Part shown: in pieces, positions 1-64,000 of the stretch
How positions within the stretch are numbered: the first letter of the stretch is position 1
Layout of the letters: each line of letters starts with the position of its first letter
Assembly (NCBI RefSeq): GCF_964204865.1
Contig: NC_135255.1
Location: 12,586,001-12,650,000 of the forward strand
Length of the DNA: 64,000 nucleotides
From: Styela clava
Lineage: Eukaryota
Reading direction: 5' to 3'
The notes under the pieces: generated by a model
Seen by the model: only the letters and a program-made list of their open reading frames with translations
The model's database searches: none
Told to the model about the DNA's origin: nothing
Made by a program: the position numbers and the translations under genes

Positions 1-1117
1 CTTCCTATCTTTTATTTAATATTGAATCTGCGATAATCTGATAGCCTCATTATTTTCTCTGTGTATTTGAGCCCGGCAGGATCCAATGAATATTTAATTA
101 CAAAAACTATCATAATATATGACTAATTGTAAAATATCATTTAAGATCTTGATAAATGTTCTGTCCGGGCACAAAACTCCACTTGATTACCTCCATTACT
201 TGCATTATTAACTTCAAAATATCAAAATGCTGACTCACACAGACATTTTATTTCTATTTTCTTCGATGATGCTATATCTCAGTGGTGGGCATTCGACGCG
301 ATCGACTAAAATCTTCAAAATAGTCCGCGATCGACTGATCAGTAATAAGGTTAAACACAAAAACGAATGAGTACTGAATAAGCAGATAACTGCACACACG
401 CGTAGAAAAATGCACGCATTATTACTGAAATCGACACGAAAAATTTTCGTTTTCCATTTAATTTGATTATGTAATTGTACCCGGAGTGAATGTTTCTTCA
501 TTTATAAGATTTATCTGAATCATACGATTCAGATCTAAGACCAGCCTAATTTTTAGTCGTAAGTGTCAAAAATTACACAAAATAAATCCATCCTGCCTGC
601 TCGTTTCACTGATGTAATGCATTGAGTAACATTCTTCTTTTCTCTCGTTCCGCCGATTCGGCAAAACTTCAGGGTCATAAATCACTAGTTGGTGAACGGC
701 GGTTTCTGGGTCCGAAAACACGCTTCGGCGTCGACCTTATTAGCATTTAAAAAAGATCTGAGACAAATAACAGCATGATTGGCAGACCGTAAGGCGGCAA
801 ATAATTAGATAATTCAGAGATATAGTTAATAAAAATCAGACAGTAAATAAAAAACGTCATCACTGAATTACTCGGGAAAAAGTAATCCGATTCACCGAAG
901 AAAGAAGGAAAATATTTTTTACCGTGGTATTCGAGAGTTTTTATGAAAAAACGGCGATTGAAAAACGGCACGTGATGACCACGATATATTTAGATTATTA
1001 TTGAGACAAGCATGGCGCGATATAACTCATCTGCCGTCGTGCCAGACGCTCCGGTTTGAGTGTTTGTTTTATTGAACCAAATGGAGGAAAGAGAGGTTGG
1101 TAGCATAGAAGTCATAT

Positions 1118-1705
1118 TGGGGGTGTCAAAATAAGGCTGACGAAATGCGGTCGTTGCGTGTCAACTTGGGGGTGACGAAATAGGGTCGTCGAGTCAAGTT
1201 AGGGGTGACGAAATACGGTCGGTGCGTGTCAGATTAAGGGTGGCGAAATACGGTCGGTGCGTGTCAGATTAAGGGTGACGAAATACGGTCGTTGCGTGGT
1301 GTCAGGTTAGCGGTGACGAAATACGATCGCTGCGAAGAAACCTTAATGATTTGATTTCCGCATGTCAGAATAAAAGTATCACGTTTTGAACTGGACCTAT
1401 ATAATACCAAACATAGCGTATATTCCGGTAATTTTATGAAAAATATATATGTATCATAGTTAAAAGTGGTTTTGTATTTGAACCTAATTTACCACAATTA
1501 TCTTTTTACTTTTTAGATAGATAATACAGCGATATTGGACGTATAATACATTTAAAGCAAGTTAGGGGTGGCGAAATACGGTCGGTGCGTGTCAGATTGG
1601 GGGTGACGGAATACGGTCGTTGCGTGTCAGATTGGGGGTGACGAAATACGGTCGTTGCGTGGTGTCAGGTTAGGGGTGACGCAATACAGTCGAGGCGTGT
1701 CAGAA
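1118..1705. repeat. 35-bp GC-rich tandem repeat in two blocks (~1118-1335, ~6 units; ~1561-1705, ~4 units)
   Basis: Unit RGGGTGACGAAATACGGTCG(G/T)TGCGTGTCAGATT repeats head-to-tail with no unique spacers; the blocks are separated by ~225 bp of AT-rich DNA. Confidence 0.9.
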
Positions 1706-1894
1706 TGTAGATAGCAAAATATGACTGAGCGTTTCACTGTCAAATTACCGTAAATCTCGCAGTAGGGTGCCGGTACGCAATCAGTGACAGCGAGCTGGAA
1801 GAAATCAAGGATCACTAAAATTTGAAAATGAAATTTGCCGAGTATTTATATGTTTATTGTAGCAATTGAGCCTCTGTTAACTACTATCAACCAA

Positions 1895-2258
1895 GATACA
1901 GATGTGAGGGTATACCGGCATTGGCGCCAGGAAATATAGAATTAAATAGAAATTATTTATGGAATCGGCGATGACAAACCTTGAAAAGGTATTGGAAGTT
2001 ATGATTCATGAAATGGTGCATGCATCCGGTGTTTTATTGCATAATGAGGAACCGATCACGGACCAAAATTTCGGAAAAGAGCACGCCGTATTGTAAAAAC
2101 AGTCAACGCTCAAAGGAACAATCTTCGCTAGGAACTTCGCGCCCTAGATGTAACATTCAATGAAATTCAAAAAGTCAGAAAAAGGGAGGCACAGTTCGGA
2201 GGCCACCGTTATGAAATACATCTGCATATTTATCATCTTGTTGTACAATGTTGCCTGA
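1895..2258 (+). pseudogene. Frameshifted SprT-like (SPRTN/GCNA family) zinc metalloprotease remnant
   Basis: Manual translation across two frameshifts: PGNIELNRNYLW (~1930), LEKVLEVMIHEMVHA (HExxH at 2007-2021), GTDHGPKFRKRARRI (HGxxF at 2057-2071); in-frame TAG at 2129-2131. Confidence 0.75.
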
Positions 2259-2498
2259 AATACGTTTGTGTTCTTCGGGAGCTTTAAAACAAGATATGAA
2301 AAACGAATAACAGAATATTTTACAGTTAGTTGAATTTGTTTTAAGAAACTTTCCATGTCCTCAAATAGTGTCAAACAATTTTTTTCCTATTTCTAATATT
2401 TTATGTTACTTAATTATGCATAGAAATGACATGAAAAACATGTTTTGTGTCAGCATAGAAATTACATGAAAAAACACGTTTTGTGTCATCGTGCAAAG

Positions 2499-2624
2499 TG
2501 ATTGTAATTTAATTTAAATTTGACGTACGACTGGGATCACTCTGCATAGAGAGACTAAAATTAACAAAATCTCTCTATGCAGAGTGATCGAGTCGTATGC
2601 CAAATTTAAATTAAATCAAAATCA
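2499..2624. repeat. Long near-perfect inverted repeat (foldback hairpin)
   Basis: ATTTAATTTAAATTTGACGTACGACTGGGATCACTCTGCATAGAGAGA, 15-nt loop, then TCTCTCTATGCAGAGTGATCGAGTCGTATGCCAAATTTAAATTAAAT. Confidence 0.9.
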
Positions 2625-5600
2625 GCTAATTAAATTTAACTAAACATTGTAAATAATTCTTGAAAATTCTTTCAAATTTTTTCGATTATTATTTGAATAA
2701 AATTTTTGATGTGAAGGTATGTTTGATATATTATGACGTTTTGCTTTTCAAGTCTTGAACATCTCGGAATAGTAACAGATTTCTCATATTTCAAGTAGAG
2801 AGTTCATTTGTTTTGTCGAACAGAAAACAATAACACGACAAAACACAATTGTAAGCAACAAGTTCTCGGTATAGACTCTATAACAATTACCAGTATCACT
2901 CAATATTTACAACGTGAATAACAAGGGCATTAGATGTGATATCGTAGGTTTGTCCGAAACCATCAATAACTTTCAATGGAAGAATAATTTAGTTGGCAAG
3001 CGTTTGGGAGGATATAAGCATTATTTAAATATACCTAGATATAAATTCAGACAAATTACTTGCTTGATCAATTATGATATTAAAGAATTTGACATTTTTG
3101 ATTGATGACTAAAATAATAAGAGAAGGTTTTCATGTGAGTGTATGGCATTGGTTACTTAAAATATGTAAATGGTGAATGACTCAAAGTAACGTCTACATT
3201 AAAACGTCACTGCAATAGTCAAGTTGTTCGAGTGTTTTAAGGTTCGAAGCAACAAAGTAGGTATAAAAAAAGAAATCATATCAAAATTGAGCCATAATGT
3301 TTTCGTATGAATAAGGCTCTCATTCTTCAAGTTAGATTTAGAACATTTGAAATCTTCCATTTATATTCCTTATATGGGCATCAAATATGAAGCTTGCTTG
3401 GTTTCTAGTTCTCAACCTTGTTGAGGTTCTCAAACTTGTTAGGAACCGAATTCTATGAAAATGTCTTCAACCATGTGATAACTTCATGTCGGACTCATAC
3501 TCGAATAGAAGCTCGGATGATCTCGACTTGATTTGTGGTTTGTGATGTTCTTAAAACAATGAGATCATTGATATTCCCACGAAATCAATGCTATTCCAAT
3601 CTATTTTGCTATATATTTACATTTGACCATAATTACTGCGCCGATGCTATAAACCGAAAATAATATTAATATTGCTCAACCAAAATTTATCCTATCAAAA
3701 ACGAAACGAACTAGCTTCTGATTGGTTAAAAATAAACTTTCTTTCCGAAAAAGTAATAAATAAATGTAGAAAATTTATCCACGAAACGGAGAAATTCCAA
3801 AAGCCTTTAAATAACCCAACTCGACCTAAAATAGCACAGACAGAAAAGAGAAAAAAAGGGGTGACGGTAGGAAATATAGGGGGCAACCCGCAAGTAAGCC
3901 CATTCAAGGGTTCCCAATAGAACACGTATACCTTCTGAATAATATATATATATTGCTTTATATCGGAGTCCAGATTCTAGAAGTCTAATATAGAGTCGTA
4001 AGTAGTCGACGGGACTATCGGATAAGTACGCAGATAGAAAACCATTCATAGCAGCAACACAACTTTCTACGTTACAGAATCAACAATTGTAGCTTAAACC
4101 TAGGTGTAACTGCATTAGTATAACTGTGAAGATATGGAAAAAAAGAACGCTACTTGGGCCCACCTAAATTCCTGACATGACAAAAAAGGTTTGGATATAA
4201 ACAACAAAAGAAGTGACCGTTGAAATAATTTAAAAAAAAAGTAAGCAAATAATATCACCTGTACTATATCCGGAACATCCCAACACAACCGCATCTCTGT
4301 TGAATTTTTTTTTCATCAATGATGTAGATCACTTATGAAATGGTCCAAACATCATTGCACAGCAGGCATATCTTCCCAGGGGTCTTTGATTCAACACAAG
4401 TATACTCTCAATTCAATCTAGTGCTATATTATGACCCAACTGTAATCCATAATTTAATAAATATTTATTTAACCGTAGTTTTCGTTCCGCTCAAGCAGTT
4501 TCCGATGTTAACATTCGCAGCTTGTTTACGTTCAGTCAGTTTGTTTACGTTCAGTCAGTTAACTAACAAAAATAATGAAATTATCTCTAATAATCATTGC
4601 CGGTTTAGATTATCTCTCCAATTTCAGATCTTGTAATCTCAATTCCACTTTGTAGACATTTGAATCAAATTGTAGACCAATGCTTAATTTAACTGCTTTG
4701 GTATAGCTATGAAAATGACTGAAGATACAAGCGTTGGATTATTAAAAAATTAGCGACACAAGTATGCACATAAACCATTAAACCTAAAAATTCACAAACA
4801 CGAAATCAGTGCTCACCTGACAGCGTCAACTTTGAAAAGACCGCCTGAGCGCAGATAAATTTTGAGGTGGCAAGAAAAAAGTGTGATTATAATAAAGAAA
4901 CAAAGAGGATGGAGGAAATCGCAAAATGAAGATGCTTTTTCATTCGTTATCAGGAATCACATGTCTAGGTGACGTAAGAAAATAGCGAAACAACAAAAAA
5001 TGATGGAACATGCTGTTTGTCGCATTAACCTTTTACCACTACAGCCATATAATAATCTAGATAAATTTTATTCTAGACAATATTTAATATGCTACATCTA
5101 CATTATTGAGAAAAAATAATTGGCAGAAAGATATTCTACCGACGTTATGGTGTGGACAGCAGAAAAAATCACGCTGGCCAAACATACAGCGATTATAACA
5201 AAATCAGACGATTTTTTGGATATGATGCTTATACAATACTTGTCGCTTTGAACAAGACTCTATGCAAGCATCCACAGATACCCCACGATATGCTATAAGT
5301 TACTTTTAATTAAGTTTAATTTCTTGATCTAATATCGACCCGCCACGTTCTGGTCGATTGTAGATTAGAACTATTTCGTATTCGTTGAAAATATTCGATA
5401 AAAAAAATGCAATTTTTCTTACCCTAGCAAGGGCGAATCTATGGCGCCCATGTCAAAGTTTAAAATGCGCCTCCCTTGATAGTTATTTGACAATTTATAA
5501 TGACTGTTATTCAAATGAGATACAAGTACGTTATTATTTGTGTAGAAATACAATTTTCAGTTATTTCAAATTATTCTATCAAAACATTTTACCATTAAAA

Positions 5601-6272
5601 CTTTCCGCTCTTTTTGCGCTCCTGTCCATGACTATGGCACGAGTCATGCTTGCCACACCCTATATAAGCCACACACTCCTAGTTAGTTGGTTCGTATGTT
5701 AAAATATTATTGAGACGATATGTCGAGTAGCACATTCTATCAATGCCAAATAGAAGGATTTCTCCGAGGAAAATCATTTCTGTCCGCGTTGTAGATTCGA
5801 TTTTTGGTCCACAATTAGCTAAATGTTGCCACCCCCTAATTTTCACAAACTGAAAAGCTCCGAATACGTGCTCCCCAAAAATTGGATGCCCATAAGCTCA
5901 ATTTCCCCTAACATTAAAAATAAAATTCCAAGCGTGAATTTTATCAAATTTAATAGCAGCAATAACATATGAATCCATAAATACCAGAACAACATCTTGA
6001 TTTAATCTCAGTGAGACGGGTGTAACTGTTTCTGCGATATCAAAGACCCCCCCCCCTAAAATTGTCTAAGTATCCTCTTTTCGGTTAACCCCCAGTTTGT
6101 GTGCCTGTGGCCTAGCAAATACCATACGGATTATATGCTAGCAGTACCAGAATATATACGTATTATTCTCAAAAATAACATATGCAAAACTAAATTTGAA
6201 ATAATTGCTGAAAATAAATTTATTTTAAGAATAGATATTGCACGCTATATATTAGAATTTTTGATTTTGACT

Positions 6273-6502
6273 TTATTGAAAGCCTTTTTGTTTGCTGTTC
6301 TTCCCCATACACTGCTTAATTAAGATATCTTTTCCCCTTCTGAGTTTAAAAAATAAAGGCAAAGTCCGGTTGTTTTCCACAGTTGAATCATAAACGGCTG
6401 CTTTTATGGCTCGAAAAACACTAGCATCAGTTTCGCTGAGTTTGAAAGTTTGTTCCAACCATTTTTCTGCTACGTCAAAAGTAGAAAGGTCCTGATCAGT
6501 TT
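6273..6502 (-). pseudogene. Orphan terminal-exon-like ORF resembling the C-terminus of ECHDC1/crotonase-family enzymes
   Basis: Acceptor ctattctag at 6504-6503, then open frame TDQDLSTFDVAEKWLEQTFKLSETDASVFRAIKAAV...KQKGFQ*, reminiscent of the recalled ECHDC1 segment SLEEAQEWLKQF...EVIRALKKSV. No upstream exons found. Confidence 0.35.
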
Positions 6503-6895
6503 CTAGAATAGATAGATGTAAATGGTATTAAATTAAATAATGATAAGTTGTCATAGAGCATATGGCTTGAAATTTTTTCAAAAAGAACAGTGGTTTTCAA
6601 CATGGTTCTGTGACATTTTAGGGGTCCGCCGGTATGGTCCAGGGGTTCCAAAAGCTCACATTCAAATCGTATAGTCTATATTAATATATGTACATTGTTT
6701 GAAAATAATCAACTTTTGCGCTACCACCCCTGTAGGACATGGGGGCATAAACTCGAGATCACTACTTGAAAAATAATTACTGAATTAGGAAGCTTTAAAT
6801 TATTTTTCAACATGATAAGTCATCTCAATACTTTCCTCTCCCACAGAATATTCTTTTATTGCTCCTGGGCCTTACATTTGGGTATATCGTCACGC

Positions 6896-7951
6896 TAATA
6901 ACCGAATTGCGTAAGTCATTTTTAGCAGTTTTAAGAAAAACGTAAAAAACTTCCTAATGATATTGTTATGCCATTGAGAGTCAATAATTTACCATGGTTC
7001 AATTTTTTGATCGTAGCCGGATTTAAGTTAATTTGTATGACGCAGTTATGTGACGTCATATTGGCGCACTGTGACTTACGCAGAAATGTGTCTATGACCT
7101 GGGGACATACGCAATTTTGCAACTTAACTTTGTGCACCAGTCCTGAAAACCAAACAATCCAATAACGAATGTAATTCACAGCATCTACGATGTCGAATCC
7201 CCAAAATAGCTAATTTGTTTCAATTACAATATTTTTTATGTTTAAAAATAAATATTTCATCAATATAACACGCTCGGCACACCCACCGAAATAAGACTAA
7301 GATTAAATATAAAGAATAAAACAGCAATGTGCCCTTCTATAAAAGCCAACCAAGGTGAATTGGACTCAGATAGTGAATATCACAAGTGCACGCCTTCCTA
7401 TACTGTAGTATAAATTACAAATAGAACAAATTTATAAGCGCTAAGTTAGAATCTGAGATGCAAAAACTCGAAAATCCTTCGGCGAGATTATTTTGCCTTT
7501 GTGACGTCACATTAGTCCTTAAAAAACCCAATGATAATTCATTATGACGAAACAATTGCACAAATGTGCATGGGGGCTCCCGAAGTATGCGAACTAAGAT
7601 GGCGGACATCGGAATGTAATATGTGTACTAGGTTAGGGTTAGGTCATAATTTTAGGTATAAATACTACGGGAGGCTCTTGGCTAGTCTTCGAACTGATAA
7701 TAGGACTAAAATAAGGAAAATTGGAAAAAAATTATCGCCTAACCCTAACCCATGATACGTTTCGATGTCCGCCATCTTGGTTCGCATACTTCGGGAGCAC
7801 CTGTGCATGTCATACAAAATCTCCATTTTTATGGGCTTCGGAATTCTTAAAACAAAATCTGAGTTAACAGGCAGGTGCGCAGCATTGCATAAATACCTAT
7901 TTTATAAAAAACTGAAAACCGCCAAAAATTACTTACGCAATTCGGTTATTA
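6896..7951. mobile_element. Non-autonomous TIR DNA element with a nested Merlin-like MITE
   Basis: TIRs TAATAACCGAATTGCGTAAGTCATTTTT (6896) and AAAAATTACTTACGCAATTCGGTTATTA (ending 7951). Confidence 0.75.
7573..7801. mobile_element. Merlin-like MITE, family A copy 1
   Basis: ~40-bp TIRs GGGGCTCCCGAAGTATGCGAACYAAGATGGCGGACATCG; exact 8-bp TSD TGTGCATG (7565-7572 and 7802-7809). GG..CC termini with 8-bp TSD fit the Merlin superfamily. Confidence 0.85.
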
Positions 7952-8541
7952 ATAATAAAACATTAAGGGTAGTATTCCTGCGGAAGTAGCGTTAAAGTGA
8001 CGTCGTAATTTAGCAAAAACACTTAAAAATCGCCATTTTCCAATTTATTCACGGATTCCTTTACAAACAAGTTAATTTACCACTTGGTTGGCGAGAAAAT
8101 GCCTAAATGACATTTGCAGTTTATTCGGTATTCATTTTTTATAAGATTGTGTCGAATTTAATAAATATTCAATATTCAGTTGCTGTATTTGCTGCTTCAA
8201 TGTATCTACAAGGTGTCGCTGACTGGACGACTCGAAGTCTTTCGCGAACTTTCGTCTACTGCAACAAGCCGATATCCGTTTTTGTAATTTGTTATATGCC
8301 TTTTATTTATTCCATATCGTATATTAGTTTTGCATGACGAAAATGAATATCTGAATCTGACAAATGTTGCGCCAATCCGAATTTTGGACGAAACGCTCAT
8401 TACCAGGGTGACAGAATAAACCACGTGAAAAATGACATTGAGATCCAGACATAACGACAACCAAAGAGAGTCTCCTCGATCAGCATCATTGATATATTAT
8501 TATTAGTAATAGAAGAATTGACAACTGCCGTGCTAATAAGT

Positions 8542-8773
8542 AACAAGAGAGCTATGCTCAAATATATGGACACGTAGAGTCACATAATTTTGATGACGTC
8601 ATAGCGAAAAAAAAAGTAATAGCCTTCTGGAGAAAATTTTTATCTTTAACCACTAAAAATTTCAAAGCAATTGGTCCAGTATTCGAAGAGAAGCGACTTT
8701 TTAAAAACGTGTCAAAGAACAAGAACAACAACATAATATTGAAACGATCGTTATGTCCACTACGTGTCCAATA
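8542..8773 (+). mobile_element. Helentron-associated (HINE-like) non-autonomous element
   Basis: Begins AACAAG; subterminal TGGACAC/GTGTCCA inverted pair; (AAC)n-like microsatellite near the 3' end. Family assignment is by resemblance only. Confidence 0.45.
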
Positions 8774-10125
8774 ACCACTGACGACTAATTTTCCCCAGCT
8801 GCAATCGTGTATTGTACACATTTATCACGTTTGTTGCCTTTACCATTATTGTCAAGACGCTAAAAAGTGGGACATTCACGCCTAAAGCGGGACGTATGGT
8901 AAGCCTAATTCAGGTTCATATTAATGGTTAGAGAAGCAACAATTTTTCGTGGCAAACGTTGATGGATGGCGAATGCTAAGTTGGTAAGCACTGCGGTATA
9001 TTGACTGCATAGTCTGGTAGCAAGAAATCATAACAACTGCTATTTGAGGAACAATGATGTTCAACGCCTCACATTTGGGAGAAAAAATTCGCTCTACCCA
9101 GTTTCCAGGGCAACGCTAACGATAATCAAAATCATAAGCATTATAATAATTAAACAGTTAGTGTAATGATGATAAAAGGATGAAAAATTGCTCCAAACTA
9201 AATTACCAATAAACAAATTGATATTGCACACACAAAACTGCGAATAACACTACGAATATTATTTACAATCAGGGAAGCTAGTTTCTACAGTTCTCAGAAT
9301 TGTATTGAATGGTCAAAATTTTTGAATAAATCAAATTAGTCTGGGCCATCCCACAAGCATATATGGGCTGGCAGAAAAGCCAGCAGACCCAAAACACTTC
9401 CACATATTACAGAATGATAGAAACGAAGTCAAATGATATGACTGAAGAATAATATTAGCAACAGTGTCTTATTTCAATTCTCTTTCAAAAAATAACACCA
9501 GGGCTTATTTTGGGGGATGTCTTTTATTTTCATTTATCAAAAACAAAATTACAAAGTGGAGAATTACGAGATTTTCGAATATACAAAATATGAACCATTT
9601 AAGACGTCTAAAAGAGATTCCTCGCTATTGCCTATTTAAAAAAAAAAGTACGCTATTAGGGGCTTGTTTTAAGGGGGGGGGGGGGGGGGGGGGCTTGTAT
9701 TAAAATCATTTTTGAAATTCAGGCTAGGTCTTATTTTCGGGGAAACGCGGTATATCAAAATTTAGTAAATATCTATATTCTTATCAAATTTTGCAATTTG
9801 TGACATTCAATTACAATACATATATAAATTCCATTCAGTTTCATTTGTCAGGTTTCATTATTTGAAACTTTTCAAACAGCAATCAATAATTACTATTTCT
9901 AGACAATGCGGATACCTATCCAATCACATATTTTTCAGGTTTTTATTGGGACATCAATGCAAATCATGAGCAAGCTAGGAACATTGAGCACCAAGCACTA
10001 GTATTGATAGTCTAACAAAAAAGCACTGAAGATATAAAAACAGGTAAATCTATAATTAACAAAACAAACAAATAAGTGATCACGATAGAATTTCAAACAA
10101 TTTCCTAGGGACATGGGCATTTTTA

Positions 10126-10328
10126 GGTACTCCCGTAGTGCGTGTACCAGGTTAGGGTTAGGCCATAATTTTCCTTATTTTAGTTCCATTACGAGTTCGG
10201 GGGCGCTCTGTGTTAGCCAAGTGAATATACCCCCTGCCCATAGGCTTCCGTCCCTTTACACAACTTGATGTAACGTAGGCGAACAAAAATAGTTACCTCC
10301 ATATTGGTACACACACTTCTGCAGCGCC
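10126..10328. mobile_element. Merlin-like MITE, family B copy 1
   Basis: GGTACTCCC...GCAGCGCC termini; TSD CATTTTTA/CGTTTTTA; internal GGTTAGGGTTAGG; reverse-orientation copy at 24961-25170. Confidence 0.75.
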
Positions 10329-10551
10329 CGTTTTTATTGTTATTGCGATTTCTACTTTTAATCACACTTGAGAAGGGTAGAGTACATTTTGTCAGACCCG
10401 TTTAGGTGCTAGGCGATTTGATCCCAGCCTAATTAGGGACGGCAGTTACGCCAGCAAAAGGCAGAGTCAATTTTTCTCATTCCACATTGTTTGTATTTGT
10501 TGTATCATTGTTCAAAATACAATTTTTGACTGAGATAACAGTACATTTCAT

Positions 10552-10788
10552 GGGGCTCCCGAAGTATGCGAACCAAGATGGCGGACATCGGAATGTAATA
10601 TGTGTACTAGGTTAGGGTTAGGCCATAATTTTAGGTATAAATACTACGGGAGGCTCTTGGCTAGTCTTCGAACTGATAATAGGACTAAAATAAGGAAAAT
10701 TGGAAAAAAAATTATCGCCTAACCCCAACCTGTTACCAATGTTACCTTCCGATGTCCGCCATCTTGGTTCGCATACTTCGGGAGCACC
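10552..10788. mobile_element. Merlin-like MITE, family A copy 2
   Basis: Near-identical to 7573-7801; exact 8-bp TSD CATTTCAT (10544-10551 and 10789-10796). Confidence 0.88.
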
Positions 10789-11442
10789 CATTTCATTCTA
10801 TTGCAGGAACCGATATGAATAGCTTCTTAGAAATGTTATGGGTATGAAATCGTATTCAGAAGCAATTTTTTTTTACAAAAACTAAGACAGAACATACTTT
10901 TTCAAACAGGCAAGTACAATTAGAATAATTTGAATACATATACATATATATACTTAAATATTTTTCAACATGGTGGGTTATTATAACTGTATGGCATCAC
11001 AATCAGGATTATAAAATCAAACAACTCTCAACACACATTGGAGGTTTGCATAGGTATAAACGAACTACTGGCATACTTTGAAGCGACTCTTTTTCATTGA
11101 CAAAAATTGAGAAATAATATCAATTCTAAGCAAATTTAACTCGTTGTCATCAGAACGATCAGACCAAATTATGAAGGAATTCTTTTTATTTGGGACGTTA
11201 CATATGATTTAAGCATTATTAAAAATATTTATGACGCAATCAAAAATCTAGTGGGAGATAAATAAAAACTTTGCGGTGTAGGTATGTATGTAAGATATAA
11301 GAATGGCTTGCTTATAATGTTGAGCAAAGTAGTAATAATGAGATATAAATATAATAAATAATAATTTTGCTTTTTAATACATTTGATAACAGGCTTGATA
11401 ATTCCTGTTATATTGTCAACAGTCTAATGCAAAAAGAGTTGG

Positions 11443-14400
11443 TCAGAAAAATCTTGCAGGAGCTGCTACAGATAATTTAAAATCTTGTGGTTGAAGTTCC
11501 CCAGATTTTAAAGAAAGTGTTCGTATTTTTGAAGAATATGTCTTTGCATCATCCACCTGAAATCAATAAGAAGCAATTCTGATATAATTTTCATTATTAC
11601 CATATATAGAAAAAGTCTGTTTTGGACAAGCAAGTTTTTTTTTTTCAACCAGCAAAATGATACAAATGCAAAAATATGTGAAAAGTCAAAAACATAATTT
11701 TACTGAGAAAAGGGAAGCTGCGAGGAATCAAAGCTTGTTATTAAGCAGCGACACACAAGATTCTAGTATCTAATCAATATAACGTCTAATGACTAGGACG
11801 AGAATTGAAAATACATTACATGAAAATACAATACATACATTACATTTAATTTTTTCGCAGCTTTTGCGATCTGTATTTAAAAAAAAGGGTTATTTTACTG
11901 AGAATCCAGAATAAAAATACAAATATTATTTCAAAACATTCATGTAATTTATATTGTCACCAGGACAACAGTTTACATGGTAGCGCATTGACATTGTCAT
12001 AGTAACTTTCACAATAAACTATAACCCCAAATCTGACTCACCAGACCACACAAAAATGATTCTAAAATCCCACCTTACTACTGTCATTCCTTGAATTCTG
12101 TGGCACAGGAACAGCAAACAATGAGCCTTCCCTTCGGAATATTCTTTGCCCTTGAGTTTGACTGCTTTCTTTTCCACCTTTAGCACTCAAGAAAATCTTA
12201 GAAACGTTATTAATTTGTCTTTTGCGATCGACGTAATTGCGGCGTTCTTTGACGACTCGTTTTTCCTGGGGTTTCATTGCATTCATCAAAGATGTTTGGT
12301 TTGATGAGCGTCTGCTTCTTCCAGGAGATTCATAAGGACTGGGTGGCTGATTTTGAACAACTGGCGATATTGCAGGATCGAATTTAAGACAGGATTCATG
12401 GTAAACTGTACCAGACCTAAAATAAGATGAGTACTATTTAAGCTATTCAATATTTGCCAGCTGTACTTCTCTCTCGAATCTGCATTTTACAGATTCATTC
12501 ATTTCATGTCAAGTTCTGAATTCAAACAGATACCATATTTGCTCGTTTTGTAGCCCGGGCCCATATTTTTTTAACCAAACTCACTAACTGGGCCCCAATT
12601 CAAACTGGCCCTTATTCAAGCACAGCGCTTGTTATGTTTAAAGTAAAATCTTACACAAAAATATATAAAAAAACATATATATATAAATAAGATCGATCGT
12701 TACAATAATTAATAGTTCTATTTCCTATTGTTCTCTACCATTGAAAAATCAGCTATCGGGCGAGTATTCAAGCACCGGCCCTTATTTATTTTTATGTTCT
12801 GTTCACACATGCGGCCATTCAAGCAGGCCCTTAATCAAGATCGGGCAGTAAAACGATCATATACGGTAAATAATTTTTTGGGAAATGAATTAATATTTTG
12901 TGATGTACCGTTAAGTTAACTCTGTTGTAGGTATTACTACATAAAGAATTAGGGATGGGACGAGTCCGGCATTACAGAGATTCGACGAATCCGAGTAATA
13001 GGTCAAGGACTCGAATCGAATCTGCCGAGTCCGTGACGTCATAATAGAAAAGCAGAAAAACACGTTTTTGACCATGCTACAGCATCGTGCGCTCACAAAT
13101 ATACGTCGTAGCTCATATTTTTTGCCTGATGGTTCCGCAGATAGCTGTTGAATCATTTTAATAATATCTTTTTCTCTTTTTGGCGGCCATGATACAAACG
13201 TAAACGTGGGCCAATGTGCGCCTTGGCTGTGAACTGGATTTCCAGCCCACCACCTTGCGTCAATTCTGGTCGGCTATTCAGATATTCTTACATGTTAATA
13301 TGAAAAATAAAAAATCTTTTGACTACAATGCTTTCCCGTAATTCCAGATATTTCTAGCCGTGAATTTACTATGTCACGTGCGCATATGGTAGAGAAATGC
13401 CACTCGTCGTCAATACATTCTGGTACAATTTAATAGTTCATCTAAACGTTCTAAAACTCTCCATGCTTTCCATTGCCTTTTTAGCGAAAGGATTGCACGT
13501 AGTAAACCCGATTTAAAAGAGGTATTGATGAGATTCCTCATTGGGTTGATTCAGGGCATGTTTCATTTTTACGCGAATCTAAAACTCAAAAATATTGCGC
13601 TAACACATATTTTATTGTGTACCACATGTATACCGAAAAGAATAGATAGTTTGAAGGCGACTGGCGCAACATCATTGTTATAAGCGATCAATTTTTTTTA
13701 ACTTGCGTTATATTATCTGGATATCTGTCGTCGTTTTATTAGGAGTGTTTATAATGCACACGAGGGATATTGTTACAGAGCTAACTTTGAATTTTACTAG
13801 TTAAGGTATGTAGTGGGATTTAAAGAGGTAAAAGTACAAACATAGGCGTAAATTAGTAAAAACAGAATTGATTATAGACTCGGTAAAAACGACGTGGACT
13901 CGAAATCGAATCCGAGTCCAAAAAATGCCTGGATTCGACTCGAATCCGAGTCCGGATCCGAATCCCGGCCCATCCCTATAAAGAATACAAAATACATTTG
14001 CGTCACTTTAACATTGGTGCATAAATCAAGACTTATGGAATGGTGACTATGGTGATTCCAAAACGATAAACAGCATCAGATTGTAGTTGCTTGTATTGTC
14101 CTATTAGCATACTCTTACCCAAAAATGACAATATTGCTGTCTCCTTTATCTCCTGTACCAAATCCAAGTATACTTTCCCGACATGCAGCACAATATTGAG
14201 ATCTTGGAGCAATTCCATGAACAACAAATTTCTTCAATGAAGAAAGAGATTCATGTCGATCACTGTGAAAATTTAAAGTAAAGTTTTATCTTACGGTACA
14301 AAAATGCTTACCTTGGCGTATATAAAAAATTTTCAAATTCTTTAGTCTGTATAGTCGTAGTTTCTCTCACTTTGTTTAAATGAACATCAATAATGGTTAT

Positions 14401-17400
14401 TATCAGAATTGCAAGAAAATTAGTTTTACCTAGATACATTCCAATAATTAGAATGTAACAGTAAATTATTATAAAAGAAAAAAAGGGAACAACATCCTAA
14501 TATTGTATTAAACGAGCATCATGACTAAATGTCATCATGACTACTAATTGTCAGTAGGCATGTAGCAGTTCAAACCAAACGATCAGGAAAACAGCTACAA
14601 GCGAATTCCACATAACGTTGTATTTGAATTTGGCTAAGTAAAGCATTCATTCTATAGTTTTATGGATATATTGCCCTTTTGCAGTCCTTCAATCTGTCTC
14701 TTTTATAGTCATCCAATCAGGCACATTATGAATATTTATTTATAGTGTCAACTGCTTACCGAGATAACAAATTCAAAGTTGTATCAAGCAAAGTTTTTTC
14801 GTATTGATAAGTTTCCAACATTCCAAGAAGAATTTCTTTGATTTCACCAAAATTTCCAGTGTCATAGGCAGGGTCCTGAAAAAAGTCCAAAATAGTTGTT
14901 AGCAATGACTTAATACTCAATCGGAATAAAGATCAAAATTTGGTAAAACTTTTGAAATAAATTAGTATATAAAGTAACTAATGCTTCAAAAAATATTGAT
15001 TTTGTAATGTGCAAACTAATCATTATCAATTAACGCTGTGCATAATTTACCAAAACTTTGCAATTACTCCTAAATTTAAAAAAAAAATGGTCAAAAACAG
15101 TATTTTCCCAAATTTCATGTAATTGGAATTTAGTCTCAAGAATATCTTGACTTAAGCTATTTAACACTTCACAATGGCTCAAGTAATAATTGCAAAAATA
15201 CTTTTAGAAATTGATTCAAAATATATTCAGGGTAGTAATTAAACGACCTTCTTGGTTGCCATACACCAAGAACATTAAAAAAAGGTTTTATTGCAATTGC
15301 AAGTCGAAAAAGCCTTGTTTTCCAAACAGCTCCAGAATAACATATGGTAATTATGTTTCAAAATTTGTAAGTTGGAAATTGGAATACAGATTGCATTGAA
15401 ACTAGACATAAAGCTACAGTCTTATATACATTATAATAAAGACAAAAAAGTGCTTACCTGTATAATCTTTTGCAAAAGAGCTGGCAATGACATATGGCTC
15501 ATCATACTGGTGAGTACATGCTGAGCTAACTCTTTCAAAATCTTTTCCAATTCTGAATTTGAATTCCCAAGAGTGATTGTTGAATCTGAAGTAATTTCAC
15601 GACGAGGACTTACTACGGTATCCAGTAACGGGAACCAGAGTTTCTAATGAAAAAAATATAATAAATTTTCAGAATAGTTATGCTTTTAGATATAAATTAT
15701 GCAGTGGTATTTATTTTACCATCAAGTGAAGACAAAGAAACAATAAACATGATTAATTCACAGGAGAACAACTGACTTTCAAAGGTGAAGTGATTCATAG
15801 AAAATTGTTTATCAGGGTTTGACACACCCCCATAAAGCAATGATACTTTTTAGCGTGTGAAATAAACAAAAATTAAAATAATGTTTACTAAAATTCCTAA
15901 GGCTTCCACAGTTTATGGAGTATCGAAACAGAAGACGACTTGTGCGAAAGTGTATTTTCTTCTGTGGAGGATAACATTTTTGGAATTTCAATTTTTGAAT
16001 TGGTTGATGAGAAAACGGCAATAGATTGTGGAAAAATCAAAAATTTCATAACGATCGACGCGTTTTTTGTTGTTGCCATGGAAACTCACATTACTAGGGT
16101 GGCAAGATAACCCACACAAAAAATTTATCCGGATTGATCCAGCTGTTTACACGGCACATCTAAACAGACAAAACGACTGCTAATAAAGGTCTCCTAGAGC
16201 AGAGATCCAATATATTAGTTATTAATGAGCTAACTGAACAAAAAAGCAAATATTTCATTCCTGTAATTAAAATTAGGGCCATAAAGGGCCAAGTCACCGG
16301 AAAGGTAACTAAGTTTAATGAATTTTTTATTTCACAAAGAATACTACTTACTAACCTCCATTTGTTCTTCTGAAAGTTTAGATGAACTTCTTTGACATAA
16401 TCCAATAACACTTTCAAATATTGATTTTGATTCAGCCATCAGTTTTTCTAGAAGTTAATAAATACGCTCTTAGAACTCAATTACTGAGAGTACCGTATAT
16501 CCTCGCGTATATATTGAATTTAAAAATAAAAATCGGCCATACTGAGAGGTCGGCTTATATGCGCATAACTCATACATGTGATCGCTTGTACAGTCTGTGA
16601 TTAGTTGCCATACACGTGATCGCTTGTGTGTTTACGCTATGAACAGTCTGTGATTGATCGGTCGGTACAGTGATAATGTCTAACTCTATCAATTAAAGGA
16701 AAATAATGTCTTACGCTTGTTCTTTTAAACTAAAAGTAGTAGCGGCTGCAAAAAATACAAGCAACGAGGAAGCAGCAAAAAACTTTGGAGTGGATAAGAG
16801 CAATATTAGAAGATGGAGGAAGGATAGTTCATAGTTGGATTTCATCCCAAATTCAAACGTGTGAAAAGAGGGCCCAAAACTGGACAATATCCTGAATAGG
16901 AAAAAGACATTCTTAAATGGTTCGGGTGCAGTTGCAAGCATTGCAGATGGCCAAATCTGGATAATACCAAGGCACCTCAACCTTCCAATGATTGGTGTAC
17001 AAGGTTTTTGATGAGAAATGGGATATCACTAAGACAAAGAACAAAAATAGCCCAAAAGCTGCCATCAGAATTTCAGGAAAAAGTTATGAACTTTCAACAT
17101 TACGTGATAATATTCGAATGACTGATGATCTCCCTCTCAATGGAATAGGCAATATGGACGAGACCCCGATGTGTTTGACATGCCAAGCAATAAAACAATA
17201 AACCCAAAAGGTGAAAAAACAGTCCTGTTCAAGACGACAGGGCAAAAAAACATTTCACAGTAGTGCTCAGTTGCACTGCAGATGGAGCGAAATTGCCAAC
17301 AATGGTAATCTTCAAACGAAAAGCACCCCCAAAGGATAAATTTTCCTGTGGTGTAGTCATCCATCAGCACCCAAAGGGATGGATGGACGAAGAAGGCGCA

Positions 17401-20400
17401 ATGAAATGGATAAATAAGGTGTGAGTGCTCAAAAATGGAGGTCTTCTCAAGAAACTCTCCATGTTAGTCTGGGACCAATTAAGAGCTTTAATTCTTTACC
17501 AAATAGGTAAAGCTGTCTCTGAAGGAGTCAAACACTGTCTCGGCAGTCATACCAGGATGGTTGATTGGAATACTACAACCCTTAGATGTCAGTCTGAACA
17601 GACCCTTCAAGCCACACATGCGAAACCAGCGGACGGCAGATGGCATGGCTGAACATACAGTCAAAGGGAACTTCAAGCGCCTTCCTTTGTTTACAGTTGT
17701 GTCTTGGGTGACGGCCTCATGGGAAATGATTCCCAAAGATATGATAAAAAAGTCATTTATAAAATGTTGCATCAGCAACAATTTAGATGGCATGGAAGAC
17801 TGTGTCGTATGGCAGGAGGACAGTGATACAGATGGAGAAACGTTGGATGTTGACTGCATGGAATGATCTCTTTGGGGAGTGTGATACTGAGGAGGAATTC
17901 GAAAGATTTTGAGACTCTTATTACCGTTATTTATTTTCGTTATTCTTAATCTTATTCTTACCGTTTTCAATAAAAGTAATATAACAACAATGAAAAAAAA
18001 TTCGATTTTATCATTTACACAAGAGCAACAGCCTCGATTTACAGCCAGCCGCTTCTTGGTCAAAACGTTATTATTTGGGGCGCTATCGCCGTAACGCAAA
18101 TAACAGTGCCAGACTTTTGATCACAAATCAGCTTCACAAATCCCGTGTCAACCGATCTTTCTCTCATTCAACAAAATTTTTCATGTACATGTACTCCTTT
18201 GTGAATTGAGTGGCTCCATATAACTTGTAGTGATAATGATATTTACTCTGGTAACTTCAATTTTGAGTGACATTACATAGAGTGAAATCATAACAAAACT
18301 GCCTCCACATCACGACTCCATATTTCCCTATCTTAACCTTTTTTTTCCGAATATCACATATATTCGTACTCTCCGCCATCCTTGCTCATAATATGACAAT
18401 AATAGTTATTTTGTCGCCGAAGTATTTTGGCACTAAAATAGAATCCTTTTGAACACCCAAGCATGATCCATGCTTGTTCCAAGTGTTCGCAATCTTGCGT
18501 AATAGCGCACCGCGCAAGCTGTGTAGCCCGAATTTTTTTAATACGCCCATATTATTTTCTCAGTGGTTCTAGGATAGTAAAACACGTTTATATTTACTTC
18601 TTACTAAGTCAGCACTATGGAACGATGTCATTTTGCGCATATATCATTTTCGCTGTGAATAACGATCTAATGAAATTCCTACATTTCTGCAATGAAGATG
18701 ATGCTCGCTCGTCACGAGAAGACCCGGCAAGAGATAAACTCTACAAAATTAGACCTCTCTTGAACTTACTCGAAACGAGGATGCTAACAGTTTACACGCC
18801 TAGACGTGAAATATCGATTGACGAGTCTCTAATCTCGTTCAAAGGACGAATTGGATTCCGCCAAGTTATTTGTTCCAAAAGGGTTCGTTTTGGAATGAAA
18901 GTGTGGGTATTGGCGGAATCCAAAACTGGTTATATTTCCCGTAACATCATTCGAACACCAGAACTATCACCTCTATGTCAATAATTTTTATTCTAGTCCC
19001 GACCTGTTCGTTTCGTTATTAGAGCGGGGCGTATACGCCTGTGGGACAATAGGACCAAATCGAAAGGGGTTTCCGAAAGACCCTATCATGAAATCAATCG
19101 CCAAAATTCAAAGGAGTTTTACCGACTGGCGAGTATCCGGGGAGCTACTTGCCCAGTCTTGGGTGGACAATAAAGCGGTTTCTTTTCTATCCACAATTCA
19201 TGGCCCTGAATATCCCGAATCATATGAAGGTTCAAAGTCAGTAAAAAGAAGAGGTGGGCGCGGCACAGCGTCCATGGGTGTAGATGTCACATGCCCACCA
19301 TTTCTTGTCGATTACAACATCCATATGGGCGGGGTTGATCTTTCCGACCAGATGCGGAAATACCATAATATGGCCCGCAAGTCCAAAGCGTGGTACAGAC
19401 GCGTGTTTTCCTACCTACTTGAAGTATGTATACATATCGCAGGAGTTGTGTGCGAATCTGCATCTGGTCGGAGATGAAACGGGGTGAAATTCAGACAAAA
19501 CCTTGTGGAAGAGTTAGTCAGTGGCTCCAGAGGAAGCAGAAGACCTTCCCGTAGGTTAGCGAAATCGGCGGCGACTACTCGTTTACAGGCCGGGTACCAT
19601 TTAGCCAGGTATGTTGGTCCACCAAAGGTCTGTGCTGTCTGTACTAAGCGAAACCAAGTGGCCCCAATTGAACATAAAGTAAAACGGGCGTCGCAGACAA
19701 CAACAATGTGCATAAAATGCGAAGTACATTTGTGTATGGGTAATGGCAGAACTTGTTTTGAAGAATACCACAAGAAAGTAGAGTATTGGCGGTGAATGAT
19801 TCCTGTTGTTTTTGTATATATTGTAGTTTTTGTGTAAATATTTGTTTTTAGTCGTCATGTTTTGTATGTGTGTGTGATATAAAAAAATATATATAAACAT
19901 ACAAGGAATTTGTGTTTACTTGGTAATGAAATAACTTTGAACGAGCATGCGATCGATCTTTGTCACGCAAAGCAAACGTAAGATTTTCAGATGGTATACG
20001 CAATGATAGGTCAGCTGCGCAATTGACAAACGCTCATATAATCTTTATTATATATAATTTGGTTTCTCGTAGAAATACAAGTCTGGAAGACGACGTGTTG
20101 CTCGTTCACGAGAGTATTCTCTATCTCTTTTATCTATCGTGTGCTTACCACAGCGTGGAGAGTAAGAAAACTCTTTCTCAAAATTTTTTGAAAATTCTCT
20201 CCTACAACAGGCATGCGGAAGATTTTTTATATTTGTGGCACTTTTTTTATTTGTTTGATACCTCGGTAATCAAACATAATTCGTTCAGAATTAGTGTTCG
20301 ACTACCGATTTGTTCGAGTATCGAAACTTTTTTGCCATGAAAAACAATTGTAATTATTTAAGTACATTCTTATGCATTCCAACTAGTACTTTTCACTACT

Positions 20401-23400
20401 TTTCTTTTGGGGCCATGATTAGCAGTAAAAAAAGTTCAAGAAATTTTCACAACAACTGTTATCCCGTAACGTTCCAACTTGAATTGATGCTTGTTGAATG
20501 GTCGAGAGGCAGCCGAGATGCACAGTTCAAGTAGCGTGACATCTCACTCCGCCGCATGTTCGATCTCTGAATTTCAGTTCGAGTACTGCAGCATTTTTAA
20601 TTCAAATTTTTTGGTCGACTACCGAATTGTTCGAGTGTCGAGTATTTTACTACCAAGGTATCACTGTATAGAAGGTTTATTTGTCTGATAATAAAATCTT
20701 TTTTGATATACCTGTATCAAGGCTGATGGAGTTTTCAATATCGTTTTCACATCTTTCGACAAATTTTTGTAATTTATCTTTTGCAACTTTGTGAAGAATC
20801 ATATATCATTTTCGCTGTAAATAACGAGGTCAATTTTGTATCCGTAATGTTTTCGTTGTGTATAAAACAATGCAAGATCATGCCGAGGGATCGATATCAT
20901 GATCTACTGAAATTCCTACATTTCTGCAATGAAGATGATGCTCGCTCGTCACGAGAAGACCCGGCAAGAGATAAACTCTACAAAATTAGACCTCTCTTGA
21001 ACTTACTCGAAACGAGGATGCTAACAGTTTACACGCCTAGACGTGAAATATCGATTGACGAGTCTCTAATCTCGTTCAAAGGACGAATTGGATTCCGCCA
21101 AGTTATTTGTTCCAAAAGGGTTCGTTTTGGAATGAAAGTGTGGGTATTGGAATCCAAAACTGGTTATATTTCCCGTATACAGTTGTATACGGGTAAAAAG
21201 TGCTACCGCGGCGCCGGAGGTGGGCCAAGCTACTCGAGTGGTGAACGATTTGATAGCATCATTCGAATACCAGAACTATCACCTTTATGTCAATAATTTT
21301 TGTTCTAGTCCCGACCTGTTCGTTTCGTTATTAGAGCGAGCGTATACGCCTGTGGGACTATGAGACCAAATCGAAAAGGGTTTCCGAAAGATCTTATCAT
21401 GAAATCAATCGCCAAAATTCAAAGGGGTTTTACCGACTGGTGAGGAGCTCCTTGCCCAGTCTTGGGTGGACAATGAAGCGGTTTCTTTTCTATCCACAAT
21501 TCATGGCCCTGAATATCCCGAATCATAAGATGGTTCAAAGTTAGTAAAAAGAAGAGGTGAGCGCGGCACAGCGTCCGCGGGTGTAGATGTCACATGCCCA
21601 CCACTTCTTGCTGATTACAACACCCATATGGGCGGGTTGATCTTTCCGACCAGATGCGGAAATACCATAATATGGCCCGCAAGTCCAAAGCGTGGTACAG
21701 ACGCATGTTTTCCTACCTACTTGAAGTATGTATACATAAAGTAGGAGTTGTGTGCGAATCCGCATCTGGTCGGAGATGGAACGGGGTGAAATTCAGACAA
21801 AACCTTGTAGATGAGTTAGTCGGTAGCTCCAGAAGAAGCAGAAGACCTTCCCGTAGGTCAGCGGAATCGGCGGCGACTACTCGTTTACAGGCCGGGTACC
21901 ATTTAGCCAGGTATGTTGGTCCACCAAAGGTCTGTGCTGTCTGTACTAAGCGAAACCAAGTGGCCCCAATTGAACATAAAGTAAAACGAGTGTCGCAGAC
22001 AACAACAATGTGCATAGAATGCGGAGTACATTTGTGTACGGGTAATGGCAGAACCTGTTTTGAAGAATACCACAAGAAAGTAGAGTATTGGCGGTGAATG
22101 ATTCCTGTTGTTTTTGTATATATTGTAGTTTCTGTGTAAATATTCGTTTTTAGTCATCATGTTTCGTATGTGTGTGTGATATATAAATATATATATAAAC
22201 ATACAAGGAATTTGTGTTTACTTGGCAATGAAATAACTTTGAACGAGCAAGCGATCAATCTTTGTCACACAAAGCAAACGTAAGATTTCCAGACAGTATA
22301 CGCAATGATAGGTCAGCTGCGCAATTGACAAACGCTCATATAATCTTTATTATATATAATTTGGTTTCTCGTAGGAATACAAGTCTGGAATTGTCTGAAA
22401 GATGAGGTGTTGCTCGTTCACGAGAGTATTCTCTATCTCTTTTATCTAACGTGTGCTTACCACAGCGTGGAGAGGAAGAAAACACTTTCTCAAAATTTTC
22501 AACAGGCATACGGAAGATTTTTTCTATTTGTGGCACTTTTGGTTAACTATTTATTACATTTTATAAAAGGGGTAAAAAAGTCCCTTTGGACCAGCGGAAA
22601 AAAAAGTTGAGTAATAAGGTACGGTGATACCGTACCGGTGTTCGACTACCGATTTGTTCAAGTATCGAAACTTTTTTGCCATGAGAAACAATTGTAATTA
22701 TTTTAGTACATTCTTACGCATTCCAACTAGTACTTTTCACTACTTTTCTTTTGGGGCCATGATTAACAGTAAAAAAAGGGCAAGAAATTTTCACAACAAA
22801 TGTTATCCCGTAACGTTCCAACTTGAATTGATGCTTGTTGAATGGTCGGAGGCAGCCGAGATGCACAGTTCAAGTAGCGTGACATCTCACTCCGCTGCAT
22901 GTTCGATCTCTGAATTTCCGTTCGAGTACCGCAGCACTTTTAATTCAAATTTTTTGGTAGACTTCCGAATTGTTCGAGTGTCAAGTATTTTACTACCAAG
23001 GTATCACTATATAGAAGGTTTATTTGTCTGATAATAAAATCTTTTTTGATATACCTGTATCAAGGCTGACGGAGTTTTCAATATCGTTTTCACATCTTTC
23101 GACAAATTTTTGTAATTTATCTTTTGCAACTTTGTGAAGAATCATGAACGCTGCAGAACAATCATCATTTTCTTCAAGTAAATATGCAGTGGCTTCATCA
23201 ACATGATATCTTCGAACAATCTAAATAAAATATGACGCACAAATTTTATTTTAATAAGGTGCCTACTTCAAAAAAAAAATAAATGTATGAATGAATAAAT
23301 GTTATGAAGGGGTCACGTTTACGAGTGGAAAAATTTACAGAAAATTTGCAAGGTCGGGTGAACCAAATCAGAAGTGAAGAAAACCCATTATTGAGCAAAG

Positions 23401-26400
23401 TTATGACTAGGGGTGCATAATGTGCTATTAAAATTTTGCTTTATAATATTTGAAGTAGTAAAACATGAACTGCTTTCAACTGTACAAAAGCATGAGTGTG
23501 CTTATAATATTAGCTAAGGATTGAACAATTAAAGTAGTTTTTATTATTGAGCTAGAAATAGAGTGTCAGAATAGGCGAAGGAAGGCATTCAACAAGAAAG
23601 GTAGGAAACCACTGACTTAAGATAAAATCTTAACATTTCATATTTTTTATTCAAAGCTGAAACAAGCAGAAACCTGTACAAAGACAGTGTTTCTTGTTTG
23701 TTAGAGACAAAGATTTTGTTGTAAGAGCTTTCCTCTGCAAATACTGGATGTACTATTTCAAATTTCCAGGACTTTTACTTGCAAATTTTCCCTCAAGGGC
23801 TCAATATTTAACCACGAATTTTGCTAGTTTTATGTATATTTTGCCCTCACATACTATTCCGTCATGCAAATCACCAATCCAATTGGTGCTCAGCTAAGAC
23901 CTTAAAGTTACTGGTGTGGAAAGCTAAAGAGGTTGAATGGGAAATCCCTGATTCCAGGCCTTATGTTGGTTAACTGACCAAAATGCTCACCTATTTGAGC
24001 ACTGCACTTTCTTGTTAATCGTTAGACTGGACTGATCAACTATTTTTGCAACAAAATGTCCCAAATCTTGCTTTAGTTAATCTGTTATCTGCAGTGATGA
24101 CTTACCTCTATAGAATTAGAAGGTCGGTTCGATTCCAAAGATTTCAAAAATTGCAGAACTTTGTTTCTATCGAATTGGCACATGAGAGAAAGATAAACTT
24201 GAACCATTTCAGGGTCAGATGTATAAGGATTTGGACCTTCTGGCTCTATAGATAAATCACCTGACAAAGATCAAGAAATTTGGCTTGAATTGTTGATATA
24301 ATATTAAAAATTAAAATTACAAAATAGGAGACCGAAGAAAGAAAGTGCTAGAAACATTGCATCAGATTTTCTCTGGACCGGAGCAAACACGAGGTTAGAG
24401 TGTTGGAATTGTGTTGATGTTGCAAAATGAAGATCTCAAATTTGAAACCTTCATGTTACACCTCAGCTTCACCAGAATTTAAATTAAGTAGGATATACTG
24501 AATTGAATAAATTATGGTATTTGCAAAATATAGGTGCAACACCACAAGTGTGCAAGGCTGAGTACTTTGTTGTTAAAGGCAGGAGCGTAACGAGGTGGGA
24601 TTGAGGTGGGCAGTTCCATTTGAAAGGCATATTGTTGTATCGCACATAGCAATTTTTCGCGGCTTGGATCGCCTTCTAGACCCTCAATACTATTGAAAAC
24701 CCACACCCCCCCCCCCTGAAAATTCCCGACTATGCCTTGGTTAGAGGGATGGTACCAACTATGATGATGACGAAGGTTGAAGGTTAATTAGGCAATGCTG
24801 AATTGGAAATATTTAGTCCTTCCAAATAAGGTAACTCCTTATGTATCAATAGCTGTGATCGTACATAGCACTGAATGAAGTGAAGACGCCAAAAAACACA
24901 TCAGTGGCAGTTTGTCCAAAGCCCTTTTTGAAAACATAGTGTAAACTACATATGAAAAACAGCGCTCCAGAAGTATGAGTACCAATATGGAGGTAAATAA
25001 ATTTGTTCGCCTACTTTACATCAAGTTGTGTAAAGGGACAGAAACTTATGGGCAGGGGGTATATTCACTTGGCTAACACAAACAGTCCCGAACTCGTAAT
25101 AGAACTAAAATAAGGTAAATCGGAATAAAATTATGGCCTAACTCTAATTATGGCCAACTACGAGAGTACCAAAAAAACAACCATCACCATAATTTAAACA
25201 ATGAACTTACTTACCGTTTAAACTTGCATTATCGGCATCATGAAAATGTGATGTTGAAGGATTAAAAAGTCCTTTCAAGAAGAAATAAAGCATCTGAGGT
25301 TGATCCTAGAATTTATATTAAATATTACAAACAAATATCATACACAGCTAGGATTCATAATACACTAATTCATTGGTTCTCAAACTTTTTTGGCCGCGCC
25401 CCCTTTTTAGAATTTGTCAAGTCTCGCGCCCTACCTTAAAAATGCCTAGCTAACAATAAGCTACAAATAACAGATAGTAAGAAAAAATATGTTTTATTTA
25501 AAAAACATGTTGAAAATATGAGGATGGAATCGCAATTTCTAAATAATAAAGAAATGTAAATATCCAAAATATGGGGGGGGGGGGGGGCAAGATCAAACCC
25601 AACAAATATTTTTGCCTTAAAAAGTTGTCTACGCCCCTCTGTGGGGCGCGTCCAACCGTTTTGAGAACCACTGCAAATACTAATACAACAAAAAATAATA
25701 ATACTTTTTGTTGCAAGAACACATTATGTCAGGAATGGAAACAAAATGCCATCCATGTGTTACTTTAATATCTGTATTCCAACATCTCGAATATGCCCTT
25801 TCGCTCAGAATGTAAATGTGCAAAGCTACTTAAAAACTTTAAATAGAGATGTATACCCATACAAAACCGACTATTGCTGTGATGTGAAAACAAATGGAAC
25901 CTGTGCGAGATTACTATTAGCAAAACTGTAAATCCTACCTTCAATTTAGCCGCGACAGTTTGTAGTGATCCATGAAGTACTGTTGTTACAAGATTTGCAG
26001 TTTGATCACTGTCGATTTTGATCAATTCCTGGCAAATTGAATAAACATTATCTTAACAAATATTTTGACTAATCAAAAATGTGCTTCAGAGCTGTTGAAT
26101 ACAGAAGACTACATACCTTTATATTTTGTGAAACTTTTTCCACTAATAAATCTTTTTCTCCTTCATCGACAGTTTTATCTTGTAATGTATCTCGGATGTA
26201 TCGAAATGCATGTTCCTGGAATAAACGGTTTCAAGGCTTACTATAACTTCATATCAATGTAGTTATCAGACAGTAGGGATGGGAATTTTTGAATACCTTA
26301 TTTAGAAATCGAATCTCGAATACTTGGGAGATATCTCAATAAGGAGCTCCAGAAGTCTCTTTTCTCAATTCATTTGCAATAGAAATATTCTGTTCAAAAT

Positions 26401-29400
26401 TAAAATCACTAACCAAAGTACAGTAATCAGATTTTATAAAATCATACTCAACAATAGCAAGTAATATTAGGAAAACGCACATTTAGCTGAGCTTATCCAC
26501 AGAAATAAAAAATAGAAAACTGTTACCTTTTTTGCAGGGTCTTTGAGGTAAGTTTCAAAAATTAGGTCGAACCTTCGATTCCTATCGTACAATAATCTTA
26601 GTGCATGATAGAAACCAGCTCTTTCTACTAATTTCATTAAGTGAACACTGTCTTCCTCATTTCCAATAACTTCACTCTGTAACAACTCGACAAGAGCCTA
26701 CAAAAGACGGAAAAAAGAGTTCACTCACACGCTGATAAACTGTGACTAGTGATAAAATTGTTATATTTAGAATATTATTTAGATATAGAACTGATCCAGT
26801 GTTAGTGAAAGATTCTAAATTAAAGTCTCGGACCTTTTGTGGAAAAAATACCCTGTCACTTAAAATAAAAATTACTAATTATCCAGTTGGGGTTGAGAAT
26901 TATTTGTAAATTTGAACTCTCAGTGCATTTTGTAGTACTTAAAGCACGATCTGCAGTACCTGAAACATGGCGAGAGTGTTTTTCCCAAATCTTACATTTT
27001 TGCATTAATGGCGGGGTATTCCTGAAAAAGATCCTAAATTTTCAGCCCTTTCACAATTTACTTGGAAAAAAAGATTCATACTATACAGTTGAATAAACTT
27101 CTGCTGCTTCTAAATAGAACATTGACTAGAAAAAAGCTCCACATAAAAATTATGCAATATAACCAAATAGTTTTTTTATGAATTTTCAATATTTGAAGAC
27201 ACCCTTCTATTCTCTTGCCAACTAATTTTCAGAAGTATTTCCGACTGACCAAAGTTGGTATTTTGCTAATCGGTGCTGAACTAAACAGAAGAACTTAGTT
27301 GAGACTCAAGCTCTCACTTGCTGTCTTTCTTCATGTTTGGAACTTTCTTCTTGTGATGACAAAGGAGATGTTAAATATTCAACAATTTGTTGTATCAACA
27401 TTCTGTTTACTCTCAATTGCTGATCATCTTGACGTCTTGCAACTTGTCTCGCAAGAAATACGAAAAGAGTTCCAATTTGATCAGGCTATAGTAAAAAGTT
27501 TTATGTAATTGAAAACCAATGACGATATTATTAAATGAAAATATATATACAACCGGAAAATAGTGAAAATTGTAATGAATCACAGGGAATTCAGGAAAAC
27601 TGACTGATTTTGAAACAAAGCTAAGCATATGCAATATCCCATTATATTGATATTCAAAAATTCTTGACTCAACTTTTGCTAAATTTGTAGCCAAATTATG
27701 AAATATGCTGTAATTTACTATGCAAAATTTGAATACACACAGTTATTTAAATATCAATACTAAAATATAATTCAAGCAACTTTTTACTCACAGTAAACCC
27801 AGGTGTTTCCACCATTATTCTCAACAATATATCAACAAGTTGTTGAACTCTGCCACATCCCTTCTGACCTTGGAACTCAGGCTCAGAAAATGACTAATAA
27901 AGAAAAGAAAATGTTATCAATATCTAGGTATGTTTTGCCGTGTTATTTTATGACCTGAGTTTTTAAGTTTGGCAATTATTGACGTGTCACAAGCTTTGAG
28001 AGAATGAGGCAATAGAATAGAGGAGTTTAAGACCAGAAAAATCCCTCTCAAAATATTAACAAATATTGCAAAATCATGATGAAGTCGATTCAGTGTCCAA
28101 AAGTGATTTGACATCTTTCTATTCTTAGAAATTACATAAATAATATATATTATTTCACCAAAGAAAGAACATTCAGCATTTCTTGAGTAGAAAATTTCAA
28201 CAAGATAGCAAGAACTGGATATTCTTCTGTGAAAACGTTTAGTTTTGGTGTTGTCAGGCATCCATATATCTGAAACGGCAAAAAATAATCGGCAAAATTT
28301 TTTGACCAAAGATTTTTTAGAGATACTTACCAAGCATATACCGTATTTGTCCGATAGGATAAATCCTTACCTGTTTTTTGACAGCCATGGATGATTCTGG
28401 ATCCAGCATTCCACTTGGATATTGCACACCAGCAAAACAGCTACTTACATAAACTAATAGTTTGCTCCCTAGTTTTGTCATGTTATCTGAATAAAAATTT
28501 CAAGTTTATACTTTAAGTAACAACAAATTTTAAAGTTGCATGCTAACATTTAAATAATTTAAAAAAAGAAACAGATCAAATATAATATCTGACACCTCTA
28601 CCACATAAAAATGTGGAGTCAGAGAACATTAACACTTGACCCCAACTCATAGACATTTGAAAAACGATTCCAGATCTTAGATGAAAAAAAAATGGCTCCG
28701 CCACCATGTTAAACGAAATTGTGATTCCAATTTCAGCTTCGAATTGAACTCAGAGAACATCAAACTTGGCATTTGCAAGGCTTTTATTGTCTATTGAGAA
28801 TGCTTAAACAATTCAGTGCTTTTTCAGTTTCTGTTGCAAATTTTTTGACTCGCAATAATCAAATCGCCATAATCACCATCAAAGAAATTGAAAATAAGGC
28901 TTCAATCTTAGTAAAAAAGCATGCAAAAATCCTGTCTCCACTGCACAAATTCTCACAATAACCAATGTGGGAAACAAAATGAATTAATTTTCACAAGAAT
29001 ATCATCTCACCGCTCAATTGCTTTCCAATTGCCATTGCACTTGTTAACATACTTATCATTTCGACAAGAGGACCAACATAGTCAGACATAACTCTGTTGT
29101 TTATACTTAATATTGCATCATAAAGTCCATGGGACCAACAAAGACTTAGAACCTGAAAGATGAATGGTGGATATACATGAAAGTTGAAGACATTTTGCCA
29201 GCTTTAAATTAGTCTACATCACATTTTGAGTGAAGGATTGAAGGATGAACCATTTAAAAAAAACTGCTGACGAGCACTGATGTAGAAGTGTCTATCTATT
29301 ACTTTGTCTTACCTGATGTAGATCTAAACTTGCTACATCCAGATGTAAAAGACAAGCTTCAACATTTGATAACATATCTGAAAAATACAAAGTGATAGTG

Positions 29401-32400
29401 AATACCAGTCAATAAATATGATGCATTAACAGCAAATGACCAGTTTACCATGTATCTTTGTTAGGATAGGATTTATATATTTATCCTGGAGAGCAAAAAA
29501 CCAACAAAATTTAGGTTAGGTTTTTTCAGAGTTGAGGACTTTAGTCAATTGAAATCAAAATGCTTGTTAATCTGAAATTCGGAGTCAATTCAAAGCGGAT
29601 TTGAAAAAGGCCAAGTTTGTTTTAGAGTTGGGTGTAGACTTTCTCAGTTTCCGCAGCACTGATTCGAATTGATATACTTTTATCCTCTGATGCTTTCTTG
29701 TAATATGAATATCATATACTGATATTAAGTGATGATATGGCATAACTTGTGATATAAGAAATAGTTTTTACTTTTTGCTTCGTAATGTTTCACGAAATCT
29801 TGCATTACTATCGGACTGATTGTTTTTAGTCGATCATCAAGAATATATGGTTCGAGACATTCAAGAAACACAGTGTGAGCGATGCAGTCTGCCTTGAACC
29901 TTTCATATATTCTGTAGAAAATATTTAAACATAAAACAAGAGTGGTTCTGGCAGGGAAAACTATAAGATAATTCCTGATTTTTCCAATTATCAAGTGCTA
30001 CTTGAAAACACCTTATGAATAAATAGTTAAAATTAGCCAACTTAATAATAATGGTTGAATGTTAATATTAAAAATAATGGTTTGTGTTTTTTTGGGGATT
30101 GGAAATTTTTTCCCACAATGTACTTAGAATAGTAATTTAATTTAATTTACTTGCAATTGATTGCTTATCTTCATTTCTTAATTATACAGAACACAAGCAG
30201 ATATTAATTACTAATGAAACTTATATATATTTATACCTGTCACACAAAACATCAATTCTGTTAATATGAAGACAATGATCAACACAAACTGGAACAACAT
30301 CCTTGAAAAATGCAATCAATACCTGAATATAGACAGTTCGAATTAATGGACGATTCAAATTCAACATGTTTTATTGCATCCACAATACCTATAAAAATCA
30401 TTATAAACTTACCTCCAACTTTCCATTATCAGGACATAGTTTTGTCATTGAAAGATCCACATATTCAATTAAGATATCAAGAATCTGAAAGCGAAATAAA
30501 TATTAAACAAATAAGCAACTCTAATGTAAGTGGTACAGATATTGACCTCTGTGAGACATGGGAATTTGATTTCAATTTGGCCAGAAATTAAACAGAAAGG
30601 TATATCTCGCATATAAGCTGACGGCCCTAAAACGGTGAGTTTATATAATTTCGCATATAAGCCGATGCTACAAATCATACCACGCTGTACATATCACATC
30701 AAATGGTTGCAGAAGAGCATTAAAAACTATTACAGACTGTTATCGTTGTCATAGCGTACCAAGCGCTGCTTCGTGTATGTGCATGCACTTATCATAAGAA
30801 CTTAGCATGTTTCGAGTTGTAGCTATTAGAATTAAAATTAGCATAATGTCATTTCGTTTGAGTAGGATCAGAGTTATGCGCGTATAAGCCTACCCTCTTA
30901 GTTTTTTAGCTTATATGCAAGGATATACGTAATATAAAACCAAGCATCTCAACTCCATGAACATCTCCTACTTTGTAATGAACAATATCAAGAAGTAAAT
31001 ACAAACAAAAAAATATGAATCAGTACCATTTCGGAGACAAGTTGTCTTCTTTTTTCCTGATCTACAGGTAGTCCTACGATAAAATTCAACAAGGTAATTA
31101 TGAGGCTTTTTCAGAAAAAAACAGAATATGACGGTAAATCCGGTAATTTGCAGAATGAAACAAACCAATTAGAAGAAAAATTACTATTACAGAGAATGGC
31201 ATGTTATAAATATGTAATTATTAGATATTTAACTTGAACAATATTATGGGTGTTTTGATTCACAAATTTGAAATTTACAGTTACCCAGTACCAATATTCA
31301 AATTAATTGTGCCACATATTATCCAGCATTCAAAAATCAAAAAGATGAGTTTCAACATCGTACAACTGGCAAATCGTGTTGTATTTTTCTTCTGTGCGTA
31401 TGTAGCCTACATAGAAAATTCCTAAAATGCTTCATGACTAGTAAATAGCACAAATCAAAATAAAATACCGAGAACAGATTTGGCAGTTCCATTATAAAAC
31501 GTCAATGCAAGTTCCAAAGCTCTCTGATGTCCATTTGGCCAACCGAGTGATGTACGAATTCTATCGTTCCATTGTCGAACTTTGGTTGCATACACGCACA
31601 AGTCACCCAGAAGTAATACTGTACCGTTATAAGAAATCATTGAATGATAACATGTCTGTTCACCAATAGCAGCCTGAAATGTGACAAATTGTGTTAATGA
31701 TAAACGTTAATACGTCGGGTATAAACTGATCTATAATTCCTATTTCTCGATTCCAAAATTTTGTATTCGGGTGTAAACTTTTTCCAACTCCACAGTCCTG
31801 TTCGAACTAATAGAACATGAAAAATGATAGTTAGTCAAATTAAGATTATCATATATCAATACTTTATCATTTCAAAAACAAAGATAAATATCACATTCTA
31901 TTACAGTCTATCATTACTAGAAATGCAGTATTTATAAAATTTACTTATGCCAATACTGGAAATGGCCAAGATGACCTAGTTTTGTGATAAAATGGTGTGT
32001 TTTTGAACTAACCATGCATTCCGTGACAAATTTTAATTCCTCAAGTTATTGTATGAATTTTAAAACACAAATAAATACAACATTCATTACATTGATAATA
32101 AAATTATAAATATAGGTAAAGATCTGTTTATCTGTCTAAGATGTTTTTAAATTCGATTTCCTTTTGTGTATGCCAATTTCAATTATATTCTACTTTTATA
32201 GAATTACGAAATATTGTCTCTCAAGATTGTCCAACCATTTTTTGCCATTGGATAAAATGGAGTATATAATAAAAAATAGTTTCATCATACATGTAACGAC
32301 ATTCATACCAGTGCCTTGCTGACATTTCCTCCTGTAGCGATTGATTTGAAGGTAGCACTGCTGTATACCAAGTTGACGTTTTCCAATAAAATTGTTTCAA

Positions 32401-35400
32401 GTTCAGCTTGTGTTGCTTCATCCACAACATGCAATCTCTCTGTTGAGTCGAGACACAAAATGGTCTTTGTATTCAACCACTAAATTTTAAATAGAGACGC
32501 ATAAGAATAGAAAATAATATAAACAGGAAATATATACAAGAATAACATGACTACATGAGCTATTTCGATGAAAAGGCATATATATTTGTAGCTTTCGTTA
32601 GACCATAGCCGAAATTCTTGAAACAAAATTATCTTGTTCAAGTATCCTTGAGACAATTGCCACATATGGATGCGAAGTGGGAAATAAACAAGTAGAAAGG
32701 ACTTGCAGTTGAAAACACAATATATATACGACATCTGAGTACCTATGCGGACATCGTATCAAAACAGTGTGGTAGGTTTTAAATATCCTTTAAATGGATT
32801 TATTTCTTAGTAAATCATTACATTGGTCAATTTTACGTAAAATTTAAAGAAAATTATAACTTCATCTCAGAAGGACTGATTTTTTATTTCAAGATCGAAA
32901 TTCTAAAGTCTAGTAAAACTTATTCATTGGTTTCAAACCTCTTTCTAAACATGGATACGTGGCTAAACTTAATTACTGCTATACACAAGATGCAGAAACC
33001 CAAACCAAAAGACATTTTCTGATACGCCAGAGGTAAAATTTATTAGTCTTATAAGAAATTAAAACTTACTGCAACGTTAATGAGAGTATAAGTTGTGTTC
33101 ATAGTCCTGATGTGAGAAAATAGTATATTGTCCCAATTTTCATTTTTCACCTGATAATGAAATATAAAAACCATGATCATGTAACTGACGAAGCCTCTAC
33201 TCCATGATAAAAATTCAAATCAACAGAGAATATGACCGTAGGAAATTCACCTAAGCTTGCAGACCATCTGATTGATAATGAAATTAAATTATAAATTACC
33301 TATATTAGTGATGCATATCCTAATTGTTAGGTTTTCCAGAATTCTGTTTTGATATTGTTTCCAATTTCAATTATCTACTCCGAATCATTATCAGTAAAAT
33401 TATGATATAACATGTCATTGACTTAATCATAAACTTTATGAGAAATACCAATTTTCTCTAGATGTTTTAAAAAGAATTTTAAATTTCATTCACAATTAAA
33501 TTCTCTAGACATCTGTAATCACAACAGCAACAAAAAGTAGTCTGTGTCACTGATTGGTTCAAAAATCGGATCTTTTAAAAGGAAGATGTAAAAAAACTTC
33601 TACAAACAAGGTTGTAAATAGTCTTGTACCTGGAAAAAGTAAATGACATCTCCCCTTGCAAATAATAACACCGGATCAATAGACCTTGTGTTAGATTCAA
33701 CAAAAACAGACAATCGCCAACTGATAAGAGGTATGTTTGTCATATTTCTCTGCAAAATCAATATAAAATCAAATCAGTAAGCAACAAGTTACAGCATGAA
33801 GACATTCCCTAAAACTATGCTGGATTGAAATTGAAACTCTGAATCCTAATATAATACCATATTGGAAAAGCTTTTATAAACAAGTAGAAAAATATACAAT
33901 CATTTTCAGAATTGTTCTTGATATAAAAATAGACAGATGAATCATTTTACTTAGTAATTGTTGTTGTCTAAAAGAGTTGTTGTCTAAAAGTTTATTAATA
34001 GTTGAATATCGCAATGTTTTTCAGAAAGATATGCCTTTGATATATTTTATATCTTCTCCAGGCTTTTTTACCCCAAATTTTGCTAATCCAAAAAACACTG
34101 CATAAATTATTGGCAACAATCTCTTTATATCAACAATTTTTATTTTATTTGATGGAATAATTGATGTTATTTAATAGACTTTCATTCATATAATATAAAC
34201 AATACCGTACATTCAGTTGATGGCTGAAAAGAACTTTGATTTGTGGCCTCAATGACACAACAAGAACCTGTTAAAAAACATAGCATTGAATGACAAATTG
34301 ACTCCTTTATTTTCATCTATTATTTCATCAGTATATATTTTGGATGTGATGACAGGTGAATGGAAAAACAAATTGCTCATCCAATCATGAATGATCGTGG
34401 AGGACATGGTCGTGGAAACAAGATGTTATCCCAGGAATACATTGAAAAGGGACGAATCTCAATTTTTCGGATACATCAAAATGGCAGATATCACAATCAT
34501 AATTAAACAGAAAATTGTTGCCCGCTTAAATTTGATTAGTACCTTTAACTCCAAATAATAATTTCCTTGTTATAATGCGTTGATTTCAATTATTATCCTT
34601 TAGAAAAAATATCCAGCCTTGAATACAATAAACAACCATTCATTCTATGGCACAAGATACAGCATAGCAAAAAATTAAGAGTGATTTCTCACCTTTGTCA
34701 AAGTTCCCATTGCCAACAAATGTCTGTCTCTCAATGGATGATCAGCAATTGTTTTCAGAATATGGAGAGGTTCGATGGTGCATACTTCACCTCGACTGTC
34801 GATAAAAACAAACATACTAAATATCAAATTACAGCCATTGGTTTATTTTGCTGCTAACTTGAATAACTTAAAACATAATACATAAAATTGCACTGAATGT
34901 TAAAGGCGTTTAGAATAATGCTTTTTTCTGTAATAGACAATTCACAAATTCTATATTACTACTTCTTTTTGCATGATTTGGGGGCCTATTAGGGCCAGCT
35001 AACTACTAACCCATAGGTGGGTAACAGGGAGACCCCACTTATTATTTCGGTAATTCACCTAGTCACCAATTAATGCAAACTATGTTTTGGACATGAATTT
35101 CTCAAAATCGAATACCAGCAATTCCCACAGTTCTGATATAAGTGCTGTATGTGTTAAGCTCAACACCACACACAACAGCAATCAAAGAATTAAAAGACTA
35201 GCGGAAAAGATACAACAGTAAGTTTGTTATTAATGCAAACTTCGATTGTATATCTAAGACCCGTATTCTTTTTTATAATAATAAAAACATGCGTGGCCCA
35301 TCCCTGGTATAAATCAAGAAAAAAATGCCTCACCTGCCAGAAAACAAACACCTTGACTCACAAGACCTCACACCCATAACCCTCCTGAAAACAATATAAA

Positions 35401-38400
35401 ATAATTAAAAAACAAAACATACCTAATTTTAAACTTATAACCATTATTGATGAAACTCCACACAAACCTGAAATTCAATTCAAACACTGATCCACCACTG
35501 TCATTACAAACTGCTAATGTAGGATCATCAGTAAACTGAAAGAGAAAAACCCACATTAGATAGTATACAAAGCAAGCTTAAGGAACAGTTGTTCGCTAGC
35601 GAAATGAAGCAATAGGTATAAAAATAATAGTGAGCATAGCTATATATTTTTCAGAATGAATGACAAATACACATTAGAATATTTGTGTAAACACACATTG
35701 AAATCTAAGCCAGGGGTAGGGAGCTCATTCAGCTTTGGATTAGAAGTCCTTCAAAGTACCTAATCCTCAACTTTGAACACCAGAAATGGCTAAAACTATA
35801 TAAAAAAAACATCCCAAATATAAATTATTTTCGAACAGAAAACAAAAATGAAGATATGTGACAATTTAGAGAAGTTTTCATTCGTAATAACTTGAAATAT
35901 TAACAATAAAAGTCAAAACTTAAGCTTTTTTTTCATTTTGTTAGTCTACATATGTAGTAGTTGATTTCATTTCAACAATCCTTGACTAACCTTAACATGT
36001 AAAACAGAAGATCCTGGAGGATGAGCATCTGTTATTGTTCGGAGTAATTTCCCTGATTTCACGTCATACATGAGTATCTGTCCTCTTGCATATCCGACTA
36101 GTAGTCTGTCGCTATCCATATTGAATGCCAATGCAGTCACAGAACCATACTTGCTACCAACACTGACGCTACCCAACACATGAACTAACTTCTGATCATT
36201 ATCTGTGAGGAATATGAGACATAGTGGAGTTACGAATAGAATTTATGATAATCTATGAAGCTCTAGTCATACTGTAGATATGAATTTTAACTTACCAAAT
36301 ACTAAAGCAATTCCATGAGCAGTTCCAATGGCTATCAACTGAGAAACTGCCTGTAAAAAATATATTCAATCTTACAGTACTTTTACATATAAGAACCTAT
36401 TAAACATTCGAAAATGGCATATCTATATACAAAAATTGAATGTAACATTTTAAGATTTCTTCCATATTAATCTTTCCAATATATAAATATTTTAAATCTG
36501 TGAAGTGACTCTTCATTGAAAAGGGGAATTAAACTGTAAGAAACAGAATCCAAACAAAAACTTGTGACACAACTTCAGCAACCCGCAGTCCAAATAACGG
36601 AATTTCCCGTTAGGCTGCCTTTTCATCTAGCTAAAAATTTTACCTTATATTTAGATGTGAATTACAGAATTTAAGTAACTAAGACTGACTCCTTTCTTAT
36701 AACAACATAACATACCAATGATGTTGGCTTTCCAGCATTGATTCTATCAGCAGATGACATGATATGATTTGACAGAGCTTGCATTCGGTAAAATGCAAGA
36801 ACAGGTCCATGGAATTGTGGAGCATCTTTTTTCTTTACACTGAAACAATAAAAAACAAGCTTAATTTAGAACGAGGGGCCAGTCATGTCAGATGTATTTG
36901 CCAACCAAACAACAACCAAAAATACAGCACATGAATCCAACTTTTACTAAAAAGAATGGAGCTTGATCTTGTGAGTTGTGTCACTTCATACAATATAACA
37001 TATATAATTTTGGAAATATTCCGGAATTTAGCATAGTCAAATGTTTAGATTTTCACAAAATTCAAAATAGAAAAGTGAACTATTGACGAATAATACTTGC
37101 ACTAGACCCAGTAGACTGACTTCTACAGATAGCGATTTATTCCTATAACCATGAGAACCCATTACAATAGAAATATGCCTATAATGATGACAACCTATTG
37201 AAGATCTCATTCGGTTATTTTTCTTCAAAGACACGATATTAGGAAAAATTCATATTTGGTTCAATTCTAGATCACCTTCTGAGCTGATTTTATAATCATT
37301 TATTTTAATATCGTTGGTTTCATACCTTGAAGCCTGACTGTCTCCACTTTTGATTGATGTTGTTTCTAATGATTTCAGAACACTCAGGGATGCCATCTCA
37401 CTTTTCTTAAGATAACCATTTGATATGTTTTTCTCTGGAGTTCCTGACAAAATGTGAATAGTGAAAACAAGGTGCTATTGCACATAAGCTCATGTCAAAG
37501 AGAGAGAAGGCATGTATGTAACTAAGGAAAAGTTGAGTAAAATAGAATCAATAAAAATAGAGCGTACATTGGTGCTCATCTGACAAACATAGAAAAAAAA
37601 GTAAAGCATATTTTTCGCCCACAGCTTTTTGGATAATAATATGAAGAAACTAAAAAAAATGGGTATTAATAAAAATAGAACTAGACTTATTCGCAAAGTC
37701 TGCTTATTATGTGGGAAATACGGTATTCTTTTATAAAGATGATACATCAAATAGTGTAGTGAGATTCTTTATCAGTGTCACCTCACAATTTTCATATCAC
37801 CTGCTACAAGCGATAAAGTAACAAATCGCAAAAAACATATTCAAGCAATTATATAAATGTTGTTACCTGTAGATGTGGGCGAAAAACCATTGGTGATATT
37901 ATCCAACAACGACACATTATCTTCAGTCTCACTTTCAGCCTCTTTCAAAATACTTTCTAAGGAAGGTTCTTCAACATCAGGAATGTCAAACTCTGTTGGA
38001 TCAAGCTGCAAAAGAAATTGATTTGTAAACATTAACCCATTTTATACTCCATACATACTTATGATATATCCATAGCCAGATCTGTGACATTTAATCGAAG
38101 CTGACCTTTCTATAATTGATGGAGCTACCAGAAATTTTAGTGGCTTCAGCTCCCAACCATCGAATTATTTTTTCCCATGGCTATGAAGCCCAGCTCTGTA
38201 GTTAAAAAATGAAGCTCAGAGTCAGAGCCATTGTGATTTTTAACCAGTCTTTCAGTCCTGGCTTATATTTCAATGCTTGTTAATATAAATATGTAGCCTA
38301 TCTAATTATGCATACATATTGAAGTGTATTTAAAATTATTGTGTTGGGTCCATACACAAATGAGTACCATACGAGAATAACCCATTGTAATTTGAGGTCT

Positions 38401-38661
38401 GGAAAAAGAAGTTGATAACTACTGCAAAATATCAAAGTGTAAAAAATGGAATATATTTTACTCAACATAGCAGCTTGACCATATTAATCAAAATGACAAT
38501 TCATATAACCCTATTGAAAATCATGTAACTATTACTAGCAAATAACTGTAAAAGTAAACACTATATACAGAGAATATCTGTTAAATATAAAAGGACTTCA
38601 TCAAACTCACCTCTTCTAAATCTTCCAGAATATTCCCATTACTAGTTTCAAGCTTGTCCAT
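11443..38661 (-). CDS. VPS8: Vacuolar protein sorting-associated protein 8 (CORVET subunit), ~36 exons
   Basis: GT-AG exons traced by hand, phase-consistent where checked: ATG 38661 MDKLETSNGNILEDLEE; EFDIPDVEEPSLESIL; IAIGTAHGIALVF; LLRTITDAHPPGSSVLHVK; FTDDPTLAVCNDSGGSVFELNF; VFLECLEPYILDDRL; LCWSHGLYDAI; KLWFPLLD; GEIKEILLGMLETYQYEKTLL; CAAC..HESC; last exon 11556-11443 ending DFKLSVAAPARFF*. These match recalled metazoan VPS8 motifs. Confidence 0.93.
12531..12868. mobile_element. Tc1/mariner-pogo type MITE (TA TSD) in a VPS8 intron
   Basis: TACCATATTTGCTCGTTTTGTAGCCCG ... CGGGCAGTAAAACGATCATATACGGTA TIRs; internal GGCCCTTATTCAAG-like subrepeats. Confidence 0.7.
12950..13978. mobile_element. 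Non-autonomous hAT element in a VPS8 intron
   Basis: TAGGGATGGG...CCCATCCCTA termini; exact 8-bp TSD TAAAGAAT (12942-12949 and 13979-13986); subterminal GACTCGAATCCGAGTCC repeats. Confidence 0.88.
16491..17950 (+). mobile_element. Degenerate pogo/Tigger (POGK-like) DNA transposon
   Basis: Left TIR TACCGTATATCCTCGCGTATA. Broken transposase: MSYACSFKLKVVAAAKNTSNEEAAKNFGVDKSNIRRWRK (HTH), GNMDETPM, FTVVLSCTADGAKLPTMVIFKRK, KGWMDEE, LQPLDVSLNRPFK, IKKSFIKCCISNNLDG; multiple frameshifts and stops; right end approximate. Confidence 0.88.
18333..20250 (+). mobile_element. Degenerate piggyBac transposon, tandem copy A
   Basis: TTAACCTTTTTTTTCCG possible left end; DKLYKIRPLL, ISIDESLISFKGR, YNIHMGGVDLSDQ and C-terminal Cys-rich domain CAVC...MCIKCEVHLC...CFEEYH; fragmented by deletions and stops. 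Confidence 0.88.
20712..20803 (-). pseudogene. Duplicated 3' half of VPS8 exon 23220-23055 (pseudo-exon with intact donor)
   Basis: 20712-20803 is nearly identical to 23055-23146 and keeps the CAG|GTATA donor and the following intron sequence. Confidence 0.9.
20801..22610 (+). mobile_element. Degenerate piggyBac transposon, tandem copy B
   Basis: Highly similar to copy A (ORFs 20781-21296 and 21654-22097); right end CGGAAAAAAAAG-TTGA approximately complements the copy A left end. Confidence 0.88.
22620..23011. mobile_element. Tc1/Tigger-type MITE (second copy at ~20257-20668)
   Basis: TACGGTGATACC ... GGTATCACTATA termini with TA flanks; part of the duplicated unit. Confidence 0.65.
24961..25170. 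mobile_element. Merlin-like MITE, family B copy 2
   Basis: Reverse-complement homolog of 10126-10328; degenerate TSD TGAAAAAC/AAAAAAAC. Confidence 0.7.
25371..25673. mobile_element. hAT (Charlie-like) MITE
   Basis: CATTGGTTCTCAAAC ... GTTTTGAGAACCACTG termini; GC-rich subterminal motifs. Confidence 0.65.
30600..30931. mobile_element. pogo-derived MITE
   Basis: CTCGCATATAAGC subrepeats; right end GCTTATATGCAAGGATATACGTA resembles the reverse complement of the 16491 TIR. Confidence 0.6.
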
Positions 38662-38685
38662 CGTGCTACAATCAGATCATTTCAG

Positions 38686-38705
38686 CTATGGAGCAACATT
38701 TTATT
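38686..38705 (-). promoter_or_regulatory. SART1 poly(A) signal abutting a candidate VPS8 trans-splice acceptor
   Basis: AATAAA at 38705-38700; ttgctccatag acceptor with AG at 38687-38686 (alternative ttgtag at 38667-38666); VPS8 ATG at 38661. Confidence 0.55.
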
Positions 38706-38992
38706 TTAACTATCAAATAATAAATAATAAAAAAAGATCGAGCGTAATAAAGGTACAAACGTAGGATCTAAAAAAAGGACAACTAGATTGCGAAAACTTA
38801 TATCACAAAGTAAAATACATGTATAATGCATGTTATCATACCAAGATGTTATGGCAAAGTCAATTGTAATACACCACATCACACTCAATTTTCCTTGTTT
38901 TCCTGAAGCTATTCATAATAAATCTAAGATCAGAACCAGATAAGTTACTGCTTCAGATATCAATGAAAATAGGCAGTAATTTTACAAGCAAA

Positions 38993-39611
38993 AACCGCCG
39001 CAGTAAAACCAAAGTACTAATGGACTTTTAGGATTTTCTTTTCACTGTGGATCAGGGTCATCTTTTGGTCTAGGATTCAAATATGTACTTAAAACAAACC
39101 AGCTTATGTACAGTTTTTAAGCAAAAGTAATTGATCAAGAACTAATTTCTGTTACAGGCTGATAGACATACGACAATCATGTACGGTATATATAGCCACA
39201 GTAAAAACAAGATAGCCTAAGTCAAATTTTTTTAGAGATGGGCTTTTTTGATTTTTTATAACAAGCACCTGTTGTTTTTTGGATTCAATAGCTCGGCATT
39301 TGATGAGTGGAATATTGTGATACTATCCGACTTTCGAGGGTAGAAATAATGCCAATATGTCCTAATTCCAGTGTTGTTTTGAACCCTAAAAGATTTTAAA
39401 ACTTTGTCCAAAATGGGGGGTAGAATATATACATATAGTGGTGTGTTTTAGGCGTCCCCAAACACACAGTCTTAGGTGCCATATGTAATATGATGTTTTG
39501 TAAAGAATATCAGATTCCTATTTTACCACATTAATTACAGAACTGAGAATAACAAAATTGTGATTTTCTCAAAATGTGACATAAACTAACTTGGTTTTAC
39601 TGCGTCATGGT
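38993..39611. mobile_element. Old TIR element in the SART1-VPS8 interval
   Basis: CGCAGTAAAACCAA (38999-39012) and TTGGTTTTACTGCG (39591-39604) form an inverted pair. Confidence 0.55.
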
Positions 39612-40631
39612 GTAATAAGTAGAGCTGGGAATAGTGACCCGTTAACTACTATTAGATGGTTAATGGTTACAAGTAATTTTAAACATCAACAGACATCCAA
39701 AGGAAGTAAAATTAATTCGCATGTATCAGTATTAAAATTCCAAATAATTAATGTATATGAGTGACCAAGCAGATCGTCTAGTTAATAGATGGACATTTCT
39801 GATCCATATACAATTTTCAACATTCCAAACTAATATTTATGGCAAACAGTTTTATAATCATAACATAATATAATAAGTGATATTTCACCCAATTTTCAAA
39901 GGTAAAAGTGTTTTCATAATAACTCCCAGCCCTGGTAATGAGTCTTCTTATGTGCTATCAAACTAGATTGAGATACCTGTACAGTTAGTACTTCTGGTAT
40001 TACTTTCCTATGAAATTTGAAAAATTTACAACAAATATCTATACAACATTTCTAAAATAACTTATCAGTGTCTATTCACCATCACCAAATAATAATCTTT
40101 ATAACCCATACAAAATTCAATCTTGTTGATTGAGGCGAGAAATTTAGAACAGAATAGCAGGTTTAAAAATAATTAAAATATTATCATATTATGTCCGATA
40201 ACAACCACTGACAAAAGAATATCCTAATGCAAAACACCCAACATAAGCAGCGGATCACATGGTAATTTTCATTTTTAACATATAAATCAAGTCAAGTCAG
40301 GGCAGTTTCTAGCAGGGAGTACATTTCTAATGTTATCAAAACAAGAGTTGTTGTGGGCATGTTAACAATAATTTAGGCATTTAAAATGATATGGCCCAAA
40401 ATAACATCAAAAGATTTTCATAATATGATCTGCCAATCAACTGCTACAAAGAAGGCATAAGATAATCAGAATGACAAAGTTTATGGTACCCCTGCAAGTG
40501 TTTTGTAATAGGTATTGGAAGCTGCAATGATTTACGGCTCAACAGAATGTCCCGACAACAACACAAAAATATTGATTTGCATCGATGAAAATTGATTTCA
40601 TTTTTCATATGTCTCACAATTATAATACTAA

Positions 40632-42977
40632 TCATTTCTTCAGCCCTCCACCACCAGCTTGCAATGTTTTACCAGCTCCACTTAGAACAATATAAGGACT
40701 TGCTTCGCTTTGTAATTTTTCTTTCATCATTGCTACTGTGTTAAGTGGTGTATCAGTCGAACTCATTTTCAACATCATATCTTCTTCTCCTTTCTTTTTT
40801 TGTCGTTTTTCGAGTTTCATTTTACCCGATCCTTTGCCGTGAAACCTGTGAGATAATTTTCTGAAAGCTTCTTTTGGATTCATTAATCGACCTCCTTCAT
40901 CAACATACTCGATAGTTACTTTAGGTTTATAATTTTTCTTTTCTTCAAAATCCATTACAATTCCACGATCGTAGCGATTACTACGGTCTTTCGAGTATTT
41001 TTCGTGAGCGTATTTATCCAAATGATCAACTGCGTTTTTGTCTTCAATGGAATAGTTTGCAGAAAGCAGGTCAATATTTTTACTAGTTATTGTGACTGAG
41101 CTTTTTGGTTTTTCTTCCATCAGGTAACCCTTTCTCGTGGCTAGTTTTAGTGCACCGGCTAAGCCGCCTACAGCAAGAGGCTCGGCTTCAATAGGTGCAT
41201 GTCTATCATCGACAGGTTCTGCCTGTGTAACTGGCTTAACTTTGGCTTTATCGTTCACAAAATTCCATCCTGACGTAACTTCTTCTTCTTCTTCATCTTC
41301 CACGTCCATATCAACGCTGTCGTCCATGGAAGTCTCTTCCATAGGCACTTCTTTAATAACATTCAAATCTGAGGCGGTTCCGAGCTGACGACAAAATTCA
41401 TCAGTTGAATTTAAAGATATAGTTGTAGAATAATTGGCCATTGGATTTTCAAATGAAACTTTATTTAAAAGGTCTAAATGTTCGACGACTTTACTGGCAC
41501 CGACATCCTCAGTAACCATGTTTGATTTAACCTGTTTTGCCCGTCTTGCTTTGTCCAATGCTTTTTGAAGTTCATTACTGGCATCATCCTCGTCAAAAAT
41601 GACATTTTTCTTCGAATTCATTAAAGTTGTAGATGTTATACTTGTGTCATCCACTTTTGCAGATTCAATACCTTCATCCCATCCAGGTATATTTCCTCGT
41701 TGATTTCGACTTCTAGAACCAAAATCAGATGATGTTGAACTACCCGGTAGAGGTTGTAGATCGTCTGGTTTTAGATCACGTTTTCTTACTTTTCGCACTT
41801 TCTTTTTTCGTTTTTTGAACTTTGTCATTTCCTCTTCAGTCAAATATTCAGATGCAATTTTGAGTTGAGGGAGTGCTAAGCTGACTCCTTTAGCTTTAAT
41901 TTCATTTTTCATCATCATTTTTTGTTGTTCCCAAGTCGTATCAACTTTTCCATAATTACCGATAGTAAATTTCTCTTGCTTGATTCCTTCAATTTCTTCA
42001 TCATATTTCGAAAGCATAGACTTTTGTTTAAAAAATCCCATTTCATCAACCTCTTCCTCATCATAAGCTTTGTATCCAGAACCTTTGGACTTCACGTCCA
42101 AATTTCGTTTTGCTTTTTCAGTATCAACCAAGTTTACACCAACAAGAACATCATCCTTATCTTCTTCAAGTATATTTTTATCTTCGAGAGTCAAAATTTC
42201 TGATCTTCCTTCTTTGAACATTTCTAAGGAGTGTTTTACAGTAATGCCTTGCAAATCACGAGATGTGTATGAGTCTTTCTTTACATCGGCAAATTCATTG
42301 TCTATTAAACCACCAATACCAAATTCTGCATCCATTTTAGCCATTTCTTGTTCTCGTTTTTCAGCCACCTTTTTTTGTTTTTCCATTTTTCTACTTCTTT
42401 CTACCCAAGATACCGCATCATTTTCATCTTCATTTTCTTCTCCCAAAGTCTTGATTTTCCCCATTTTTTTGTTTAAGTTTCTTTTTTCTTTAATGGCTCG
42501 TAGTTTTTCTCTAATATCATCCTGTTTTTTCTTTTCCCACAAATCTTCAGCAGGAGCATGAACAAATTCTTCTTTCTTTGATTCGGTTGCATTACCGGAA
42601 GATCCACCGACGTCGAGAGGTTTGAGTCCCAGTTTTAACCTCAACTTATTTGTTTCTTCAATACTGAGTGAGTCACCTTCGCCATTAGCTGATGTTGGAG
42701 TGGGTTCAGCATGATGTTGTCTTGACTTACCATTACGTTCAGATTCCAACTTTTGGGGGGATTCAGAATCTCGATCTCGTTCACTTTGTTTCTTGTGTTT
42801 TTTCTTATGTTTTTTTTGTTTAGAATATGATTTTTCTGTTTCTACATCGTCATGACGTCTTCTTTTTTTTTCTTCTGGACTATGACTTTCATCTCTCTCT
42901 TCATCATCATATGCAGGACTTGAACGCTTGTGCTTTCGATGTTTATGGTCTTTCTTATGCTTTTTAGATGATCCCAT
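40632..42977 (-). CDS. SART1: U4/U6.U5 tri-snRNP-associated protein 1 (Snu66), 781 aa, intronless CDS
   Basis: MGSSKKHK start; HIND motif SLSIEETNKLRLKLGLKPL; C-terminal PKEAFRKLSHRFHGKGSGKMKLEKR and MSSTDTPLNT...PYIVLSG. Confidence 0.97.
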   Translation of the reverse strand: MGSSKKHKKDHKHRKHKRSSPAYDDEERDESHSPEEKKRRRHDDVETEKSYSKQKKHKKKHKKQSERDRDSESPQKLESERNGKSRQHHAEPTPTSANGEGDSLSIEETNKLRLKLGLKPLDVGGSSGNATESKKEEFVHAPAEDLWEKKKQDDIREKLRAIKEKRNLNKKMGKIKTLGEENEDENDAVSWVERSRKMEKQKKVAEKREQEMAKMDAEFGIGGLIDNEFADVKKDSYTSRDLQGITVKHSLEMFKEGRSEILTLEDKNILEEDKDDVLVGVNLVDTEKAKRNLDVKSKGSGYKAYDEEEVDEMGFFKQKSMLSKYDEEIEGIKQEKFTIGNYGKVDTTWEQQKMMMKNEIKAKGVSLALPQLKIASEYLTEEEMTKFKKRKKKVRKVRKRDLKPDDLQPLPGSSTSSDFGSRSRNQRGNIPGWDEGIESAKVDDTSITSTTLMNSKKNVIFDEDDASNELQKALDKARRAKQVKSNMVTEDVGASKVVEHLDLLNKVSFENPMANYSTTISLNSTDEFCRQLGTASDLNVIKEVPMEETSMDDSVDMDVEDEEEEEVTSGWNFVNDKAKVKPVTQAEPVDDRHAPIEAEPLAVGGLAGALKLATRKGYLMEEKPKSSVTITSKNIDLLSANYSIEDKNAVDHLDKYAHEKYSKDRSNRYDRGIVMDFEEKKNYKPKVTIEYVDEGGRLMNPKEAFRKLSHRFHGKGSGKMKLEKRQKKKGEEDMMLKMSSTDTPLNTVAMMKEKLQSEASPYIVLSGAGKTLQAGGGGLKK

Positions 42978-43003
42978 CGTATTTATTATAATTAAGAATT
43001 AAC

Positions 43004-43034
43004 CTGTAAATATTAAAGTAACAGTTCGTTTATT
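43004..43034 (-). promoter_or_regulatory. C1orf131 poly(A) signal abutting a candidate SART1 trans-splice acceptor
   Basis: AATAAA at 43034-43029; tttacag acceptor with AG at 43005-43004, 26 nt upstream of the SART1 ATG. Confidence 0.6.
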
Positions 43035-44102
43035 CAATTAAGGCTAGGCCACATATGGATAGTAAATCAAAAATGTAATACATACATCAATGACGTACCA
43101 AATTCAACAGTATTACAATGCATTTTTTTTTAATATGCCCAACAAAGTTTTTAACATTCGCATGAAATTGTTATATTCGGCAACAGGTCTCAAATCGATG
43201 ATATCATTTTGTTGGGCGAAGTTTCCATCAAAATGAATGAATATTCAATTTCAATATTATTGATATACTTTAAAATTGTGAAATAACCATTCACAAAACT
43301 TGCCGTCTCGTTCCATGCATTAATTTATTTCCTTTTTTTATACTTGAAAATCTGAGAATTTATTGACATTACAACAAATAGATGCTAGTTCAACTCATTT
43401 GGTCCAAAGTTAAACATGATAATATACAGTGTTTTTGTATGAAACCAATACAAATGAAAATCATTGGAATAACATTAATCGTTCCACGTTGATTCATTTT
43501 TGTATACTACACTTGTAAAAGAGTATAATTATATGTTAGTTCACTGATCAACTACACATTCCTCAAACTTGCAAAAGTATCAATAGAAATGCAGTATGGT
43601 ACAGTTCTCCAATTTCAAGAATAACCCCAACATTAGAAGACATCAATTATACCAGTGAATGCAAACCGCTCCTTTATGAGACAGTCTGGGCCTCCATATC
43701 GCCAAACTGGCACTGTGCAAATAAACTGAAGGATACACAATCTGAAAATGTCACCATTGACCATTGGATTCCCAAAAATAATACAATTTACCAAAAAAAA
43801 AAAATTTTACTGTAGGATTCAAGAGTTTTTAGCAAAAAAATGTTGACAGAAATATTTTGGTCACATGATGGCAGACACACGTAAAATTATTATCGAGACA
43901 AGCATGGCGCAAATTACCGCCGTACCAGACACCCTCGTTACAGAGACAAATAGAGTGTTAGTTTTATTGAACCAAATATAGACAGATCTTGGCATCAGGA
44001 GACTGTGCTCTATTGGAAATGACTTTCATGATCTATATCTGAGAATTGGTTTAAAATGTAATGCATCAAGTCAATGGGAAATATCAAAATAAGCAGAATT
44101 TA

Positions 44103-44807
44103 TTATCGGCGCCTGTTTACAGATTTAATATCTTTTGATGAAAGTTTTAAAACTCCATCCTTATATTTTCCAATTTGCGGATTCAAACTTTTATCGCCTT
44201 GTTTCCAGAATTTCGGCATGCCACTCGTCTTTTCTTTATATTCGGTTCTATTGTTCGACAATATATTATTGCCAGAACTTGTATCTTGTTTCAATCTTTT
44301 TTGTTCTTCCATGAGAATTTTATAATTAACATATTTCCGTTTTGTCGGTTTTGCTCCAAGTTTTATTGCTCTTTTTCTTTCATGTTCTCTCTGTTCTTCT
44401 TTCGAAAATGCCTTCATTCCAAACGAGCCAACGCTGAATTTTAATTTTTCTAAAACTTCCGAAGAATTTAGTCTTTCATTTGTATATTTAGACTTTGGAA
44501 TATTGAACTGTGAGTCTGTACCAACAATAGTTGGTGATGCTTTTTTTATTTCCGGTTCTTCATTTTTAGTTTTTTTACTTTTAAATATGACAATTTCAAC
44601 TTCCTTTTTTAATTTATTATCATTTTCCTCTTTCGTCATCACCGTGGATGGAATTATGGGGGTATTGGGTTGTGTTTCTTTAGGCTGTGTTTCACCTAAA
44701 AATTCTGAAGCATATTTATCCAAAATACTTAAAATTTTATCATTATCTGCTTCCTTCATGGACACTTTGTCCTTTATTTCCATCTTATGGCGCCTACGTT
44801 TAGTCAT
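44103..44807 (-). CDS. C1orf131: C1orf131/FSAF1 homolog (DUF4602; SSU processome assembly factor), 234 aa, intronless CDS
   Basis: ERKRAIKLGAKPTKRKYVNYKIL and QIGKYKDGVLKLSSKDIKSV match recalled DUF4602 motifs; acceptor tttttcag at 44824-44823, 15 nt before the ATG. Confidence 0.9.
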   Translation of the reverse strand: MTKRRRHKMEIKDKVSMKEADNDKILSILDKYASEFLGETQPKETQPNTPIIPSTVMTKEENDNKLKKEVEIVIFKSKKTKNEEPEIKKASPTIVGTDSQFNIPKSKYTNERLNSSEVLEKLKFSVGSFGMKAFSKEEQREHERKRAIKLGAKPTKRKYVNYKILMEEQKRLKQDTSSGNNILSNNRTEYKEKTSGMPKFWKQGDKSLNPQIGKYKDGVLKLSSKDIKSVNRRR

Positions 44808-45135
44808 TTTCGCGATTCAAGCCTGAAAAATAAGAGAAACAGTACCGTAAATGATATGAAATTAGATGATACATTTTTGTTATAAATTGATTTCAAAATT
44901 TGTCTGTATGTCACTTGTGCACATAAATTTGTGTGTTTCCATGCCACTGGAGCCCTTTAAAAATCGAAATTTACACCACTGCGACATACAGGTACCCTAC
45001 TGCCCTCTTGAAGCGTTGCACTAGAAAGTACCGTAGTCCTGTAGTTGAGCTGTCCGCCTCCCGTGCAGAGCACTGTACTGAGCAGCGGGCCCCCATACTG
45101 AAGTATGTATTCAGCTATCCCTAGTCCTTTTACAC

Positions 45136-45818
45136 CATTCGTTTTCAAACTGGGGTCCGCGGTCGCTTAGGGGTCCGTGAAGCGATTTTAGGGAGACCGC
45201 GAGACAGCGTTAATCTCGGCACAGAAGCACTTTGATCTGAAGTAAAGTTTTGATGTCTTGCTTTTACAGTGTTTCTACAAAGCATGACACGCTCTAACAA
45301 AGACATTATTACTGTGTTACGTAACAAATGTTGGGGAAAGTGGCAAGTACCGTAAATCGGAGTGTGTGGTTTATGGAAGGCGCGCGCATCTGATTAAAAA
45401 TAAGACCCGCGGCCCGCCATAAAAAATAAATTTAGATATAACAATTCATATGTGAAATTTGGTTTTGCTGTGATAGTTCTGGAGGAAAAAAAGACCATAG
45501 TTGGACCGTCCAATCCCGATGTCACTAAAACTGCTTCATTCCATTTGCAACAACTTACGAATGTGCGGGCATCTTTTTCTATGTTACTCACTATTAAAAC
45601 AAGATATGAGAGTTGCATTATCCAAAACAGAACCCAAGGTAGACTAACTAGTGGGAGCTGAGCAGGCGCACACATCTCATTGAACACTCTTAATGTCATT
45701 CAATAGATGAATGCTTGATATACTGCGTTGTTATAATTTCTTTGGTGGACCACGAGTCATCAGAAAAATTGAAAGGGAACCGTTATGCATTATTTTTCAA
45801 AAAGTTCGAGAACCACTG
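45136..45818. mobile_element. hAT (Charlie-like) non-autonomous element
   Basis: CATTCGTTTTCAAACTGGGGTCCGCGG... left end and GTTCGAGAACCACTG right end. Confidence 0.5.
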
Positions 45819-47896
45819 TTCTACACAATCCGTAGCCTGGTGGTAGGTACCTACTACAGCTACAATCGTGACAATCAATCAGCCGTTCACCTACACAGTG
45901 TCACCGTCTACATTAGGTTGTGGTAACGTGTATTTGAGCTTGAGACAAAACAATAAAATTTACAACATCACATTTTAGGATTTAGTTTCGCTCACGATGA
46001 ACTGTCATTCACACAAAAAACTGAAATATATTTATCTGCACCAAAGTGACTAGCCTATAGTCATTTTGATTTGCACTCCTGCTTGTCAAAAAAACGGAGT
46101 CATGCTGCTCGGAGTCCTGAATCCCTCTGTGATCAGCACCGGTGTGCATTTGGTGATGAAATATAAAAAAAATATTCACGAAAATTGACCCACGCCTCTC
46201 AGTCCAGATCAGTAGTGAAAGCAATTTAGTGTTTTTCAGTTTATGTTGAAAATGTTGATTCTGACCGCCATGTATCTGTTTATGGAAATCTGAACTGAGA
46301 CACCGAGGGTTGTGAAATTTCTGTTCCGGTTTCAACTCCATTAATGGCAAAAAATATCCGATCCCGAATCCACATATTGTGTTTTATTATGTAACAATTA
46401 TTCCATATATACATATGTTAACTTCGTCATGGAGGGTTTTTATTTTGTCAAATTTTATATACGATAAAAATATTATTAACTGTGAAAAAAGTATTGCAAC
46501 TAAAAATGGTAAACTGTTAATCCGCATGATGAAGAGGTGGAAATTTACAAAAAGCTCGTTTTTTAAGTGCAATGATATTTACGTAATATTGTGTTTATAT
46601 AAATGTGATGTTTTTATTATAGTAAAAAAATCCACAGCCCTGGATATAGAAAATAGACAAAAATCGATGTAAAAGATCAAGCTGAGTACGTAAAACTTTA
46701 ACAGCTTATGTTTCGTGAGTATACACAAGTGGATACATAAAAGTCATTTCGTTTTGTAGTGACTTTATGAGTGTGGGTTGTGCTATGCAGTGGTTCTAAA
46801 CATTTGCAAGCCTTCCGAACACCTGGGCTATTCTGCAAGCCAGTATGTTCCCCAGCTTTTCATTTTAGGGGGGGGGGGGTGTTTCGAAGTTTAGGGGGTG
46901 GAAAATAATTTGCTATTGCGATGAAACTATTTGTACTTTCAAAAAATTGGTATGTATTTAAGAAACAATGTACATGAGGGGGCTCCCAAGTTGATTGACG
47001 GCGAGCCAAAATACACAGCAGAATAAAAATGTAGGGCCAGAAAAGGCGAGCGAAAAGTGCGCGACGACACGGCTGGGGTTCACGGCTGAAAATTTTGAGA
47101 AATAGGCACCAAAATAGGTTCTAAGCTTGATTTTAGATACATCTAGCATCGCAGTTTGTTATGTAATGAAATTAATAATTATAATATTTAGCTGATAGAA
47201 TTCCCGAGGAATAAATAACAAGCCCGGCTTTCAGCAAGTAATTTACGACTTATAGTGACTAATGAAGTTACCTGCTCATCTAGCATATGGCATCGTATGA
47301 ATGGCTACTTATGGCTTGTTTTGTTACACATTTCACATTTTTTGAACATGATCGTTTGACTTTTGTACGAATCAAGCGATGAATTAAATTTCGAAATACG
47401 CGCGTCAACTGATCATAATGGCGCATAATGTTGTATTCCTTCAGAACTGAAATTTTAGGGGGTGTGTTCACCCCCTATAGGGGGGGGGGGTGTTCACTGC
47501 TGCATTCTTCTGCCGAACCTCATATTATTGAACATTTCAATTAGCGCAATCGGAAACTTATAATAAGTAACCTAATTTTTTGTTATATATCAGTGGTTCC
47601 TACCCTAGAGGATTTTAGCACTCGTGACCTCTTGTTCACCATCTCAAAAATACGAGCATGCGTTGCGCCGTAAATATATACTACTGCGGTTGCGCACATT
47701 CTAGATAGGCCATCTCGATTTACTTTGATAAAAGCAAAGTAATTGTCGTTCTATTTTCGTTTCTTGGGAATATTAGGAATTTAGAAATATTTTCTACGTC
47801 TACCTTGCAGTCATGTGAAACTTTCGTTATATGTAGACAAGGTTCGACCGGTATCTTTAGGTCAAATGGCCTGCCGACCTACTACAAAGCTTAGAA

Positions 47897-48240
47897 TTAG
47901 GATAGGATTTACATATTTATCTCGGGGGAGAGAAAAGCCGATAAGACGGCTTATCCATATGGCGAACCACGGCCTCTCGTCCGGTTACCATTCCAAGTCG
48001 GGTATGGGATTAATTTTACTGTATTGTTTGTTTTCGGAAGCATGGACTTGGTGGTGGAGGAAGCCGTAACCGACCAGCGGTTACGTGAACCACCCAACGA
48101 CAGGAAGGAGTCCAGCAATCCTCTTGCACATAACCATCCTTACATGGGATTCGAACCTGCGAACCCACGCAGAGTAATTAGATGTGCGGTGGCGAGCGTA
48201 TTCTTAACGCTTAGCCCGCTGAGCCACACCACCGCGCCGC
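47897..48240 (-). mobile_element. tRNA-derived SINE
   Basis: Minus-strand Pol III A box TGGCTCAGCGG and B box GGTTCGAATCC, unique body, ATCCT-repeat tail; a tail fragment recurs at ~29461-29500. Confidence 0.8.
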
Positions 48241-49259
48241 GCCAATTTGCGGAGCAAAGTGGCATTCATAATGTTATTTTGATTTGTAAATCCCAAGTCC
48301 CATTATAACCCAACAATTCATGCACGAGAAAGTGAAAACACCATGTGAAATGAAATGAAACTAGTTAGACCGGAAGCATAAAGTATGCAGAGAAAATTGC
48401 ATAAAAATCAATTTTGACACCGGTATCGTAGCCCCTTCCAACTGTTCTGTGGCAGTCAATAATAGTCATTGTTGCGTCTAATGATTTTTTTCAGTGCGAA
48501 TTCTGCAACGAAATGTTCTTTGCCACAAATTTATCACTTGCTGAAGTGTTTCGTTAGGATTTTGAATGGTTGTTCCCTATGACTCAGCGCATACCGTAAC
48601 TGCGCGTCTTCAACTATCCGTTTACAAGTATCTAGTTAAAACGTGTAAAATCTTGGTTGTGTATTATATTTTTCAAATAAAACGATGACGACAAAATCAA
48701 TACGAAGATGCGATAAAACAGTAAAATAACTTAACTCAAAACGAGGCAGGAAGCTTGTTTATTACGGTTGAGTTGTTTGCGGTCTGAAGGTTAAGCGTCG
48801 AGTACCCAAATATCGGAACATAATTATCAAATCGTGGCAAATACGTCGCGCGACCAATCAACGCTTGAGCGCTCGTCATAGAGAAGTACATAAAAATCTT
48901 ACGATACCTGTGGCGATATTATATATGATTTTTTGATGAAGTCTGCTGACATGAAAAGTTGTAACCGCCAATGACAGAGCTACTAAAACTTAAATCTGAG
49001 CGAGTTATTTAAACGTGTAAGTTTGTATATCTGATATGAACTATTGATATTTTTTCATAATTGGAAGGCTGGGTAACAGAGAAATTTCCTGATATAGAAC
49101 TGCTTCAAAGGACCTTTTTCGAAACCCTGGAACAGCTCAACCGAGCCCCAGGGGTTAGATCGAATCCAGGTTAAAGTAGACCGTACTATAATTTCGCAGA
49201 GCAGAAATATAATCGCTATATTTTTGAAATAGATCACATAGTTTACTAATATTTCAGAC

Positions 49260-52200
49260 ATGCTTCAAAATCGGCACCAGTACGGTAAGGAATTAGCTAA
49301 TCACTGAGTTTGCTGAAAAGATCAGTGGACAAGTGTGGAACGTATTCCCCTATTCTATAAAAAAGTTTATTATTGAATTAAAATAGAACATCTTAATTTT
49401 GGTTATATTCATATACTTTCTCCTCCTCTTAAAATTAGTTGAAAAATAGAAGTAGCCTTATAGCGACCTTATAGCGAATCATATTTAAGAACCAAAAATT
49501 GAAATCAATTAGGTCATATGTTGCCTGTAAAACCGATTTTTAACAACCACAATTGAGCAAACGATCCAAGTCACTCCTCGTTCAAAAAGCGACGTCAAAG
49601 TCTTAAATACTAATATCATACTACGTTTTTAAATGAAATAATAAAATAAACTTGTTTGACATGTCCAAACATGCCTTCACTGTCGACGTGCCTAAAATAG
49701 CCGTAAATATTTCCAAAAATGATGAATTAACAAGAATAAAAAAATAATGGGTAATGTATGGGAAATTGTTTGCAAATTTTATCCAGTGTACTCAATGCCA
49801 AAGTTAGGTTGCTGGAGATTTTTGAGAATTTGAAACCGCAGAAAAAGGTTCAAATTGGATTGTCCTTTCATCTCAGAGCATTAAAAACAATCAATGGCGA
49901 GACTTGCTTTACAGTGGATTGGCGTTATTTGGCTGATGTGCGCCACAAGAAACGTTGAATTGCGATGACAAGCCTTTATTTAGCAAGACAGAATGTGGCA
50001 GTATTGATTAGGACCATCGCTCGTGTGGCGACATAATTTTTTTTTATCTTACCTTCAGTTTACCTTTATCTTACACATGCTAGCATTCAGAAATATACTG
50101 ATCGACGGGATGAAGGGGTAAGAATTTTTTTTTTGTCTGACTTGGCGATGTTTCAAACCATTTCAATACTATGAAATATATATGTTTGAATATATTTAAT
50201 ATACGTATCATAGGTAAATATTTTGAAAGATTTTCATTAAAGTTTGATAGCATTGGTGTTGGAGTACGTGAAAAAGTTTTCTTTGTAGATCTAATCAATG
50301 GGAAGTAAATTGATAGAATAAAACAAAGATTATGAATTGTATGGTGTTCTCATATTGTACAGTAAACAATCAAACGACGGGGCCTCTTACAAGGAATTTG
50401 AATTCGCAGCTGTAGTATGTAACAATTCGATTTCAAGCACGGTGGGAAAGGATATTCTTGCCGAGGGAGGTTCCGTTGTCGATGCTGCGATTGCGTCTAT
50501 GTTAACACTTGGTGTGATATCGCTTCAAAGGTAATTCAAAATTTTACTTGTGACATATTAAAAAACAGTTCAACAGTATAATTGTTAAAATTCAAAAAAA
50601 TGCCGTTATGGAATGGAGTAAAAAAACCAAGATTTTTGTAATTTTTTGTAAACTTCTCAATTTCATGTTTACTATGTCGATATTTCATCATATATAATAG
50701 TGCCGGTATCGGAGGCGGATGTATCATGATTTACTACGATGCAGAATCTGGAAACGAATATTCTATTGATGGAAGGTCGATCGCTCCTTTGGCATTAACA
50801 AATGGCAAATTTTATGTAGACAACGAGTATGGGCAAACGTACGGTGAGTGTTAATCGGTTTCATATTCTGAAATCGGTTTTTATTTTACGTAAACTGTCT
50901 GAGATGACGAGAAGTACAGCAATCCATTCGCATAACCATCTCGCGCTGATGAATATATGCTTGTTAATAAGCCGTAACAAAATCGTGCAGAAATATCCAA
51001 TATTTTTCGCTACTCCAGGCTTGTTTTTAGGGTTTGAAGAAAGAGTGCCAGAAGGTACTTTCGTTATTTCTTATTTTAGGGAAATCCTCCATCGGAATTC
51101 CCGGCGAAATTCTAGGATTCTGGGAAGCTCATAGGATGTTTGGAAAACTACCATGGTCACGCGTATTTGAGCCCGCAATTCTAGTAGCTGAAAAAGGGTT
51201 TAAAATGACTTCGTCCACAGAAAACTGGCTGGACCTCATGATGCCATTGGTGCAAGAGAACAAACGGTTGAAGTAAGACATTTTATTTGAATTCCAACCA
51301 AATGCAGAAGGATAGACTAATTGATTCAACAAGTGGCCATATTTTATCACATTTTCAGAATAACTCTTTCTATAAAACAGAGCACAGAAATATCAATTCA
51401 TGTTCATTCTTTCAAACTTTTCCACAATTGACGGAAGAAATCGTGGATGCAAAAAGTAATAGACAATACAGGACAAGAATTAGAGGCCATAATAATATCA
51501 GAAATTGTTTGTTTTAATAAAAATAAGCACTGGGCTTATGGGCAAACAAAAAACTTATAATTGTTTAAAAATGGTTTATTTTAGAAAATTTCTCCAACGT
51601 TCAGATGGAACATTTAAAAGAGCTGGAGATATAATAACACGGCTGACCTTAGCTGTAACTCTTCGTACAATAGCAACAGAAGGAGCTGATGCCTTTTATA
51701 ACGGAAGTTTGACTCAATTGATATTAGATGATATACACGATGGGTTCGGATTTCCGTCTGTGATCGAAAAGAAAGATTTCACTCAATATAGGTCTGTCGT
51801 ACAATGGATGTTTGTTTCCAGAATTAAATTTTGTTATACGTTTAAATGGTTATAAAATTAATATAGTTCGGTACCCGAATATTTTGATATCAAATTAAGT
51901 CATGCGTAAATATCAGCTAGTATTGTGCTTTACATCAGGGTGTGCAACTTTTAATACAGGAGGATCAGATACAAATGACTTGGTGAAACTGCAACATATT
52001 ATAGGCAACATATAGGCCTTCTGATAGTTACAGGAACAATTTTGGTTTTTGCGGGCCGCATTTGGCCCGCGGGCCGCAGGTTGCACATCCCTGCTTTACA
52101 TAAACCATAAATTTAATGTTTCGAAAAATGCCTCAAATCTTTTTTGGACTACACAATGTGTCTGATAAAATAGTAAATACTGTGCATTTAGGGCTGGGAA

Positions 52201-55200
52201 TGATTAATCGGTTAACCGATTTTAGATGGTTAAGGGTTACAATTTATTTTTACCGTTAAATGACATCTCAGGCATAAATCATCTTCATTCTGTACAATTT
52301 CTTCGAAAATGACTAGCATTGTCAGGAAAGAGTCAAAAACGCTTTGAATTGATAATATTTCCGGTCGTGTTGTAACACTCTCTGATGGTACACTCGTATC
52401 ACAGCATACGAAACTGATAGAGCAAGAAGCTCCTGATCGCAGTTGGTGCTGTTTTCTTTATGACATCTCAAAAAGCAAGTCACACATCGAACACGGAAGG
52501 TTTTGTCACATAAATGACATTCAATAACGGAATCGGTTTTACTGAAATACTTCCATATAAGTACGCTGCATATCTTTTGCAGTAGAGCAATCGTGAAACT
52601 ATCTTGATCTGTAAACAATTTCGAGCGATATCGGGATAAGATTACGAGAAATTGTTTTGGAACGTAACGAGCTTGAATTATATCTTATTACGTCAAGCGT
52701 CGGTCACTCGGGTGAACGGTTCAATTCATCCGGGTAAAATGCTTCCCCCGAAATTTCCAGATCCAGTATGATTATATGTATATACTACGTTCTTGAACAC
52801 CACATAAAACTGCAGTTTAGACTTCCACTTTGTAGAATTTAACCAATCAACTCGAGATTCTACTAAAAAAACGTTAAAAAACGCCTAACACCGATTCTAA
52901 AACCTTGATATGAAAAGCATTGCATTTCTTAATCTTCTCATTTTCACCAGGTTATAATTTAATAACTTGCCTCTTATTATTGCTCGGAGTTATTTGGATC
53001 TTAATTTGCAAGCATTCAATTACAGAGTTCAAATGAAAGAAACGGTTAAGCTGCAGCTGAATGAGAATCTTACGCTGGTTGTACCAGGAGCGCCATCAGG
53101 AGGACCCGTGCTCGCCTATTTACTTGGCATTCTAAAAGGTAATAATATAAAACCCAATTCGGGTTTCGCACGTGCGGTATTGAAAAGTTACGCTGTTGAA
53201 AATCGTCACAAATGATTGCGACGACAAATGATTGTGATGGAATCGGCTGACAAACTTTGAATGCCACCACTGAATGCCATTCTCAGTCAATCACCGACCT
53301 CAAATTCTTGTATAAATAAAACACAATCCGTCAATTTGCGTATAAATTCAACAAAAATATATAACTAATCAAGGCGTATAAAATAACAAGTATTGAAAAA
53401 TAGCACAACCAAATTAGGTACTTATACTTATGATGTTGAAATAATACTAATCTATAATTCGGAAATTCGCACGCCATCTGAGTGGTAAGAGTATCCGTAA
53501 TAAAAACAAACAAAATACGTTTACAGGCTATCAATTTAACGATGATGATTTGCGTGAAAACAAAATTTTGACATATCACCGAATTATTGAGGCGATGAAA
53601 TTTGCATATTGTAAAAAAAGAAGGCTCGGAGATACAGATTTCTATCCACATAATATTAAGAAGGTAACATTTTTTTTATTAAGGCTATGACTAAAAATCT
53701 ACTCGTTTCCCCCGTATGTTCCTGTACAATAGACAAATTATTTAACCCAATAAATGCCTCCAAAAAATTTCAGCTGAGGATAGGATTCGCGTCATTGATT
53801 GAACTCTGAGGCTTTTCTGATTTTTATGATTATTATAGTTTTACTTGATTCAGATCGTCGATGAAATGCTTACTGAAGAGTATTGCGAAGAAATAAGAAT
53901 GAAAATTGACGATTTCGAAACTCATTCACAAGAATATTACGAAGAAATCCTTCCACTTCCGGAAGAATGTGGGACGGGGCATTTGGGAATTGTCGGTCCA
54001 GATGGAAGTGCAATTGCTATGACCAGCACAATAAATAGAGCGTGTTTAGTTTGTTTAGAATTAAACATAAATTTGATTTCAAAGCATCAGACAATAATTA
54101 ATTGAACTCAATGTAAGCACTGAATAAAATATCGAGATCGACAACTTCTGAGATGCTGAGAACTAAATTAAAATTAATTTGCTAATCCAAATCATATCAC
54201 AGCTTTTTATCATAAATTTTTGATAAGCTATGATATTGCTACCCCAGATATACGACGTTATCTAATTTTGATATCGCCTACAAAATATTATGAGTATGTT
54301 GTGACAATGTTTACTATAACAGCACCAGCAGAATGAATCCGGTGCCCACGAGAATGCTTCTTCTTCATTTTGACATCAATGAATCAACGAATTCAAACAA
54401 TACAACATTGAGTAATTTGTCCATGATTCCTTCAAGATTATATTTCTTTTGGGTTCGTAAAATACATTAGTGGTCTAAGAAAAAAAAAAATCCGATAAAA
54501 ATGAATTGATATAACAAGTATGGAATTCTCATGTTTAAACTCCAATTTTCAGGTTTGGCAGCCACGTTTATGGCGAACGAACTGGCATCATATTCAATGA
54601 CCAGATTGTGGCATTTGTGAATGGTTTGTAAAAAAGTTGACTACTTGTTTGTTGTTACAAATGATAAAACGTATCTAGTTGAACAGTAGACATACTTTAT
54701 TATACAGACGGTCTTGCGGATGCCGATAAATCATATAACAGGATCCAACCCGGCAAAAGATCATTGACTTACATTGCTCCAGCTATTATACTCAATCGAA
54801 ATATAAAAGATACGTCCGTGAAAATGGTATTTGGCGGTTCTGGAGGCACATTTCTCCTAAGTTCGGTTGCTTGGGTAAGTCGACAACAAAATGTTCATAT
54901 TAGGTTACAAGGGGTGCAATATACCCATCTTGTGACAACACAATAAATAAAAATCATGATGTTTCATTGTACGAAATTTCCAAGGTGGTGCTAAGTATCA
55001 AAATGAGAATATCCACGACATTCATATCAACATATATATGATATGATAACACAATTCGTCAAATAATTGCTTCTTAAAAATAAGTATTCGTCCTTTTATA
55101 AAAATTGATTTGTTTGTATGTCGTAGGTAAAGCGGAAACTGTTTTACACAAAACAGTGAAGAGGTGCTACTAATAAAATATGGAACCTCCAGAAGTATGC

Positions 55201-55931
55201 GCACCAAGATGGCGCACAACCTGAACATAGTATGTGTGTACCGGTTAGGATTCAGGTTGTGAAACATCTTGGTGCGCATACTTTTGGAGTACCAAAATAT
55301 GTTCCTATGCACGCTATTCAAAAATTGGATCTTTCGAGTAGGAAACGAGAAATGTAGTTAACATTTTTATCAAGTTACAAGAGTACAACCTACATTACGT
55401 CAAAGCTAAATTTCATTCATATCATTTATTTCTCAGTCAATCATGCAACATTTGTGGTTCAACAAAAGCATTGACGAGGCGATTAGATCAAAAAGGCCAA
55501 CACATCCCGGCAGGGAAGCAAATATATTGTATTTAGAAGAGAATATGGACGAGGTGCGTCATAGCAATTTTTCATTGTTATTTTTTTATCGGTAATTATT
55601 TCAAAATAGGTTTAATTAAGAATTACTGGAGTATAAGCTTTAAAAAATCAAATAACCGCAACATAAATTATGCTATTTTTGCTTGTAGTATATCAGGAAT
55701 TTGTTACAAAATCTGATAATATTATCCAATTAGGCCGATGGACGCAAATGACTAGACGTATTCGGAATTATTTTTAAACAGGAAGTAGTTCAAGGACTCA
55801 AAGAACGTGGCCATGATGTAGAAATGTTAAGTGGATACAAATCTAACGTTCATGCTATTGTGAGATTGGATAACAATAAACTGGCTGCTAAAGTCGACGA
55901 TAGAAGAGGGGGATCTCCAGACGGATATTAG
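49260..55931 (+). CDS. Divergent gamma-glutamyltranspeptidase-family (Ntn-hydrolase) protein, ~13 coding exons
   Basis: Exons from 50363: ILAEGGSVVDAAIASML, SAGIGGG, IGIPGEILGFWEAHRMFGKLPWSRVFEPAI, GAPSGGP, YHRIIEAMKFAY..RRLGD, CGTGHL...MTSTIN, FGS...TGIIFND, IQPGKRS, GGSGG, DDRRGGSPDGY* (TAG 55929-55931). The first two exons (49260-49284, 50214-50304) are phase-consistent but lower confidence. Confidence 0.9.
51936..52093. mobile_element. hAT MITE in a GGT intron
   Basis: CAGGGTGTGCAAC...GTTGCACATCCCTG termini; exact 8-bp TSD CTTTACAT; GGCCCGCGGGCC palindrome. Confidence 0.88.
52189..52760 (-). mobile_element. hAT remnant with BED zinc-finger fragment in a GGT intron
   Basis: TAGGGCTGGG terminus at 52189; minus-strand IWKYFSKTDSVIECHLCDKTF (BED finger W-x-x-F...CxxC); far end approximate. 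Confidence 0.65.
55183..55293. mobile_element. Miniature Merlin-like foldback MITE
   Basis: TIR CTCCAGAAGTATGCGCACCAAGATG related to family A; 8-bp TSD AAAATATG on both sides. Confidence 0.8.
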
Positions 55932-56141
55932 TTGTTAAAAAAAAAGGATCATTGTGTATCTCACGTATAGCTTATGAGCGAGATGAGATTGAAATATGAT
56001 TGTATCTTGTATCTATTTACATTTTCTTATCGAAAAGTTTCATTGAAGCATTTGTAATTATTGGGAACTGTGAAGTAATCGAAAATTTTCATTCGGCGCG
56101 CTCATCAACTCCCTGTCGGCCGCATTAAATACAAATAAATG

Positions 56142-56348
56142 GGGGCTTCCGAATGTAATATGTGTACTAGGTTAGGGTTATGCCATAATTTTAGGTATAA
56201 ATACTACGGGAGGATCTTGGCTAGTCTTCGAACTGATAATAGGACTAAAATAAGGAAAATTGGAAAAAAAATTATCGCCTAACCCTAACCTGTTACCCAT
56301 GTTACGTTCCGATGTCCGCCATCTTGGTTCGCATACTTCGGGAGCACC
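56142..56348. mobile_element. Merlin-like MITE, family A copy 3 (left TIR internally deleted)
   Basis: Same body as 10552-10788; exact TSD AATAAATG (56134-56141 and 56349-56356). Confidence 0.85.
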
Positions 56349-56448
56349 AATAAATGCAATATGGCAGCCAATAGCAAAAAGATTGTGCACCCCTGGTCTA
56401 TAATTTATCTATGTCATTTGTGATCCCCTATTTAATGATGCCTCATAA

Positions 56449-57824
56449 CAGGGCTTCCCAAACTTTTGAGCTCGCGGCCCCTTTTAATATATTAACATTT
56501 TTCGCGGCGCTTGTTCACGTTAATAATGTTAAACAGTTCGAAATGTGCATTTTCGCTATTTTATTGACACAGCTGCCGTAATTCTCAACTCTTAGTAGGC
56601 CTACTCAATAACAAAAATAAGGACATATTTACTCAGATTAACGTTACTAAATGTGTAATGGGTGCGGCATGGTTCTTATCCGGAATTGTTACTCACTCTT
56701 ATTGATCAAAATCAAAATGTGCGACGCCAAATTATCAGGGAGAAAACTCGCGGCGCACCTACACGAAAAATATGCTGCCTCAAAATGAAACACAATTTGT
56801 CAGCATTAAGGTGTACTTTATGCTTTTTGAGGTTTATATTCATGCAGGCCAAAAAATAAAATCAAAAGGTTTAACTTTTATTTCTTATGTTCAATAATCT
56901 CGGTTCAGCAAATGAATAAACTGCAGCCTACAAAATTGCAGCATGTAGGGTTCATCTCTTCTGTTACGTAACAATAGACCCTACGTAACAGAAAGTGAAC
57001 AACATAGAACGGTAAATTGAATTTGATTTATATACAGATCATTTGCAATAATGGGAAACAATAAAACATTAAGAATAAATAAAATTGGTAAAATATTCAA
57101 TCATATATTAGTTAATATTCAACACAAAATTTCCTGATTCGTGAACCTTTCAACCAACCTATATCTTCTACTTTTACTGAAAAAAGTAACATTAAATCGA
57201 TCTCATATGTGATGGTGTTATAATAAAAAGTTTAATTATGAAAATAAAGAATATTTTTCCTTGGTTCAAAGAGCGTTGCGCACTCCCATCCCTTTTGCGA
57301 TTTTGTATTTATATAAAGCAGGCTTTTCTACCAGGGTCCATTAAATGTGATTTCACTGACTGTTGTTAGATTTTGTTTGTTCGTTTATAATAAACTCATT
57401 GCAAAAAGGTCTTTTATTGAAAAGTATCAATACGTATTTTCACGGGGAGCCGCAACTTTTTTGGAGGGCGCAACTTTTTTGGAGGTTAATAATCTTTATG
57501 TAGCAGTTTTTAAATAAAAACGTGCTATTTATAAGTAAAAGGAAATCGGTATCCATATTGGTATAATAAAAAATCTTGTTATTCTCTACATACCCCACAA
57601 ATAAGCCTTAGTGTTATTTTCGAATGAAAATTGAAGACACTGTCTTATTTTTGGGGAAACACGATATCGTGAAAATTTTTGTTTTATACCTTTTTTAATA
57701 ATTGAATTTCAAATTAATAGTCTGAAAAAGTACAACAAATATAGTACTTTGTGTGAAATTGGTGTTATCTTTGCGGCCCTCAAAATTCGTTTCCAGGGCC
57801 GCGGCCCCTAGTTTGGGAAGCCTG
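56449..57824. mobile_element. hAT (Charlie-like) non-autonomous element
   Basis: CAGGGCTTCCCAAAC ... GTTTGGGAAGCCTG TIRs; degenerate TSD CCTCATAA/CTTTATAA. Confidence 0.7.
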
Positions 57825-58690
57825 CTTTATAAAACCTTATCGACTCATGATGACGTCATAATAGTTCTTCAAAGTATATTATGACAGCATAAATAAATTC
57901 GCTCGTGAATACCAAAGCTAATCACCCAAACTGATTGAAGTATGTTGAATTAATTTAAAATTATAGTTCGAAACCGTATGACGCTCCTAGGCTTCGGTTG
58001 ACGTTGCCTAATGGTAAATACGGCACTCCAAATATATACATGTGGTACATTGGCACTAATGTGGAGCTGCATATATTGTAAGTAGGCTAATCCTTACACA
58101 GGGGTAATGAGCATTCGTGCTAGAATTTGTGCAAGAGTATATTATATTATATTATAGTATATTATTTTTATAGTTCAACAACATACTGTAATCGATGCCA
58201 ATTGATCTGCGAAGTTGCATAATTCAAGACAGGTTCTTACATAACTCAAGGATATGCATAATGTTTTCTTCCACATCACGGCAACTGTTCTGCCATTGCA
58301 CAACATACAAAAAGAGCTGATATGTTTCCTGCTGCATTTTATTGTGGCAAATTACCAGAACAATATTGCATAAAGCAATGTTCAAATTACAATCTCAATC
58401 ATACAACTACAATTCAAACTTTTTAGCAGAACTGTGAATCTCTGCGTAAACATTCGCTGTGCAGAAATCTCCATTTTCCAACGCCAGAGGAGTGACCTAG
58501 CATCAATTGAATCATCGCGCCCTGATTTCGCATCATAGTGTGGCGTACCAAAATTGATATCACCACTCAGGTTCTTTCTGCCAGCTTATCGGACACTGAA
58601 GTTGCAATAGATGTCGTTCACAAAATAATCTTCTTGCGGTTCCAATTACAGCAGAGTAACTAAGTTAACTAACTAGATTAATTATACACC

Positions 58691-59275
58691 TGTAAGAACT
58701 TAATACAACCAAATACTCCAATAAGAAATACAATAAACAAATAAAAACACAGTACAAATACCGTAGGTTACATACGTAACACAAGATACGGAATTGGTCT
58801 ATGACGTCACAGTCATGAACTATTTACTTATAATGGGATACTAAAAACCGAGTAAAACATACCTAGATATACATAAGAATAACTAGTATGACACTAAAGA
58901 TACAACACAAATCCTATCTTATCGACAAACACGTAATATACATGGAAATACGCATAGAAATCACACAGGAAATAAACTGCGAAAATAGACTAGTTACGGA
59001 AGTGTTAAATACAAGCTAACTAGTGAACAGAGCTATGCCAAACTGGAGAAATAGTAAACCTGTACTACTAATATCATTTTACAACAATAATTACACAAAT
59101 TAACGGCAATAAAACACTATAACAATAACCTAATACCCAGAGAAATATCTACACTGCCGGCAGTCTGACAAACCAGCTGAAAGAGAAAGTTACACAGCTG
59201 TTCACTAGTGACTCAAGTGGTAAGAATAAATATGGGCATACAGAATAAAACAGAGTTATAGACGTGGTCGTCTCA
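58691..59275 (-). repeat. 3' LTR of the gypsy element (preceded by PPT at 59292-59279)
   Basis: GAAAAAGGGGGGAG-TAA-TGAGAC start; putative end ...CTTACA at 58691. The end is inferred because the 5' LTR is not in the window. Confidence 0.65.
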
Positions 59276-59436
59276 TTACTCCCCCCTTTTTCAGATGGGA
59301 AATTACAACGAAATTTTCCATCTTCAAAATTGAAAAACCATAAAAATGTGAAGAAACTGCAAAGAACTGTACACTCAAATGAAATGTATATCTAAAATCA
59401 AAACAATCAATTGTTAAAAGCACTATCACAGTCAAA

Positions 59437-62400
59437 TCAAATGTAATCATCCAAATATCTAGGCCTTCGCCTAGTACGTTGGCCATTATCAGAGTTCGCA
59501 TCAACTGTAACTTCTTCTGGTACAGTGTCTGGCCTTGAAGAGAAAGGTAATTCATCAAAAATATCATGAGCAGCCTGCTCATTATTTTCCATAATAGGTT
59601 CCACATCAGGTAAAATGTCAAATCCGGTTAAGTCAATGTCGTTGTCTTCTTCATCTTCATGAAGGTAAGGTCTTAACTTGTCAACATGTACAACTCGAGA
59701 ACGTGTTCCCGAATTCTTCTGAATCCTATACAAGTGATTAGGTAAACAGTCCACAATTCGATAAGGTCCAATCCAAGGAATACTCAGCTTGCGATGCTTT
59801 GGTGGATAATAATACCACACCAATTCATCTCTCTGAAAAGTAAGTGGTTTAACACCCAGATCAAAATTTCGCTTTTGTCTGGTTGCAGCAGCATTTAGAT
59901 GTTGCCTAGCATGAAGAAAAGCTTTTTCAGTTGCACAGGAAAACCATTCGACAAATTCAGTGTAACAAGGATGAGTTGATGACTCAGGTTTGCCAAACAT
60001 AACATCAACAGGCATCTCGATTTCTCGTCCAAGCATTAACTTGTTCGGTGAATATCCTGTACTATCATGTACAGTGGAGCGATATGCCATACAAAGATAT
60101 GGGAGATGGTCGTCCCAATCATTTCGATTCTCATTTACAAAAGCTTTCAACATCTGCTGTATGGTCCTGTTGAAACGTTCAACTTGTCCATCTGAACGAG
60201 GATGATATGGAGTTGTTCGAGTCTTTTGAATCCCGTACAATTGACACATTTCTGAAAATAATTTTGATTCAAAGTCTCTTCCTTGATCTGAGTGGAGAAT
60301 TCTTGGTACCCCAAATCTCGAAAAGAATTGAGTAACCAATGCATCAGCAGTGGTGTCAGCTCGCTGATTTGGTAAAGCAAAACATTCTACCCATTTAGAG
60401 AAATAGTCCGACAAAACCAAAATGTGTTCATTTCCATTTTCAGTTACAGGCAATGGTCCAAGAAAATCAATGGCAATCCTTTCCATAGGAGCTCCAGATA
60501 TAAGTTGTTTCAAATCTCCCTGTCTTCTTCCGTAAAGCATCTTGGTCGAAGCACAAGACTTGCAAAATTTGCACCATTTGAGAATGTCCTTTTTGAAACC
60601 AGGCCAATAAAATCTGCGCCTTATACTCTTGAAAGTTCGATTGGCACCAAGATGACCTGCAGTGCGCAAAGAATGGAGCTTATGAAACAAGTCCTGCCTC
60701 AAATTTGATGGAACAATCAATTGGATATGCGATTCCTCCGATTTACAATCAGGAATCCAACGACGATAGAGAAGTCCATTATCTACAAAAATCAAGTCCC
60801 ACTGCGACATTAAACGTTTGGTCACTGTTGATTCAGGCATGTATTCTTGAATGTCAGGTTTCTGAGCAGTAAGTTGTTTCCATTTCAAAACAGCAGAAAT
60901 ATCTGGATCTTCACTTTGCCAAGATTTAATTTGCTCATCTGTGTAGGTATCTAGCCAATTACAATCGGAACAGTCTGACGATGATTGACCGGGCTGTTTT
61001 GATATTGCACTTACAGTAACATTACTCACAGCCACATCACCATTGGTACCACAATCAGAACAATCTTCTCGTTTGCATTTGCGAACTTGGCGTGACAATC
61101 CATCAGCATTGCCATGTTTCAGGCCAGGTCTGTGTTCAATCTTAAAGTCATAAGCGCCAAGTGTTAATATCCATCTTGCTAACATTCCTTGAGCTTCGCG
61201 AAAATTGATCAACCATTTCAGAGCAGCATGATCTGTGCGAATTCTGAACGGTCTCCCGAGAAGAAAATGACTGAAGTGACGAACAGCCCACACCACAGCT
61301 AATAGTTCCCGGTGTGTAGCACAGTATCTACGTTGAGACTTGGACATAGTCTTACTGGCATAAGAAAGTACACGTTCATTGTCGTCCTGAACTTGAGATA
61401 ACACTGCACCAATCCCAAAACCACTGGCATCAGTATCCAATACAAATTCGCCGATTGTCCTCGGAAAGCTAAGAATTGGGGCAGATGTCAGACAATGCTT
61501 CAAAGTTTCAAAAGCCTTTTGACATTCAGTACTCCATACAAAGGAAATATTCTTCCTGGTCAATCGAATAAGAGGTCCAGCAATTGTTGAATAATCTTGA
61601 ACAAACTTCCGGTAGTAGTTTGCTGTGCCTAGAAAACTACGAATATCGCTGACAGAATTTGGCGTTTTCCATTCTTTAATAGCCGCAACATTTCCAGGGT
61701 CGCAACAGACACCGTCAGATGAAATAAGATAACCAAGATAAGAGGTGCTTCGACGGAAAAGTTTACATTTCGAGGGCTTCAATCGTAAACCGGCACGGCG
61801 AAGTCTTATAAAAACTTCCCGAAGATTTGAGAGTGCCATTGAGAAATCACTACCATGAGCCAAAACATCATCAAGAAAATTGAAACACCCGTTCCACAGG
61901 AGATCACCAAGGATATTGTCCATCATCCGTTCGAATGTTGCGGGAGCATTCGCCAAACCGAACGGCATCACTACAAAGTGAAAATGACCACGGCCTGGGA
62001 TGCTGAATGCTGTCTTTTCACGGTCTGCAGGATCAACCTCCACTTGCCAATATCCGCTAGCGAGATCAAGAGTTGAGAACCATTGTGCTCCGTTTAAGGA
62101 CTCAATGATATCCTCAATACGCGGCAAGGGATATGCGTCCTTGTATGTGACGTCATTAAGTAATCTAAAATCCACGCAAAATCTGGTAGAACCATCCTTT
62201 TTGGGAACTAGGACAATGGGAGAAGAATATGGGGAATCGCTGGGTTCTATGACACCCTGAGCCAGCATATTATCAACAGCTTCTTCGGCCATCTTCCTAC
62301 GCGCCCACCCCATTCGACGAGGAGCCTGCCGAATCGGCTGTGGTGTGGTTGTGATGATCCTATGCTTTGCTGCTGAAGTACGGCCTAGTTCACCATCTGG

Positions 62401-63303
62401 CCCTACAAATACATCATGAAATTCACAAATCAAATTGACCAACTGTTCACGTTGACTCGGGGTTAGATCCTCAACGGAATTGACCATGTCATGTAGATGT
62501 TCTGGTAATTCAGAAGCTATAACCCGATTATCGGATTCGTCAACTTGAATTTGTGCTACAAGTTGAGGATGTGCAATACCAAGCAAAGATCCAGCCCTGA
62601 TCTTAAGTTGTCTGCCTTTTTGGTTCACCGCTAGAACAGGAACAGTGGACTTTCCTGGATCCACAACAGAAGAAATCAGCTGAATGCCATCAGCGAGGAA
62701 AGAAGAATTCAGCGGTTCAACAAGAGCAGCAACGTCAGACAAATTACTTTTCGGCCAAGGACGACTAAGTTGTGCAGGGATAACAACCTTAGAATATGGC
62801 GGTATAGTAATATCTTCTCGAACAGTTACACGACAACACGGTACAGACTTTTCAGTAAACAGTTTGATTTCATGACCCTCTATCATCATGTGTCCAGATG
62901 ATAAGTAAAGAACGCAATCATGTTCTCGGAGATAGTCCATGCCCAAAATACCATTAGACATACCTAGGTTGGCAACAACAACAGTGCGTCGCGATGCAAA
63001 AGAATCAATAGACAAATCAACTTTCAATGTACCCAGTGGTGATAAATCATGTCCTCCCACTGCTACAAGAGATTCTTCGAGCGGTGCTAAATGTGCTTCT
63101 TTCCCACCTATAGCCTCAAAGATGGAAATGTCGATCAGAGTAGTCATAGCACCACTATCTACAAGAAAATTGAACGGTTGATTGTTTACAAGTACCTTCG
63201 CATGCCAACTATTGTCATATTGCAAGGAACAAATATTCAGGTCTATATTCTGGTTCGTTGGTCCGTCATCAAGTAATAATTCAGCGGACACTGAGGACCT
63301 CAA
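59437..63303 (-). CDS. pol: Gypsy Pol polyprotein (protease, RT, RNase H, integrase), likely expressed as Gag-Pol by -1 frameshift
   Basis: FLVDSGA; LDLASGYWQ, MPFGLANAPATF, FLDD; DTDASGFGIGAVL; HHCC zinc finger, RIAIDF, HSDQG, GQVERFNRTI; WIGPYRI. The annotated start is TTG, not ATG. Confidence 0.96.
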   Translation of the reverse strand: MRSSVSAELLLDDGPTNQNIDLNICSLQYDNSWHAKVLVNNQPFNFLVDSGAMTTLIDISIFEAIGGKEAHLAPLEESLVAVGGHDLSPLGTLKVDLSIDSFASRRTVVVANLGMSNGILGMDYLREHDCVLYLSSGHMMIEGHEIKLFTEKSVPCCRVTVREDITIPPYSKVVIPAQLSRPWPKSNLSDVAALVEPLNSSFLADGIQLISSVVDPGKSTVPVLAVNQKGRQLKIRAGSLLGIAHPQLVAQIQVDESDNRVIASELPEHLHDMVNSVEDLTPSQREQLVNLICEFHDVFVGPDGELGRTSAAKHRIITTTPQPIRQAPRRMGWARRKMAEEAVDNMLAQGVIEPSDSPYSSPIVLVPKKDGSTRFCVDFRLLNDVTYKDAYPLPRIEDIIESLNGAQWFSTLDLASGYWQVEVDPADREKTAFSIPGRGHFHFVVMPFGLANAPATFERMMDNILGDLLWNGCFNFLDDVLAHGSDFSMALSNLREVFIRLRRAGLRLKPSKCKLFRRSTSYLGYLISSDGVCCDPGNVAAIKEWKTPNSVSDIRSFLGTANYYRKFVQDYSTIAGPLIRLTRKNISFVWSTECQKAFETLKHCLTSAPILSFPRTIGEFVLDTDASGFGIGAVLSQVQDDNERVLSYASKTMSKSQRRYCATHRELLAVVWAVRHFSHFLLGRPFRIRTDHAALKWLINFREAQGMLARWILTLGAYDFKIEHRPGLKHGNADGLSRQVRKCKREDCSDCGTNGDVAVSNVTVSAISKQPGQSSSDCSDCNWLDTYTDEQIKSWQSEDPDISAVLKWKQLTAQKPDIQEYMPESTVTKRLMSQWDLIFVDNGLLYRRWIPDCKSEESHIQLIVPSNLRQDLFHKLHSLRTAGHLGANRTFKSIRRRFYWPGFKKDILKWCKFCKSCASTKMLYGRRQGDLKQLISGAPMERIAIDFLGPLPVTENGNEHILVLSDYFSKWVECFALPNQRADTTADALVTQFFSRFGVPRILHSDQGRDFESKLFSEMCQLYGIQKTRTTPYHPRSDGQVERFNRTIQQMLKAFVNENRNDWDDHLPYLCMAYRSTVHDSTGYSPNKLMLGREIEMPVDVMFGKPESSTHPCYTEFVEWFSCATEKAFLHARQHLNAAATRQKRNFDLGVKPLTFQRDELVWYYYPPKHRKLSIPWIGPYRIVDCLPNHLYRIQKNSGTRSRVVHVDKLRPYLHEDEEDNDIDLTGFDILPDVEPIMENNEQAAHDIFDELPFSSRPDTVPEEVTVDANSDNGQRTRRRPRYLDDYI

Positions 63304-64000
63304 GCCCGCTGAGTGTCGTTTAAATTTGCGGTCGAAGAGGAAGCAGCTGTTGCAGGATCAGTGGGATTCTGAAGATGTGGACAATCCCGTTTAAGATGAC
63401 CAGTCTGCTTGCAATTAAAACATGCCTTGCAATCCCTGCCCCAGTGACCATGTTTACCACAACGAGGACACGGGTTGCGTGGTACACCATCAAAATTGCG
63501 ATTGTTGGCACGCGGTTTAACATATCCTATAATCTCATCCAGTTTCTGTACAAGTAACTTGATACTGTCTTCAAGAGAAAAGTCGCTTTGCTGATTAACT
63601 ACATTACCAGTATTGCTCTGTTTCACTGCTGCAATGCGCGGTTTAGACATGTTCTTTCCCTCGGAGTGGTTATTATCAACAGAGTAATACAGTGTCGCAA
63701 GAGACAAAGCCTTTTCGAAAGTATCAGGCTGTTGCATGGTAACATGCTTGATCATGCTTTCATCGGTTAGACCGGCAAGAAATTGCGATTTCAAAATATC
63801 ATCTTGACCAGTAATATCCAGATTTGGGTAGGCAAGAATAACAAGCTCTTTCAACTTATTACCGTAATCCCGTGGCGCTTCATTTGGCTTAATCCTACGA
63901 CAGTGAAATGTAGTACGGTAGGAGCTCTCATTTCCGGCAGGTTTAAAGAAATGATTGAAATGAGCCACAATATCACGATAGCTAGTACGTTTCATATCTG
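63300..64000 (-). CDS. gag: Gypsy Gag (5' truncated by the window edge)
   Basis: Capsid-like region (LAYP...QFLAGL) and two CCHC knuckles CPRCGKHGHWGRDC and CFNCKQTGHLKRDC. Confidence 0.92.
   Translation of the reverse strand, partial: DMKRTSYRDIVAHFNHFFKPAGNESSYRTTFHCRRIKPNEAPRDYGNKLKELVILAYPNLDITGQDDILKSQFLAGLTDESMIKHVTMQQPDTFEKALSLATLYYSVDNNHSEGKNMSKPRIAAVKQSNTGNVVNQQSDFSLEDSIKLLVQKLDEIIGYVKPRANNRNFDGVPRNPCPRCGKHGHWGRDCKACFNCKQTGHLKRDCPHLQNPTDPATAASSSTANLNDTQRA

What the first reader, a model, noticed from the sequence alone, without database searches (positions are those of the whole stretch)
38661..44824. Candidate three-gene SL trans-spliced operon C1orf131 - SART1 - VPS8 with zero-length intercistronic junctions
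Seen: three co-oriented genes, each with a splice acceptor within ~26 nt upstream of its ATG (AG at 44824, 43005, 38687). For the two downstream genes an AATAAA lies 23 nt and 12 nt upstream of that AG; none was seen before the first gene's acceptor. Established: ascidian operons are resolved by SL trans-splicing, with the upstream poly(A) site coinciding with the downstream acceptor. Inference: one promoter near 45-46 kb drives a >33-kb polycistronic pre-mRNA linking ribosome biogenesis, spliceosome and endosomal tethering genes, with long 3' UTRs (~1.1 and ~1.9 kb). Caveat: by rough composition estimate AATAAA falls in such a window a few percent of the time, and one VPS8 cis acceptor (23220) also has one.
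Basis: partly seen in the sequence, partly recalled or inferred. Interest (0 to 1): 0.75.

Follow-up and report, generated by a model that had tools for sequence, protein, structure and literature searches.

The report
Sea-squirt three-gene operon candidate
Three unrelated housekeeping genes in a sea-squirt genome lie head-to-tail like the operons already known from sea squirts; RNA assemblies confirm the first gene-to-gene junction but not yet the second.

Summary
On the minus strand lie intronless FSAF1/C1orf131 (44807-44103), intronless SART1 (42977-40632) and multi-exon VPS8 (ATG 38661). Each ATG follows an AG acceptor. AATAAA lies 23 and 12 nt before the second and third acceptors.

RNA contigs support junction 1. 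One run's SART1 contig starts with the last 11-13 letters of this genome's spliced leader, joined at 43004|43003. The leader ends in TTTTGATTAAG and is encoded by a tandem gene array on another contig. The FSAF1 contig of the same run ends at 43004, and a second study's contig ends at 43005.

Junction 2 is not shown. In three of four runs, contigs run unspliced through the VPS8 acceptor into spliced VPS8 exons. No leader-bearing VPS8 contig was listed, and the SART1 contig stops 63 nt short. The only AATAAA or ATTAAA in the 1.9-kb SART1 tail is the one at the acceptor.

A single promoter, and the absence of internal ones, could not be tested.

Verdict: a probable Ciona-type operon, a new member of a known kind. 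Its tails are unusually long and carry transposons, and the junctions have canonical poly(A) signals. This scan has already noted many operon candidates elsewhere in this genome.

The parts
44823..44824 (-). AG acceptor before FSAF1; the exon starts at 44822
   Evidence: Sequence. The X1 contig record 3 is 1832 letters, with letter 275 lying on 44559. If colinear it reaches 44833, 11 letters beyond the exon start. Those letters were outside the laid stretch and were not seen.
44103..44807 (-). FSAF1 (C1orf131) coding sequence, 234 aa, no intron, single copy in the genome
   Evidence: ORF; Pfam PF15375 1.4e-15; 1 match in the own genome.
44099..44104 (-). AATAAA overlapping the FSAF1 stop codon; a possible proximal poly(A) signal
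   Evidence: Use not shown.
43004..44102 (-). FSAF1 3' untranslated tail, transcribed through to the SART1 acceptor
   Evidence: X1 record 3 lies on 44559..43004 with 1 other letter and then has 2 letters that do not fit the genome. X2 record 13 ends at 43005.
43580..44022 (.). Interspersed repeat of about 440 bp inside the FSAF1 tail
   Evidence: Own-genome DNA search: 610 candidates in the first look, 40 scored; 45 matches besides the query's own place, at 68-88% identity; the long ones (69-82%) span query positions 81-523. Short foreign contigs touch 43673-43704 and 43941-43977.
43029..43034 (-). AATAAA 23 nt before the SART1 acceptor
43004..43005 (-). SART1 trans-splice acceptor AG and apparent end of the FSAF1 mRNA
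   Evidence: X1 record 2 is 22 non-genomic letters followed by 43005..38749. Read on the gene strand, the letters next to the exon are TGTTTTGATTA+AG, the 3' end of leader variant a.
40632..42977 (-). SART1 coding sequence, 781 aa, no intron, single copy
   Evidence: ORF; Pfam PF03343 2.9e-113; 1 match in the own genome. Nearest named relatives are ascidians at 49-56% identity.
38686..40631 (-). Interval between the SART1 stop and the VPS8 acceptor, probably the SART1 3' tail; transcribed
   Evidence: X1 record 2 joins the SART1 coding sequence to 38749. X5 record 25 joins 39388 to spliced VPS8 exons. X2 record 9 joins 38851 to them. The 3' end itself is not mapped.
38999..39604 (.). MITE-like repeat(s) with inverted ends, inside the SART1 tail
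   Evidence: Inverted repeats I1 and I2. Dispersed matches to query positions 935-1540, about 39092-39697. A joint 39022>39548 with long unlike flanks in 3 of 4 runs is read as another copy elsewhere.
38700..38705 (-). The only AATAAA or ATTAAA between the SART1 stop and the VPS8 acceptor, 12 nt before the AG
38686..38687 (-). Candidate VPS8 trans-splice acceptor (alternative AG at 38667-38666)
   Evidence: Sequence only. Contigs of X1, X2 and X5 run through it unspliced.
38611..38685 (-). VPS8 exon 1 (ATG 38661); intron 1 is 38610-38006; exon 2 starts at 38005
   Evidence: In 4 of 4 runs the letters beyond 38611 are those of window 37976-38005. Donor GTGAGT and acceptor ...tttgcag.
29725..29994 (-). 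VPS8 exon-bearing ORF with the start of the Vps8 central TPR domain
   Evidence: Pfam PF12816 5.3e-10. Exons were searched one by one and not joined.

Best explanation
This is an ascidian operon of the Ciona type, in which neighbouring genes abut with no DNA between one mRNA's end and the next mRNA's start.

Proposed mechanism. RNA polymerase II starts somewhere in the 5.5 kb upstream of FSAF1, which is the only co-oriented gene start there, and reads through FSAF1, SART1 and VPS8. At each junction one AG serves two competing reactions. Either the upstream message is cleaved and polyadenylated there, guided by an AATAAA 12-23 nt upstream, or the spliced leader is joined to the next base to make the capped downstream message. 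On this view one precursor molecule yields one or the other at each junction.

Shown. SART1 mRNA carries the leader at 43003. FSAF1 RNA runs 1.1 kb past its stop and ends on the acceptor's G. RNA runs continuously from the SART1 tail through the VPS8 acceptor into spliced VPS8 exons.

Inferred. Poly(A) addition at 43004 and near 38686, leader addition to VPS8 and to FSAF1, the single promoter, and the mutual exclusion.
For: (1), run X1. A 4279-letter contig begins with 22 non-genomic letters and then lies on 43005..38749. An 1832-letter contig lies on 44559..43004 and then has 2 non-fitting letters. The two do not share the 30-letter overlap that I expect (recalled, from no call) for a graph break on a continuous genomic path. 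A run of another study (X2) also has a contig ending at 43005.

(2) The letters next to the SART1 exon, TGTTTTGATTA+AG, match the leader exon of a tandem gene array at G000:C4:23.30-23.48 Mb. That stretch holds 31 of the 53 exact TTTTGATTAAGGTA matches in the genome. The sequence there is ...ATTATTGCTGTTTTGATTAAG|gtaag. The 11-mer is absent from the window (0 exact matches), so it is not a local exon.

(3) Only one joint is listed in 38560-44559, and it belongs to a repeat. No cis-spliced 5' exon joins either acceptor.

(4) The runs are RNA: VPS8 intron 1 is removed in 4 of 4 runs.

(5) Contigs link the SART1 coding sequence to 38749 (X1), and link 39388 (X5) and 38851 (X2) to spliced VPS8 exons. 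The two transcripts therefore overlap or are one.

(6) AATAAA lies before both downstream acceptors, about 0.0014 by chance, and is the only such signal in the SART1 tail.

(7) FSAF1 and SART1 are intronless and single-copy. Passages of PMC2760879 give 38% single-exon genes in Ciona operons against 15% elsewhere.

(8) The nearest upstream gene, gamma-glutamyltranspeptidase, is on the other strand from about 50.4 kb.

(9) Passages of PMC1488885 and PMC2760879 define Ciona operons by exactly this abutment.
Against: No listed contig bridges 43004/43005 in any of the 4 runs, so no dicistronic FSAF1-SART1 RNA was seen; 49 laid records were not listed.

For VPS8, no leader-bearing contig was listed. 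Contigs pass the acceptor unspliced in 3 of 4 runs (X1 to 38704, X2 to 38851, X5 to 39388).

The X1 SART1 contig ends at 38749, 63 nt before the AG, and no poly(A) was seen anywhere.

The leader was seen on SART1 in 1 of 4 runs only. In X2 and X3 the contig stops at 42941, and X5 has nothing laid over 42760-43559.

The first 11-13 of the 22 extra letters are a copy of SART1 coding sequence (42917-42905), so that contig tip is partly an artefact.

Parts of the tails have no laid contig in some runs: 39560-40159 in X2 and X3, and 39960-40359 in X5.

All data are assembled contigs, which cannot show true RNA ends, strand or level.

The 1.1-kb and 1.9-kb intervals leave ample room for internal promoters. 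Ciona outrons average 438 bp and peak near 100 bp (passages of PMC4691747).

Gene order in other tunicates could not be checked.
Confidence: 0.5

Rival explanations
1. A two-gene operon plus an independent neighbour. FSAF1 and SART1 are co-transcribed and resolved at 43004|43003. VPS8 has its own start inside or upstream of the SART1 tail (38.7-39.4 kb or beyond). Either it is not trans-spliced at 38687, or only a minority of its RNA is. The AATAAA at 38705 simply ends SART1.
For: Contigs of 3 of 4 runs carry genomic sequence upstream of the VPS8 acceptor joined to spliced VPS8 exons, and no leader-bearing VPS8 contig is listed. The acceptor's pyrimidine tract is weak, at 45% pyrimidines in 20 nt against 60% and 80% for the other two. 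Outrons of a few hundred bases are normal in Ciona (passages of PMC4691747).
Against: An mRNA keeping 727 nt upstream of the ATG would carry 11 upstream ATGs, so these contigs look like precursor RNA rather than message. Contigs drop minority forms, so absence of a leader form proves little. The single poly(A) signal of SART1 sits 12 nt from the AG, as at junction 1.
Confidence: 0.25
2. Three separate transcription units that overlap. Each downstream gene has its own promoter inside the upstream gene's long tail. Leader addition only trims each gene's own outron. The upstream gene's poly(A) site falls at the acceptor because the AATAAA happens to lie there.
For: The 1.1-kb and 1.9-kb intervals are far longer than typical outrons (passages of PMC4691747). 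No bridging contig is listed at 43004/43005. Contig depths of the three genes do not keep one ratio across runs, though the tool warns that contig depth cannot rank genes.
Against: The FSAF1 contig ends on the very G of the acceptor in X1, and within one base in X2. The Ciona literature takes this as the mark of co-transcription, because the acceptor's branch point and pyrimidine tract lie inside the upstream message (passages of PMC1488885). Two AATAAA-acceptor couplings have a chance of about 0.0014. Ciona operon genes are also not tightly co-expressed (same paper).
Confidence: 0.2

Closest known systems
Ciona intestinalis operons without intercistronic DNA (Satou et al. 2006, PMC1488885; Satou et al. 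2008, PMC2760879; passages read). They include three-gene examples such as DTL-URM1-CHERP.
   Same: Same-strand housekeeping genes with unrelated functions. The downstream gene receives the one short leader at an AG just before its ATG. The upstream mRNA ends on that AG. Intronless genes are over-represented. Expression is not tightly coordinated.
   Different: Here a canonical AATAAA precedes both junctions, whereas 16 of 18 Ciona junctions lack it. The upstream tails are 1.1 and 1.9 kb and carry transposon copies. The leader differs: it ends TTTTGATTAAG, and the gene array holds three variants per 831-bp unit. The second junction is not shown at the RNA level.
Caenorhabditis elegans SL1-type operons (as described in the discussion of PMC1488885; the primary papers were not read)
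   Same: No spacer between the upstream poly(A) site and the downstream trans-splice site. AAUAAA is present in the upstream gene. The general leader is used rather than a specialised one.
   Different: A nematode system with different leaders, and a rare class there. No shared ancestry is implied, and nothing here tests the mechanism.
Oikopleura dioica operons (as cited in PMC1488885 and PMC7986045)
   Same: A tunicate with a single leader used for both monocistronic and operon genes.
   Different: Oikopleura has 23-30 nt spacers, a 40-nt leader, and no AATAAA in upstream cistrons.

Membership tests
Ciona-type SL-resolved operon | Neighbouring genes on the same strand | tested here: met
   All three ORFs or exon sets are on the minus strand in the order FSAF1, SART1, VPS8.
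Ciona-type SL-resolved operon | The second gene's mRNA carries the spliced leader at the acceptor before its ATG | tested here: met
   The X1 contig carries the last 11-13 leader letters joined at 43004|43003. The leader is identified from the C4 gene array. Seen in 1 of 4 runs; the others have no contig reaching the 5' end.
Ciona-type SL-resolved operon | The third gene's mRNA carries the spliced leader | tested here: inconclusive
   No leader-bearing contig is listed. Contigs of 3 of 4 runs cross 38687 unspliced. Contigs drop minority forms.
Ciona-type SL-resolved operon | The upstream mRNA 3' end abuts the downstream acceptor (operationally under 100 bp), junction 1 | tested here: met
   The X1 contig ends at 43004 plus 2 non-fitting letters, and the X2 contig ends at 43005. 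This is contig-level evidence; the poly(A) tail was not seen.
Ciona-type SL-resolved operon | The upstream mRNA 3' end abuts the downstream acceptor, junction 2 | tested here: inconclusive
   The X1 SART1 contig reaches 38749, 63 nt from the AG, and other contigs continue across. The only poly(A) signal is at 38705. The true end is not mapped.
Ciona-type SL-resolved operon | Unresolved polycistronic RNA exists | tested here: inconclusive
   None is listed across 43004/43005. Contigs do cross 38686 into spliced VPS8 exons, but the tool states that a contig across two genes shows no single transcript.
Ciona-type SL-resolved operon | One promoter upstream of the first gene and none inside | not testable with these tools
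   No TSS data. A CpG profile of 44.8-50.5 kb shows no distinct island. The next upstream gene is divergent, from about 50.4 kb.
Ciona-type SL-resolved operon | The gene pair or trio is kept together in other tunicates (supportive, not defining) | not tested
The metagenome scan gave nothing. None of the best 120 SART1 relatives is a fused FSAF1+SART1 model. Ciona operon lists are in supplements, which were closed.
Spliced-leader RNA gene (the C4 array used to name the leader) | Leader exon followed by a GT donor, in a multi-copy tandem array | tested here: met
   L034 (3001 nt) holds 11 copies of leader|GTAAG: variant a x4, b x3, c x4, with an 831-bp period. Each follows a conserved upstream box. 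31 exact sites lie in 179 kb.
Spliced-leader RNA gene (the C4 array used to name the leader) | Short hairpin and U-rich Sm-like site in the intron part | tested here: inconclusive
   RNAalifold gives a 5-pair and a 3-pair hairpin before GTTATTTTATA, with 0 of 8 pairs compensatory. No Rfam family matched.
Spliced-leader RNA gene (the C4 array used to name the leader) | The leader is found on an mRNA whose locus does not encode it | tested here: met
   Seen on the SART1 contig. The 11-mer has 0 exact matches in the 64-kb window. This rests on one mRNA only.
C. elegans SL1-type operon | Nematode SL1 leader and nematode lineage | tested here: not met
   The nearest SART1 relatives are ascidians and the leader is Ciona-like. 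This is an analogy only.

The most novel reading that the evidence does not exclude
In this stolidobranch-like ascidian, operon junctions may be built differently from Ciona's. A canonical AAUAAA sits 12-23 nt before the trans-splice acceptor, at the end of kilobase-long, transposon-bearing tails. The cleavage/polyadenylation machinery and the leader snRNP would then compete for one AG and set the output ratio of neighbouring genes. The three leader variants encoded in every 831-bp repeat (a, b, c) might be used unequally, for instance one favoured at operon-internal acceptors. That would be a first hint of SL2-like specialisation in a chordate.
Probability: 0.12. Interest if true: 0.6.

Novelty: new member of a known kind. 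Interest (0 to 1): 0.3.

Why it matters
About a fifth of Ciona genes lie in operons, so one more ascidian operon is not surprising. The locus still has some value.

It gives contig-level RNA evidence, in a second ascidian lineage, for the abutting architecture in which the upstream mRNA ends on the downstream acceptor. It shows that such junctions can sit at the end of tails of 1 kb or more that contain transposons. Distance-based operon finders that measure from stop codons would miss them.

It also pairs the junctions with canonical AATAAA signals, which Ciona junctions mostly lack. That makes the locus a convenient place to test whether polyadenylation and trans-splicing compete for one site.

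Searches of the held paper library found no paper combining Styela with "spliced leader". Of the 15 papers listed (of 20 holding both terms) for Styela clava with "operon", none has either term in its title or abstract.

Tried and rejected
The 22 extra letters as a new or longer leader: rejected. The whole 22-mer has no genomic source; there is 1 hit with 2 mismatches on C10 and 0 in the window. A 15-letter version has 1 hit against 4 for the control. Its outer 13 letters equal window 42905-42917 inside the SART1 coding sequence. I read the tip as a chimera from reverse transcription or assembly, placed in front of a genuine leader remnant.

The Ciona leader as this genome's leader: rejected. 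The 16-mer from Table 1 of PMC1488885, with up to 1 mismatch, gives 133 matches against 44 for the control. The excess is an array on C3. There the motif ATTCTATTTGCATAAG is followed by TT rather than GT, in all 6 copies in 5 loci, and it lies just upstream of tRNA-Leu genes in a tRNA-Leu/tRNA-Ala array.

Total count of TTTTGATTAAGGTA as evidence: not usable. With up to 1 mismatch there are 518 matches against 1746 for the control. Only the clustering of exact matches and the gene structure count.

A local cis-spliced leader exon: rejected.

Rfam: no family matched, at gathering score in the window or at E up to 0.01 in the leader array.

Hidden genes in the two intervals: no ORF of 80 aa or more lies within them.

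VPS8 3' end and a possible fourth gene: 10 minus-strand ORFs between 235 and 8821 gave no Pfam match, so this is left open. VPS8 exons were searched one by one.

The metagenome scan gave 107 pattern matches, none a relative. The SART1 word search listed the best 120 of 975 hits, none with an FSAF1 domain. The Ciona operon lists (additional files of PMC2760879 and PMC7986045, Supplementary Fig. S3 of PMC1488885) may say whether Ciona's orthologues share an operon. Supplements were closed and I did not ask for them.

An earlier first-reader note (s1-819849) places leader relics 2.46 Mb away. I read that spot and saw no resemblance to the array's leader, so I did not use it.

A CpG profile upstream of FSAF1 shows no clear island. 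ARAGORN found no tRNA in 44800-50500, although a tRNA-like stretch near 48.0-48.25 kb caught my eye.

The name Styela clava comes only from earlier notes of this scan. Here I showed only that the nearest named SART1 relatives are ascidians.

Papers. For PMC1488885, PMC2760879, PMC4691747 and PMC7986045 I saw passages returned by 'find'. For all other papers I saw search listings only.

Full report
WHAT IS THERE. The window's minus strand carries three genes in a row.

Gene 1 is one uninterrupted ORF of 234 aa (44807-44103) matching Pfam FSAF1, the C1orf131 family (1.4e-15). Gene 2 is one uninterrupted ORF of 781 aa (42977-40632) matching SART-1 (2.9e-113) with a HIND motif. Gene 3 starts at ATG 38661 in a short first exon with its donor after 38611. 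Further down the same strand, an ORF at 29725-29994 carries the start of the Vps8 central TPR domain (5.3e-10).

Each ATG is preceded by an AG: 44824-44823, 43005-43004, and 38687-38686 (with a second at 38667-38666). AATAAA ends 23 nt and 12 nt before the second and third acceptors, and there is none before the first.

About 3.6-3.8% of minus-strand positions in this window have AATAAA 5-35 nt upstream (116 of 3090 AGs). Two of two is therefore about 0.0014 by chance. The AATAAA at 38705 is the only AATAAA or ATTAAA in the 1944 nt between the SART1 stop and the VPS8 acceptor. The FSAF1 tail has several: 43968, 43364, 43329, 43034, and ATTAAA at 43134. One more overlaps the stop codon at 44104-44099.

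WHOSE GENOME. The nearest named SART1 relatives are ascidians: Clavelina 56%, Ciona intestinalis 52-53% (two entries), Phallusia 52%, Ciona savignyi 45-49% (two entries). The next group, molluscs and amphioxus, lies at 41-45%. Earlier notes of this scan call the genome Styela clava; I did not test that name. Both intronless genes are the only copies in the assembly.

THE SPLICED LEADER OF THIS GENOME. The Ciona leader (16 nt, Table 1 of PMC1488885) is not used here as such. Its one-mismatch array on contig C3 is a motif upstream of tRNA-Leu genes and is followed by TT, not GT.

Of the 53 exact matches, 31 lie in 179 kb of contig C4, all on one strand, at spacings down to 831 bp.

Each 831-bp unit holds three leader-gene-like copies behind a conserved upstream box:
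- a: ATTATTGCTGTTTTGATTAAG|gtaag
- b: ATTATTCGCTGTATAATTAAG|gtaag
- c: ATTATTCGCTATTTGATTAAG|gtaag

L034 holds 11 copies in 3 kb. Variant c differs from the Ciona leader's last 13 letters at one position. A small hairpin and a U-rich stretch follow the donor, but no pair shows compensatory change, and Rfam has no matching family.

RNA EVIDENCE. All holders of the locus are assembled contigs of public runs. I laid four runs from three studies on 38560-44559, the 6000-letter limit, which excluded the FSAF1 5' end.

The runs are RNA. In 4 of 4, the letters beyond 38611 are exon 2 (window 37976-38005), so a 605-nt intron has been removed.

Junction 1. In run X1, a 4279-letter contig is 22 non-genomic letters followed by 43005..38749. 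The outer 11-13 letters are a copy of SART1 coding sequence 42917-42905. I read that tip as a chimeric artefact, not as a longer leader; the 22-mer has no genomic source.

In the same run, an 1832-letter contig lies on 44559..43004 and then has two letters that do not fit the genome. By arithmetic it begins 11 letters before the FSAF1 exon start. That is compatible with a leader remnant on FSAF1 too, but those letters lay outside the laid stretch and I did not see them.

A run of another study (X2) has a contig ending at 43005. X3's ends at 43031, and X5 has nothing laid there. No listed contig crosses 43004/43005.

Junction 2. The X1 SART1 contig runs on through the whole 1.9-kb tail to 38749. 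All three are spliced to exon 2. So RNA is continuous across the junction, as a precursor would be, but neither leader addition to VPS8 nor a SART1 end at the AG is shown.

An RNA keeping 727 nt upstream of the VPS8 ATG would carry 11 upstream ATGs, which argues that it is precursor rather than message.

The only joint listed in the stretch (39022>39548, in 3 of 4 runs, with long unlike flanks) belongs to a MITE-like repeat. No cis-spliced 5' exon feeds either acceptor.

THE LONG TAILS. Both intervals contain interspersed repeats. A unit of about 440 bp with hundreds of relatives lies at about 43580-44022. MITE-like elements with inverted ends lie at 38999-39604. No ORF of 80 aa or more lies inside the intervals. 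The tails are long partly because transposons landed in them, and they are transcribed all the same.

UPSTREAM. The nearest gene above FSAF1 is a gamma-glutamyltranspeptidase on the plus strand from about 50.4 kb, facing away. FSAF1 is therefore the first gene of the row. I could not place a promoter; there is no clear CpG island.

HOW IT MOST LIKELY WORKS. [quoted passage not shown] The acceptor's branch point and pyrimidine tract therefore lie inside the upstream message, transcription must cross the boundary, and one precursor can probably yield only one of the two messages (passages of PMC1488885).

By the operational definition used for Ciona's 1,310 operons (same strand, under 100 bp between gene models; PMC2760879), FSAF1-SART1 qualifies. 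SART1-VPS8 probably does too. The many single-exon genes in Ciona operons (38% against 15%) fit the two intronless genes here.

The difference is the canonical AATAAA before both junctions. In Ciona, 16 of 18 junctions lack it. In this respect the locus resembles the SL1-type operons of C. elegans, as that paper describes them.

WHAT REMAINS OPEN. Contigs cannot show RNA ends or single molecules. Internal promoters in the tails cannot be excluded, since Ciona outrons average 438 bp (PMC4691747).

I put 0.5 on a three-gene operon, 0.25 on a two-gene operon with an independent VPS8, and 0.2 on three overlapping but separate units.

NOVELTY. Operons resolved by leader trans-splicing are well known in ascidians, and this scan has already flagged many candidates in this genome. 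This is a new member of a known kind. Two modest twists may be worth a genome-wide look: poly(A) signals at the junctions, and kilobase-long, transposon-bearing tails that hide the abutment from distance-based finders.

Noticed in passing
G000:C4:23,304,100-23,482,914 (L028-L034): The spliced-leader RNA gene array has an 831-bp unit holding three leader variants (a, b, c), each behind a conserved ATAGAyyGTGCArCCGAATGrG box. Passages read from PMC1488885 report only one major leader in Ciona. Whether all three variants are used on mRNAs is unknown.
   Followed up: partly
G000:C3:24,847,565-24,961,794 (L018-L022): A tandem tRNA-Leu/tRNA-Ala gene array. Each tRNA-Leu(tag) gene is preceded by ATTCTATTTGCATAAG, one letter off the Ciona spliced leader and, by my recollection, containing an octamer-like ATTTGCAT. 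It is followed by TT, so it is not a leader gene. This is a trap for leader searches.
   Followed up: yes
window 42905-42917 and the 5' tip of an RNA contig of run X1: The SART1 contig's 5' tip is 13 letters of SART1 coding sequence placed in front of the last 11-13 letters of the leader. It looks like a template-switch or assembly chimera at the leader's 5' part.
   Followed up: partly
window 43580-44022: An interspersed repeat of about 440 bp, with 610 first-look candidates in the genome, sits inside the FSAF1 3' tail and is transcribed with it.
   Followed up: partly
window 38999-39604: Nested MITE-like elements with CAGTAAAAmCAA inverted ends lie in the SART1 tail. A transcribed copy elsewhere, apparently lacking 525 nt, gives a false joint 39022>39548 in 3 of 4 runs.
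   Followed up: partly
window 44099-44104: An AATAAA overlaps the FSAF1 stop codon. Contigs of three runs break at 44103, and contig depths of the tail are lower than those of the coding part. A proximal poly(A) site or a diverged second haplotype could explain either; the data cannot tell them apart.
   Followed up: no
window about 50,340-54,105, plus strand: Gamma-glutamyltranspeptidase exons (Pfam PF01019 on 4 of 8 ORFs tested) lie head-to-head with FSAF1 across about 5.5 kb.
   Followed up: partly
window about 48,000-48,250, minus strand: A stretch with tRNA-like box A and box B letters (ggctcagcgg ... ggttcgaatccc) may be a tRNA-derived SINE. ARAGORN called no tRNA there.
   Followed up: partly
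G000: L024-L027 (C1:114,886; C1:19,678,793; C2:11,645,849; C4:1,602,488): Dispersed single copies of the leader's last 16 or so letters plus gtaagct lie outside the array. L024 and L026 sit next to tRNA-like sequence. They may be relics of the leader-gene-targeting retrotransposons described in earlier notes.
   Followed up: no
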